Virus record (IMG/VR): IMGVR_UViG_3300027651_000001
Coordinates: 1 to 41,175 of that record
Origin: a virus
Reading direction: 5' to 3' (one strand)
Length of the DNA: 41,175 nucleotides
Shown: piece after piece, positions 1-41,175 of the stretch
Numbering within the stretch: position 1 is the first letter of the stretch
Layout: each line of letters opens with the position of its first letter
Translations under genes and position numbers: made by a program
The notes under the pieces: generated by a model
Told to the model about the DNA's origin: nothing
The model's input: only the letters and a program-made list of their open reading frames with translations
Databases searched by the model: none

Positions 1-30
1 TCTCAGGGGCCGGGGCGGAGGATTGAAGAC
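1..30. repeat. Terminal 30-bp exact repeat, copy 1 (identical to 41146-41175); marks circular closure or a short terminal redundancy
   Basis: TCTCAGGGGCCGGGGCGGAGGATTGAAGAC is present at both window ends. Confidence 0.9.
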
Positions 31-348
31 ATGAATAATAATACCAGCACCAGCGCATTGCCCGCGTCCTGGACGCTCACCTACTACCCGCTGCACACCA
101 TGCCCGTTAGCGCGGCGCCCGCCGGGGCTACTATTGAGATCGCCATCTATGGCCGCTTCTCCTGCGGCGCCAACTACACCGTCACGGGTTACCAGGACCG
201 GACGGATAAGGTCCGCGCCCGTGGTCTGGGAGGTAGTCTCTACTACCTGAGCCCGACCAATACCTGCCGCATCATCAGTTTCAATCCCCGTGAGGGGCGA
301 ATTCGGATTGCGACCGCAACCCCGTCGGGAGGTAAAGCCTCCCCTTAA
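31..348 (+). CDS. Hypothetical early protein (105 aa)
   Basis: ORF with GGAGG (17-21) 9 nt upstream of the ATG; first gene after the early promoter region; contains the CRISPR-repeat-like element, so coding status is not certain. Confidence 0.5.
   Translation: MNNNTSTSALPASWTLTYYPLHTMPVSAAPAGATIEIAIYGRFSCGANYTVTGYQDRTDKVRARGLGGSLYYLSPTNTCRIISFNPREGRIRIATATPSGGKASP
278..314 (+). repeat. Solitary 37-nt CRISPR-repeat-like element GTTTCAATCCCCGTGAGGGGCGAATTCGGATTGCGAC
   Basis: GTTTCAAT 5' end, internal CCCC-GTGA-GGGG hairpin, ATTGCGAC 3' end; the termini form an imperfect inverted repeat; single copy only. Confidence 0.3.
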
Positions 349-389
349 TCGCACCCGCCACGGACGGCAGGGAATGCCTGTAAGCCCCC
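345..389 (+). repeat. 45-nt leader repeat, copy A (44/45 identical to 41033-41077)
   Basis: TTAATCGCACCCGCCACGGACGGCAGGGAATGCCTGTAAGCCCCC lies just upstream of the second early gene; contains the small hairpin GGCA-GGGAA-TGCC. Confidence 0.85.
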
Positions 390-411
390 ATCGTGGGCAG
401 GGCTAGGAGGA

Positions 412-855
412 TTGAAAATGAACAGGTATTTCGCCGGGCAATGCAGCGAGCGCGATTTCGTGCTCTGCGCCCTCGCCGAGGGCGCCCGCATCGGCTACGA
501 TGAGTCCGGCACGACCTGGGCCATCGTCGATGAGTCCCAGGTGCCCGCCGGGGTCGGGGAGATCACGTTCCTCCCGACCCCCCGGATCGGGGAGGTTTGT
601 TTGCCATCCGGCGACGTGCTGGAGTGGCAGCAGGTGCCAATCGGCGACCCGCGCGGAGCGTGCTTCTACCTCCGCGCCACGGACCCCTGGATGCTGGTCT
701 ACAGCCGCGTCCACAGCGGGTGGGCTGTAGACGCGGAGGGGGATACCTCCGACCTGCGCTGGTCGCCGACTCCGACTGATCCGGCGGATCGGATCGAGGA
801 TTATACCAGGGCCACCCTCGAACTGAGGGCCGGATACGCGGAGGTCCTAAGGTGA
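412..855 (+). CDS. Hypothetical early protein (147 aa)
   Basis: ORF with AGGAGG 7 nt upstream of the ATG; its stop overlaps the next start (GTGA). Confidence 0.65.
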   Translation: MKMNRYFAGQCSERDFVLCALAEGARIGYDESGTTWAIVDESQVPAGVGEITFLPTPRIGEVCLPSGDVLEWQQVPIGDPRGACFYLRATDPWMLVYSRVHSGWAVDAEGDTSDLRWSPTPTDPADRIEDYTRATLELRAGYAEVLR

Positions 856-1181
856 AGAACGAAATGATAAGTGATGTTTTCCTGGCACTGAATATGGCCG
901 ACCGCTTGCCGGACGGCTACGCCTGGGAGGTGTCAGTGAGTAATTACTCCGCCGGCACCGACGTCAAACTGACAATCCAGGCCGGCACACAGGAGCACGT
1001 TCGGTCTGTACAGGAGGCGCTGCAGAAGGCGCTGCGGGATCAGTGGGTTTGCTCCTGGTGTGAGGGGTGCAAATGGTGGCAGTACGATGCCACCGTCGGC
1101 ACTCTCAGCGTCCAAATCTACGCCGTTCGCGAGGCCCCACCGAACCCGTTCGGCGACGGGGCGAGGGCGAACAACATATGA
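852..1181 (+). CDS. Hypothetical protein (109 aa), Cys-rich C-terminal part (CSWCEGC)
   Basis: GTG start overlapping the upstream stop; GGAGG 7 nt upstream; ATGA overlap with the next gene. Confidence 0.6.
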   Translation: MKNEMISDVFLALNMADRLPDGYAWEVSVSNYSAGTDVKLTIQAGTQEHVRSVQEALQKALRDQWVCSWCEGCKWWQYDATVGTLSVQIYAVREAPPNPFGDGARANNI

Positions 1182-1597
1182 CCGAGCGTGAGGCCATCCA
1201 ACTCCTGAAACAGGCAGGCCAGGGACAGAAACTCCCTCCTGTCTACCAGAAGGGGTGGACTCACGACGGCGTAACGAGCCAGGGAGAGGAGTGGTTCGTC
1301 GCCTACTATCAACTCCTCAAGCCCGCGTTCCCCATGCCTGTCCGGGAGTACATCATTTTCCCGGACAGGCAACAGAGAGTAGATTTCTGCATTGTGGAGG
1401 CGCGCATCGTCATCGAGATCGAGGGAGTCAGTCACCGACTCACACGATACGAAAGCGACATCCGCAAGTACAACCGAATCAGCGCGGAGGGCTGGACCCT
1501 CCTGCGCATCACGGCGAAGATGCTCAAAGACGATCCGGAAGGCTTTTTCCAGATCATCGCCAGCGTCTACGCAGAAAGAACCAGGGAGATACCATGA
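1178..1597 (+). CDS. DUF559 / Vsr-like restriction-endonuclease-fold domain protein
   Basis: Motif VDFCIVEARIVIEIEGVSH...DIRKYNRISAEGWTLLRI matches the D..E.DG..H...R...L...G fold signature; ATGA coupling at both ends. Confidence 0.6.
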   Translation: MTEREAIQLLKQAGQGQKLPPVYQKGWTHDGVTSQGEEWFVAYYQLLKPAFPMPVREYIIFPDRQQRVDFCIVEARIVIEIEGVSHRLTRYESDIRKYNRISAEGWTLLRITAKMLKDDPEGFFQIIASVYAERTREIP

Positions 1598-2025
1598 ACA
1601 CCAAAACGGTTCAAATCCTATCCATCTGCGGCGCCGCGCTCTTCGAGGGCAAGCCGGACGAGAAACTGAGAGAGGTCATCGTCCGCGCCGTCGCGGGCGG
1701 GGCGGACCTGAGCGAGGCGGACCTGCGCGGGGCGTACCTGAGCGGGGCGAACCTGAGCGGGGCGAACCTGAGCGAGGCGGACCTGCGCTGGGCGAAAATC
1801 AACTGGTCTTCTCACGACCTCGTCGCAGAGATTTTGCGGCGTGAGGCTGGAGGCGACATCGCCAAACTCAAGATCGCTGGCTTGTTCCTGGTAACGCGCG
1901 ATCTCTGCTGGCCTGATTACCTGGCGCTAGACGATGCCTGCAAGGCATGGGCGCTGGACACTCTGTCGGGCTACGTCGTGGACGGTGACGACGCACCCGC
2001 CGTTCTCCGCAACCAAAGGGGATAA
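1594..2025 (+). CDS. Pentapeptide-repeat protein (143 aa)
   Basis: ADLSEADLRGAYLSGANLSGANLSEADLRWAKI is made of consecutive A(D/N)LSx pentapeptides; ATG overlaps the upstream stop. Confidence 0.8.
   Translation: MNTKTVQILSICGAALFEGKPDEKLREVIVRAVAGGADLSEADLRGAYLSGANLSGANLSEADLRWAKINWSSHDLVAEILRREAGGDIAKLKIAGLFLVTRDLCWPDYLALDDACKAWALDTLSGYVVDGDDAPAVLRNQRG
1701..1794 (+). repeat. 15-bp tandem nucleotide repeats encoding the pentapeptide repeats
   Basis: GCGGACCTGAGCGAG / GCGAACCTGAGCGGG units are reiterated; this explains the cluster of repetitive ORFs on both strands. Confidence 0.85.
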
Positions 2026-2028
2026 GCA

Positions 2029-2220
2029 ATGGCCGAAGAAGAACCGTTTTCCCGGCAGGAGTGGGACGCAGGCGTACGCCGCACGATGGGCTCTCGCCGC
2101 CGCAACCGAGAGCGCGCCTACCGCCAGGAGCGCGCCAGGCTGATAAACTGGACCTGCGGAGCAGTGGCGATGCTGCTGCTCTTGCTCCTGGTCGCCTATC
2201 TGCTGCTGGATCCGAGGTAA
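2029..2220 (+). CDS. Small membrane protein (63 aa, one TM helix)
   Basis: C-terminal hydrophobic stretch AVAMLLLLLLVAYLLL after a basic N-terminus. Confidence 0.55.
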   Translation: MAEEEPFSRQEWDAGVRRTMGSRRRNRERAYRQERARLINWTCGAVAMLLLLLLVAYLLLDPR

Positions 2221-2230
2221 GGAGAGGATC

Positions 2231-3115
2231 ATGAGCGAGGAAACAGCCGAGTACGACGCGGGCAGTAGGAAAATGCCCGCCGCCGTGAGGGCGGGACTCA
2301 TCACCGTCCACGGAGGGAACCTCTACCTGAAGGCCCCCTATCGAATCCTGTGGTTCCGGGAGGAACATCCCGATTGGACCATAGAGACCGAGATCGTCGA
2401 AGGAGGATACGCGGAGAACTACTGCGTCGTCAAGGCGACCATATCCAACGCGGAGGGCAGGGTCGTGGCGACGGGGCACAAGGAGGAGGCGAAGGGCAAG
2501 TTTCCATTCCTCTCCAAAGCCGAAACGGGCGCGATTGCCCGGGCGCTCGCCGTTTGTGGATACGGTACCCAGTTTGGGGAGATCGACGACGACGGCCCCA
2601 ACAATGTAGCCGACTCCCCGCTGCCTGCCAGAGGCGCGAACGGCAGGCGTGTCGATCAGGAGACAGGAGAGATCCTGCCTGCTCACCCCCTGCCGAAGTC
2701 GCAGGCAACGCCTCTCCAGCAGGCAAAGCGGCTGTTCCGGCAAACCATCGCGAAATTCGACCCGTCGTATGGGGCCATCGACGATTTCCCCGGGCGCGAT
2801 ATGACCGCATGGGTAAAGGCCGTCACGGAGTCGGCCGATACGCTGGAGGTGGTCGCGATCAATGAAAGCGCCTGGCGCGTCGCCGCCGCCGTCCTGCAGG
2901 AGTTCCAGGCCGCCCACCCCGCCGCCACCCCGGAAGTGATCCGGCAGGCCATGCAGGAGCGATACAAGTGCCCTGAAAATATGAACCTGCCTGATTTCAC
3001 AGGGGCCATGTGGAAAGGCGTTTTCGCGGACGAGCCCACCACGACGCCCACCGCCCCGGCGAAGGGCGAACTCGTCGAACTGTTCCCGGCAAAGGAAGGG
3101 GCGGCGACGGCATGA
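2231..3115 (+). CDS. Single-strand annealing protein, Rad52/Sak-like
   Basis: YLKAPYRILWF...VVKATI...G...KAETGAIARALAVCGYG resembles the Rad52-family core ending in A.TDA.KRAL..FG.G; sits next to the helicase. Confidence 0.55.
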   Translation: MSEETAEYDAGSRKMPAAVRAGLITVHGGNLYLKAPYRILWFREEHPDWTIETEIVEGGYAENYCVVKATISNAEGRVVATGHKEEAKGKFPFLSKAETGAIARALAVCGYGTQFGEIDDDGPNNVADSPLPARGANGRRVDQETGEILPAHPLPKSQATPLQQAKRLFRQTIAKFDPSYGAIDDFPGRDMTAWVKAVTESADTLEVVAINESAWRVAAAVLQEFQAAHPAATPEVIRQAMQERYKCPENMNLPDFTGAMWKGVFADEPTTTPTAPAKGELVELFPAKEGAATA

Positions 3116-3483
3116 ACACTGAGAGAAAGGAACACATCAGGGAAGCCCTTGACGACTGGAGCGAGAACCGCAGAGTTTCAACGCTGGAGGTGATACCCCG
3201 GTGCCCGGAGTGTCGCGCCACTGTCGCGTCGGGAGCAGGAGGGCACCACCCTTCCTGCTCCTTCCGGGAAAGGGTTAGGCAGGAGAGGCCGACCGGACTG
3301 CAGGCACGCCCCGCCGTCGTCACAGGACCAGGCGCAGAGGGGTTGGTCGTAGCTACCCCGGGACCGCTCCGGGCAGACGAGACGTGGCTGGGCGGCGACA
3401 AGCGCACAGAGCTACAACGAGCGGCGGCGACAGAGGCCCGTAAGTCCGTCATCGCACAGTTCAGACGAGGGAGATTTGCATGA
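3112..3483 (+). CDS. Hypothetical protein (123 aa) with a CPEC...HHPSC metal-binding-like motif
   Basis: ATGA overlap with the upstream gene; in-frame internal start of the 3010-3483 ORF. Confidence 0.55.
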   Translation: MNTERKEHIREALDDWSENRRVSTLEVIPRCPECRATVASGAGGHHPSCSFRERVRQERPTGLQARPAVVTGPGAEGLVVATPGPLRADETWLGGDKRTELQRAAATEARKSVIAQFRRGRFA

Positions 3484-4307
3484 GCAACGCATTCCAGGGC
3501 GAACTGGAAGTCAGCCCCGACCTGCCCCAACTCAGCAGGCGGGAGGCGGAGATCCGCACCGCGCAGAACATCAGCGAAGGCGGCAAGGCTGCCATTGGCC
3601 TGTACCTATTCGTCCGGCAGGGCGGACTCAGGGCCTCGGGCACGCACTTTGAAGACTACTGCCGAGACGTGTTCGGGATCGCCGAACGCACCGGCCGGTA
3701 CTGGCTGGCAAGGGTCCGGGCAACCCTCGTCGCCCGGGGCATCGGTGAGCAAAACCTGCTGGCCTACTACATGACCGCAAGCACGAACCTGCGCCTGCTG
3801 CCGACCGCGCTAGCTGTCGAGGTCTGCCGCCTACCACCCGGCCAAGCCCTACCCGCCTACGAACGATGGGCAACCATCAGAGGCGACGAAAAGGGAGGCC
3901 GCAAGAGCGCCGCGAAGGACTTCCGGAAGATCGCCGCACAGATGTTCGGAGATCAAAACGCCGCAACGGTTGCGGCGCAAGCACACTCTGGCACTATTAA
4001 GCAACCAGAAGCAAATATGATTCAACCTCCTCCTACTCCCCGTGAGGCCCCGGAGGAGACGGTCGGGCAGGACTCCGGAGAGGATGAGAGCAGGATGTTT
4101 GCGGCCCCCACCACGGAACCGCCGCCCTGCCCCGACTGCGGGGAACCTCTCTCGGACGGCTGCCAGTCCATTACCGAGTTGACCGTGACTTCTGCGACGC
4201 CCCACGCCGCCGGGAACTTCTGGCTGGTGAGGGCGACGGACGGGAACGGCCGGGCGTACGTCATGCGCCTGAACAGGAGCATACTGCAGATGGAGGAGAG
4301 GCAATGA
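3480..4307 (+). CDS. Putative DNA-binding / replication-associated protein (275 aa)
   Basis: N-terminal HTH-like segment FEDYCRDVFGIAERTGRYWLARVR; C-terminal CPDC...C motif; translationally coupled. Confidence 0.5.
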   Translation: MSNAFQGELEVSPDLPQLSRREAEIRTAQNISEGGKAAIGLYLFVRQGGLRASGTHFEDYCRDVFGIAERTGRYWLARVRATLVARGIGEQNLLAYYMTASTNLRLLPTALAVEVCRLPPGQALPAYERWATIRGDEKGGRKSAAKDFRKIAAQMFGDQNAATVAAQAHSGTIKQPEANMIQPPPTPREAPEETVGQDSGEDESRMFAAPTTEPPPCPDCGEPLSDGCQSITELTVTSATPHAAGNFWLVRATDGNGRAYVMRLNRSILQMEERQ

Positions 4308-4564
4308 AAACGAAGGCGCCCACGCCCCCACAGTTGGCCGTGCTGCAGGCCGTCCACGACTACAACGCGCACCACCGGCTGAACCCCACCTACCGGGACG
4401 TGGTGAAGCGCGTAGGGATCAGCTACAGCAACGTTCAATTCAGGGTCAAGGCTCTGCTGCAGAAGGGCCTGCTGACCAACGAGCCCGGAGTCGCCAGAAG
4501 TCTGGCGCTCACTGCAGAGGGCGAACGCGCGATCAAGGAGGCCGCCAGTGGACGCGCAGCATGA
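4304..4564 (+). CDS. Winged-helix (LexA N-terminal/MarR-like) DNA-binding protein (86 aa)
   Basis: PPQLAVLQAVHDY...PTYRDVVKRVGISYSNVQFRVKALLQKGLL is a typical wHTH pattern. Confidence 0.6.
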   Translation: MKTKAPTPPQLAVLQAVHDYNAHHRLNPTYRDVVKRVGISYSNVQFRVKALLQKGLLTNEPGVARSLALTAEGERAIKEAASGRAA

Positions 4565-4754
4565 GGAGTTCCGAGCCGCAGTTCGGCAGATGCGCAACGC
4601 TCAAAAGAAGTTCTTCCGAAGCGCCCCGGGCACCCAAGACAGAGAGGACGCATATGCAGACTCCCGAAAATGGGAGCGCAGAGTCGACAAAATGCTCAAA
4701 CCGCAGCAACTCTGCCTGCTGGAAGAGATGGAGGTGGGCAGTGCAGATCCTTAG
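4548..4754 (+). CDS. Hypothetical protein (68 aa)
   Basis: GTG-start ORF bridging the wHTH and helicase genes, overlapping both. Confidence 0.45.
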   Translation: MDAQHEEFRAAVRQMRNAQKKFFRSAPGTQDREDAYADSRKWERRVDKMLKPQQLCLLEEMEVGSADP

Positions 4755-6528
4755 ACCCTACCAGGTCGCCGCCGCCGCCGCCGTATGGGAGGCGCACGAC
4801 GACTTCTTCAACTCCGTCCTGATCGTGATGCCTACCGGATGCGGCAAGACGACCGTGCTGGCGCAGATCGTCAAAGAGGCGTTGCGGCGGGAATGGTACG
4901 TGCTGGTCACCGCGCATCGCTACGAGATCGTGCAGCAGCTCTATGAGCGTATCCGCTCTCACTGCGACCTCTGCCCGTTCACGGACATCGGGATCGAAAT
5001 GGCCGACACGAGGGCGCCGGGTTCGGCCCGGGTCATCTGCGCTTCTGTCGATACCATCGTCAACCCGAAGCGCATCCCCGAATTTAAGGCGAAGGTCTCC
5101 CTGCTCATTCGGGATGAGGCCCACCGGGGAGCGTGCGACACGGATCGCAAGATCGCCGAGCAGTGCGGGGTAAACGAGCAGCGATGCTTCTACCTCGGCT
5201 GCACCGCCACGGCAAAGCGCTATGACAAGCAAAGCCTCTACGCCTTTGGGGAGGACGGAGCGCCGGTAAGGCTGAAGGACAAAAAGGGCGTGGAGTTCGA
5301 CGCCAAACCTGCCGATTGCATCTTCGAGAAGTTGGCCTACGAGTACCCCCTTGAGGATGCGATCGAAGACGGTTGGATCGTCGAGCCCAAAGGCCACACG
5401 GTCAAAACCGTTACGGACCTCCGGAAGGTCAAGAAGACCGCAGGCGATTTCAATATCGGGGAGTTGTCAAAAGCCATCGACAATGCGACCCGGACCCTGG
5501 AAGCTATCCAGGGATGGAAAGAGGCCGGGGCCGACACCCGGCCGACGCTCGCCTTCTGCGCGACCGTTGAACACGCCCACCATAGCGCCGAACTGTTCCG
5601 AGCGGCCGGCTACACCGCCGCCGCCATCGACGGCACCACCGAGAAGATGGAGCGCCATCGCACCTTTGCCGACTTCGCCGCTGGCCGGTTGCGCGTCCTC
5701 TGCAACGTCGGAATCGCCACGGAGGGAGTCGACCTGGTCAACTGCGGCTGCGTCATCCACCTTCGGCCGACCATGAGTTGGGGACTGTTCTGTCAGATGA
5801 CCGGCAGGGGAGTACGGCCCGTGCTGTCCCTCCCGAACGAATGGACAGCATCGGAGCGCCGCGCCGCCATCGCCGCAAGTGACAAGCCTGACCTTATAGT
5901 GATCGACGTCGTTGACATCACGAGCGGCAAGGATCTCTGCACGACGCCCTCCCTGCTGGACCTACCGGCCGGGCTGGACCTGCAAGGCGTCGGCGCCCTG
6001 GAGGCAAAGAAGCTACTGGAGGAGTTCCGGGAGGTCAAGGACCGCGTGATCGGAGAATGCCCGGTCACCTACGAGGAACTGAAGGTGCGGCTGGAGGCGG
6101 TGAACCTGCTGATGCGGAGCGCCGTACAGTCGCGCGACGAATGGCGCGTCACACCGGACGGCTTCCAGTACAACCGCGTCCGACCCTTCTACAGCATCAA
6201 CATGGAGAAGGACGGCGACTCCTTTGTGCTGCGCGTCAAGCACGCCCAGGAAACGATCTGTGAGCGGCGCGGCAAGCCCGGCGAGGATTTCACCCGCTAC
6301 CTGGAGAGCGCGCGCAAGCATGGGCAGGAGGTCATCGACGCACATTTCAAGGCGAACGTGACCTCCCGTGGGACACTGGCGAGGCTAACGGAGAAGCAGC
6401 AGCGCGTCCTCCGACGCCGCCACACCCTGCCCGAGATCGACGCCATGCCGTACGCGAAAGCGAAAGCGCTGATAGGCAAATACTGTGAAGAGTACCGGCA
6501 GAGCAATCCTGACTACTTTGCCGCGTGA
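4741..6528 (+). CDS. SF2 DEAD/DEAH-box helicase
   Basis: Walker A MPTGCGKT, motif II IRDEAHRG, later motifs ATEGVDL and QMTGRGVR; GTG start at 4741 after GGAGGTGG. Confidence 0.85.
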   Translation: MQILRPYQVAAAAAVWEAHDDFFNSVLIVMPTGCGKTTVLAQIVKEALRREWYVLVTAHRYEIVQQLYERIRSHCDLCPFTDIGIEMADTRAPGSARVICASVDTIVNPKRIPEFKAKVSLLIRDEAHRGACDTDRKIAEQCGVNEQRCFYLGCTATAKRYDKQSLYAFGEDGAPVRLKDKKGVEFDAKPADCIFEKLAYEYPLEDAIEDGWIVEPKGHTVKTVTDLRKVKKTAGDFNIGELSKAIDNATRTLEAIQGWKEAGADTRPTLAFCATVEHAHHSAELFRAAGYTAAAIDGTTEKMERHRTFADFAAGRLRVLCNVGIATEGVDLVNCGCVIHLRPTMSWGLFCQMTGRGVRPVLSLPNEWTASERRAAIAASDKPDLIVIDVVDITSGKDLCTTPSLLDLPAGLDLQGVGALEAKKLLEEFREVKDRVIGECPVTYEELKVRLEAVNLLMRSAVQSRDEWRVTPDGFQYNRVRPFYSINMEKDGDSFVLRVKHAQETICERRGKPGEDFTRYLESARKHGQEVIDAHFKANVTSRGTLARLTEKQQRVLRRRHTLPEIDAMPYAKAKALIGKYCEEYRQSNPDYFAA

Positions 6529-6537
6529 GGAGGAACA

Positions 6538-6690
6538 TGAGAAGACCGCTGCTATTGGATCTTTTCTGCGGAGCGGGGGCAGGGAAGCGTGAGACCGTTA
6601 CGGACGCGCCTAGCCAATACCTCCCTGCTATGCCTACAGAGACAGCAGTCAAGGGCAAGAAGTTTCGAGAGAGAAAAGGGGAAGCATGAG
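6538..6690 (+). pseudogene. 50-aa mini-ORF starting with a SAM-methyltransferase motif I-like sequence (LLDLFCGAGAG); possible C5-methyltransferase remnant
   Basis: MRRPLLLDLFCGAGAGKRE... with a strong GAGGAGG upstream; the ORF ends after 50 codons and no later MTase motifs follow. Confidence 0.3.
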
Positions 6691-6907
6691 CAGTGAAGCA
6701 AGCGAGAGAGAGGCGGATCGCATTGCATGGAAGCACGGCGACTCATTCCTCTGTGAAATCCAGATAGAGAGCCTTTCCACAGAGATCCTTGCGGCGCTGG
6801 ATGCAGCCGAGGAGCGAGGGCGCGTAGAAGCCACGCACACAGCGCAAAAGGCCGTACCCCTACCAGACCGACACCGCGAGGGGCAAACGAGCCCACCGCC
6901 TACGTAG
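6686..6907 (+). CDS. Hypothetical protein (73 aa)
   Basis: ATGA overlap with the upstream mini-ORF. Confidence 0.5.
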   Translation: MSSEASEREADRIAWKHGDSFLCEIQIESLSTEILAALDAAEERGRVEATHTAQKAVPLPDRHREGQTSPPPT

Positions 6908-6949
6908 GGACGGCCTGTGAGCCGGATTGAAGCAAAGAGAGGAAAGCAG

Positions 6950-7267
6950 ATGAAACGAATCGTACTTGTCGGGCCGATGACCAGACTGCCCGACTTCAAC
7001 CGTCCGGCGTTCCACCGAGCAGCAGAGGGTCTGCGGGCACAGGGATACACGGTTCACAACCCCGCAGAAGTCCATGAGAAGTGCCGAGAGGACTACATGC
7101 GCCGATCTATCATCGCAATCTTGGAGGGAGAATGGATAGTTACCCTCCCTGGCTGGGAGGACAGTCAAGGCGCCTGCCTGGAGGTTCGTGTCGCTCGCGC
7201 CATCGGAACGCCGGTGCGCGATCTGGCCGGGATGCTCAGGACGCCGACGACGGAGGAGAAACCGTGA
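6950..7267 (+). CDS. DUF4406 (nucleoside 2-deoxyribosyltransferase-like fold) protein
   Basis: MKRIVLVGPMTRLPDFNRPAFHRAAEGLRAQGYTVHNPAE...LPGWEDSQGACLEVRVA matches the DUF4406 pattern; GAGGAAAG upstream of the ATG. Confidence 0.65.
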   Translation: MKRIVLVGPMTRLPDFNRPAFHRAAEGLRAQGYTVHNPAEVHEKCREDYMRRSIIAILEGEWIVTLPGWEDSQGACLEVRVARAIGTPVRDLAGMLRTPTTEEKP

Positions 7268-7458
7268 AGATTGCTCGTCGTTTCTGGAATGGCTACTGCG
7301 GAAACTGTGATTGCGAGTGGGAAGGAATGCTTCAGCAGAACATCTGCCCAATTTGCGGATCGTCAACGGTTGACATCCGTGAAGTGGGATATGAAGGTCC
7401 AGGTATTACAGTTCTTCCGTCAATTTCCCGACGCGCACTTCAGGAGCGTGAACCATGA
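7264..7458 (+). CDS. Zinc-ribbon mini-protein (64 aa)
   Basis: CGNCDC...CPICG motifs; GTGA start/stop overlap. Confidence 0.55.
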   Translation: MKIARRFWNGYCGNCDCEWEGMLQQNICPICGSSTVDIREVGYEGPGITVLPSISRRALQEREP

Positions 7459-7673
7459 ACACCTGCCCCAACCTGAACGGTAGCCGCGTCCGGGTGCTGT
7501 ACGGCCCCTACAAAGGCCGCACGCTCACCGTGACGCATACCTACCCGAGAGGGCGCTACGAAGCGGCATCGCCGGGAAACTACGGCGCACGTATCTACCG
7601 GCGCGACGAACTGCAAGTCATCGCACCGCCGACGCCTGACGCACTCGAAGAGGCGATGAAGGACGAGCAATGA
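7455..7673 (+). CDS. Hypothetical protein (72 aa)
   Basis: ATGA-coupled ORF in the operon. Confidence 0.5.
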   Translation: MNTCPNLNGSRVRVLYGPYKGRTLTVTHTYPRGRYEAASPGNYGARIYRRDELQVIAPPTPDALEEAMKDEQ

Positions 7674-7858
7674 CCGAAGAGGCGCGAGCAGAGTACTGCC
7701 AGGACTGCCGGGGCGACGCCGTTTCCTGCTACGTCCGTCGTCTCTACCGCTACGGACTGCAGCGGCTCAAGGCGCAGGACATCGTCCGGGAGGAAGGCTG
7801 GTACTGCCGATGTGGCTGCCACGAACAAGAGGAAGGGATGAAGGAGGGGAAGGCGTGA
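7670..7858 (+). CDS. Cys-rich mini-protein (62 aa)
   Basis: CQDCRGDAVSC...CRCGCH; ATGA-coupled. Confidence 0.5.
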   Translation: MTEEARAEYCQDCRGDAVSCYVRRLYRYGLQRLKAQDIVREEGWYCRCGCHEQEEGMKEGKA

Positions 7859-8775
7859 AAGTTCTGAACCACATCGGCGTATCGGGCGGCAAGGATTCGA
7901 CGGCTCTAGCGTTGTGGGCACGCTACGAAAGCGGATATGATCCAGCTTCACTCGTGCTTTCGTTTTGCGATACAGAGAACGAATCGCAAATTGTCTATGA
8001 TTACGTGCAGATGCTCTCGGAGAAGGTTCACCCCGTTACGATTCTGAAGCCTGAAAGAGACTTTTGGGAACTGGCGCGGCATAAGGGGCGCTTTCCCTCC
8101 GCGAAAGCCCGATTCTGCACAGAAGAACTGAAGATGAAGCCGACAAAGTTGTTCGTCAACGCTCTGCGGCTTCTCAATGTCGAACCGCTTATGCACTCAG
8201 GCGTCAGGGCCTCCGAGAGTGACGACAGGGCAAAACTACCTGAAAGAGAGATGTCTCTCTACTTCGGCGCAGAGGTTTACCGTCCCCTCCTACGATGGAG
8301 CATTGAGGACGTGTGGGCAATCCACAAACGCTATAATATTCCGCCGAATCCCCTCTACGCGATGGGTTGTAAGCGCGTCGGCTGTCTACCCTGCGTCATG
8401 TCGCGCAAGAAAGAGATCGCAAACATTGCGATCCGATGGCCGGAGCGAATTGACGCAATTAGAGACATGGAATCGTCTATAAATCCTGGCGGCTACGCTT
8501 CCATGTTCCATCGAAACACGGTTCCCTATCGATTCAGATCAAAGGAGATTGTCACCTCCGAGAAGCGCATTGAGGAGAGGCCCAACCCGGAAGGGCAGAC
8601 CTTCATCCCTCTTGAGGACGTGCGACAGACCACGCGACCGGGACAGCAGATGCGCGTCGCCACTATAAACGACGTGGCACGGTGGGCAATGAATGACGCT
8701 TCAATCTACGAGGAGGAGTTCGATTTCTTCGAGGAATCTCCTGCCTGCGATTCGCGGTACGGAGCGTGTGAGTGA
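7855..8775 (+). CDS. PP-loop ATP-pyrophosphatase, PAPS reductase / DndC-like family
   Basis: SGGKDS PP-loop near the N-terminus and a C-terminal KRVGCLPC motif; GTG start overlapping the upstream stop. Confidence 0.75.
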   Translation: MKVLNHIGVSGGKDSTALALWARYESGYDPASLVLSFCDTENESQIVYDYVQMLSEKVHPVTILKPERDFWELARHKGRFPSAKARFCTEELKMKPTKLFVNALRLLNVEPLMHSGVRASESDDRAKLPEREMSLYFGAEVYRPLLRWSIEDVWAIHKRYNIPPNPLYAMGCKRVGCLPCVMSRKKEIANIAIRWPERIDAIRDMESSINPGGYASMFHRNTVPYRFRSKEIVTSEKRIEERPNPEGQTFIPLEDVRQTTRPGQQMRVATINDVARWAMNDASIYEEEFDFFEESPACDSRYGACE

Positions 8776-8783
8776 ACCGGCAC

Positions 8784-8812
8784 TTGACAGCGCCGTCCAC
8801 ATCTGATATACT
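8784..8812 (+). promoter_or_regulatory. Near-consensus sigma70-type promoter TTGACA-N17-TATACT
   Basis: TTGACA at 8784-8789, 17-nt spacer, TATACT at 8807-8812, 9 nt after the upstream stop codon. Confidence 0.7.
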
Positions 8813-8988
8813 GAGGGTGGCTAACGTGGGATGACAATTTCAGATGTGCGGCCTCCCAGCCCACGCGAAACACACCCTGCGCCCCTCGTTAGCCACGAAA
8901 TGCAGGGTGTGTTCTTGTTTGGTTCTCCAAATTCGATTCCGGGGCTCATGACCCCGGTTGCTCCCGGCGATACCATCGCCGGGAGCGT

Positions 8989-9058
8989 TCCGACCTACGC
9001 AAACGGCAAAGCGGCCCTTAACCGGGTGATTCTGGGGGTTCAACTCCCTCGGTCGGAA
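8989..9058 (+). ncRNA. tRNA-like module with a non-canonical (shortened) anticodon arm
   Basis: 7-bp acceptor TCCGACC/GGTCGGA, U8, D-arm with a GG loop, T-arm GGGGG-TTCAACT-CCCTC; the anticodon arm has only a 4-bp stem and a 6-nt loop (TTAACC). Confidence 0.35.
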
Positions 9059-9447
9059 TAAGCAGGTACATCGTGATGACCTGGCCTCTCAAGCGGGTAC
9101 GGTAGCAGCATTGCACCGACCTCCGGAAAGCCCGGACCCCGACCGAAGCGGCGAGGTGGACTCAAAACCGTGGAGGTTCCCGGGAAGGGGAGTAGTATCC
9201 CTGAGACCGTGGCGACGCATCCAGCCCGCAAGGCTGGCCCGCCGACAACTGCACACCGACTATACTTCAGACTCATTTGTCAGCGCTGGCAGGGGCAGCC
9301 ATACCTCTGCGGGCTGGGCAAAGGGCTGGATTGGGGCTGGATTGGGGCACGGGCAAGCGACATCCTGGAGAGCGCGCACCGGACTACCAACACAGGACAC
9401 CGACCAGAGGCTGAAGGCAGGCGGGAGCAGGAGAGGAGGGAAGCGGA

Positions 9448-9475
9448 GGGGTGTAAGGAGTGGGGCGAAGCCCTC
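9448..9475 (+). terminator. Intrinsic terminator ending the noncoding unit
   Basis: GAGTGGGG (9448-9455) pairs with CTCCACTC (9463-9470), including one G-U, and is followed by TTTTT (9471-9475). Confidence 0.6.
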
Positions 9476-9519
9476 CACTCTTTTTGGCAAAGTACTTTAT
9501 GGAAAGGAGCAGCAGCGGT

Positions 9520-10326
9520 ATGGGATACGCAGCGAAGATCGTAGCAGACAGCATCGGCCCTAACGCAATCAGGCTTACGACGATGGAGGTGACGTTCCCC
9601 CGAATCGTGCTGGCAGAGTTCAACACGCACCGTATGTTCAGCCGGAACTCTGCGTCAAGCCGGGCAATTCCCGTCGATAAGATGATCCGGCGGGTCATAG
9701 ACGATCCGTTCATTCCTGCGAAGTGGCCGCAGAATCAGAAGGGTATGCAGGCGACGGAATACCTGACGGGCGATGACGCACTTATGGCAGAGCGTGCGTG
9801 GCTGTTGGCACGTAACTCCGCGACGGAACACGCCTCGCGCCTACTGGAGTTAGGCGTCCACAAACAAATCGCCAACCGCCTGCTTGAGCCGTTCCTCTGG
9901 CATACCGTCATCGTGACGGCGACCGAGTGGAGCAACTTCTTCGCCCTGCGCTGTCACCCCGACGCACAGCCGGAAATTCAGGCCGTTGCCTACATGATGC
10001 AGGAACTTTACAGCACCGAAGAGCCTACGCAACTCCAACCCGGCGACTGGCACCTGCCATACATCCGAGAGGAGGAGCGGGACTCGGAAGAGTTCGATCT
10101 TCGCCTTGTCAGCGTCGGCCGGTGCGCTCGCGTCTCTTACCTGACGCACGACGGCGTACGCGATCCTGCTCAGGATGTGGGGCTGTGTGAGAGGCTTCGC
10201 AGCAGCGGCCACTGGTCGCCGTTTGAACACGTCGCCATGTGCCGCAACGCAGGCGACCTATCCCAGTCAGGAAACTTCAAGGGTTGGGATCAGTTCAGAA
10301 AGGGGATGGTCGGTGAGTGTCGATAA
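9520..10326 (+). CDS. thyX: FAD-dependent thymidylate synthase ThyX-like protein
   Basis: THRMFSRNSASSR fits the ThyX signature RHRxxSxxxxSxR except that the first Arg is Thr; RBS GGAAAGGAG upstream. Confidence 0.7.
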   Translation: MGYAAKIVADSIGPNAIRLTTMEVTFPRIVLAEFNTHRMFSRNSASSRAIPVDKMIRRVIDDPFIPAKWPQNQKGMQATEYLTGDDALMAERAWLLARNSATEHASRLLELGVHKQIANRLLEPFLWHTVIVTATEWSNFFALRCHPDAQPEIQAVAYMMQELYSTEEPTQLQPGDWHLPYIREEERDSEEFDLRLVSVGRCARVSYLTHDGVRDPAQDVGLCERLRSSGHWSPFEHVAMCRNAGDLSQSGNFKGWDQFRKGMVGECR

Positions 10327-10543
10327 GAAGGAGGCAGTAGACCATCCTGCCCACTATGGCGGCGAGTCAAACCCTTACGAGGTGATCAAGGTTATAGAGG
10401 CATGGAACCTCGGGTTCTGCCTGGGGAACACAGTCAAGTACATCGCACGGGCCGAACACAAGGGCGCGACGGTGGAAGACCTTGAAAAAGCGCGGTGGTA
10501 TCTGGATAGGGAGATCCAGCGGCGCAAAGGCGTCAGTGAGTAG
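10313..10543 (+). CDS. DUF3310 family protein
   Basis: HPAHYGG...YEVIKVIEAW...GNTVKYIARAEHKG..EDLEKARWYL is the typical DUF3310 pattern; GTG start overlaps the thyX end. Confidence 0.7.
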   Translation: MSVDKKEAVDHPAHYGGESNPYEVIKVIEAWNLGFCLGNTVKYIARAEHKGATVEDLEKARWYLDREIQRRKGVSE

Positions 10544-10574
10544 GTAGCCTCAGAGGAGGCAGAAAGAGGGTACG

Positions 10575-10913
10575 ATGGCAAGCATTTTCGATTTCATTTT
10601 CGGGGCAGGCATGAAGGTCGGGGCGATTACCAAGATACCGGGTGACCTCGGCAAGGTCAAAACGGACTTCGCGGCCGACGCTGCGGCGATCCGGCACATG
10701 GCGACCGATGAGGGCGGCGCTATGGCGGCGATCCGGCGCCTGTCTCAGAATCCGCTCCTGGTAAGCGCGGCCCTCGCCGACCAGAACATCTCCGCAGACA
10801 TCACGACCGTGGAGGTGTTCTTGAACGACGCCCAGACCATCGAGGGGATCGTCACGACGGCGGAGGCGGACTTCGCGGCGCTGGAGACCGATGTCACGTC
10901 GGCCATCGGCTGA
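10575..10913 (+). CDS. Hypothetical protein (112 aa); last gene of the + block
   Basis: ORF with GAGGAGG upstream; followed by a convergent terminator hairpin. Confidence 0.55.
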   Translation: MASIFDFIFGAGMKVGAITKIPGDLGKVKTDFAADAAAIRHMATDEGGAMAAIRRLSQNPLLVSAALADQNISADITTVEVFLNDAQTIEGIVTTAEADFAALETDVTSAIG

Positions 10914-10926
10914 AAGAGGGAAAGGT

Positions 10927-10959
10927 CTGCTGCCTGGCGAGCGTCCCGCCAGGCAGCAG
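10927..10959. terminator. 13-bp-stem hairpin between the convergent + and - blocks (bidirectional terminator candidate)
   Basis: CTGCTGCCTGGCG (10927-10939), 7-nt loop, CGCCAGGCAGCAG (10947-10959). Confidence 0.6.
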
Positions 10960-10960
10960 T

Positions 10961-11422
10961 TCAGTTTCCTTTCGAGGGAGCGGGACTGTCCTTTAGGACT
11001 CGGTACAGGTCCGCAATGCTTGTCTTGATCTCTGCAGACGCGGTAGCTTCGTCCGTGTGGTACTTGTTCAGGTCGTCCCTCAGTGAGTCGCTACGTGCCG
11101 CAAGCGCGTCTTCCGCCTTCTCAAGTTCCTTTTGCTTTGCCTCTGTCTCTCTGTGATACTGCTCCGTCCTCTCTACCAGGGTGGCATAGTTGGCTGCGTT
11201 TGATGCGGAGTAGACCACCACCATGCTGCCGCAGGAGAGGAGGAGGGTTATGCAGGCAATCAGCAGTTGCGCCATTGAGACGTTCCTGCTGCCGCTGTCC
11301 GTGGGCGTGTCGGTCGTCTTCTGTGGCGACAACTGTTTTCCTCCTGCTTGATCGTTGGCACCAGTCAGGCAGGCCGTAGGGCCGCTTCCATTTGCTGCGT
11401 TCTGCAATGCTGTTCTGTCCAT
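10961..11422 (-). CDS. Membrane-anchored coiled-coil protein (i-spanin/Rz-like candidate)
   Basis: TM helix LLIACITLLLSCGSMVVVY followed by a charged coiled-coil region; last gene of the late operon; the true start may be the internal MAQLL. Confidence 0.5.
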   Translation of the reverse strand: MDRTALQNAANGSGPTACLTGANDQAGGKQLSPQKTTDTPTDSGSRNVSMAQLLIACITLLLSCGSMVVVYSASNAANYATLVERTEQYHRETEAKQKELEKAEDALAARSDSLRDDLNKYHTDEATASAEIKTSIADLYRVLKDSPAPSKGN

Positions 11423-11444
11423 AGTGCGGCCTCTTCTTTGTCGA

Positions 11445-11873
11445 TTATGGGCCGGGAGGCGGTGCGCCTGGTCCGGTCGGGGGAGTGTATGACGGGATGT
11501 GGAACCGCATCTTGTAGCGTCTTCGGGGCGGTGAGTAGTGCCGGAACGGAGGAATGGTCGGGTGTGGCAGGCGTATGCGCTTCCTGATACGGCGGGTTGG
11601 GGGCGAAGTCGCCTGATCCTCCGGTGTCACCACGTCGCACAGGAGGCTATCGCCCACGGCGTACCCGTCCGATCCTATATACGATCCGTCGTAGTCCCCC
11701 ACGTTCAGGATGAAGATTTCGTTCTCGGCAAGGGGCTCGGAGCAGAACGCGTCGTCGGGCAGGCTTCCGTCGTCGGAGTCGTCGTCTCCCTCCTCGAACC
11801 AGGCGCATACATCGTACTCCTCCCCGATGTTGGTATCCGGGGTCGATCCGTCGCACATGAACGTATCACTCAT
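11445..11873 (-). CDS. Bipartite protein (142 aa): very acidic N-terminal half, Pro/Arg-rich C-terminal half
   Basis: ATG at 11873 overlaps the upstream stop; sequence EEYDVCAWFEEGDDDSDDGSLPDD... is followed by SPPTRRIRKRIRLPHP... Confidence 0.5.
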   Translation of the reverse strand: MSDTFMCDGSTPDTNIGEEYDVCAWFEEGDDDSDDGSLPDDAFCSEPLAENEIFILNVGDYDGSYIGSDGYAVGDSLLCDVVTPEDQATSPPTRRIRKRIRLPHPTIPPFRHYSPPRRRYKMRFHIPSYTPPTGPGAPPPGP

Positions 11874-12087
11874 GCCGTCCTTCCTCCTGTTTCTGTTCCG
11901 CCCTGCCCTCTGCCTTTCCGAGCGCGCGTTGTTCCCCGCCCGTCGCCTCAAGGAGTTCGTCCATGCGGCTATTGATGAGGGTGTGAGTCTCCTTCTGACG
12001 CCTCCCGTTCTGCCAACACTTGTAGTAATTGGCGGCAAAGGCTCCGATAATCAGCAAACTCTTCACGTCGTCCGATGATAGGTGCAA
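11866..12087 (-). CDS. Small single-TM protein (holin-like candidate, 73 aa)
   Basis: TTG start after GGAGG; TM segment SLLIIGAFAANYY; charged C-terminus. Confidence 0.4.
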   Translation of the reverse strand: MHLSSDDVKSLLIIGAFAANYYKCWQNGRRQKETHTLINSRMDELLEATGGEQRALGKAEGRAEQKQEEGRHE

Positions 12088-12103
12088 GGGAACCTCCTAC
12101 AGA

Positions 12104-12134
12104 GACGCCCCTACAGATCTCCCGTAGGGGCGTC
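12104..12134 (-). terminator. 11-bp-stem hairpin after the Ig-like protein gene (attenuator/terminator candidate; no clear U-tract)
   Basis: GACGCCCCTAC (12104-12114) pairs with GTAGGGGCGTC (12124-12134). Confidence 0.35.
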
Positions 12135-12142
12135 GCGTCACG

Positions 12143-12589
12143 TCACTGCGCGATCGGCGGGTCCGCGGTCAGGGAGAGGGTGACGACCGGCGGCGGGCCG
12201 GCCGCGGTCGTGGTGATGTTGGCGACAACGGTGTCGCCTGCGCTGTCCTCGAATTTGACGATGCCGGAGGTCGGCGCGGCCGCAACGCCAGCGACGAAGA
12301 AGGCCATCGGGTCGGGCGTCGAGGCGACAACGAGGTTCGGATTGTCCGAGGTCGCCGTAACGCCGGTCAGCGAAGAGGTGACATCGGCGCCGTTCTCATC
12401 GGTGCCTTTAACGTGGATCAGGGCCTTCTCGTTGGCCGGGAACGAGAGAGTGATTGGGGTTCCGGTGGTGCTCAAGATAGTGGCTCCTTTCGGGAGGTCC
12501 GTGAAGAGTAGGGACAGACATTTGCGACCCATTATCGCAATGTCGATATGGATATGTACGGTCTGTTGGCACATCGGCATTCCTCCCAA
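12143..12589 (-). CDS. Ig-like (Big_2-like) domain protein (148 aa)
   Basis: Beta-rich sequence ...ITLSFPANEKALIHVKGTDENGADVTSSLTGVTATSDNPNLV... typical of phage Ig-like domains. Confidence 0.5.
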   Translation of the reverse strand: MGGMPMCQQTVHIHIDIAIMGRKCLSLLFTDLPKGATILSTTGTPITLSFPANEKALIHVKGTDENGADVTSSLTGVTATSDNPNLVVASTPDPMAFFVAGVAAAPTSGIVKFEDSAGDTVVANITTTAAGPPPVVTLSLTADPPIAQ

Positions 12590-12608
12590 CTCAGTATACC
12601 CCAGGCCA

Positions 12609-12944
12609 TTAGGGCGTCGGAAGGATGACTATCTGTTGCTCGAAAATGGCAATGTCGCCGTCTGATGTCTTGACGGTGAAGGCGCAGGGATAGTTCCCCG
12701 CCTGTGTGATCGTCTTGTTGGCCCCGGTCTGCATCACGTACCAGAGCTTCACCCCGCCGTTGCGTAGAAATTCGAGGGTGAGAACCGGGAAGGCGCTGAC
12801 CAGGTGGTTCCCTGCGCTGTCCCAGCAGTCGAAAGTCGCAGACAGGAATATCTGGGAGGCGGGCGGGCCGGAGCGATTGATGAAGTCTACCGACACCCCA
12901 AACCGCTCCCCCAGTTGCCGGGTTTTCGAGAAGGTCGATCTCAT
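12609..12944 (-). CDS. Hypothetical virion-associated protein (111 aa)
   Basis: In-frame ATG at 12944 downstream of the preceding stop; the longer 13043 start would overlap the upstream gene. Confidence 0.45.
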   Translation of the reverse strand: MRSTFSKTRQLGERFGVSVDFINRSGPPASQIFLSATFDCWDSAGNHLVSAFPVLTLEFLRNGGVKLWYVMQTGANKTITQAGNYPCAFTVKTSDGDIAIFEQQIVILPTP

Positions 12945-12973
12945 CTCCTGCAGGTTGGCGATCTCTCTACCTC

Positions 12974-13336
12974 CTACGAAAGTAGCGCAAACACGGTAAC
13001 GGCGGAGCCCGGATTGGTGTTTCCCGTTGGCGTCGTGGTGCAAGCCATCGAAAGTGCCGTCGCGAATGGCATTCCCAGGAAGTCAAGGAAGAACGTCCTC
13101 TTAACGCCTACGTCCACCATGAGAACCGCGTCGGGCGGCGTGGTGCCGACCGTCGGCGCCGCGTTGTTGAACATCTGGAGGTAACTCTTCGCTACGTTCG
13201 CCGTGTTGTCGATGGTGACCACGTAGACGGTCGTCGCGCCGCCCCGGATATTGGTGTCGGCGGTCGCGTTGAGGTTCGTGTTCCCGTAGTTGACAGCCGC
13301 GTACGGATTGGCGTTGGTCGTCAGAGTTTTGCTCAT
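12974..13336 (-). CDS. Hypothetical structural protein (120 aa)
   Basis: ATGA overlap with the upstream gene; Thr/Asn/Ala-rich, beta-type composition. Confidence 0.5.
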   Translation of the reverse strand: MSKTLTTNANPYAAVNYGNTNLNATADTNIRGGATTVYVVTIDNTANVAKSYLQMFNNAAPTVGTTPPDAVLMVDVGVKRTFFLDFLGMPFATALSMACTTTPTGNTNPGSAVTVFALLS

Positions 13337-14121
13337 TTGCCCCACTTCCCTCTTTTAACGAGGTGCCGCTCAAAATTCACGGTGATCGAAGAGCCCCCGG
13401 TGTTCCAGACGACGACTTGCCATTGGAATCCCGGAGAGACCTTGATATGCGCCTGGTTGGTCATCCCTGTCCCGTCGGCCGCTGTCGTCGTACTGGGAAC
13501 CTGATCTCCGTTGTACCACGTCACCCCGCCGTCCGTGGTGAACTGGTAATCAAGATTGAAGGGACCGCTGCCCTGGACGGAAACAATCTGCTTCAACCCC
13601 TCCCGCACCGGCGTCTGGATCGGCCCCATTAGAATATACCCGGTTCCGGCCGGTATGCCTACCGCCGTCCCGCTGGCTGCCTCCGTCGTGCCGCGTGACG
13701 TGAGCGTAGGAGGCACGTAGGGCATATTCGCCGCCGGGATTTGATCGTTGCTCCTCAGGATCTGAAACGGCGGCACTCCTGCGAACTGGGGGAACTGGTA
13801 GAGATGCTGGGGAGGCTGCGCGCCCAGCACGGTAATGGGTAGGGATGTTGGTACGCAGGCCCCGCCGCTGCCTATATTGGGGACCGGCGTGATCGTTTTC
13901 ACTCCGGCTACGTTGGGTGCATTGTAGACAAAAGTTTTCGTGGCCGTGCTTGAGGCCCACGACAGGACGGCGGGCGTGAAAGAGCCTCCTGCCCCGCTGT
14001 CGTTGATGACAACATTACCGGTGAACAGGGCGGTAGGTGTGAGCGTGAAATTCCCCGATACCCCTCCGGCTGCGACCGTAGCGGGTCCGGTGAAATCTAT
14101 TTCAATGGCGGCTATCGGCAT
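13333..14121 (-). CDS. Tail fiber/adhesin-associated protein with a BNR (Asp-box) containing C-terminal domain
   Basis: FNLDYQFTTDGGVTWY contains the SxDxGxTW-type Asp-box; the domain is paralogous to 21710-22147. Confidence 0.5.
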   Translation of the reverse strand: MPIAAIEIDFTGPATVAAGGVSGNFTLTPTALFTGNVVINDSGAGGSFTPAVLSWASSTATKTFVYNAPNVAGVKTITPVPNIGSGGACVPTSLPITVLGAQPPQHLYQFPQFAGVPPFQILRSNDQIPAANMPYVPPTLTSRGTTEAASGTAVGIPAGTGYILMGPIQTPVREGLKQIVSVQGSGPFNLDYQFTTDGGVTWYNGDQVPSTTTAADGTGMTNQAHIKVSPGFQWQVVVWNTGGSSITVNFERHLVKRGKWGK

Positions 14122-14124
14122 AGG

Positions 14125-14802
14125 TTATGCCTGCGTGGTGAAGAAGATTTTCGTGTCGTCGCACGTCGAAGCCGAAAACACGAGACAGACAGAGTTGCCG
14201 TTGAGATCGGCGGCGGCGAGGTTGATGAGGAACACGCCGTTGACACCGGCGACCGCAGAGATAGCCCCGGAGTTGGTGAGGGTGGAAGTTACGCCGTCGA
14301 GGACGACTTTGCCCGTCACCGTGGCACCTGCGCCCATGTAGGGGCTGATGTGATCGGAGGCTACGGTCATAGGGAATTGGAAGTTGGCGAAGGCGGTGTT
14401 CTTCTGGATCGGATACTGCACGATGCAGCTTGTATCCATCTGGATTTCAAGGTCTATCGTCTTCATTCCCGTCGATGTTCCGCCGTTCGCCATCAGGCAG
14501 ACAGCAACGCTTTTCCCGCTGGCTATGGCCGCGTTCGGAATACTCAGTTCGTACTGTCCGGCCATGTGAGTCGCGCTGCGCTGGATGAAGCCTCCTCCGG
14601 TTCCTGCCCCTCCGCTGTTGACATAGGTTCCCTGCGTGCCTGCCGCGAGCGTGATTGCAATAGGAGCGCTCCCCTGAATACAGTAGTACGCGGTGATGTC
14701 GCTGAAGAGGACGCCCGTCAAGTCCGCTCCGGTGGCGAGCAGGGTTGCCTTGACGGTAACAACAAGGTTTGTCGTGCCGGGTGCGATTCCGAGTTTAGCC
14801 AT
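14125..14802 (-). CDS. Tail fiber/spike-associated protein (225 aa)
   Basis: ATG at 14802 after GGAGGG; beta-rich Gly/Thr/Ala composition. Confidence 0.5.
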   Translation of the reverse strand: MAKLGIAPGTTNLVVTVKATLLATGADLTGVLFSDITAYYCIQGSAPIAITLAAGTQGTYVNSGGAGTGGGFIQRSATHMAGQYELSIPNAAIASGKSVAVCLMANGGTSTGMKTIDLEIQMDTSCIVQYPIQKNTAFANFQFPMTVASDHISPYMGAGATVTGKVVLDGVTSTLTNSGAISAVAGVNGVFLINLAAADLNGNSVCLVFSASTCDDTKIFFTTQA

Positions 14803-16711
14803 CAAGCCCTCCTGTAAGTTGCTGCATCCCGCCTGAGAAGTCCGGGAAAGAGATTGGGTTTGCCGGGGGAGACATGGCAAGCAACATCCGCTGAGCGACG
14901 CGCGTTCCGCTCCTCGGGTTGGCCGGCGGTGGCGTCCCCTGGTTCGGCGCTGCGTACATGTGCAGACCGTCCGTGCCTGCCCCTGTGTTGGTTACGTCAA
15001 CGAGGTCTGTATCGTTGTTCGGATAGGTATAGTCGGCATAGTAGCCGCTGACAGGGACGTTGAGAATGGACGGGTGTCCATCTCCAACCGCCTCCGTGTC
15101 AGCCGCCTGCACCATAGAGGCGTAGGAGGGGTTTGCGGCGACGAATGCGGCGACGGCAGGTTGAATCACACTGGTAAAGATTGTGTGCCAATAGGCGGGC
15201 GTGATTGTCGCACCTGTCGGGAAGCCTGCCCTTCCGTTGTTGTCTCCGTTGGAGGATACGCGCGGGGACGGAGGGAAAAACCACCACTTGATACCGGAGG
15301 CAGGCCCATTCGTCAGCAAGGACGTGACCATCGACTGATACTCGGTCACGGCAAGCGCGATGAACCCCGCGTAGTTTCCGCAGTTGCCATAGGCTGCGTT
15401 ATAGTAGTAGTTTGGCGTCGGAGGACCGTTCGGGTAACCGGCCCAATCGTTTGTAAAGTAGCTGGTCGCGCCGGTGTCGATCAACTGGTTCGGGTTGGCA
15501 GCGTTCCATGTTGCGATGAAAGCACCCATTGTGGGGGCGTACCAGGCCCCCGCGTGCTGGTCGTAGTGGATGACCGCCGCCCCGCCGTAGCTGAAATTGC
15601 AGAGCCCCCTGCCCATCAACTGCGCCAGGTTCCACGCCCATCCTCTATCGCCCGGTTGCTGCAATCCGCCGTTCTGGACATACGTCTGATTGATCGGAGT
15701 AGAGGGGTTGTTCGCCCCGGTGCTGTCCGTGTAGACGCAGATCATGGGGCGTCGCCTGTCGGTCGATTGATCCAGCCCGCCGCCCGTCCCCGCGATGCAG
15801 ATACCCGAGAGGCTGAACCCCGCTCCGTCGCAATGTACGATGTCGATGATATCGCCACCCGTCACGGCGCAACAGTCGTAGACATCCATAGGAAACCCGT
15901 TGGGTCCTGTCCCGCCGCCGGGCAGGATGTACTGTGAACCGTTGGTGTTGCCGGTTATCGGGGCAGGCGCACCGTTCTTCCAGATCGCCACCACGCCGGA
16001 CTGCGCGGCGCTCATCAGCAGCGATAGGTGCGTGCTCCCTGCCTTGACCTTTATCCGCAGGTTATGGCAGCAGGTTCCGGGAACCGGGTTAAAGGCGGTC
16101 GGGTAGGACTGCGCGGGCATACCGGAGATGCCGCCGCTGGCAACCCAGTCATGTCCTTCGTAGGCTACCGCGCCGGTCGTAATGTTGGCCCCCGCCACGG
16201 TCGGGGTCGTGGACATCATCACGCACTGCCCGAAGGGGACGTAGCCGATCACGGTAGGGGAGAGTAGGACCGGTGTCCCGCCGCTGTCGTAGATGTGGAG
16301 CGTAGCGTCCGGGAACATGTTGAAGGTCTGGACGGGACTGTATATCAGAACCTCATGCGTCCCGGCGGCAAGGGGAGTGTTGGGAATAAGGTAGGGAACG
16401 AAGGTTGTACTCCCGATGCTTGTCAGTTCGTACGATCCGTCAACCAGGCTGCCAGAGTAGTACGTATTGTGGAGAGCGCCCGCCGCGCCGAACGTATCGA
16501 TGGCGTGAGAGGTTCCGTCAACGACCGCCAGGACCGGCGTGCCGTTGAACTTCCAGTTGCGGTATTGGATGTCGCCGGTTCCGGTGAGCGTGAACTTGAC
16601 GACAGCCATAGAGTACGCGCCGGAGGAACCGAATTGGTTGCTTCCGTCTATCGCCCATGCGCCGACCATGCCCACAGGGGCCGTTGTTACCGGAACCGCA
16701 AGGTAGCCCAC
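14795..16711 (-). CDS. Tail spike / receptor-binding protein (638 aa)
   Basis: GTG start after AAGGAG; large beta-rich protein directly after the fiber gene; VYTDSTGAN weakly resembles SGNH block I (unverified). Confidence 0.5.
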   Translation of the reverse strand: MGYLAVPVTTAPVGMVGAWAIDGSNQFGSSGAYSMAVVKFTLTGTGDIQYRNWKFNGTPVLAVVDGTSHAIDTFGAAGALHNTYYSGSLVDGSYELTSIGSTTFVPYLIPNTPLAAGTHEVLIYSPVQTFNMFPDATLHIYDSGGTPVLLSPTVIGYVPFGQCVMMSTTPTVAGANITTGAVAYEGHDWVASGGISGMPAQSYPTAFNPVPGTCCHNLRIKVKAGSTHLSLLMSAAQSGVVAIWKNGAPAPITGNTNGSQYILPGGGTGPNGFPMDVYDCCAVTGGDIIDIVHCDGAGFSLSGICIAGTGGGLDQSTDRRRPMICVYTDSTGANNPSTPINQTYVQNGGLQQPGDRGWAWNLAQLMGRGLCNFSYGGAAVIHYDQHAGAWYAPTMGAFIATWNAANPNQLIDTGATSYFTNDWAGYPNGPPTPNYYYNAAYGNCGNYAGFIALAVTEYQSMVTSLLTNGPASGIKWWFFPPSPRVSSNGDNNGRAGFPTGATITPAYWHTIFTSVIQPAVAAFVAANPSYASMVQAADTEAVGDGHPSILNVPVSGYYADYTYPNNDTDLVDVTNTGAGTDGLHMYAAPNQGTPPPANPRSGTRVAQRMLLAMSPPANPISFPDFSGGMQQLTGGLDG

Positions 16712-16723
16712 TCAGTACTCTCC

Positions 16724-17404
16724 TTAGTTCCCCGTCGAGTTCATGATCGAGTTCCAGTTCGTCCCGTCCGAATGGTAAAGTACGGCCCCACCCGGCGGTA
16801 TCGACGTGATGTTCAGGACGCTCCCGCTGGTCGCCGTCACCGTCACGTTGAACGCTCCAGCGCCGGTGTTCTTGATCCAGACAAAGCGCCCTGTGTTGAT
16901 TGCTCCGCCCACGAACTGAATCGTAATCGCGCCCGCCGTCGTATCGGCGAATATCGTGATGTCTCCGCCGCTGACAGTATACGGCGAACCAGCATGGGTG
17001 ACCACCGTCGGCGGGATGGTCCCGAAGACGGCGTTGACGATGATCGTATTCCCGGTTTGACCCAGCAGGACGCCGGTCCCCTGCTCTAACGTAACGTCGC
17101 CGGTCAAGGCCGGGTTGCCCATAGAGAGGAGAGAGTGAACGCCTTCGTGGGCGTGGTCCTCTCTCGCGTACGAAGACAGTATACCCACAATTCCTACAGC
17201 TTCGACAGGCGTCACCGTCGTAGCCCCGGTGATGTTCAGTACCGGCGGCAAGGGCGCGACAGGCGAAGGCGTGGGCTTCGTGGTGGCGGCAGGCTTCTTC
17301 ATCCCGGCGACCTGCGTTTGAAGGTCCGTAACCAGCTTGTAGAGCCTCCGGAAGTCTTCGTCTATCGCCCTATCGCCGCTCGTCCTATTGATCTTTGTTG
17401 GCAT
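16724..17404 (-). CDS. Tail fiber protein (226 aa)
   Basis: N-terminal coiled segment, Pro-rich linker, then the SSYAREDHAHEG motif (S..AR.DH.H) recurrent in phage tail fibers. Confidence 0.6.
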   Translation of the reverse strand: MPTKINRTSGDRAIDEDFRRLYKLVTDLQTQVAGMKKPAATTKPTPSPVAPLPPVLNITGATTVTPVEAVGIVGILSSYAREDHAHEGVHSLLSMGNPALTGDVTLEQGTGVLLGQTGNTIIVNAVFGTIPPTVVTHAGSPYTVSGGDITIFADTTAGAITIQFVGGAINTGRFVWIKNTGAGAFNVTVTATSGSVLNITSIPPGGAVLYHSDGTNWNSIMNSTGN

Positions 17405-17458
17405 TTATTCACCGAAAACCGGCAACGCGTTGCCGGTTTTGTCTACTGGTTTGTCTAC
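17401..17458 (-). terminator. Terminator module: two GTAGACAAA repeats, then a palindromic hairpin and TTTTCGGTGA (paralog of 40809-40866)
   Basis: Palindrome AAAACCGGCAACGCGTTGCCGGTTTT at 17415-17440; TTTGTCTAC at 17438-17446 and 17450-17458 (+ strand). Confidence 0.6.
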
Positions 17459-19951
17459 TTATCCGCCCTTCGTTCCGGGCAGGATACCGGCTTCGTACAT
17501 GGCCCGGCGGAGGGTGACGTTGTTGCCTGCCGTGAACTGGAACGACATCTTGTATCCGCGCAGGTCCGGCGCGCCGGGGAACCAGCACTCGTCAATGCCG
17601 GGTGTTTGCACAGTAAACAGGTTTCTGGCAGAAACGGGGACGGCGGCCGACGCTACCTTCGCGATTTGCACCTGTACCGGGCCGGAGGCGTCCAGCAGGA
17701 TACCGTTGACGGTGTTCGGTTCCGGGGCCATCTGGAAGCCACTTCGGTAGACCCAGTTCGGAATCGCCGCTCCGGTCGTCGTATCGGTGCCTATCTGCAT
17801 ATCCCGGAAGCAGGAGTTCGGCTGCCAGCGCCCCACGAAGCGCGAGGAGGGAACCAGCCACATCTGGTCAACTCGTGTGCGCGTGATCCCTCCGGAGACG
17901 CCTAACACTTCGCTCCACGATGCGCCGACGACAACGCTGTCCGCAATGGTTCCCGTACTCCACCGCCGCTTGACGAAATCGTAGCGCAGGTACTTCTGTC
18001 CCTTGAAGACGAGAAGCTTCCGGTCCTGGTAGGCCACCACGACCGACCCGTCCGGCGCGAAGGTCTTCATGTAGTAGTCTCGGATCGGCTCCGAGAGTTC
18101 GCTGACCTGGGACTGATTGGACGCCATGTAGATACCGTCCCAGGAGGCCCAAAAGAACTGCTGCTCAAAGAACCCGTACGCCTGTCGCCCGATGACGCCA
18201 CGCCGCATCAGGACGAAGGGCGGGCTGTCGGGCGACACATCGCTCATAGAGCGCACCATCGCCGATGTGCCGATGTAGAGCGCGTCCCCGTCGCCGTTGA
18301 CGCATAGGCCGATCTCCGTAGGCGCCGGCGACACGTCGAAGCTCCATCCGTCCGCCGGGATCAAAGCGACGGGGGGCCATTGGGGTATCGGATTCGTCGT
18401 CACCCCGACCGGCGTGAATGAGGAGATCGATACCTGATTCTGAAACACGACCGCCAGCCGCCCAGCATAGGCGCTCATCTGCGTTGCCGGGGGGCCTGGC
18501 CCGCCTGCCGTGTAGATCATGTTCGCATTGGCGGTCGATCCTGTGTTATCGGTGATGCTCCACGCGGTTCCTGCCGTCTGCCAGTAGGTAACGTTGGCCG
18601 GCAGGTCGCTGTTGGTTCCCGTGCCGGATGTCCAGGCCGATCCATCGGCGCGCTTCGCGTTGACGGCCGTTCCGTCCGTGGAGTAGACCGAACTGCCAAC
18701 GAGCGAGATCCCGTTCGGCGTACTCCGGTAGAGGCGAACCGTGTCCGCGTTGGAGTACTGCGCCGCCGCAGGGATCGTCCCGTTGAAGGTGTAGACCGAG
18801 GAAAAGTCCGAAGCGGCCGGGAAGGCGAGTCCGATCCCCTTGTTGAAGTTGTCGGAAACGGTCTGGGAGTCCGGGTTGCTGCTCCTCGTCCCCAGGCTGA
18901 CGAAGTTATTGTAGTTCCAGTGTGCGGCAAGGAAGGTCGGGAAGTTGACCCCGTTGTTGTTATAGACCACCGGGACCGGCGTTGAAAGGCTGCTCTCAAC
19001 GCCCGTCACGCTGTTGAAATAGGTAACGTAGTAGTTGACGGTCCCCGCTTCCGGCGCGGTCGGGATGGGCATGACCCCGTAGACGCAAAACGGATGGGTG
19101 TCCGGTCCCAGTTGCGTGAACCGGATCTTGTTGATGGCGCCCAGCACCGTAGGATCGAGGCCCTGTAGGTGGCCGTAGAGAACCCACGGGGAGCCGTTCG
19201 TATTCGGTGGGTCGGAGACGGTCGCGATGGGAACATAGGTGCCGCTCGCCGTTCCGATCTCCACCTTGAAGGTGCCGTTCCCCCCGGAGATCGTTTCGGG
19301 GGAGCAGGCCACCATCAGCCATGTGATGTCTGCCCAGTTGTAGGTAGCGGCAAAGGTGTAGATCGCCACATTCCCGATCGCGCCTGCGATCCCGTCCCAT
19401 CCCGTCACCCCGGATGCCGCAATCGTTAGCGTGCTGCCCGCCGTGGACAGTCCGTGAAGCTGGATGATGGAGAGCGAGGAGAGGGTGAAGGTCGGCTGAA
19501 CGGCGGTCGGCAGGGACAAGAGCGCGTGAAGGGTGTAGTCGCTTGTGATGCGTACCCAGGTCGGCGCGGCGGCGTTGTTGGCGAGGTAGAACGAAGTGTT
19601 CAACTGTGCCCCGCATACCTGGTCCGACGCTCCGAACGTCCCGGTCCCCAACAGGGTTACAGAGCCGTCTGAGGCGGTTTCTGTGGTGGGTTCGACGATG
19701 AGGTAGACATTTCCCCCTACCACGGCGACAAAGCGCTGTGAGGACGCAGAGGGCCGGAACCGCCCGAAGAACTGGACGGTCCCGGAACCGGCGATCGAGG
19801 AGGGGAGCGCGGAGCGGTATCCGCACCGGCCGTTAACCGCGTCATCGTCAAGGAAGGCGTCGGATACGGTCTGCCCCTGCCCGAGGGTGAGCAGGTGGGG
19901 GTCGTCGAGGGCGGCGAAGCCCATGAAGGGGATGGGGAGGAGTTCGGCCAT
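17459..19951 (-). CDS. Large tail protein (830 aa; tail tubular B / nozzle-like by position)
   Basis: Size and position after the adaptor-like gene and before the fibers, as in podovirus gene order. Confidence 0.5.
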   Translation of the reverse strand: MAELLPIPFMGFAALDDPHLLTLGQGQTVSDAFLDDDAVNGRCGYRSALPSSIAGSGTVQFFGRFRPSASSQRFVAVVGGNVYLIVEPTTETASDGSVTLLGTGTFGASDQVCGAQLNTSFYLANNAAAPTWVRITSDYTLHALLSLPTAVQPTFTLSSLSIIQLHGLSTAGSTLTIAASGVTGWDGIAGAIGNVAIYTFAATYNWADITWLMVACSPETISGGNGTFKVEIGTASGTYVPIATVSDPPNTNGSPWVLYGHLQGLDPTVLGAINKIRFTQLGPDTHPFCVYGVMPIPTAPEAGTVNYYVTYFNSVTGVESSLSTPVPVVYNNNGVNFPTFLAAHWNYNNFVSLGTRSSNPDSQTVSDNFNKGIGLAFPAASDFSSVYTFNGTIPAAAQYSNADTVRLYRSTPNGISLVGSSVYSTDGTAVNAKRADGSAWTSGTGTNSDLPANVTYWQTAGTAWSITDNTGSTANANMIYTAGGPGPPATQMSAYAGRLAVVFQNQVSISSFTPVGVTTNPIPQWPPVALIPADGWSFDVSPAPTEIGLCVNGDGDALYIGTSAMVRSMSDVSPDSPPFVLMRRGVIGRQAYGFFEQQFFWASWDGIYMASNQSQVSELSEPIRDYYMKTFAPDGSVVVAYQDRKLLVFKGQKYLRYDFVKRRWSTGTIADSVVVGASWSEVLGVSGGITRTRVDQMWLVPSSRFVGRWQPNSCFRDMQIGTDTTTGAAIPNWVYRSGFQMAPEPNTVNGILLDASGPVQVQIAKVASAAVPVSARNLFTVQTPGIDECWFPGAPDLRGYKMSFQFTAGNNVTLRRAMYEAGILPGTKGG

Positions 19952-19954
19952 TCA

Positions 19955-20728
19955 TCATCCTTGATTGGGGAAGTAGCCGTCCGGCGTTCTGTACCACGGG
20001 AAGTACCGATTGCCGTTGTCGAGGTAGCCGGTGCGGGGCATACAGACGTAACGATTGATGAGCGCCGCCTCCTGGTCTACGCTGTCCTGGTTGAACTCCT
20101 TCACCAGGTCCATAGCCTCCGCATGATACCGGGCCAGCGTTCCCAACTCCTCCCCCCGGGCAATGGGCTTGGCGAAGTAGTACGCTCCCAAGAGGCACAC
20201 CGCCTCTATATACCTGTCCAGCCAGGGGAGCGTGTCGTCCTCCGCTTGCAGGTCCGGCAGGTCGCGGTTCCCGCTGAACTGGATCAGGATACCGCCGTCC
20301 GCCGGCGGAGGGTAAAGCCCGATCTTCTGAGGTTCCGCCACATACCACGCCTGCGGGACCGAAGAGGGGATGTCGAGGTACTGAACATCGACTTTTCGGA
20401 GTTTCTGCCGGGTCGTCTGCGGGAAGTAACTGCCCTGCCCGACGATGCTCTGTGAAATGTTCCACAGAGCATCATCGTTCCACGAAAGCCACATCCGGTC
20501 CCCTATCGGCTGCCCAACCGGCAGAATATCGGATATCATATTATAGACGGCCTGGTTCGGCACCGTCTGAATAATGGCCGTCTCCTGGTTGGTGTTCGTG
20601 TACCGGATGAACTCCTGTTTTCCGTACTGAACCAGTGCCGCCGGGTTGGGCGCGGGGAATCCGTTGCTCCAGCCACCCAGGGTCAGCAGTTGGATGACTC
20701 GCTGCTGCATGTCGTCGAAGGTGAACAC
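19955..20728 (-). CDS. Head-tail adaptor / tail tubular A-like protein (257 aa)
   Basis: Position between the capsid accessory genes and the 830-aa tail protein. Confidence 0.4.
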   Translation of the reverse strand: MFTFDDMQQRVIQLLTLGGWSNGFPAPNPAALVQYGKQEFIRYTNTNQETAIIQTVPNQAVYNMISDILPVGQPIGDRMWLSWNDDALWNISQSIVGQGSYFPQTTRQKLRKVDVQYLDIPSSVPQAWYVAEPQKIGLYPPPADGGILIQFSGNRDLPDLQAEDDTLPWLDRYIEAVCLLGAYYFAKPIARGEELGTLARYHAEAMDLVKEFNQDSVDQEAALINRYVCMPRTGYLDNGNRYFPWYRTPDGYFPNQG

Positions 20729-20729
20729 C

Positions 20730-21179
20730 TTACGCTACCTCGAAGGCAACGGACTCCGGGACAAGGATCTCGTACGTGTGACTGATACGGCCCGGATCGA
20801 CGGTTGTCACCCGGACGATCTTCTCCCCGTTCGGACCCTTCTTGTTCAGCACCGTAGCGGAGTCGCCGCGGCAGGACTCCGCATACCCGCCCGCACAGGC
20901 CCACTCCGGCCACGTAGCGGCATGGAGGACAGCGCGCGCGGCGTCGGCATGGATGGAGACGTGTGTCGGCTTCTCCTCCGGCTGCGCTTCTTCGGCGGCC
21001 GGTTCCAGCTCCGCCCGGGCCACCAGGACCGGCGAAGCCAGCGGAACGGCGGGCGTGTGGGTGCGCGGGGTCTTGACCGTCCCCTCCGCCGTTCGATACC
21101 GGGGAAGATTGTTCGCGTCCTTCTCCTGTCGAACCAGCGTCTCCCCGATCCTGTGCGTTGCCCAAAAGTCTTCGACCAC
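20730..21179 (-). CDS. Hypothetical head-associated protein (149 aa)
   Basis: GTG at 21179 preceded by AGGGG, just after the upstream stop; the longer 21287 start would overlap heavily. Confidence 0.4.
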   Translation of the reverse strand: MVEDFWATHRIGETLVRQEKDANNLPRYRTAEGTVKTPRTHTPAVPLASPVLVARAELEPAAEEAQPEEKPTHVSIHADAARAVLHAATWPEWACAGGYAESCRGDSATVLNKKGPNGEKIVRVTTVDPGRISHTYEILVPESVAFEVA

Positions 21180-21190
21180 GATGTACCCCT

Positions 21191-21697
21191 TTACGCAAAG
21201 GTGACGGTGGAGTTGCCGGCGGTCTGGTACTTCAACCCGGCTTCCACGACGAAAATCTCCAGCGTGGTTCCGTCGTCCGAAACCCATCCGACCTGCTGGA
21301 TCGCGTCTCCGTTCGTGGACGTCAGATTGCAGGTGTAGTTGCTGACCGTGGACGTGGGCACTGGCCCCAGGTAGACCGGCGCACCCTTCGCCAGACCCGG
21401 GACCAGAGTAGTGTTCGCGTTCAGCATCAGCCCGTAGCGGGCGATGGAACAGCGCTGCGTCGTTCCGTCTCCGGTCCGGCTCGTGATCGTGCTGTTGTTC
21501 CCCTCGAAGAAGGCGACGCCGAGCGCCTTGATGATGGAACCTGCGGTCTTGGAAGCGACGACAACAAAGCCGTTCGTGTCCATGCCTACGAGGTCTCCTT
21601 CGTTGACGATCTCCGCGTTCTTGATGAGGAAGTTCTTCTTGAAACAGAGCGTCGGCTCCGTCAGGATCATCGGGGTAGTTTGCGCAGCTCCGGCCAT
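21191..21697 (-). CDS. DUF2190-like head decoration/cement protein (168 aa)
   Basis: ...NEGDLVGMDTNGFVVVASKTAGSIIKALGVAFFEG... resembles the DUF2190 pattern; located just downstream of the capsid gene (one gene between). Confidence 0.45.
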   Translation of the reverse strand: MAGAAQTTPMILTEPTLCFKKNFLIKNAEIVNEGDLVGMDTNGFVVVASKTAGSIIKALGVAFFEGNNSTITSRTGDGTTQRCSIARYGLMLNANTTLVPGLAKGAPVYLGPVPTSTVSNYTCNLTSTNGDAIQQVGWVSDDGTTLEIFVVEAGLKYQTAGNSTVTFA

Positions 21698-21709
21698 TGT
21701 CTGTCTCCC

Positions 21710-22147
21710 TTACGAATTATCGCTGTACAGGCGCCACTGGTAAGCGCCGTTGAGGTTGCCCCCGGTTGTGTTGTAGATTGAAACCCGGTACTGATAGCCG
21801 ACCTGAATGTTGAGGGTAGCCGACTGGGTGAAGCCCGCCGCGCCTCCGTCTACCGTCACCGTTGACGAGGCCACCTGCAGGCCGACGTACCAGGTAGTGC
21901 CGCCGTCTGTCGTAAACTGGTAGTCCAGGTTGAAGGCCGCGTTTGCCGCGACGTTGATTACCAGCGCCTCGGACTCCCGACCGCTTGCCGTGTAGAACGG
22001 GACTGTCGGGTACGACGTGCCGCTGTTGCGCAGGTCCGGGCCAGGCGCTTGCGGCGGGAAGAGAATGAGCGCCGTAGTGCCGCCCAACCCCGTGAAGGAG
22101 CCTGCCCCGAAATCGTTTGTCCCTGTTTCCTGGTTTACCAGTGCCAT
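21710..22147 (-). CDS. BNR (Asp-box) domain protein, capsid-proximal (145 aa)
   Basis: FNLDYQFTTDGGTTWY; paralogous to the C-terminus of 13333-14121. Confidence 0.5.
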   Translation of the reverse strand: MALVNQETGTNDFGAGSFTGLGGTTALILFPPQAPGPDLRNSGTSYPTVPFYTASGRESEALVINVAANAAFNLDYQFTTDGGTTWYVGLQVASSTVTVDGGAAGFTQSATLNIQVGYQYRVSIYNTTGGNLNGAYQWRLYSDNS

Positions 22148-22185
22148 AGGTCAGTAATTCCTTTACTGAAAGCAATTACTGACTG

Positions 22186-23310
22186 TCATTGCGTGAGATT
22201 ATAATTCACACAATGCACATTTCCGAGGTGTCGGCTCGTCAGGGCGAGGTACATTGAGCCCAGTTCCTCCTCGATCAACTTCGGTTCGACGACCGTTTTG
22301 AACTTCGGTCGGTTCCCGTCCATTCGGAGCGTCAGGTAGTCGGTGTTGATGCAGAACATGTGGTTATTGACGGCCGTCGCCGTGCCGGAAATGAAACCGG
22401 CGGTCGGACAGCGCCGGTCTACCACGATCCGCATTCCCCGGAAGTAGAGGTGATGGAATCCAAACCGGGCCGTATCCGCTTCGTGGAAGACGAGGCCACC
22501 ATTCGAGCCGCCGATTGTCAGGAGGTTCTGCAGCTTGGAGAAGAGTCCGGAGGGGCAGATACAGAGCTTCGGAGACTTGTTCTCCTGGATCGCCTCCTCC
22601 ATCGTGTCGTTCAAGATCTGGACGGTGAGCGGGGTCGCGCCCGGGGAGTAGATCGAACCGTTGATGAGCGGTGTACACCAGTAGGCGGCGCCGGTCGCGG
22701 TCCTGGGAATGTTGCCGACGGTGGTCTGTGCCGTCGCCCCGGTGGCTGAAACGACAGGCGCTTGAATCTGCGACGCCTGCACGGGGAGGATGTTTGCGCC
22801 GCTCGTGGAGGTGGTTCCGCCGTTCAGAGCCGTCCGCAGACTCATGATCTGCGTGCGCCCGCCGATGGTAAGCGGTCCCTCCGGCGCGGCCCACAGGTCG
22901 TTCATCAGTTTGTTATCGGAGCGCTCCAGGGCATTCTCGTGGATGGCCTGAATCCAGTTGACCATCTCCACCTTGCCGCCCGCGCGCTTCATGTCGTAGT
23001 CCTGCCACGATACGTTTATGGCATATTCGGACAGCAGCCATTCCGCCTGGGTGAAGCCGGTCATAGGCTGCGCGTCGATTGTGGCGTACGCATTGCTCTG
23101 CCCCTGCAGCTGCGGCCCGGTATCGACGGGCACCATCAGGGGTTCCCTCATTTGAACCCCGTAGCCGGACGGCTGGATACGGCCCGACATCGCCATCATG
23201 CGCCAGAGCGGGGAGCGCTGCGTGAACAGCGACATATAGTTCCTGGAGAGCCAGGCGTCCCTCACGGCGGTGGAAAATCCGCTCGGGTTATCGGCTGCCT
23301 GAAGGGCCAT
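22186..23310 (-). CDS. Major capsid protein (374 aa)
   Basis: Size and position directly after the scaffold-like gene; no motif-level proof. Confidence 0.65.
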   Translation of the reverse strand: MALQAADNPSGFSTAVRDAWLSRNYMSLFTQRSPLWRMMAMSGRIQPSGYGVQMREPLMVPVDTGPQLQGQSNAYATIDAQPMTGFTQAEWLLSEYAINVSWQDYDMKRAGGKVEMVNWIQAIHENALERSDNKLMNDLWAAPEGPLTIGGRTQIMSLRTALNGGTTSTSGANILPVQASQIQAPVVSATGATAQTTVGNIPRTATGAAYWCTPLINGSIYSPGATPLTVQILNDTMEEAIQENKSPKLCICPSGLFSKLQNLLTIGGSNGGLVFHEADTARFGFHHLYFRGMRIVVDRRCPTAGFISGTATAVNNHMFCINTDYLTLRMDGNRPKFKTVVEPKLIEEELGSMYLALTSRHLGNVHCVNYNLTQ

Positions 23311-23332
23311 GTCCGTATCCTACCTTTCGGGC

Positions 23333-24277
23333 CTACAGTTGGCCCATCGACTTTGCAATCTCAAACATCGAAGCGCCTGCCTTGACGGTGGGCTGCCGCG
23401 TGGAGGAGTTGCCCGGTGTGCCCGGTCGGGTTGCCTTCGATTGCTTATGCTCGGCAACCTTCGTCTTGTAGGCGTCGCCGACCAGCGCCCGCACAGCGCT
23501 CTTGATCGTCGTCCTGCCGTCCTTCAGCTTCTCGCGGACTGCCGCAAGATCCGGGTCCGGGAGTTCAAGGCCGATTGCTTCGCACAGCGCCTCGAACTTC
23601 GCGTTCCCCAACTCCGCGTAGTAGACAGCCGTGGAGATGGGATCGTGGAGGGCGCGCACCTGCTCCTGGACAGCGGAGACGCCTGTCTGGCGCAGGTCGG
23701 CGACTTCCTTCTTGAGGTCGGCGATTCCCTTGATGTTGCCCCAATGGGCCAGCAGTGCCTCTTCGAGGTCGCTCTGAGGCTCGTAGGTGTCGGTGTCGAT
23801 GTCGGGGAGGTTGGCGGAGGTATCTGCGGCGGTTCCGAGGACTTCTTTGAGGAAGGCCGCCTGCTGATCGGCGTTCATGCCCTTCATGGCGACCCGGGCG
23901 ATAACGGCGGGGTCTTTGACGAACGCTTCGTCGAACCGATCCCACATCTCCGCCTTCTGCTGGAGGGTAGGATCAGGCGTAGCGTCTTCGGGCTTTGGAG
24001 GAGGCGTGTCGTCGGCCTTCTTCTCGCCGGCCGGCGCGTCGGCGGTCGCCTCTGCCGCCTTCTTTGCCGCTTCTTCGGCTTCGGCTGCTTCGCGCTCTTT
24101 GCGGTCGGTGTAGTCGTCGAGGGACTCGCCGGGGTGATAGTCCTCTTCCGGGATCGGATCGCTGTTCAGGAAGTCCCATTCCTTCGGCGGCTCCGTAAAC
24201 CCGTCGTTCAGGAGGGCGGCGGGGGCGTCGTCGGGCGTTGTTTCGGTCGGATTATCGAGAAGGGCAGTGTCGGACAT
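23333..24277 (-). CDS. Scaffolding protein (314 aa)
   Basis: Highly acidic, Ala/Glu/Lys-rich helical sequence between the portal and capsid genes. Confidence 0.6.
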   Translation of the reverse strand: MSDTALLDNPTETTPDDAPAALLNDGFTEPPKEWDFLNSDPIPEEDYHPGESLDDYTDRKEREAAEAEEAAKKAAEATADAPAGEKKADDTPPPKPEDATPDPTLQQKAEMWDRFDEAFVKDPAVIARVAMKGMNADQQAAFLKEVLGTAADTSANLPDIDTDTYEPQSDLEEALLAHWGNIKGIADLKKEVADLRQTGVSAVQEQVRALHDPISTAVYYAELGNAKFEALCEAIGLELPDPDLAAVREKLKDGRTTIKSAVRALVGDAYKTKVAEHKQSKATRPGTPGNSSTRQPTVKAGASMFEIAKSMGQL

Positions 24278-24344
24278 AGAAAAGTCTCCCGGTGTGGGTA
24301 TACTTGTCTTGTCCTCGTGGGGGTTGAACGAAGCGAGGGCGCGG

Positions 24345-24374
24345 CCCCTGGAATGTTGCGGAGCTTTCCAGGGG
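24345..24374. other. 9-bp-stem hairpin in the 228-bp noncoding gap between the portal and scaffold genes
   Basis: CCCCTGGAA (24345-24353) pairs with TTCCAGGGG (24366-24374). Confidence 0.4.
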
Positions 24375-24505
24375 CTATTAAATTTTGGCGTCGGACTCCT
24401 CTGAGCGGCGCGCAGACCGAACTCTCAGTGTGGTGCCACCTGTGTATATCCTGCTACCCGGTGGCCCGGTGTGACCGAAAGGAGAGGTCATGCAAGCCTA
24501 TTATA

Positions 24506-26500
24506 CTACGTTTTTGGCTTTTTCCTGCCTGCCGCCCCATTTCCAGTAGTATTTTCCGGTGTTGTCGCTGCTCTGTGGCTCTGAACCGCTACCTGCGCGG
24601 CGGTATCGAGCGCCTTCATCCGGTAGTCATGCGCGTGTTCGGACTCCTGCTCCTTCTCCTTCGCCGCTATCTTCTCCCGGTGCATCTGGAGTTCCGCCAT
24701 TACACTCTCAAGGCCGTGATCGGGCTTTTGCTGCTCCTGCTGCGTTCCGACCTGGGAGGGCTGGAACCCTAACATCTGCTCCATCTGCCTCTGAATGTCG
24801 GGCGGGGAGTCAAGGTAGTTCGTCTGCATCCACTTTACGAGGTCCGGCGGAAGGACGGCGGCGCCCTGCGGCGGCGGCGGGGCAGGCTTCCAATACTGAT
24901 CGGTGTCGGTCCTGTTGGCGGCAATCAGCAGATCGTTGAACACCGCCTGCAGGTTGGGCACCTGGGTTATCAGTCCCTTTGCCGCCAACTGAGTCCACAA
25001 CTCCCAGGACTGGATTATCGTGGTGTAGAGCTGCATGGAGGAGGTCAACTCGGTAGCCGGGTTGGAGAAGGAGGTCGAACCGTTCACCACCTTGACGGAG
25101 TGGACGGCAAGAAAGGCGTGCCAGAGTTGCACCGCCTGAGCGGGCACCTTCTTGCCTTCCTCCGGCCCGCCGAAGCGCTGCGTACACATCACGAAGGCGG
25201 TTGCAACGTCGGTACACCAATCCTCGAACTCCATCCGCTCGTCTACCATCATGGCGTTTGAACGGCTCTCCGAGAGCATCGCCGCCGTCGCGGTCACCCC
25301 GGGCGTCGACTCCCCGCGCATTGAGGGTGAAGCGCCCATGATCCCATCAAGGGCTGCCTGTGCGTTCGCCTGTGCGGGGCCGTAGGCGGGGGAAAGGGGT
25401 TCTCCAGGCACGCGCATGATAGGCGGCGCCTTCTCGTTGATGGGCCTCTCAACACCGATCATCTGGCTTGCAGAACCCGTTTCCAGGGCGGTACGCGCCT
25501 GCCCCTTTATCATGTTGGTATCGAAGAGGGTAATGGCCCCGCCGTGCTTTGCCGTGCTGGAGACTATGCCGGTAAGCCAGACAAGTTCCTGGTTCAGGCC
25601 ACGGGCGTAGACATTCATCCCGAGCGGGAGGATGCGGTCCCGGGGGTCTATGAACATGGCCCGGAAGAGGAGCGGGATACGACCGAGGAGGTTTTCGGAT
25701 CGGTGAATGACCCGATCTTCGTATACGTGTACCTCCGACTCGTTGTCGAAGTAGATGAAGATGCGGCAGATGACCCGCTCTCCGCTTCCCCCGACTCCGT
25801 CGCCCTCGTCTTCCTCCCCGAAACTCAGGCGTCTGCGGGTCTTCGCAATCGCCGTGTCTATCGTGTCGGCGTCCTCATCGGCGAAGTACCCGTGTTCCTT
25901 GTCGGGATCGTACTTCCGAACGGCTTCCGAGAGCGGCATATTGACGGCGACGCCCGCGTAACGCATCCGCCGTAGGTCGGTCGTGTGGGGGTCGAAGAAG
26001 AAGCGGTTGGAGGTGACGTTCTCGATCGAGAACCCGAAGTTTTCGTCCCAACGATACCAGATGCAGCCGAGCCCGCAGATTTTGCGCTTCTGCCAGGCAC
26101 CGCGCATCTTGTGCTTGAAGGAACCGTTCCTCCAGACCTGCTGCCACGCCTCCTGTATGATGGCAGGCGCTCCGGGGAACCCTTCGTTCTTGTCTTCATT
26201 GGCCCGGATGTGCAGCTTTGGGGTCTGAGAGCAGATAGCGGCAGAGGAGACTTCCGTGTTGATCGCCATGTAGTTCGGTTGCCCGATGGGAACCACTTCC
26301 GGATAGTCGGCGGTCTGCTGGAAGCGCGGCGGTATCACCTCGTCCCATCCGTCATCGCTCCCGTTCATCGTCGCAGAGTTGTCGTTGGCGTCGATGTAGG
26401 CGTTGGAGGCGACAAGGTCCGACTGGCGGAAGGGGCGTAGCCATAAGTTCGCCAGCTTCACCCGACCGACTATTTCACTATCATCGAGTTCATACGCCAT
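24506..26500 (-). CDS. Portal protein (664 aa)
   Basis: Size and position downstream of the terminase and upstream of scaffold and capsid. Confidence 0.65.
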   Translation of the reverse strand: MAYELDDSEIVGRVKLANLWLRPFRQSDLVASNAYIDANDNSATMNGSDDGWDEVIPPRFQQTADYPEVVPIGQPNYMAINTEVSSAAICSQTPKLHIRANEDKNEGFPGAPAIIQEAWQQVWRNGSFKHKMRGAWQKRKICGLGCIWYRWDENFGFSIENVTSNRFFFDPHTTDLRRMRYAGVAVNMPLSEAVRKYDPDKEHGYFADEDADTIDTAIAKTRRRLSFGEEDEGDGVGGSGERVICRIFIYFDNESEVHVYEDRVIHRSENLLGRIPLLFRAMFIDPRDRILPLGMNVYARGLNQELVWLTGIVSSTAKHGGAITLFDTNMIKGQARTALETGSASQMIGVERPINEKAPPIMRVPGEPLSPAYGPAQANAQAALDGIMGASPSMRGESTPGVTATAAMLSESRSNAMMVDERMEFEDWCTDVATAFVMCTQRFGGPEEGKKVPAQAVQLWHAFLAVHSVKVVNGSTSFSNPATELTSSMQLYTTIIQSWELWTQLAAKGLITQVPNLQAVFNDLLIAANRTDTDQYWKPAPPPPQGAAVLPPDLVKWMQTNYLDSPPDIQRQMEQMLGFQPSQVGTQQEQQKPDHGLESVMAELQMHREKIAAKEKEQESEHAHDYRMKALDTAAQVAVQSHRAATTPENTTGNGAAGRKKPKT

Positions 26501-26654
26501 AGTTGCAGTACCGCCATCGCGCTTCGCCAGGAATGGTCATTGTCCTGCCGAAGCCCATATAAACCTGAACCGTGCCGTCTTCACAGAATCCTCTGAGTTG
26601 GCCGTAGCCATAGCCTTCAACCAGGATCAGGCTGTGAAAGTCAGGGATACCCAT
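26490..26654 (-). CDS. Small hypothetical protein (54 aa)
   Basis: ATG at 26654 after the upstream stop; overlaps the portal start by 11 nt. Confidence 0.35.
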   Translation of the reverse strand: MGIPDFHSLILVEGYGYGQLRGFCEDGTVQVYMGFGRTMTIPGEARWRYCNYGV

Positions 26655-26664
26655 ACTGAAAGAT

Positions 26665-26982
26665 TCAAACACAGGCTGACTCCTCTGCGGTTGGGAAGGG
26701 GAACTGCTCGGTGACATGCTCCTGCCGCCACTGCTCCAACCCCTCACGGGTCTGTGAAGCCTGAATGACACCGCTCTCCAGTATCTGCTCAGCGCCCCAG
26801 GGCTTCGGCATCTCCGGCATAGCCGCCTCGTCCGCCTCGTAGCGCTTTTCATCCTCGCGCATCAGGGCGAGTTCGTCCGACTGGCCGCTGCCCTTTGTCA
26901 GTATCTTGTAGAGTTGGTTCTCGGGCTTGTCCGCCTCCCGGCATCCGATGATCTGAAAGTTGGCCGTGAACAGGCGCGTCAT
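26665..26982 (-). CDS. Hypothetical protein; the frame stays open upstream to 27102 and encodes a zinc ribbon (probable true start ATT at 27090)
   Basis: In-frame upstream sequence PRYPYKCTECGREYVRYKPIEGLQQPEFCSCNTRP has no ATG/GTG/TTG; AAGGAG lies 7 nt before the ATT. Confidence 0.55.
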   Translation of the reverse strand: MTRLFTANFQIIGCREADKPENQLYKILTKGSGQSDELALMREDEKRYEADEAAMPEMPKPWGAEQILESGVIQASQTREGLEQWRQEHVTEQFPFPTAEESACV

Positions 26983-27061
26983 CGGGCGAGTGTTGCAGGA
27001 GCAGAACTCCGGCTGCTGCAGTCCCTCGATGGGCTTGTACCGTACGTACTCGCGCCCGCAT

Positions 27062-27274
27062 TCAGTGCATTTGTAGGGGTAGCGTGGAATCGCCCTTCTC
27101 CTTCATCGCGGCGGTTGCGCCCGGGTGGACATGCTCTGCCCACTCTTCGAACGCCGAACGCTGACAGCGGCTTCCCTCGTGCGTCTCCCCGGACCATCCA
27201 CAGGAACACATCGCAAACGCGGCGAAGCCCCACGAATGGACCTCACAGTGATGCTTTTTCTCTTCTTCGGGCAT
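27062..27274 (-). CDS. Cys/His-rich small protein (70 aa)
   Basis: HHCEVH...CSCGWSGETHEGSRC; immediately downstream of TerL. Confidence 0.5.
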   Translation of the reverse strand: MPEEEKKHHCEVHSWGFAAFAMCSCGWSGETHEGSRCQRSAFEEWAEHVHPGATAAMKEKGDSTLPLQMH

Positions 27275-27275
27275 C

Positions 27276-28676
27276 TCAGGCTATCCTCAAGAAGTTGCGT
27301 AGCTGGTACTGATCTCCGGGCGTCTCCTCGCTGTAGTCGAGGCCGAAGAGGTATCCGGCCAGGTATCCCAGACAATCGAGCGCGTGATCCTCGCTCCGCC
27401 GTTGATCTAAATCCTCGCTGTCCACCTTGTAGATCGCCCCTTTGAACTCATTGACGAGGTTCGGACACGTTTCCGGGTCTATGGTGAGTATACCATGCTG
27501 CAGCAGGTAACGAATCAACTCCCATCGCGAAACGCGAGAGTAGGCGATTGCCGGGTACACATAGAACCCGTGCTTTGCCCACACCTCCGCCTTGCTGCGT
27601 GTGGTGTCCTTGCTCTCTCCCTCGATGGGATTGAACACCGAGGGGTCGGCCAGGCGCACGTCTATTTCGTGCATCAGCGGATTTGTGCGCCGCAGGGCGA
27701 GTTCCGCCTCCAGGGCGCGCCGGGCCTGCACATCAAGGTCCAGATGCTTCTGGTAGACCTCTTTGGCGACGTGGATATGTCGCTTGCCGGGGTTGCCCAG
27801 TTTGTCGCGCCTCTCCTCCCAGTGGGCGCACATCAGGTAGGCGAAGGGCTTTGCGCGCCCCCAGTCCGCCGCGCCGTACCAGTCCGCCCAGGCCGGAACG
27901 GTCCGGACCTCAAGGTTTTTGGGCATCAGCCGGAAGTACGTTCCGCTCTTTGCGTCCCAGTCCCCCTCCAACCATTGCGCCCGGAGGATAGGGTCTTTGA
28001 TCTTGTTGAGCGAACGCAGGATGTAGTTCGGATCTTGCTCCAGGGTGGCTGGACACTCCCGAATGACGCTCTTGACGAAGACCGTATGCCGGTCCCGGCT
28101 CTTCGGGTTGATGATGCGCCGTACCAGCCACTCCAGACCGCGCCCGCCCGGGTTGAAGGTGAGCAGGAAGCGCGGAACGCAGTCGGTGGAACAGGACTTT
28201 CGGTTGCTGCCCTTCAGTTGGTCGAACGTGATTTCGGAGAATTGTTCGGCCTGCTCTATCCAGATCGTGTCCCACTGCTCCCCGACGTAGTTCTCATAGT
28301 CGGTTTCGTTCTTGCAGTAGGCGAGCTTGATAAGGCTCCCATTTGGGAAGTGAAACTCGTAGTCTTTTTCCAGGTAGCCGATTTCCCCACGCGATCGCAG
28401 GCCGACCGGCAGCCCGAAGGCGCGCAGGAGTTGCTTGATCTGCTTACCGAGGTTCATATCGGCCGCAGACAGCACCCGACGCATAGCCAGATGCGCTGTT
28501 CCGGGGAACATCAGGGCGCGAATGATGACGACCAGCGCCCCGGTCCATGTCTTCCCGCCGAACCGGCTGCCCCCGAAGCCGAGCGTTTGAGTGCGCCAGT
28601 CGTCGTTAAGGGACCGGGACAGGCATTCCCTCTGCGCTCTTGTGGCGCGCATGGTGACCATGCGGGGCGTAGCCAT
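27276..28676 (-). CDS. terL: Terminase large subunit
   Basis: Walker A GSRFGGKT, Walker B-like TIWIEQAE, nuclease-domain AADWGRAKPFAY; an alternative upstream ATG at 28733 would overlap the previous gene. Confidence 0.85.
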   Translation of the reverse strand: MATPRMVTMRATRAQRECLSRSLNDDWRTQTLGFGGSRFGGKTWTGALVVIIRALMFPGTAHLAMRRVLSAADMNLGKQIKQLLRAFGLPVGLRSRGEIGYLEKDYEFHFPNGSLIKLAYCKNETDYENYVGEQWDTIWIEQAEQFSEITFDQLKGSNRKSCSTDCVPRFLLTFNPGGRGLEWLVRRIINPKSRDRHTVFVKSVIRECPATLEQDPNYILRSLNKIKDPILRAQWLEGDWDAKSGTYFRLMPKNLEVRTVPAWADWYGAADWGRAKPFAYLMCAHWEERRDKLGNPGKRHIHVAKEVYQKHLDLDVQARRALEAELALRRTNPLMHEIDVRLADPSVFNPIEGESKDTTRSKAEVWAKHGFYVYPAIAYSRVSRWELIRYLLQHGILTIDPETCPNLVNEFKGAIYKVDSEDLDQRRSEDHALDCLGYLAGYLFGLDYSEETPGDQYQLRNFLRIA

Positions 28677-28702
28677 AATGTTGCCATCTGCCTCCTCTGA
28701 GG

Positions 28703-28918
28703 CTAGTCTGTGGGTCTGGCTTTGCCGCCGCATTCCTCACAAGCAGCCTGCACAACTCGTTCAGGAGCCCTCCCGATACAGACCATTCGCGCAGGGCGTC
28801 CCTTCGATTTTCCTATCATCCGCCACTGACGACGTATGCCGACATAGGCTTCTGCGTAGAAGGGTCTGCCGCATACCATGCAGGTAAGCACTCTCCCCTC
28901 CATTCGGGGCGTCGGCAA
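28703..28918 (-). CDS. Zinc-ribbon protein (71 aa)
   Basis: CMVCG...CEECGG. Confidence 0.5.
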   Translation of the reverse strand: MPTPRMEGRVLTCMVCGRPFYAEAYVGIRRQWRMIGKSKGRPARMVCIGRAPERVVQAACEECGGKARPTD

Positions 28919-28919
28919 A

Positions 28920-29201
28920 TCACTTCATCCTTTTGAAGGGGTGCGGGCGATACTGCCACGGGAACGGCTTCCTGTTCGCCCGTTTCAGCGAATCTCCCCA
29001 CCGTACCGACCACATACGCAGCAGATAGCCGGTTTCGGGGTTGTGACGCGGAGCGGCAAGGCATATCCGGAGAAAAGCCTCACTCCTACTCCGTGCCCAT
29101 TCCGGGTGCCACAGAAGGCGAGCGTAGCCGATGTGAACGCTGACGGCGCATCCTTTCGTCTGCCCGCTGTACGTATCCCTCTCAACCGTGAATGACTTCA
29201 T
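28920..29201 (-). CDS. Hypothetical protein (93 aa)
   Basis: ATG at 29201 after GGGAGG; ATGA overlap with the upstream small ORF. Confidence 0.5.
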   Translation of the reverse strand: MKSFTVERDTYSGQTKGCAVSVHIGYARLLWHPEWARSRSEAFLRICLAAPRHNPETGYLLRMWSVRWGDSLKRANRKPFPWQYRPHPFKRMK

Positions 29202-29371
29202 TTCCCGATCCTCCCGAACTTCCAGAAGAGGTAAATCAGTGACGGGGCCGCAATGCAGAAGCAGGCACCCGATACCCACCATGCCTCTTTCATCGTGTGC
29301 ATGGTCGCAACCATGCAGTAAGCGATTCCGATAATGATGCACCAGAACACAAGCGGCTTAACGATCTTCAT
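29198..29371 (-). CDS. Small two-TM membrane protein (57 aa), absent from the ORF track
   Basis: MKIVKPLVFWCIIIGIAYCMVATMHTMKEAWWVSGACFCIAAPSLIYLFWKFGRIGK; GGAGGAG upstream; coupled to both neighbours. Confidence 0.5.
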   Translation of the reverse strand: MKIVKPLVFWCIIIGIAYCMVATMHTMKEAWWVSGACFCIAAPSLIYLFWKFGRIGK

Positions 29372-29781
29372 CACTCCTCCGGCGGTGCGTAGATGCGCGC
29401 TGATTCCGAGAGGAACACGCGCTGAAAGGCAACCAGGGCGCGTTTGGCCTCCGTGCTGAACTGGTCGGCCTCCAGGCGGATAGACAGACCCGAAAGGATC
29501 TCCTCCACCACCGGCACATCGGCCTGCTGGACGATCTCTGCCAACTTGCGGTCCAGGATGTCAAACGGGACGATGTTCAGGACGAAGTTCCCCGCCTGTG
29601 CCGCACGTTCGGCTGCCATCATCTCGGACAGCAGCTTCATCGCCGAAATGTCGGTTTTCGAGCGTTCCCGGAGGGAGTCGATCAGCGCCGTGTAATCGGC
29701 GCTGCTGAACAGACTCTCACCGTTCGGATCGCCGATTTCAAGCCTGTCTATGCTCGGTTTTCTGCCCCGTAAATCCGGCAA
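29371..29781 (-). CDS. Hypothetical protein (136 aa; small-terminase candidate by position only)
   Basis: TTG start 5 nt after AGGAG; helical, charged sequence. Confidence 0.5.
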   Translation of the reverse strand: MPDLRGRKPSIDRLEIGDPNGESLFSSADYTALIDSLRERSKTDISAMKLLSEMMAAERAAQAGNFVLNIVPFDILDRKLAEIVQQADVPVVEEILSGLSIRLEADQFSTEAKRALVAFQRVFLSESARIYAPPEE

Positions 29782-29876
29782 ATTTCGCTCCTATAGTTGC
29801 TCCTGCGTGCTTAATAACGCTAGAGTGTGCTTGGGCCGCAACGGTTGCAGCTTTTATATGCCAGTTTGTCTACCTA

Positions 29877-31139
29877 TTAGAAGGTAATTCCGAGTTCCTT
29901 CAATTTCTCCGCTTCCGTCTCGATTTCGTCAAAGGCTTCCGGCTCGGTTTCCACCGTGTAACCATCTAACTCTTTCGCGATCTTCTTCACCGTCTCCTGC
30001 GCCTCTTCTTTGGTCGCGCCGGTCGCCACCACCGCGCCGACGCAGACCGCGCCGGGGGTTACGTAGTGCTTCCCGTCGATAACACAGAAGTTGCGGAGTT
30101 TGACGTTTTCGGCGTAGCGCTTCGGGAACTCGATCTCCAGCCAGTTCTGTTCTGCCCACGTCGCGTGTATCATCAACTCCGCGCCCCACTCCGCTTTCGG
30201 AAGGGGGTCGATGCAGATTCCTTCGCCGCCGTACCAGAAGATGTCTGGGAGGTTCGTGTACATCTCCTGCAGCATCTCCGAGGGCGGCGATCCGGCGCGG
30301 CAGGCCGGGTCGATAACATGCGCGACGCCGTCTTTTGTGATCCGCGCCTCCATCGCGAAAAAGTTGCGGTAGCCGTACCGCTTCAGCGTGGGCGCGACGG
30401 CGGCGTTCATCACGATCAACTGCTCGGGTAGTTCGTGGTACTCTACGAAGTGCCCCAGGTATCCGCGGCTCTTCGCCTCGATCCCGAAGCAAGTAGCGTT
30501 CGGGAACATGCCGTCTACAGTGTACCCGTCGTAGGCAACCTCGACCGCATCCGGGATCTTCGCCTCTACGACGTACTTCATCTTCTCTTTGTACGGCCCG
30601 AGTTTGGCGGCCAACTCGTCAAGCCTCGGCTCGATGTTCTTGTAGTTCTTCGCGAAAAAGGTCTCTGCGTCCCCTCTCGTGCTGCTGATCTTGACGTACT
30701 GCTCTTCGTGGCCCTTGAGGTACGCCCGCAGTTCGGTCATGCCGGTGACCTCGGTCCAGTCGCCAGCGTTGAGCCCGACGCTCTCCAGGAGGCGCTTTGA
30801 GTGTGGCCGCTTCGTCTCCAGTTCCTCCCCGCGGCGGCTGCCCCACACACGCTTACCCAGGCTCTCCAGGTGCAGTTGGAGTTCGCCCATGTAGACGTCT
30901 AAAATGATGAAAAGGTCGATCTCGTCAAGGTAAGGCCAAAAGTCTTCGACCATCTCCACGCCCGGAACCCCCTCCCCGATACACCGAAGCGTCGTCTCAG
31001 GAAACGCCGAGTCCCATCGGTTATAGTACATGACACGCCCGAAGTCGCGCGACAGGGTTTGGGCGAAGGAGAGGAACAAGCCGAAGTCGATCACACAGAC
31101 CGTCTTCGAGCCGTACTCCTGTAGCAGTCCTCTTCTCAT
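29877..31139 (-). CDS. ATP-grasp fold ligase (420 aa)
   Basis: Three-domain layout with YVKISSTRGD (ATP-binding Lys region) and EARITKDGVAHVIDPACRAGSP (metal/ATP site); ATGA overlap start at 31139. Confidence 0.6.
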   Translation of the reverse strand: MRRGLLQEYGSKTVCVIDFGLFLSFAQTLSRDFGRVMYYNRWDSAFPETTLRCIGEGVPGVEMVEDFWPYLDEIDLFIILDVYMGELQLHLESLGKRVWGSRRGEELETKRPHSKRLLESVGLNAGDWTEVTGMTELRAYLKGHEEQYVKISSTRGDAETFFAKNYKNIEPRLDELAAKLGPYKEKMKYVVEAKIPDAVEVAYDGYTVDGMFPNATCFGIEAKSRGYLGHFVEYHELPEQLIVMNAAVAPTLKRYGYRNFFAMEARITKDGVAHVIDPACRAGSPPSEMLQEMYTNLPDIFWYGGEGICIDPLPKAEWGAELMIHATWAEQNWLEIEFPKRYAENVKLRNFCVIDGKHYVTPGAVCVGAVVATGATKEEAQETVKKIAKELDGYTVETEPEAFDEIETEAEKLKELGITF

Positions 31140-31354
31140 TGGCGGCGCGTTCTCTTCTTGTGGAGGCGAGGGGAGGGCGGAACGCCGCAGAACTTGCGTC
31201 GGTACGTATGATATGCCGTTCCGGTCATGCAGAGCCACTCATGCTCGTATGATACCCGAGTCCCCTTCGGGAACATACCTTTGCGCAGGATGGTTACTCG
31301 ATGTCCCATCATCGCTTGTTGGATCGCCGTGATCCTCACTGTCGGGTTGTTCAT
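31136..31354 (-). CDS. Hypothetical protein (72 aa)
   Basis: ATGA-coupled at both ends. Confidence 0.45.
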   Translation of the reverse strand: MNNPTVRITAIQQAMMGHRVTILRKGMFPKGTRVSYEHEWLCMTGTAYHTYRRKFCGVPPSPRLHKKRTRRQ

Positions 31355-31677
31355 TTCTTCCCCTTCGCTGCGTGTGACTTGCCTTTGCCCTTTGCGCCCC
31401 CTGAGAAGTCGGCGGGGTCCATCGGCTTCATTCCGCTGGTCGCCGTGATGTGCTTGCAGCCCTGGTCTATCATCTGCTGCAGGGCGCGCTTCTCCGCGTT
31501 CTGCAACTCTCGAAGGTTGCCGGAGAATGTGTCGGTCTTCTCCACGCAGACGGTCGTCCCGCACTCGGAGCATTGGATCGTCTTCACCATGATCCAGCGC
31601 ATGTCCGGGTGCGGCGTCCACGGCCCGTGCGTCACATCCGGAGTGTGCCGGTAGGCGGTCTGATGTACGCTCGACAT
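31351..31677 (-). CDS. Hypothetical Cys-containing protein (108 aa) with a Lys/Gly-rich tail
   Basis: CSECG...C; C-terminal GGAKGKGKSHAAKGKK. Confidence 0.5.
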   Translation of the reverse strand: MSSVHQTAYRHTPDVTHGPWTPHPDMRWIMVKTIQCSECGTTVCVEKTDTFSGNLRELQNAEKRALQQMIDQGCKHITATSGMKPMDPADFSGGAKGKGKSHAAKGKK

Positions 31678-31727
31678 ACCCCTAAGTCCTCCCCCTGTTT
31701 AGTATGGCGTAGCCCAATGAGTGGGGG

Positions 31728-34700
31728 TTACCGCCTGCCTCTTCTCTTCTGAGTCCTCTGCGGAACCTGTTGTCGCAGAACCGGAACGCCCATCTTGATC
31801 TGTTCCCGGAACCCTCTCGGGCTACGGGCGATTGTTTTGCCCTGATCGTCTACGTCGCCCTTCAGAGGTCGGGGGAGAAGTCCCTGTAGCGGAACCTTGC
31901 CTGTCGTCGCCTCTTGCAGTATACCCGGTTCCGTAATGGTAGACACATACGCTCCCGCCGCCCTGCCGAACGCGCCCTCAGACTCGCCTGCCCGTCCTGC
32001 AGTTGTCAACTCCTCGTAGAACGGAACCTGTTCCGCTATGCCGAAGCCGATACCACCCGCGACGTTGCCGACTTTGCTCAGTGCGTCGTCTCCGGAGTGC
32101 TGGGCGTTCTCCTGCATGTACCGGGTGTAGGTCGCGCCCATCTGGATAGACTCGATTGCCGGGGCGTGCAGATAGGTGTGCGGGATGTTCGCGCCTCCGA
32201 CTTGGATCTCCGAGAAACCCGGTTCGCCCTCCTTCGGCGTCCTGCCCTTCTGGTAGTAGCCTCCCGCCTTAATCGCTCCGAAGGCACCGAGAGCGAAGAG
32301 AGCGGCGGATAGTCCCTGCCGCTTGAAGGTGCGGAACACTTCATCGGCCTGTTCGGGCGAAAGGCTGTCTATCCCTCCCGCCTTCGCTGCCTTTGCCGCT
32401 TCCCACATCTTGGGAGTGATGAAGCCGACGCCGGGAATGCGCGTGTAGGTCTCTCCTGCGTAGTTTACCGGGATCTTGACGATAGGCAGAGCGGTCTGCA
32501 TCGCTGTTGCCGCGACCGGCCCGACACCCTCCACCGATCCGATTGCGCCGACCGCGCGGCGGAACATATCCACACCCTTGTTCGAGCCTTTGAAGATCAT
32601 CCGGTTCGCGTCGTTGTATGCCTGCACACCGAGAGTCATCTGAGTAGCGGGGTCGCTGATGTCAAGCCCTTGCCGCTGCGCGAACGCGGAACGCTTCTGC
32701 AGAGAGCGGAAGAACTCGTTTCGCAAGGCAGGATTCTTGAGCGCCTGATGCAGTGACCCGAGCAACTGGAACCCGGCAGGCATGTTCGCGCCCCGCACCT
32801 TATCGCTGCCGAATATGGCGTCCAGACTTCCTTTGCCCGTCTTTCCAATGGCCTTTGTGTCGGCCGCGATATTCGGGACGCTGATGTCTCCCGTTGTCCC
32901 CTTTGCGATTGCTCCGAACGTGGCTTTGAGTGCGTCGCGTTCTGCCGCAAGGTTGACGCCTCCTCCCTCACGAGGAGCCTTTGCCGCGATACGCTTCAGG
33001 ACAGGCAGACGCCCCAGCCCTGCGCCTATGATCTCCTCTACAGGCGTTACGACGATCCGCGCCGTAGCCGCCGCGCCCAACTTCCCGAGCGTGCCTATTC
33101 GAGAGATCATAAAATTGCGTTGCAGTGCCAGCAGGTAATCGAAGGCGGTCGGCTTCTCCCGCGCCTGCACCATGCGGTCAATAGCATCCTGCAACCTGTT
33201 CCGCTGTTCGACAAGCCCGGTCGCATCCGTGTCGTATGCGGGCTTCGTGCGTCCTGACTTGGCCGGCACAACTCCCGATTTCAACTGCTCTTCAAGGTCG
33301 GCTATCTGACGCTGCAGCCGCGTCTTGATGGCGGGGAGCGGATCGCGGGGTGTTGACAGCCCGCTTGACTTCATGGCCGCATCCAACTGCTCGCGCAACG
33401 CCTGCACGTCGGCCGATGGTTTGCCGGGCCTGCGTCCCTGTGCAGGTTGAACGCCTGATTGCGCGTCCTCGATCTTAGATACCAGAAGCATCTGTTTGCG
33501 CAGGTCGCTCATCTGACGAGCGAGTGTGCCCCGCGTGGTCTTCGGCGGCTCTCCGTAACCCGTAATGGCGTCCCTTATGTCGCGCGCTTCGGCGTCAGGC
33601 AGAGCGCCCCGCGTGTCGGCGTGGATCTGGTCTATCACGTCTTTGGCGCTGAGTATACCCTGCTGCACCTTTATCTTGAACAACTCCTTGAGGAGAGGCG
33701 CAACGGAAGGGTCAACGCCGATGTTCAGCTGCCCGGACTTTGCGGCGATCTGCCTAACAAGATCGTCGTAGCGTGCCGTGAGGTCGCCCTTTGCGGCGGT
33801 TCGCCCTGTCGCTGCCGCATCTGCTTTCGCCTGCCTGCTAACCTTCGTGGAGAGCGCCTGCGCCTGCAAGTCCTTGATACGCTCGTCTCTGTCGGCTATG
33901 GCCTTGTTCGTATCTTCCAACTGCTTTGTGAGCGCAGTCACCCGCCCGTCTTCGGCAGGCGTAACGGGTTTGGTCGGATCGGCCGCAACCATCCTGCGAC
34001 GTGTGCCGAGGTAGTCATAATCGAACACCTCCTGTTGCCGAAGCGCAAAAGCGCGTCCCGCCTCCGTGCCGCCTCTCTCGTTGGCGTCGGCGAGTGTCTG
34101 GTGAACCGACTCCTGCGCCTTCAACTGCGCCTTCAGGACCGCTACCTGATTGGCGTCGCCTGCCTCCTGCGCCTTCTCCAGTTGCGCGAGAGTGCCGCGA
34201 ACGCCCTCCTTGATGTGTTGGCGGGCTATCGTGTTGGCCCCTTGCTCCACATCGGTGAAGGGTCTCGGCTTCTCCAGAATGGACTGCGCCGTCGCCAGCG
34301 CCCTTTCAGGGGTTGCCGCGCCTGTGCGTTGCGCCTCTGCCATCGAGTCGCGCATCTTCTTCTGGACGGCAGGAGGGTACTCTTTCAGGCCCGCGTCAAG
34401 GAGGTCTTGGCGCACGTCCGCATTCGCGCCCCGCGTGGAGATCACATCGGTCTGTGGCTTAGGGACAGCAGTCTCGCCTTCTTTGGGCACGATGGAGAAG
34501 GTACGGCGCTCTTCCAACGCCTTGTTGTGCGCCTCGACTCGTGCAGCATCCTCCGGAGAAAGGGGGACTCCCGGTTTGGGGATGTAGCGGCCGACAGTGC
34601 GCTCCGGTTCGGGCGGCGGTAGGGCAGCGGTGGGAGGCTTTGCTGCAGGCTTTTCGGGCAGTACTGCATCGGCAGTTCCGGCGGGGGTGGCCGCTCTCGT

Positions 34701-35870
34701 CGGTTCCGGCGAGGCCACCAGGTCAGCAGGCGTCTCTGCGGCGTCCTGAATGACCTCGGTCGCCTTCCTAAAAGCCGCTCTCTCCGGTAGGGTGCCGTGG
34801 AGGGCCGCGAGGCTGCCGAGGACCGTTGAGACGACGCCCTGGGTGGTCTGGGCGATGTCTTTGTTCTTCACGCCTTCGTAGATCTGGGGCACTCCGCTGG
34901 AGAGTTGAGAAGTAGCGAACGCGCCGGAGACGATGCGGGGCGCGGCCTTCGCTGCTCGGGCCACGACGCTGCCTTCTTTGGCCGCTGCTCCCACCCCTTT
35001 AAGGACGGTCCCGAGCCCGGCCGTCTCCCAAGAGAGAGGATCGACCAGCAGTTCCCCGGCCAGGTTTATCAGGGCGTCGCCTGCCTGCCCGACAGGGGAG
35101 AGACGCTTCGCGGACTGCTGATTACTGGCCTGCTTCATCGGTTGGGCAAGGGCGTTGGCCGGTTGCCCGTGGAGCGCGGCCATGCGCTTGCCGAACGGGA
35201 GCTTCGACACCCTTTCCTGCTCGGCGTAGTCGGTCTGTTCGTCTATCCGGGGGTCGCCGGTCTTGACGAGCGCTCCCGTCCGCCTCCTGATCTCGAACTC
35301 CAGCGGTTGCACCGCCGCCTCCAATGCGTCTTTCTGAGCAGACAGAACCCTGTCGGCCGCGCCCATTGCCCGCTGCAGTTTGTTCGGTGGCGCGGGAGGA
35401 GGTTCGGCTCCGATGGTCGCTCCCGTCGGCCCCCGGTTCTCCATCGCCTGCTGCAATATCGCCGCCTTGCCGACCTCAGAGAAGTTGGGAGCCAGCTTGT
35501 TCAGTGCGTCTAGGCGGGCGGCCCCGCCCGGGATGCCCTGAATCTTCTGCAGGAGCAGGTTCGGGTCGCTCTTATCGTTGGGATCTTTGAGGAATTGATG
35601 GCGGTACACGGTTAGTGCGTTATTCCATGCCGGATCGGGCCGGTTCACGAAGGCGTCATACCGCGCTTCGTCTGCGCTCTGTTTGGGAGGTTGGACGGAC
35701 GCGCGGCTTTTAGAGGGCTTTGGGGAGGATGGGGGAGCGGTGACGCTTGTCTGCTGTTTTGCCCGGTACTGGCTGACGATACCTTCGATGTCGGCGTGGG
35801 TGGGAGGCGTGGGCTTGTCCCACCTCAGACCGAAGGATTTCCCGTCTATCTGCAGCTCGTAGTCTGACAT
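31728..35870 (-). CDS. Giant internal virion / DNA-ejection protein (1380 aa; gp16-like by size and order)
   Basis: ATG at 35870 after GAGGTGA; long helical protein, third in a small-medium-giant series like podovirus core proteins. Confidence 0.5.
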   Translation of the reverse strand: MSDYELQIDGKSFGLRWDKPTPPTHADIEGIVSQYRAKQQTSVTAPPSSPKPSKSRASVQPPKQSADEARYDAFVNRPDPAWNNALTVYRHQFLKDPNDKSDPNLLLQKIQGIPGGAARLDALNKLAPNFSEVGKAAILQQAMENRGPTGATIGAEPPPAPPNKLQRAMGAADRVLSAQKDALEAAVQPLEFEIRRRTGALVKTGDPRIDEQTDYAEQERVSKLPFGKRMAALHGQPANALAQPMKQASNQQSAKRLSPVGQAGDALINLAGELLVDPLSWETAGLGTVLKGVGAAAKEGSVVARAAKAAPRIVSGAFATSQLSSGVPQIYEGVKNKDIAQTTQGVVSTVLGSLAALHGTLPERAAFRKATEVIQDAAETPADLVASPEPTRAATPAGTADAVLPEKPAAKPPTAALPPPEPERTVGRYIPKPGVPLSPEDAARVEAHNKALEERRTFSIVPKEGETAVPKPQTDVISTRGANADVRQDLLDAGLKEYPPAVQKKMRDSMAEAQRTGAATPERALATAQSILEKPRPFTDVEQGANTIARQHIKEGVRGTLAQLEKAQEAGDANQVAVLKAQLKAQESVHQTLADANERGGTEAGRAFALRQQEVFDYDYLGTRRRMVAADPTKPVTPAEDGRVTALTKQLEDTNKAIADRDERIKDLQAQALSTKVSRQAKADAAATGRTAAKGDLTARYDDLVRQIAAKSGQLNIGVDPSVAPLLKELFKIKVQQGILSAKDVIDQIHADTRGALPDAEARDIRDAITGYGEPPKTTRGTLARQMSDLRKQMLLVSKIEDAQSGVQPAQGRRPGKPSADVQALREQLDAAMKSSGLSTPRDPLPAIKTRLQRQIADLEEQLKSGVVPAKSGRTKPAYDTDATGLVEQRNRLQDAIDRMVQAREKPTAFDYLLALQRNFMISRIGTLGKLGAAATARIVVTPVEEIIGAGLGRLPVLKRIAAKAPREGGGVNLAAERDALKATFGAIAKGTTGDISVPNIAADTKAIGKTGKGSLDAIFGSDKVRGANMPAGFQLLGSLHQALKNPALRNEFFRSLQKRSAFAQRQGLDISDPATQMTLGVQAYNDANRMIFKGSNKGVDMFRRAVGAIGSVEGVGPVAATAMQTALPIVKIPVNYAGETYTRIPGVGFITPKMWEAAKAAKAGGIDSLSPEQADEVFRTFKRQGLSAALFALGAFGAIKAGGYYQKGRTPKEGEPGFSEIQVGGANIPHTYLHAPAIESIQMGATYTRYMQENAQHSGDDALSKVGNVAGGIGFGIAEQVPFYEELTTAGRAGESEGAFGRAAGAYVSTITEPGILQEATTGKVPLQGLLPRPLKGDVDDQGKTIARSPRGFREQIKMGVPVLRQQVPQRTQKRRGRR

Positions 35871-35877
35871 CCGCGCT

Positions 35878-37431
35878 TCACCTCGGAGGCAAGTGGTACA
35901 AGTGGTAGCCGGGACCGGAGTCGATAGGCCCCCCGCCCGGTGAGCCGGGGAAGTAGGGCAACTTCGGGTCGATCCGCCGACGCTCGCTCTCTGCCTTGCG
36001 ACTCGCTTCAATGGCCTGCTGGTGGTACTTCTTCGCTTTCTCCACGTCGGCCGCCGCCCGCGCTACATCGTCCCGGCGCCTGAGCAATGCCGCGCGTTGC
36101 TCCTCTGCATTCGTGGTCGTGGGGGCTACGTAGTTCGGATTGGTCACCGAGGGGGACTGGAGTTGACGCTTCGCATAGTCCAGGTACTTCTGCGCTTCGT
36201 GAAGATCGTTCTCCGTGTCCTTCTCCTCCGGGGTCTGGTGATGCATCAAACCCCCGGCGGTTCCCTTTGCGAAGGAGAGATCCTGACCCCGTATCCGGTC
36301 CTGGTGGGCGAGTCCAATCTCCTGCTGCCGCAGCCCGGTCGTCGTCTTGAAGTGCGCGTCTTCCATCGCGAACCGGGAAGCCTCCATCGCAATACGATCC
36401 GCCTCCGCTTGCTTTCTCTGCTCGATCGTGGCTGTCTGGAACTTCGCGGTCTGCGCCGCCTTCCCCTTCTCCAGATCCATCTTCGCCTTCGCATCGGCGG
36501 CAAGGCGCTGTTCCTTATCCAGCGACGCCTGCAGTGTGCCTGCCCGCAGCAGCGTATCGCGTGCGCCCTGGGCCTCTTTTGCCAATATTTCGATCTGCTC
36601 CTTCAAGGCCGCCGCGCGCGCCGCCGCTACGTCCGCATCGTGGTTACCCAGGACGTAAGCCCTCAGATCGCCTGCCGTGCCCTTGATCCGTTCCGCTTCG
36701 TACTGGTCCCGGGAAGCCTCTAGCCTCTGTGCGTGGTCGGCCACGCTGAACTGATTCCTTACCCGGTTGTTTTCGCTTTCGACCTGCGCTTCCGCGTCGA
36801 CGCGCCTGACTTCTTCTTCGTGCTTGAGGAGGGACTGCTGGAGGTCGAACTGGTACTTTTGCTTCCTGGCGGCGGTTTCTCGTCCGGCGGCGTCGATGGC
36901 GCCTGCAAGAGCCGACGCGCCAAATCGTCCTGCCGCCACGGGGGCAAACAATCCGGCGATTCCAGCCCCAAAGCTTGCAATCGCATTTGGGTGAGGTTTA
37001 ACATCCGAGGGCACCTCCGGCAACTGCAACGAGCCGACTTCTCGAAAAGTCGCAAGTTCAGGCGCAGGTAACGGGTGTGCCGCCTCATACTCGGCGAGTT
37101 TGTTCATGGAAACATACTGCTCATGCAGTTCGTTCGCCTTCAACTCCTCCGGCGATATGCGGTTCGCAGCCTTTTGCGCCGCGTCGAAGTACTCCAGCAG
37201 TTGCGCCGAACTGCTGTGCCTTGCCAGGGGGAGAGAGTCTTTGACGGCCTCGTTGATGTAATCCTGTGCAGAGGAGAGGGAGGAGAGAGGACTACTCTGC
37301 CCCCCTCCTGCGGGAGGCGGCATGACCTGTTGCGCCGGTTGGACTCCTGGGGAAACGACGGCAGAGGCCAGCAGGTCGCCGTAGCGCTTGAAGCCCTGGG
37401 ACGGGTTGGAGGAGATCCCTACGTCAGACAT
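35878..37431 (-). CDS. Internal virion / ejection protein (517 aa, coiled-coil rich)
   Basis: ATG at 37431 after GAGGGGTG; Ala/Glu/Lys/Gln-rich coiled-coil. Confidence 0.5.
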   Translation of the reverse strand: MSDVGISSNPSQGFKRYGDLLASAVVSPGVQPAQQVMPPPAGGGQSSPLSSLSSAQDYINEAVKDSLPLARHSSSAQLLEYFDAAQKAANRISPEELKANELHEQYVSMNKLAEYEAAHPLPAPELATFREVGSLQLPEVPSDVKPHPNAIASFGAGIAGLFAPVAAGRFGASALAGAIDAAGRETAARKQKYQFDLQQSLLKHEEEVRRVDAEAQVESENNRVRNQFSVADHAQRLEASRDQYEAERIKGTAGDLRAYVLGNHDADVAAARAAALKEQIEILAKEAQGARDTLLRAGTLQASLDKEQRLAADAKAKMDLEKGKAAQTAKFQTATIEQRKQAEADRIAMEASRFAMEDAHFKTTTGLRQQEIGLAHQDRIRGQDLSFAKGTAGGLMHHQTPEEKDTENDLHEAQKYLDYAKRQLQSPSVTNPNYVAPTTTNAEEQRAALLRRRDDVARAAADVEKAKKYHQQAIEASRKAESERRRIDPKLPYFPGSPGGGPIDSGPGYHLYHLPPR

Positions 37432-37673
37432 TTCAGCACCCCTCGACACTTCGGGCAGATTATCACTGCAGGGTGTTCATAATAGGCAGGCAGTTTGATG
37501 CGATAGGATATCATCGACCAGCATTCACTGCAGCGACTACTCCCCCACATACGCACCCCCTCTGTACTCTCTGAGAACCCTTCGATAGGCGTCACGTTCA
37601 CCATTCCCCGCTTCTGCAGTTCGCTTCTGATCTCTGCGGGAGTGAAATCCAGTTTCAGTGTCTGGCGCGCCAT
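37419..37673 (-). CDS. Zinc-ribbon protein (84 aa)
   Basis: CSECW...CPKCRG. Confidence 0.5.
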   Translation of the reverse strand: MARQTLKLDFTPAEIRSELQKRGMVNVTPIEGFSESTEGVRMWGSSRCSECWSMISYRIKLPAYYEHPAVIICPKCRGVLKCLT

Positions 37674-37676
37674 TGC

Positions 37677-38339
37677 TCAGTACGACCTCCCCATCGCCCA
37701 TCCGCCCAGACCGCCGCCGCCCCACTGGTTCTGCGAAGGAACGGTAACGCCATTGCCCGGCGGCAGCACACTCGAAGTCTGGTCGGGAGTGCTGTTCGAC
37801 TTCCCGCCGTGATGTCCGAACACGCTCCCGAAGTTCACCTGCCCGAGGTTCCCGAACAACTGGTTGAGTCCCGACACAGCCCCGGCCTGTTGAGACCTCG
37901 CAAAGTTCAGTTCGTTGGTCGCCAACCCGTACCCCATCTGAGCCGCCTGCTCACCCGCCTGGTTCTTCTGCGAGAGCAACTCCGACGCGAGCCCGCTACT
38001 GTAACGCGCCTCCGCCCCCGCGTTCGCAGCCGCCTGGTTAGACAGAGCACCCGCTGCACCAGTCGAGTTCCACACGCCAGCACCCGCCAACGCAGACCCG
38101 AGGTTTCGCCCACCTGAAGCCAACGCATTCCCTAACCCTCCTGATAATGTCTCCAGACCGGCCGTCCCGCTCGACAGCAGGTTCAGATACTCCGCGTTGC
38201 TCGACGCCTTGAAGTCCCGTATGGCGTTCTCTGCAGCCACCTGCGCCTTATGCTCCGCGTCGGCACTGGACAGCAGACCGCTGATCCCTCCGAACAGCGA
38301 CAACCCCGTCCCCAACATCCCCAACAACGCATCCGCCAT
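37677..38339 (-). CDS. Gly/Ala/Ser-rich internal virion protein with an N-terminal TM segment (220 aa)
   Basis: MADALLGMLGTGLSLFGGISGLL...; TGATG coupling to the upstream gene; GGAGGTG upstream. Confidence 0.5.
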   Translation of the reverse strand: MADALLGMLGTGLSLFGGISGLLSSADAEHKAQVAAENAIRDFKASSNAEYLNLLSSGTAGLETLSGGLGNALASGGRNLGSALAGAGVWNSTGAAGALSNQAAANAGAEARYSSGLASELLSQKNQAGEQAAQMGYGLATNELNFARSQQAGAVSGLNQLFGNLGQVNFGSVFGHHGGKSNSTPDQTSSVLPPGNGVTVPSQNQWGGGGLGGWAMGRSY

Positions 38340-38548
38340 CAGAACACCTCCGAAGTAAGAACGCACGGCTGAACCCACGCGAAGCGCTTCTTTCCCGCCA
38401 GCGTTCCCACACGAACAGAGATCGGCTCTCCTGTCTTCCAGTGCCTCTTAATCTCCAGCACTTTAACGGGTACCGATCCGGCCTGAACGCCCTTATGGAG
38501 TAGAGCGCACCGCATCTGCTTGCCTCGCTCTATTTCGACTTGCTGCAT
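38339..38548 (-). CDS. First gene of the late operon, hypothetical (69 aa)
   Basis: ATG at 38548 preceded by GGGAGG at 7 nt; the longer 38818 start lies in the regulatory region. Confidence 0.5.
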   Translation of the reverse strand: MQQVEIERGKQMRCALLHKGVQAGSVPVKVLEIKRHWKTGEPISVRVGTLAGKKRFAWVQPCVLTSEVF

Positions 38549-38561
38549 GGCTGTACCTCCC

Positions 38562-38590
38562 TTGACATTATACACCCAGTCTGCCATAAT
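38562..38590 (+). promoter_or_regulatory. Promoter candidate TTGACA-N17-CATAAT; overlaps a - strand TATAAT box (38567-38572)
   Basis: TTGACA at 38562-38567, CATAAT at 38585-38590; the - strand TATAAT lies 18 nt upstream of the late-operon ATG. Confidence 0.45.
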
Positions 38591-38596
38591 CTCCTG

Positions 38597-38667
38597 TCTG
38601 CAAACGCATCCTTTTTCCTTTCTGGGAATTGCCGGGATCTCTACGCACAAGAGATCCCGGCCTTTTT
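38597..38667 (+). ncRNA. Candidate sRNA of about 70 nt (promoter to strong intrinsic terminator)
   Basis: 12-bp stem GCCGGGATCTCT (38631-38642) pairs with AGAGATCCCGGC (38650-38661), then C and TTTTT; no + strand gene lies upstream for it to terminate. Confidence 0.4.
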
Positions 38668-38698
38668 GTCTCGTCGGGGCTTGACAGAGAACATCACC

Positions 38699-38716
38699 CA
38701 ATTCCACAGTTTGGGT
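38699..38716 (+). repeat. CAATTCCACAGTTTGGGT repeat, copy A (short form)
   Basis: The same 18-mer starts the 49-bp repeats at 39137 and 40524. Confidence 0.8.
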
Positions 38717-38727
38717 CTTACCAGAGG

Positions 38728-38747
38728 ATTCAGCGCGTAATTCAGCG
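38728..38747 (+). promoter_or_regulatory. Direct repeat ATTCAGCG twice, 12-bp register (candidate regulator site)
   Basis: ATTCAGCG at 38728-38735 and 38740-38747. Confidence 0.3.
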
Positions 38748-38763
38748 TTTAACTGCCTTGACA

Positions 38764-38801
38764 AACACGGATTCCTTTTTCGCAAGATAGGAATCCGTGT
38801 T
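38764..38801. promoter_or_regulatory. Perfect 13-bp inverted repeat (operator candidate) just upstream of the HTH-gene promoter
   Basis: AACACGGATTCCT (38764-38776), 12-nt spacer, AGGAATCCGTGTT (38789-38801); ends 8 bp before the -35. Confidence 0.5.
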
Positions 38802-38809
38802 GCAGTAGA

Positions 38810-38839
38810 TTGACACAAAGGACTCTAAAGGTGTATAAT
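38810..38839 (+). promoter_or_regulatory. Promoter TTGACA-N18-TATAAT for the HTH/methyltransferase unit
   Basis: TTGACA at 38810-38815, TATAAT at 38834-38839; the ATG at 38868 is preceded by AAGGGGG. Confidence 0.65.
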
Positions 38840-38867
38840 GGAATATCAAAGATAAGGGGGTGCGTAC

Positions 38868-39077
38868 ATGAACCTTTCGGTACAACGGCCGTATGACGGT
38901 CGGCTTCTCTTGCGCGTGCAGGAAGCCGCCGCCGCTCTTGCGGTAGGTAGGAACACACTGCTCGGACTTATCGAGAGAGGGGAACTTCCAACGGTACGGA
39001 TTGGCCGGAGCGTGAGAATACGAGTGTCCGATCTCGAATCGTGGGTTAAGCAATACGCCACCGATACGACGAAATAG
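38868..39077 (+). CDS. Excisionase-family (MerR-like HTH_17) DNA-binding protein (69 aa)
   Basis: LLLRVQEAAAALAVGRNTLLGLIERGELPTVRIGRSVRIRVSDLESWV is the canonical helix-turn-helix excisionase-type pattern. Confidence 0.75.
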   Translation: MNLSVQRPYDGRLLLRVQEAAAALAVGRNTLLGLIERGELPTVRIGRSVRIRVSDLESWVKQYATDTTK

Positions 39078-39100
39078 ACTGCTCCGTCTTCAGTTTGCCA

Positions 39101-39127
39101 AGAGTGCCAACAATTCGTTGGCACTCT
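39101..39127 (+). other. 11-bp-stem hairpin after the HTH gene (no U-tract)
   Basis: AGAGTGCCAAC, loop AATTC, GTTGGCACTCT. Confidence 0.4.
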
Positions 39128-39136
39128 ACCACTGCT

Positions 39137-39185
39137 CAATTCCACAGTTTGGGTTCTCGCAGAGCAACGCGCTCCTGATCCCGGC
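39137..39185 (+). repeat. 49-bp direct repeat, left copy, flanking the methyltransferase cassette
   Basis: CAATTCCACAGTTTGGGTTCTCGCAGAGCAACGCGCTCCTGATCCCGGC; 47/49 identical to 40524-40572. Confidence 0.9.
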
Positions 39186-39198
39186 CTTTTTTGTCTCG

Positions 39199-39236
39199 TT
39201 TGTCTACTTGTCACACGGGACTCTCTATGATACAAT
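39199..39236 (+). promoter_or_regulatory. Promoter TTGTCA-N17-TACAAT immediately preceded by the TTTGTCTAC motif
   Basis: TTTGTCTAC at 39199-39207, TTGTCA at 39208-39213, TACAAT at 39231-39236. Confidence 0.6.
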
Positions 39237-39265
39237 CAGGCAACCGACTGGGAGGTGACGACGTG

Positions 39266-40516
39266 ATGAGTCCGAAACTGGATCTGCATACCGGCGATGT
39301 GTTGGAGTGGTGCCGAGAGTACGACGGCGAACCGTTCCATGCCCTTCTTTGCGATCCGCCCTATGAACTCTCCTTCATGGGCAACAAATGGGACTCAACT
39401 GGAATCGTGTTCCGCCCGGATACGTGGGCAGCCCTTGCCGAGCATCTGTACCCCGGCGCATTCCTGTTCGCGTTCTGCGGGAGTCGTGGCTGGCACCGTC
39501 AGGCGGTCGCGATGGAGGACGCCGGTTTGATAATGCATCCCTCGCTTTTCGGATGGGGATTCGGCAGCGGATTCCCCAAAGCGACTCGCGTGCCTGACGA
39601 GCGGTTCGCCGGACACCGCTACGGCGCGCAGGCGATGAAACCAGCCCTGGAACCGATCCTCCTGTTTCAGAAGCCGTATTCCGGTCGGCCCGTTGACTGC
39701 ATCACCAGCACCGGGGCCGGAGCGTTGAACGTGGACGCGGGACGGATCGGAAGCGCCGCCGTTCGGACGAACGGCGGCAAGAAGTTCCCGGCTCTCTACG
39801 GCACCTATGCCGACTGTCCCGAGTCCGTTCACTCAGGAAGGTGGCCCGCAAATCTCCTTTTGGATGAGCACGGCGCGGCGATCCTTGACGCTCAGAGCGG
39901 GATAACAAAGAGTGCGACCCGAACCGGCCGTCGCTCAGGCAAGAGCGACGGCCGGTTCGGGGAGTTCCAGGGACAGGAAGGCGTTGAAATGGGCCATTCC
40001 GACAAAGGAGGCTCGTCCCGCTTTTTCTTCAGATCCAACTGGAACGCGGAAGTTGCAGAGGGTCTTGAGTGTGCCGACGGGCTGTTCTACTGTGCGAAGG
40101 CGGGACGAGGGGAGCGGGACGCCGGGCTTGAGAACCACCCCCAAGCGCTCAGGAATATGATCGAGTCGAACCCCGACTTCCTGACAGGCTCAGGGAAGCC
40201 GCAAGCGGATTCCCTGAGCGCCAACACTCACCCGACCATAAAGCCCCTTCGCCTGACACGCTATCTCGCATCCCTCCTCCTGCCGCCGGACGCCTACGCT
40301 CCCCGTCGTATCCTCGTTCCGTTCGCCGGGGTCGGGTCGGAGTGCATCGGCGCTGCGCTGGCCGGTTGGGAGCAGATTGTCGGGATTGAGCAGAGCGCCC
40401 AGTACTGCGCTATCGCCCGATGGCGCTTCGATTGGTGGAACGGAAACACGGGACTGTTCGAGTCCCTCACGCAAGAGGACGAACCCGAGCCACAGCAGTT
40501 CGATCTCTTCGCATAG
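39266..40516 (+). CDS. Beta-class N6-adenine/N4-cytosine DNA methyltransferase (DPPY)
   Basis: Motif IV LLCDPPYE near the N-terminus, HPTIKP, motif I VPFAGVGSE near the C-terminus (order IV then I); GGAGGTG upstream; a GTG at 39263 is an alternative start. Confidence 0.85.
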   Translation: MSPKLDLHTGDVLEWCREYDGEPFHALLCDPPYELSFMGNKWDSTGIVFRPDTWAALAEHLYPGAFLFAFCGSRGWHRQAVAMEDAGLIMHPSLFGWGFGSGFPKATRVPDERFAGHRYGAQAMKPALEPILLFQKPYSGRPVDCITSTGAGALNVDAGRIGSAAVRTNGGKKFPALYGTYADCPESVHSGRWPANLLLDEHGAAILDAQSGITKSATRTGRRSGKSDGRFGEFQGQEGVEMGHSDKGGSSRFFFRSNWNAEVAEGLECADGLFYCAKAGRGERDAGLENHPQALRNMIESNPDFLTGSGKPQADSLSANTHPTIKPLRLTRYLASLLLPPDAYAPRRILVPFAGVGSECIGAALAGWEQIVGIEQSAQYCAIARWRFDWWNGNTGLFESLTQEDEPEPQQFDLFA

Positions 40517-40523
40517 ATCCTTC

Positions 40524-40572
40524 CAATTCCACAGTTTGGGTTCTCGTAGAGCAACGCGCACCTGATCCCGGC
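40524..40572 (+). repeat. 49-bp direct repeat, right copy
   Basis: Starts 8 nt after the methyltransferase stop; two mismatches to the left copy. Confidence 0.9.
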
Positions 40573-40607
40573 GCACTACCCCCACCCCACCCCTCCCGCC
40601 AACGTCT

Positions 40608-40707
40608 CCCCCCCCCTCTCTCGATCGAACTCTTGATAATGGGGATTGTAGAGAGTTGGACGGTTGTCTGCGTAGACATGCGTGCTCACCCGACCCCCCC
40701 CTCTCTC
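40608..40707 (+). repeat. Two C8-9 TCTCTC polypyrimidine tracts 86 bp apart, with a TGTCT-GCGT-AGACA inverted repeat between them
   Basis: CCCCCCCCCTCTCTC at 40608-40622; CCCCCCCCTCTCTC at 40694-40707; inverted repeat at 40665-40678. Confidence 0.8.
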
Positions 40708-40742
40708 CTCATTGCTCTCCAGCCTCTCCTCATGCGCCCGCC

Positions 40743-40795
40743 CGCGCACGTTATATATGTTTGCGCGCGCGGGACGCGCGTATACATATTGTTTC
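40743..40795. other. Alternating purine-pyrimidine (CG/TA) island with two GCGC..TATA.ATGTTT-like units; ori/pac candidate
   Basis: CGCGCACGTTATATATGTTTGCGCGCGCGGGACGCGCGTATACATATTGTTTC. Confidence 0.3.
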
Positions 40796-40808
40796 CACTC
40801 CCAAACAG

Positions 40809-40866
40809 GTAGACAAACAGGTAGACGAAAGGTGCAACGCGTTGCACCTTTTCGGTGATTGAGTGT
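40809..40866 (+). terminator. Terminator module: GTAGACAAA and GTAGACGAA repeats, palindromic hairpin, TTTTCGGTGA
   Basis: Palindrome AAAGGTGCAACGCGTTGCACCTTT at 40828-40851 plus a T-run; paralog of 17401-17458 with compensatory stem changes. Confidence 0.65.
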
Positions 40867-40947
40867 GAATAAGAATGAATAGGTGATAGTTAAGGGAGAG
40901 CGAACAACGAGATTGGGGAGGGGTCAGGCGTACGCGCGCAGGAGGGC

Positions 40948-41008
40948 TTAAAAATTTTGAAAATAAATCATTTGTCTACTGTTATTTTTGAACAGGGTAT
41001 GCGATAAT
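40948..41008 (+). promoter_or_regulatory. Early promoter candidate: AT-rich UP-like tract, TTTGTCTAC, extended -10 TGCGATAAT
   Basis: AAAAATTTTGAAAATAAATCA at 40950-40970; TTTGTCTAC at 40971-40979; 23 nt; GATAAT at 41003-41008 preceded by TGC. Confidence 0.5.
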
Positions 41009-41032
41009 GTAGGTGTGATGTGAAGGGCAACT

Positions 41033-41077
41033 TTAATCGCACCCGCCACGGACGGCAGGGAATGCCTGAAAGCCCCC
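41033..41077 (+). repeat. 45-nt leader repeat, copy B
   Basis: 44/45 identical to 345-389; lies in the leader of the first early gene (across the circular junction). Confidence 0.85.
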
Positions 41078-41145
41078 TACCCCTCCCAACCGGCGTGAGG
41101 CTGCAGGTTTCGCCAACCTGCGAGGGGTATCGTGGAGCCTGCGGG

Positions 41146-41175
41146 TCTCAGGGGCCGGGGCGGAGGATTGAAGAC
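41146..41175. repeat. Terminal 30-bp exact repeat, copy 2
   Basis: Identical to 1-30. Confidence 0.9.

Follow-up and report, generated by a model that had tools for sequence, protein, structure and literature searches.

A stretch of about 745 bases directly upstream of the thyX gene of an uncultivated phage is free of genes, and the question arises what such a compact genome keeps there. The window, which means the whole stretch of DNA that was analysed, comprises 41,175 nucleotides (IMG/VR record IMGVR_UViG_3300027651_000001, positions 1 to 41,175). The gap extends from position 8776 to 9519, amounts to 1.8% of the window and was left empty by the Logan gene callers. An earlier note had described it as an orphan 0.66-kb transcription unit packed with RNA structure, and had suggested a new class of large ornate RNA similar to GOLLD and ROOL. 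Little of the structured noncoding RNA in phages has been charted, and the functions of the few large ones known, GOLLD and ROOL, are unresolved. The gap is a promoter-driven noncoding RNA cassette with a decayed tRNA, and comparison with related phages supports a true RNA structure for parts of it.

Promoter, Coding Potential, and Folding

The near-consensus sigma-70 promoter reported in the earlier note is present at the start of the gap (Table 1). It scores 11 of 12 consensus positions, carries an upstream TG in addition, and is the sole match of at least 10/12 within positions 1 to 20,000. Four near-consensus promoters of this type occur in the window, the remaining three all at 38.5–39.2 kb. 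The predicted transcript start lies around 8818–8820. An operator shared with the early promoters was considered and rejected because CACATCTGA occurs at chance rate. The product of the gene that follows the gap was confirmed as ThyX by Pfam and PHROG searches.

Also the noncoding character of the stretch was borne out. GC content by codon phase stays near 0.6 throughout the gap for each of the three phases, without codon periodicity, as compared to 0.6/0.42/0.72 in the flanking genes. Open reading frames of 76–150 amino acids exist inside the gap and have no match in Pfam or PHROG. A search for pseudogene remnants yielded tblastx noise only.

Of the 19 inverted repeats of at least 11 nt in the whole window four fall inside the gap. 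Folding of residues 8813–9062 gave a z score of −4.9 against shuffled sequence, with sliding windows reaching −5. All the helices listed in the earlier note exist, that at 9221–9237 included, and two of them are longer than described there, with 12 bp each (8869–8880/8902–8913 and 8960–8971/8975–8986). The description as 0.66 kb packed with structure had to be abandoned: in sliding-window folding against shuffles surplus structure is limited to about 8800–9080, residues 9060–9485 have a z score of −1.4 (sliding windows from −1.4 to +1.7), and about 400 nt of the cassette fold no better than shuffles. The central 250 nt or so (9150–9400) are variable with structure at chance level. Two repeat arguments of the same note were not upheld. 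The heptamer CACCGAC does occur at 9114, 9254, and 9398, but a triple occurrence is by our estimate not significant when any heptamer is allowed, nor is the spacing of about 140 nt. Four copies of CCGACC, proposed to pair with the single GGTCGG at 9051, are indeed found in the gap, but the motif is in surplus genome-wide (67 observed versus 45 expected). Both arguments are at chance level.

Table 1: Features of the gap upstream of thyX, with positions in the window.
Feature	Position	Strand	Remarks
Sigma-70 promoter	8784–8812	+	−35 TTGACA 8784–8789; 17-nt spacer with TG; −10 TATACT 8807–8812
H1 5' arm, first ~12–13 nt of the predicted transcript	8818–8830	+	pairs with 8883–8895 in H2 loop; 12/13 paired
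Single-stranded motif AATTTCAGATGTG	8836–8848	+	between H1 5' arm and H2; conserved
H2 hairpin	8869–8913	+	12 bp perfect, 8869–8880/8902–8913; conserved base CACCCT/AGGGTG
TGTTTG after H2	8916–8921	+	conserved; small hairpin 8918–8922/8927–8931 then follows in MFE fold
Two adjacent perfect hairpins	8939–8986	+	6 bp, 8939–8944/8952–8957; 12 bp, loop ACC, 8960–8971/8975–8986
Degenerate tRNA-like cloverleaf	8988–9059	+	perfect 7-bp acceptor 8989–8995/9051–9057; T-arm GGGGG/UUCAACU/CCCUC 9034–9050
TAAGCAGG and hairpin Pa	9059–9083	+	9059–9066 and 9063–9067/9079–9083; conserved; directly after tRNA-like element
Motif TCAAGCG	9089–9095	+	TCAAGC invariant in window, L247, L242, L082
Hairpin Hb	9100–9118	+	CGGU.GCA / UGCA CCG; conserved apex AGCAGCAUUGCA
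Hairpin B5	9122–9136	+	UCCGG-AAAGC-CCGGA; invariant GGAAAGCCC at 9125–9133
Motif GACCGAAGCG	9141–9150	+	common to window and L247
G-run cluster	9311–9359	+	G-quadruplex motif 9311–9336; 11-nt tandem repeat 9323–9344; GGCAAGCG 9352–9359
Purine-rich tail	9405–9462	+	family consensus roughly GCGGGGAAGAGGA..UAAGGA; several SD-like runs
Imperfect hairpin with UUUUU	9457–9485	+	GGGC-GAA-GCCC core 9463–9473; U5 at 9481–9485
Palindrome, thyX RBS, and start	9489–9522	+	10-bp palindrome AAAGTACTTT 9489–9498; RBS GGAAAGGAG 9501–9509; ATG 9520

Homologous Cassettes in Other Phages

Several routes to relatives of the gap were tried. Blastn of the gap and of the corresponding gaps of its homologs found no counterpart among the phages of INPHARED or the plasmids of PLSDB, and blastn and nhmmer found none in 80 thyX loci from IMG/VR. 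Synteny via ThyX and PAPS reductase led to close relatives (61–64% and 70–74% amino acid identity, resp.) which have no such gap, and the missing cassette in these close relatives implies that it is dispensable or mobile. An alignment-based genome scan returned distant matches only, the best being an Acidobacteriota metagenome-assembled genome with 48%. In a metagenome scan with GGGAAGNGGAG..GGGCGAAGCCC all 107 matches could be put down to chance or to a REP-like hairpin family that has nothing to do with the cassette. An exact-pattern palindrome scan of IMG/VR for the hairpin pair at 8939–8986 found no match, and a second one hit the origin stem-loop of an apparent CRESS-type ssDNA virus, a coincidence.

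It was the helicase that led to the relatives, through a search with the protein, the look-up of contigs, and a scan of IMG/VR based on alignment. Homologous cassettes are contained in no fewer than four further uncultivated phages (L242, L250, L247, and L082), which carry a related SF2 helicase with 38–53% amino acid identity, so the locus is no orphan. The gap of L243 was recognised as a homolog along with that of L242. A hidden Markov model of the core matches exactly these cassette loci with E values of 1e-6 to 1e-11, and nothing else in about 1.8 Mb. In all copies the cassette is located 0–3 kb downstream of the helicase gene, and every copy runs directly into the ribosome binding site of the next gene. 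The modules are arranged in the order promoter with 5' element, tRNA slot, core with two small covarying hairpins, and purine tail; the length ranges from 381 to 745 nt and the content is variable. The gene following the cassette is thyX in two members and an unrelated small open reading frame in three; a shared downstream gene was sought and rejected, as the respective proteins are not homologous with the possible exception of L242 and L250. This variation of the downstream gene argues against a thyX-specific leader.

The 5' Element and Compensatory Changes

Three of the loci, those of the window, L242, and L250, have the full 5' element, and a regular expression for its motif matched only these three in about 1.8 Mb scanned. 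L247 and L082 have neither the promoter nor the 5' element. The element consists of the −10 box, 4-5 nt, the H1 arm, AATTTCAnAnTGTG, H2 (CACCCT..AGGGTG), and TGTTTG, with the loop of H2 pairing with H1. The −10 box reads TATACT in L242 and TATATT in L250, and its distance of 4-5 nt to the H1 5' arm is the same in all three phages. The single-stranded motif AATTTCAGATGTG corresponds to AATTTCATACTGTG in L242 and L250. The H2 loop has 21 nt and contains the H1 3' arm (8883–8895/6), and the topology of H1 is kept with different sequence in L242 and L250. The interleaving of H1 and H2 means either that the RNA forms a pseudoknot or that the two helices belong to folds which compete with each other.

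In the three sequences with this element 10 of the 21 pairs of H1 and H2 are changed on both sides while 96.8% are paired. This level was reached by none of 500 shuffles, and slid controls were 30–47% paired. H1 contributes compensatory changes in 7 of 12 pairs and H2, the longer form of the helix noted before at 8871–8880/8902–8911, in three of nine with 100% paired. For the core hairpins Hb and B5 the corresponding figures are 7 of 9 pairs and 94% paired, with all four pairs of the lower stem of Hb compensatory across four sequences and three of five in B5, which had also been listed earlier (9122–9136). These counts come from 3–5 sequences only and carry an ascertainment bias, because the helix arms were chosen by complementarity in each sequence and then concatenated for counting. 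Helices with comparative support are short and number only about five. G-U pairs do not occur, each pair being of the Watson-Crick type, so sequence alone cannot separate an RNA from a DNA structure.

The tRNA Slot

The acceptor-like helix recorded in the earlier note at 8989–8995/9051–9057 turned out to be part of a tRNA-derived cloverleaf. Acceptor stem, U8, the GG of the D-loop, a 5-nt variable loop, and the T-arm are canonical. The D-stem is reduced to 2-3 bp, the anticodon stem has a 6-nt loop or a G-G mismatch, and CCA is not encoded. With default settings ARAGORN called no tRNA in the window; at the 95% threshold this element was called, the sole such call in the window. Its best score in the Rfam tRNA clan is 15.3 bits, as compared to the gathering threshold of 29 for RF00005, and intact D and anticodon arms with a 7-nt anticodon loop, as expected of a full cloverleaf, are missing. 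What is preserved is a minihelix, in which an acceptor with seven of seven Watson-Crick pairs stacks onto a T-stem of 5 bp whose loop has the form UUCRANY.

In L242 the slot is occupied by a real tRNA-Arg (56 bits in Rfam). L242 and L243 have an intact tRNA, the window has a degenerate one, L247 has a remnant in the form of a T-arm minihelix, and L082 and L250 have none. These states suggest that a tRNA has been repurposed as a processing signal. The pair of perfect hairpins in front of the cloverleaf folds with a z score of −6.6 and is lineage-specific, with no counterpart in the homologous cassettes; its 12-bp member (8960–8986) stops 2 nt before the cloverleaf. A single-sequence covariance model of hairpins plus tRNA-like element matched only a real tRNA in L030.

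Two other interpretations of the slot were rejected. For a tmRNA, ARAGORN -m gave no call even at lowered thresholds, Rfam gave no match, and the acceptor reads U1-A72, C2-G71, C3-G70 instead of containing G3-U70. For a phage attachment site or a captured host tRNA, the 21-mer of T-arm and acceptor does not occur in any of 185,579 species genomes, nor a 23-mer in IMG/VR; no recombinase domain was found among the subset of the window's open reading frames that was scanned.

Core, Purine Tail, and 3' Hairpin

Directly behind the slot, the counterpart of TAAGCAGG in L247 is ATAAGCAGG, and hairpin Pa is represented there by a GCAGG/CCTGC hairpin. The pattern of TCAAGC, Hb, an NNNGG-AAAGC-CCNNN hairpin, and a purine tail is shared by the window, L247, L242, and L082, and is divergent in L250. 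GGCAAGCG from the G-run cluster is also present in L247 and L082. The window contains four canonical G-quadruplex motifs, one of them at 9311–9336. The purine-rich 3' tract pointed out before is real, with an AT skew of +0.72 and a GC skew of +0.37 to +0.45 in region 9380–9500, and the tails of L247 and L082 share a 33-nt match (E 0.003). A CsrA sponge is unsupported because the enrichment of GGA motifs, only 0.5–1.7 SD above expectation, is not significant.

The hairpin followed by TTTTT with which the earlier note ended its transcript is present, but it is imperfect and weak: the stem at 9457–9481 has 7 + 2-3 bp and −17 kcal/mol (z score −0.7), as compared to −30 to −33 kcal/mol for the clear terminators of this phage at 10927–10959 and 38631–38661. 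L082 and L247 have a GCGAAGC-type hairpin at the same position, with GCGC in place of GGGC and without U-tract. In the window hairpin and U5 are probably a weak, leaky terminator or attenuator. As the hairpin is weak and its counterpart in the homologs is no terminator, transcription more likely reads through into thyX than yields the discrete RNA of about 660 nt that had been proposed.

Searches for Known RNA Families

No family matched the window at Rfam gathering scores. With Rfam 15 at E ≤ 10 region 8700–9600 gave chance-level matches of at most 19 bits, and the homologous loci gave tRNAs only. OLE, HEARO, and raiA were among the families covered. The covariance models of GOLLD and ROOL remained without a match when lax filters and E values up to 10 were allowed. 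Judged by these comparisons the cassette is a small RNA family absent from Rfam.

A Model for the Cassette and Its Alternatives

We regard the gap as a modular noncoding RNA cassette of an uncultivated lineage of phages of about 40 kb which would form a long transcribed leader of the thyX operon with processing at a tRNA-like element, and give this reading a probability of roughly one half. Host RNA polymerase would start at the near-consensus promoter, and the first 12 nt or so of the transcript would pair with the loop of a hairpin located 50–90 nt downstream. The tRNA in the slot has lost its D and anticodon arms and kept the perfect acceptor/T-arm minihelix. A core and tail of about 430 nt follow, with the two covarying hairpins, single-stranded motifs, the purine tract, and the GCGAAGC-type hairpin, and the cassette as a whole would be the leader of a thyX-DUF3310-orf112 operon. 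RNase P and RNase Z may cut the transcript at the minihelix. The structure locking the 5' end and the 12-bp hairpin at 8960–8986 might then stabilise the upstream fragment, while core and tail would stay joined to the mRNA of thyX and could there modulate read-through and translation by means of the weak hairpin with U5 and the SD-like tract. A more far-reaching version, which we put forward tentatively and with considerable doubt, would make the cassette a regulatory RNA of phages of a class not described before, with its 5' end locked into, or switching against, a hairpin loop and with the minihelix as processing site, releasing a conserved, purine-tailed RNA of about 400 nt which would control gene expression or prime replication via an R-loop.

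The cassette might instead yield one or several stand-alone RNAs acting in trans on host or phage targets after tRNA-type processing, a noncoding RNA moron like GOLLD, ROOL, or the stable RNAs of T4. Its own promoter, the hairpin and U5 before thyX, the unrelated genes which it precedes in different phages, and the conservation of core and tail in L247 and L082 without promoter or 5' element all fit this, as does its absence from close relatives, which is expected of a mobile cassette. Against it stand the weakness of the 3' hairpin, which has no U-tract in L247 and L082, and the end of each copy directly at a ribosome binding site; moreover neither a target nor a partner protein suggests itself, the CsrA sponge being unsupported. 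It is a possible explanation, though a doubtful one. We consider it unlikely that only a decaying tRNA moron is left, that is, a largely neutral remnant of a former promoter-tRNA-spacer unit with some hairpins remaining. The series from the intact tRNA of L242 and L243 via 15 bits in the window and the minihelix of L247 to its loss in L082 and L250 would look like this, and so would the variable, unstructured central 250 nt and the lack of the cassette in close relatives. However, core motifs, purine tail, and 5' element are better conserved than the tRNA, compensatory changes are retained across a helicase divergence of about 50%, and 1.8% of a compact phage genome is spent on the cassette. 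In addition, acceptor and T-arm are perfect beside an otherwise damaged tRNA, which indicates non-random decay.

An element for transcription-primed replication, in which a folded RNA made from a strong promoter would form a persistent RNA-DNA hybrid beside the replication genes through its G/purine-rich 3' tract with the G-quadruplex motif, much as in ColE1 RNA II, T4 oriF/oriG, and mitochondrial CSBII, appears rather improbable. The extreme purine skew of the non-template strand, the conservation of the purine tail in all five members, the six-run G cluster at 9311–9352, and the constant position 0–3 kb downstream of a helicase gene would suit such a function. But the minimum of the cumulative GC skew is near 39–41 kb, in the divergent early-promoter region, and not at 9 kb; canonical G-quadruplex motifs are not conserved in the homologs, an AT-rich unwinding element and iterons are lacking, and the tail abuts a ribosome binding site. 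The large ornate RNA favoured in the earlier note is now very improbable. The cassette is phage-borne, noncoding, several hundred nt long, and located beside a tRNA or tRNA-like element, yet neither it nor its homologs match GOLLD or ROOL, the supported helices are few, 400 of about 660 nt fold at the level of shuffles, and the members differ in length and content. Hardly credible is a hidden protein-coding gene or pseudogene: reading frames of 76–150 amino acids exist, but, besides their lack of Pfam and PHROG matches, codon periodicity is found neither in the gap nor in the five homologs, tblastx detects no similarity to relatives or of the homologs to one another, and the spacings between conserved anchors differ by non-multiples of three.

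The locus offers a small tractable case, combining a strong E. coli-type promoter with a putative 5'-end-to-loop pseudoknot with clear compensatory changes and with the series of tRNA states among relatives. If the model of processing or gating is true, phages would have a new means of timing when their genes of nucleotide metabolism are expressed; should no more than a decaying tRNA moron be present, the cassettes document the erosion of tRNA loci in phage genomes.

Comparison with Known Systems

GOLLD (RF01998) and ROOL (RF03087) are large phage-associated RNAs which often occur beside tRNAs. The cassette resembles them in being noncoding, carried by phages, hundreds of nt long, and adjacent to a tRNA. 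It differs by the lack of a covariance model match, a much simpler and partly absent structure, its size of 381–745 nt, and the position of each copy before an open reading frame. Closer in layout are the C4 RNAs of P1 and P7 and the CI RNA of P4, which are cut by RNase P from the leader of an operon and act on the same operon. Like these, the cassette takes the leader position of an operon in a phage, with a tRNA-like candidate substrate for RNase P and downstream genes on the same transcript; it has no similarity to them in sequence or covariance model, with the C4 family being included in the Rfam library, complementary target pairs were not identified, and the processing is putative.

The put RNAs of phage HK022, about 70 nt with two bulged stem-loops, bind the zinc-binding domain of the beta' subunit of RNA polymerase and suppress downstream terminators (PMC9378689). 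Like the EAR element, they are antitermination RNAs that act in cis close to a promoter. The cassette RNA resembles put and EAR elements in position only, right after a phage promoter and before a terminator-like hairpin. Its helices are perfect and interleaved, no sequence similarity is apparent, only weak terminators are situated downstream, and two members have no 5' element.

The tRNA cluster of T4 gives rise to the stable RNAs species 1 and 2, and small RNAs such as 3'ETS-leuZ derive from tRNA spacers. Likewise the noncoding RNA of the cassette would share a transcript with a tRNA, and tRNA processing would set it free. It is not homologous to them, and most of the members do without the tRNA or have it in degenerate form.

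In the eukaryotic, nuclear MALAT1 RNA, and in MEN-beta, a tRNA-like element (mascRNA) serves as RNase P processing signal beside a protective 3' structure. MALAT1 and the cassette are not homologous, cleavage of the cassette is putative, and its hairpin is lineage-specific. The layout would nevertheless leave a 3' end protected by the hairpin at 8960–8986 after RNase P cleavage, and if the model of processing or gating is true it would be a bacterial-virus parallel to the tRNA-like 3'-end processing of eukaryotic long noncoding RNAs. In Rfam, mascRNA gave a trivial T-arm match of 11.7 bits.

Genome Setting

The phage is uncultivated, and its genome of about 41 kb is complete or nearly so. Its structural genes and a rightward block of early and middle genes, which ends at a strong terminator (10927–10959), are listed in the table together with the gaps and helices discussed below. 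No resemblance at the DNA level was found among sequenced phages or plasmids. A copy recovered from a second sample (L081) is identical, and therefore no microdiversity could be used. Four very large minus-strand ORFs of 1427, 830, 638, and 523 amino acids (31728–36011, 17459–19951, 14795–16711, and 35878–37449, respectively) matched nothing in Pfam or PHROG at the thresholds used. The cumulative GC skew climbs between about 6 kb and 26 kb and then declines up to 39 kb regardless of gene orientation, pointing to a replication terminus near 26 kb, with the origin near 39–41 kb or 0–6 kb.

Positions of genes, helices, gene-free gaps, and palindromes in the phage and in the compared loci
Feature	Genome	Position	Strand or direction	Length	Remark
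Large terminase	window	27276–28733	-		structural gene
Portal	window	24506–26500	-		structural gene
Major head protein	window	22186–23310	-		structural gene
SF2 helicase	window	4561–6528	rightward		early/middle gene
DUF4406	window	6917–7267	rightward		early/middle gene
PAPS-reductase-like	window	7810–8775	rightward		early/middle gene
ThyX	window	9520–10326	rightward		early/middle gene
DUF3310	window	10175–10543	rightward		early/middle gene
Helix H1	window	8818–8830 with 8883–8895
Helix H2	window	8869–8913
Hairpin Hb	window	9100–9118
Hairpin B5	window	9122–9136
Gap	L242			703 nt	downstream of helicase
Gap	L250			381 nt	downstream of helicase
Gap	L247			~420 nt	downstream of helicase
Gap	L243	10410–11152		743 nt	downstream of helicase
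Gap	L082			443 nt	before thyX
AT-rich palindrome	window	9489–9498
AT-rich palindrome	L082	~5950–5985
AT-rich palindrome	L250	~10375–10390

A Noncoding Gap behind a Strong Promoter

The gap upstream of thyX had been described in the earlier note as an orphan, structured noncoding unit of about 660 nt that could be a new class of large ornate RNA. Its noncoding nature was borne out. GC content in 8800–9500 is even across codon phases, as compared to 0.6/0.42/0.72 in both flanking genes, internal ORFs match no Pfam or PHROG family, and the gene calling that underlies the Logan record placed no gene in the gap. The five homologous gaps show neither tblastx similarity to one another nor a codon-phase signal, and the spacing between conserved blocks differs by non-multiples of three. 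A protein-coding reading is hence given next to no credence. The promoter (TTGACA-17-TATACT with TG, 11/12) was confirmed and is exceptional: only four sites of at least 10/12 occur in 40 kb, the other three lying in the early control region at 38.5–39.2 kb.

All helices listed in the earlier note are present, and of the 19 local inverted repeats of at least 11 nt that the window contains, four fall in the gap region. Of the structure claimed for 660 nt, however, only the 5' third folds beyond shuffled sequence (z of −4.9 for 8813–9062 versus −1.4 for 9060–9485), and a sliding 120-nt scan reached z values down to −5 solely between 8800 and 9080. The repeats had been over-read: CACCGAC is found 10 times genome-wide with 8.4 expected, a heptamer recurring thrice in 745 nt is by our estimate not unusual, and CCGACC is enriched across the entire genome. 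The hairpin proposed as the 3' end actually lies at 9457–9481, with U5 at 9481–9485, and is weak (−17 kcal/mol, z −0.7) compared to the clear terminators of the phage.

A six-run G cluster at 9311–9352 contains an 11-nt tandem repeat (GGGCTGGATTG twice) and a canonical G-quadruplex motif. Both strands of the window together have just four such motifs, and this one is not conserved in the homologs. Between the purine-rich tail and the downstream ribosome binding site, three members have short AT-rich palindromes with (A)GTAC(T) or ACAGT..ACTGT, which could be operators or hairpins sequestering the Shine-Dalgarno sequence. The palindrome of the window shows no folding beyond chance (z +1.0).

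Homologous Cassettes in Other Phages

The best relatives of ThyX (65% identical) and of the PAPS reductase (74%) were uninformative as markers, and most of these relatives lack a gap at the equivalent position. The gap of L082, a locus with a ThyX relative, seemed unalignable and unstructured at first. The right marker turned out to be the helicase. Contigs with helicases 48–53% identical are phages of similar size, several of them with gene-free gaps downstream of this gene, and homologous cassettes in these phages disprove the orphan status. Among cultured phages helicase relatives are only 27% identical, and INPHARED holds no DNA similar to the cassette. An Rfam search of the homologous loci returned tRNAs and no other family.

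Four modules recur among the members, a 5' element, a tRNA slot, a core, and a purine-rich tail. The 5' element (window, L242, L250) starts with a −10 hexamer, TATACT or TATATT, followed 4–5 nt later by the 12–14-nt H1 arm, which is complementary to the loop of the downstream 12-13-bp hairpin H2. Conserved AATTTCAnAnTGTG sits between the two, the base of H2 is conserved as CACCCT/AGGGTG, and TGTTTG comes after it. The core consists of TAAGCAGG with a hairpin, a TCAAGC(G) motif, hairpin Hb, and hairpin B5 with invariant GGAAAGCCC, followed by GACCGAAGCG and GGCAAGCG with variable stretches between. A core HMM matched the window, L247, L242, and L082 with E values of 1e-6 to 1e-11 and nothing else in about 1.8 Mb of loci. 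The tail has the form GCGGGGAAGAGGA..UAAGGA, is followed in three members by a GCGAAGC-type mini-hairpin, and ends at the ribosome binding site of the next gene.

An abundant repeat family unrelated to the cassette was seen in loci L090–L196 from sediment and groundwater metagenomes. It consists of a CCCCTTCCCC..GGGGAAGGGGAG palindrome and then a GAGAGGGGCGAAGCCCCTCTC hairpin, often in several copies per contig, and looks REP-like.

Covariation

H1 sequences are almost wholly different among the three phages, with 12-13 pairs kept in each. In the concatenated arms of H1 and H2 both sides changed in 10 of 21 pairs and 96.8% of cells are paired; none of 500 shuffles equalled the arms on any measure, and pairing fell to 30–47% when the partner was shifted by 1–3 columns. 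For Hb and B5 (four phages) seven of nine pairs are compensatory and 94% paired, all these counts coming from few sequences with arms picked by complementarity. RNAalifold found B5 independently. The covarying arms lack G-U pairs, which would have proved the strand; we infer it from promoters, tRNA orientation, and the T-loop sequence.

The tRNA Slot

The helix previously called acceptor-like belongs to a 72-nt cloverleaf (8988–9059) whose acceptor is a perfect 7 bp and whose T-arm is canonical. U8, the D-loop GG, and a variable loop of 5 nt are also present; defects lie in the D and anticodon arms. ARAGORN calls this cloverleaf solely at 95% of threshold, as its one such call in the window, a setting which gave six extra calls in other phage DNA totalling 894 kb. 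The Rfam tRNA clan scores it at 15 bits. In L242 the slot holds a genuine tRNA-Arg(TCT) (56 bits), in L247 an acceptor/T-arm minihelix alone, and in L082 and L250 it is empty. The cloverleaf is not a host tRNA copied as attP, because its T-arm/acceptor word had no match in 185,579 species genomes or in IMG/VR, and no integrase was found among the phage ORFs scanned.

The gap of L243 (also in L244) carries three to four T-arm-like motifs GGTTCGAnTCC; a series of tRNA-like elements, degenerate or unusual, may be arrayed there. One motif alone passes as a tRNA (39.9 bits), with a four-base ARAGORN anticodon, "caca." A hairpin there, GCCGG-GAAAGA-CCGGC, resembles B5.

Interpretation

The gap is most likely a lineage-specific, probably mobile noncoding cassette, mobility being deduced from its location, which precedes thyX in two phages and unrelated small genes in the other three, and its absence from several close relatives. 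The earlier note rightly recognized a real noncoding RNA feature and overstated its size and ornateness. H1 and H2 are interleaved with short connectors of 0–7 and 5–10 nt and form either a strained pseudoknot, in which the RNA 5' end is buried, or a pair of competing folds. Both arrangements would fit stabilisation or gating soon after initiation. The tRNA body is lost stepwise while the acceptor/T-arm persists, which suggests that an RNase P/Z site is what the minihelix is kept for; the 12-bp hairpin that stops 2 nt before it would then cap the released 5' fragment.

Because the 3' hairpin is weak and the U-tract absent in homologs, we think that core and tail mostly stay as leader of the downstream mRNA and are not part of a discrete 660-nt RNA. 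These points also count against a stand-alone RNA acting in trans, for which the cassette's own promoter speaks and which is an unlikely though serious contender. An eroding tRNA moron would account for the graded slot contents, and the covarying helices lie outside the slot; this is judged rather improbable. An R-loop or primer element is more doubtful still, and a GOLLD/ROOL-like ornate RNA, with folding excess confined to the 5' third and only tRNAs from Rfam, is very improbable. A functional, processed leader/ncRNA cassette, whose mechanism we infer throughout, is given a probability of about 0.5. The five members constitute an RNA family absent from Rfam 15, distinguished by its 5'-end-to-loop pairing and tRNA-derived module, that falls into an already known category, the noncoding RNAs carried by phages and linked to tRNAs. 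Its value hinges on a larger family and simple in vitro tests.

Early Control Region

The region 38400–39240 has a near-consensus promoter (38562–38590, TTGACA-17-CATAAT with TG) and, downstream of it, a strong 12-bp terminator with UUUUU (38631–38661); a small RNA, about 70 nt long, could arise from 38562–38670. Further strong promoters lie at 38810 (12/12) and 39208, and TTGACA boxes were seen by eye near 38682 and 38760. A duplicated module, GATCCCGGCCTTTTTGTCTCGT with AATTCCACAGTTTGGGT about 30 nt on, occurs near 38652/38700 and again near 39138/39176. The region also contains several perfect palindromes of 11–13 bp. Judged from its sequence, a small ORF (38869–39077) looks like an excisionase/AlpA-type HTH protein. 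Farther on, a 19-bp perfect inverted repeat with a 6-nt loop (39918–39961) lies within the DNA-methyltransferase ORF region, and 40828–40851 is a 24-nt perfect palindrome, AAAGGTGCAACGCGTTGCACCTTT.
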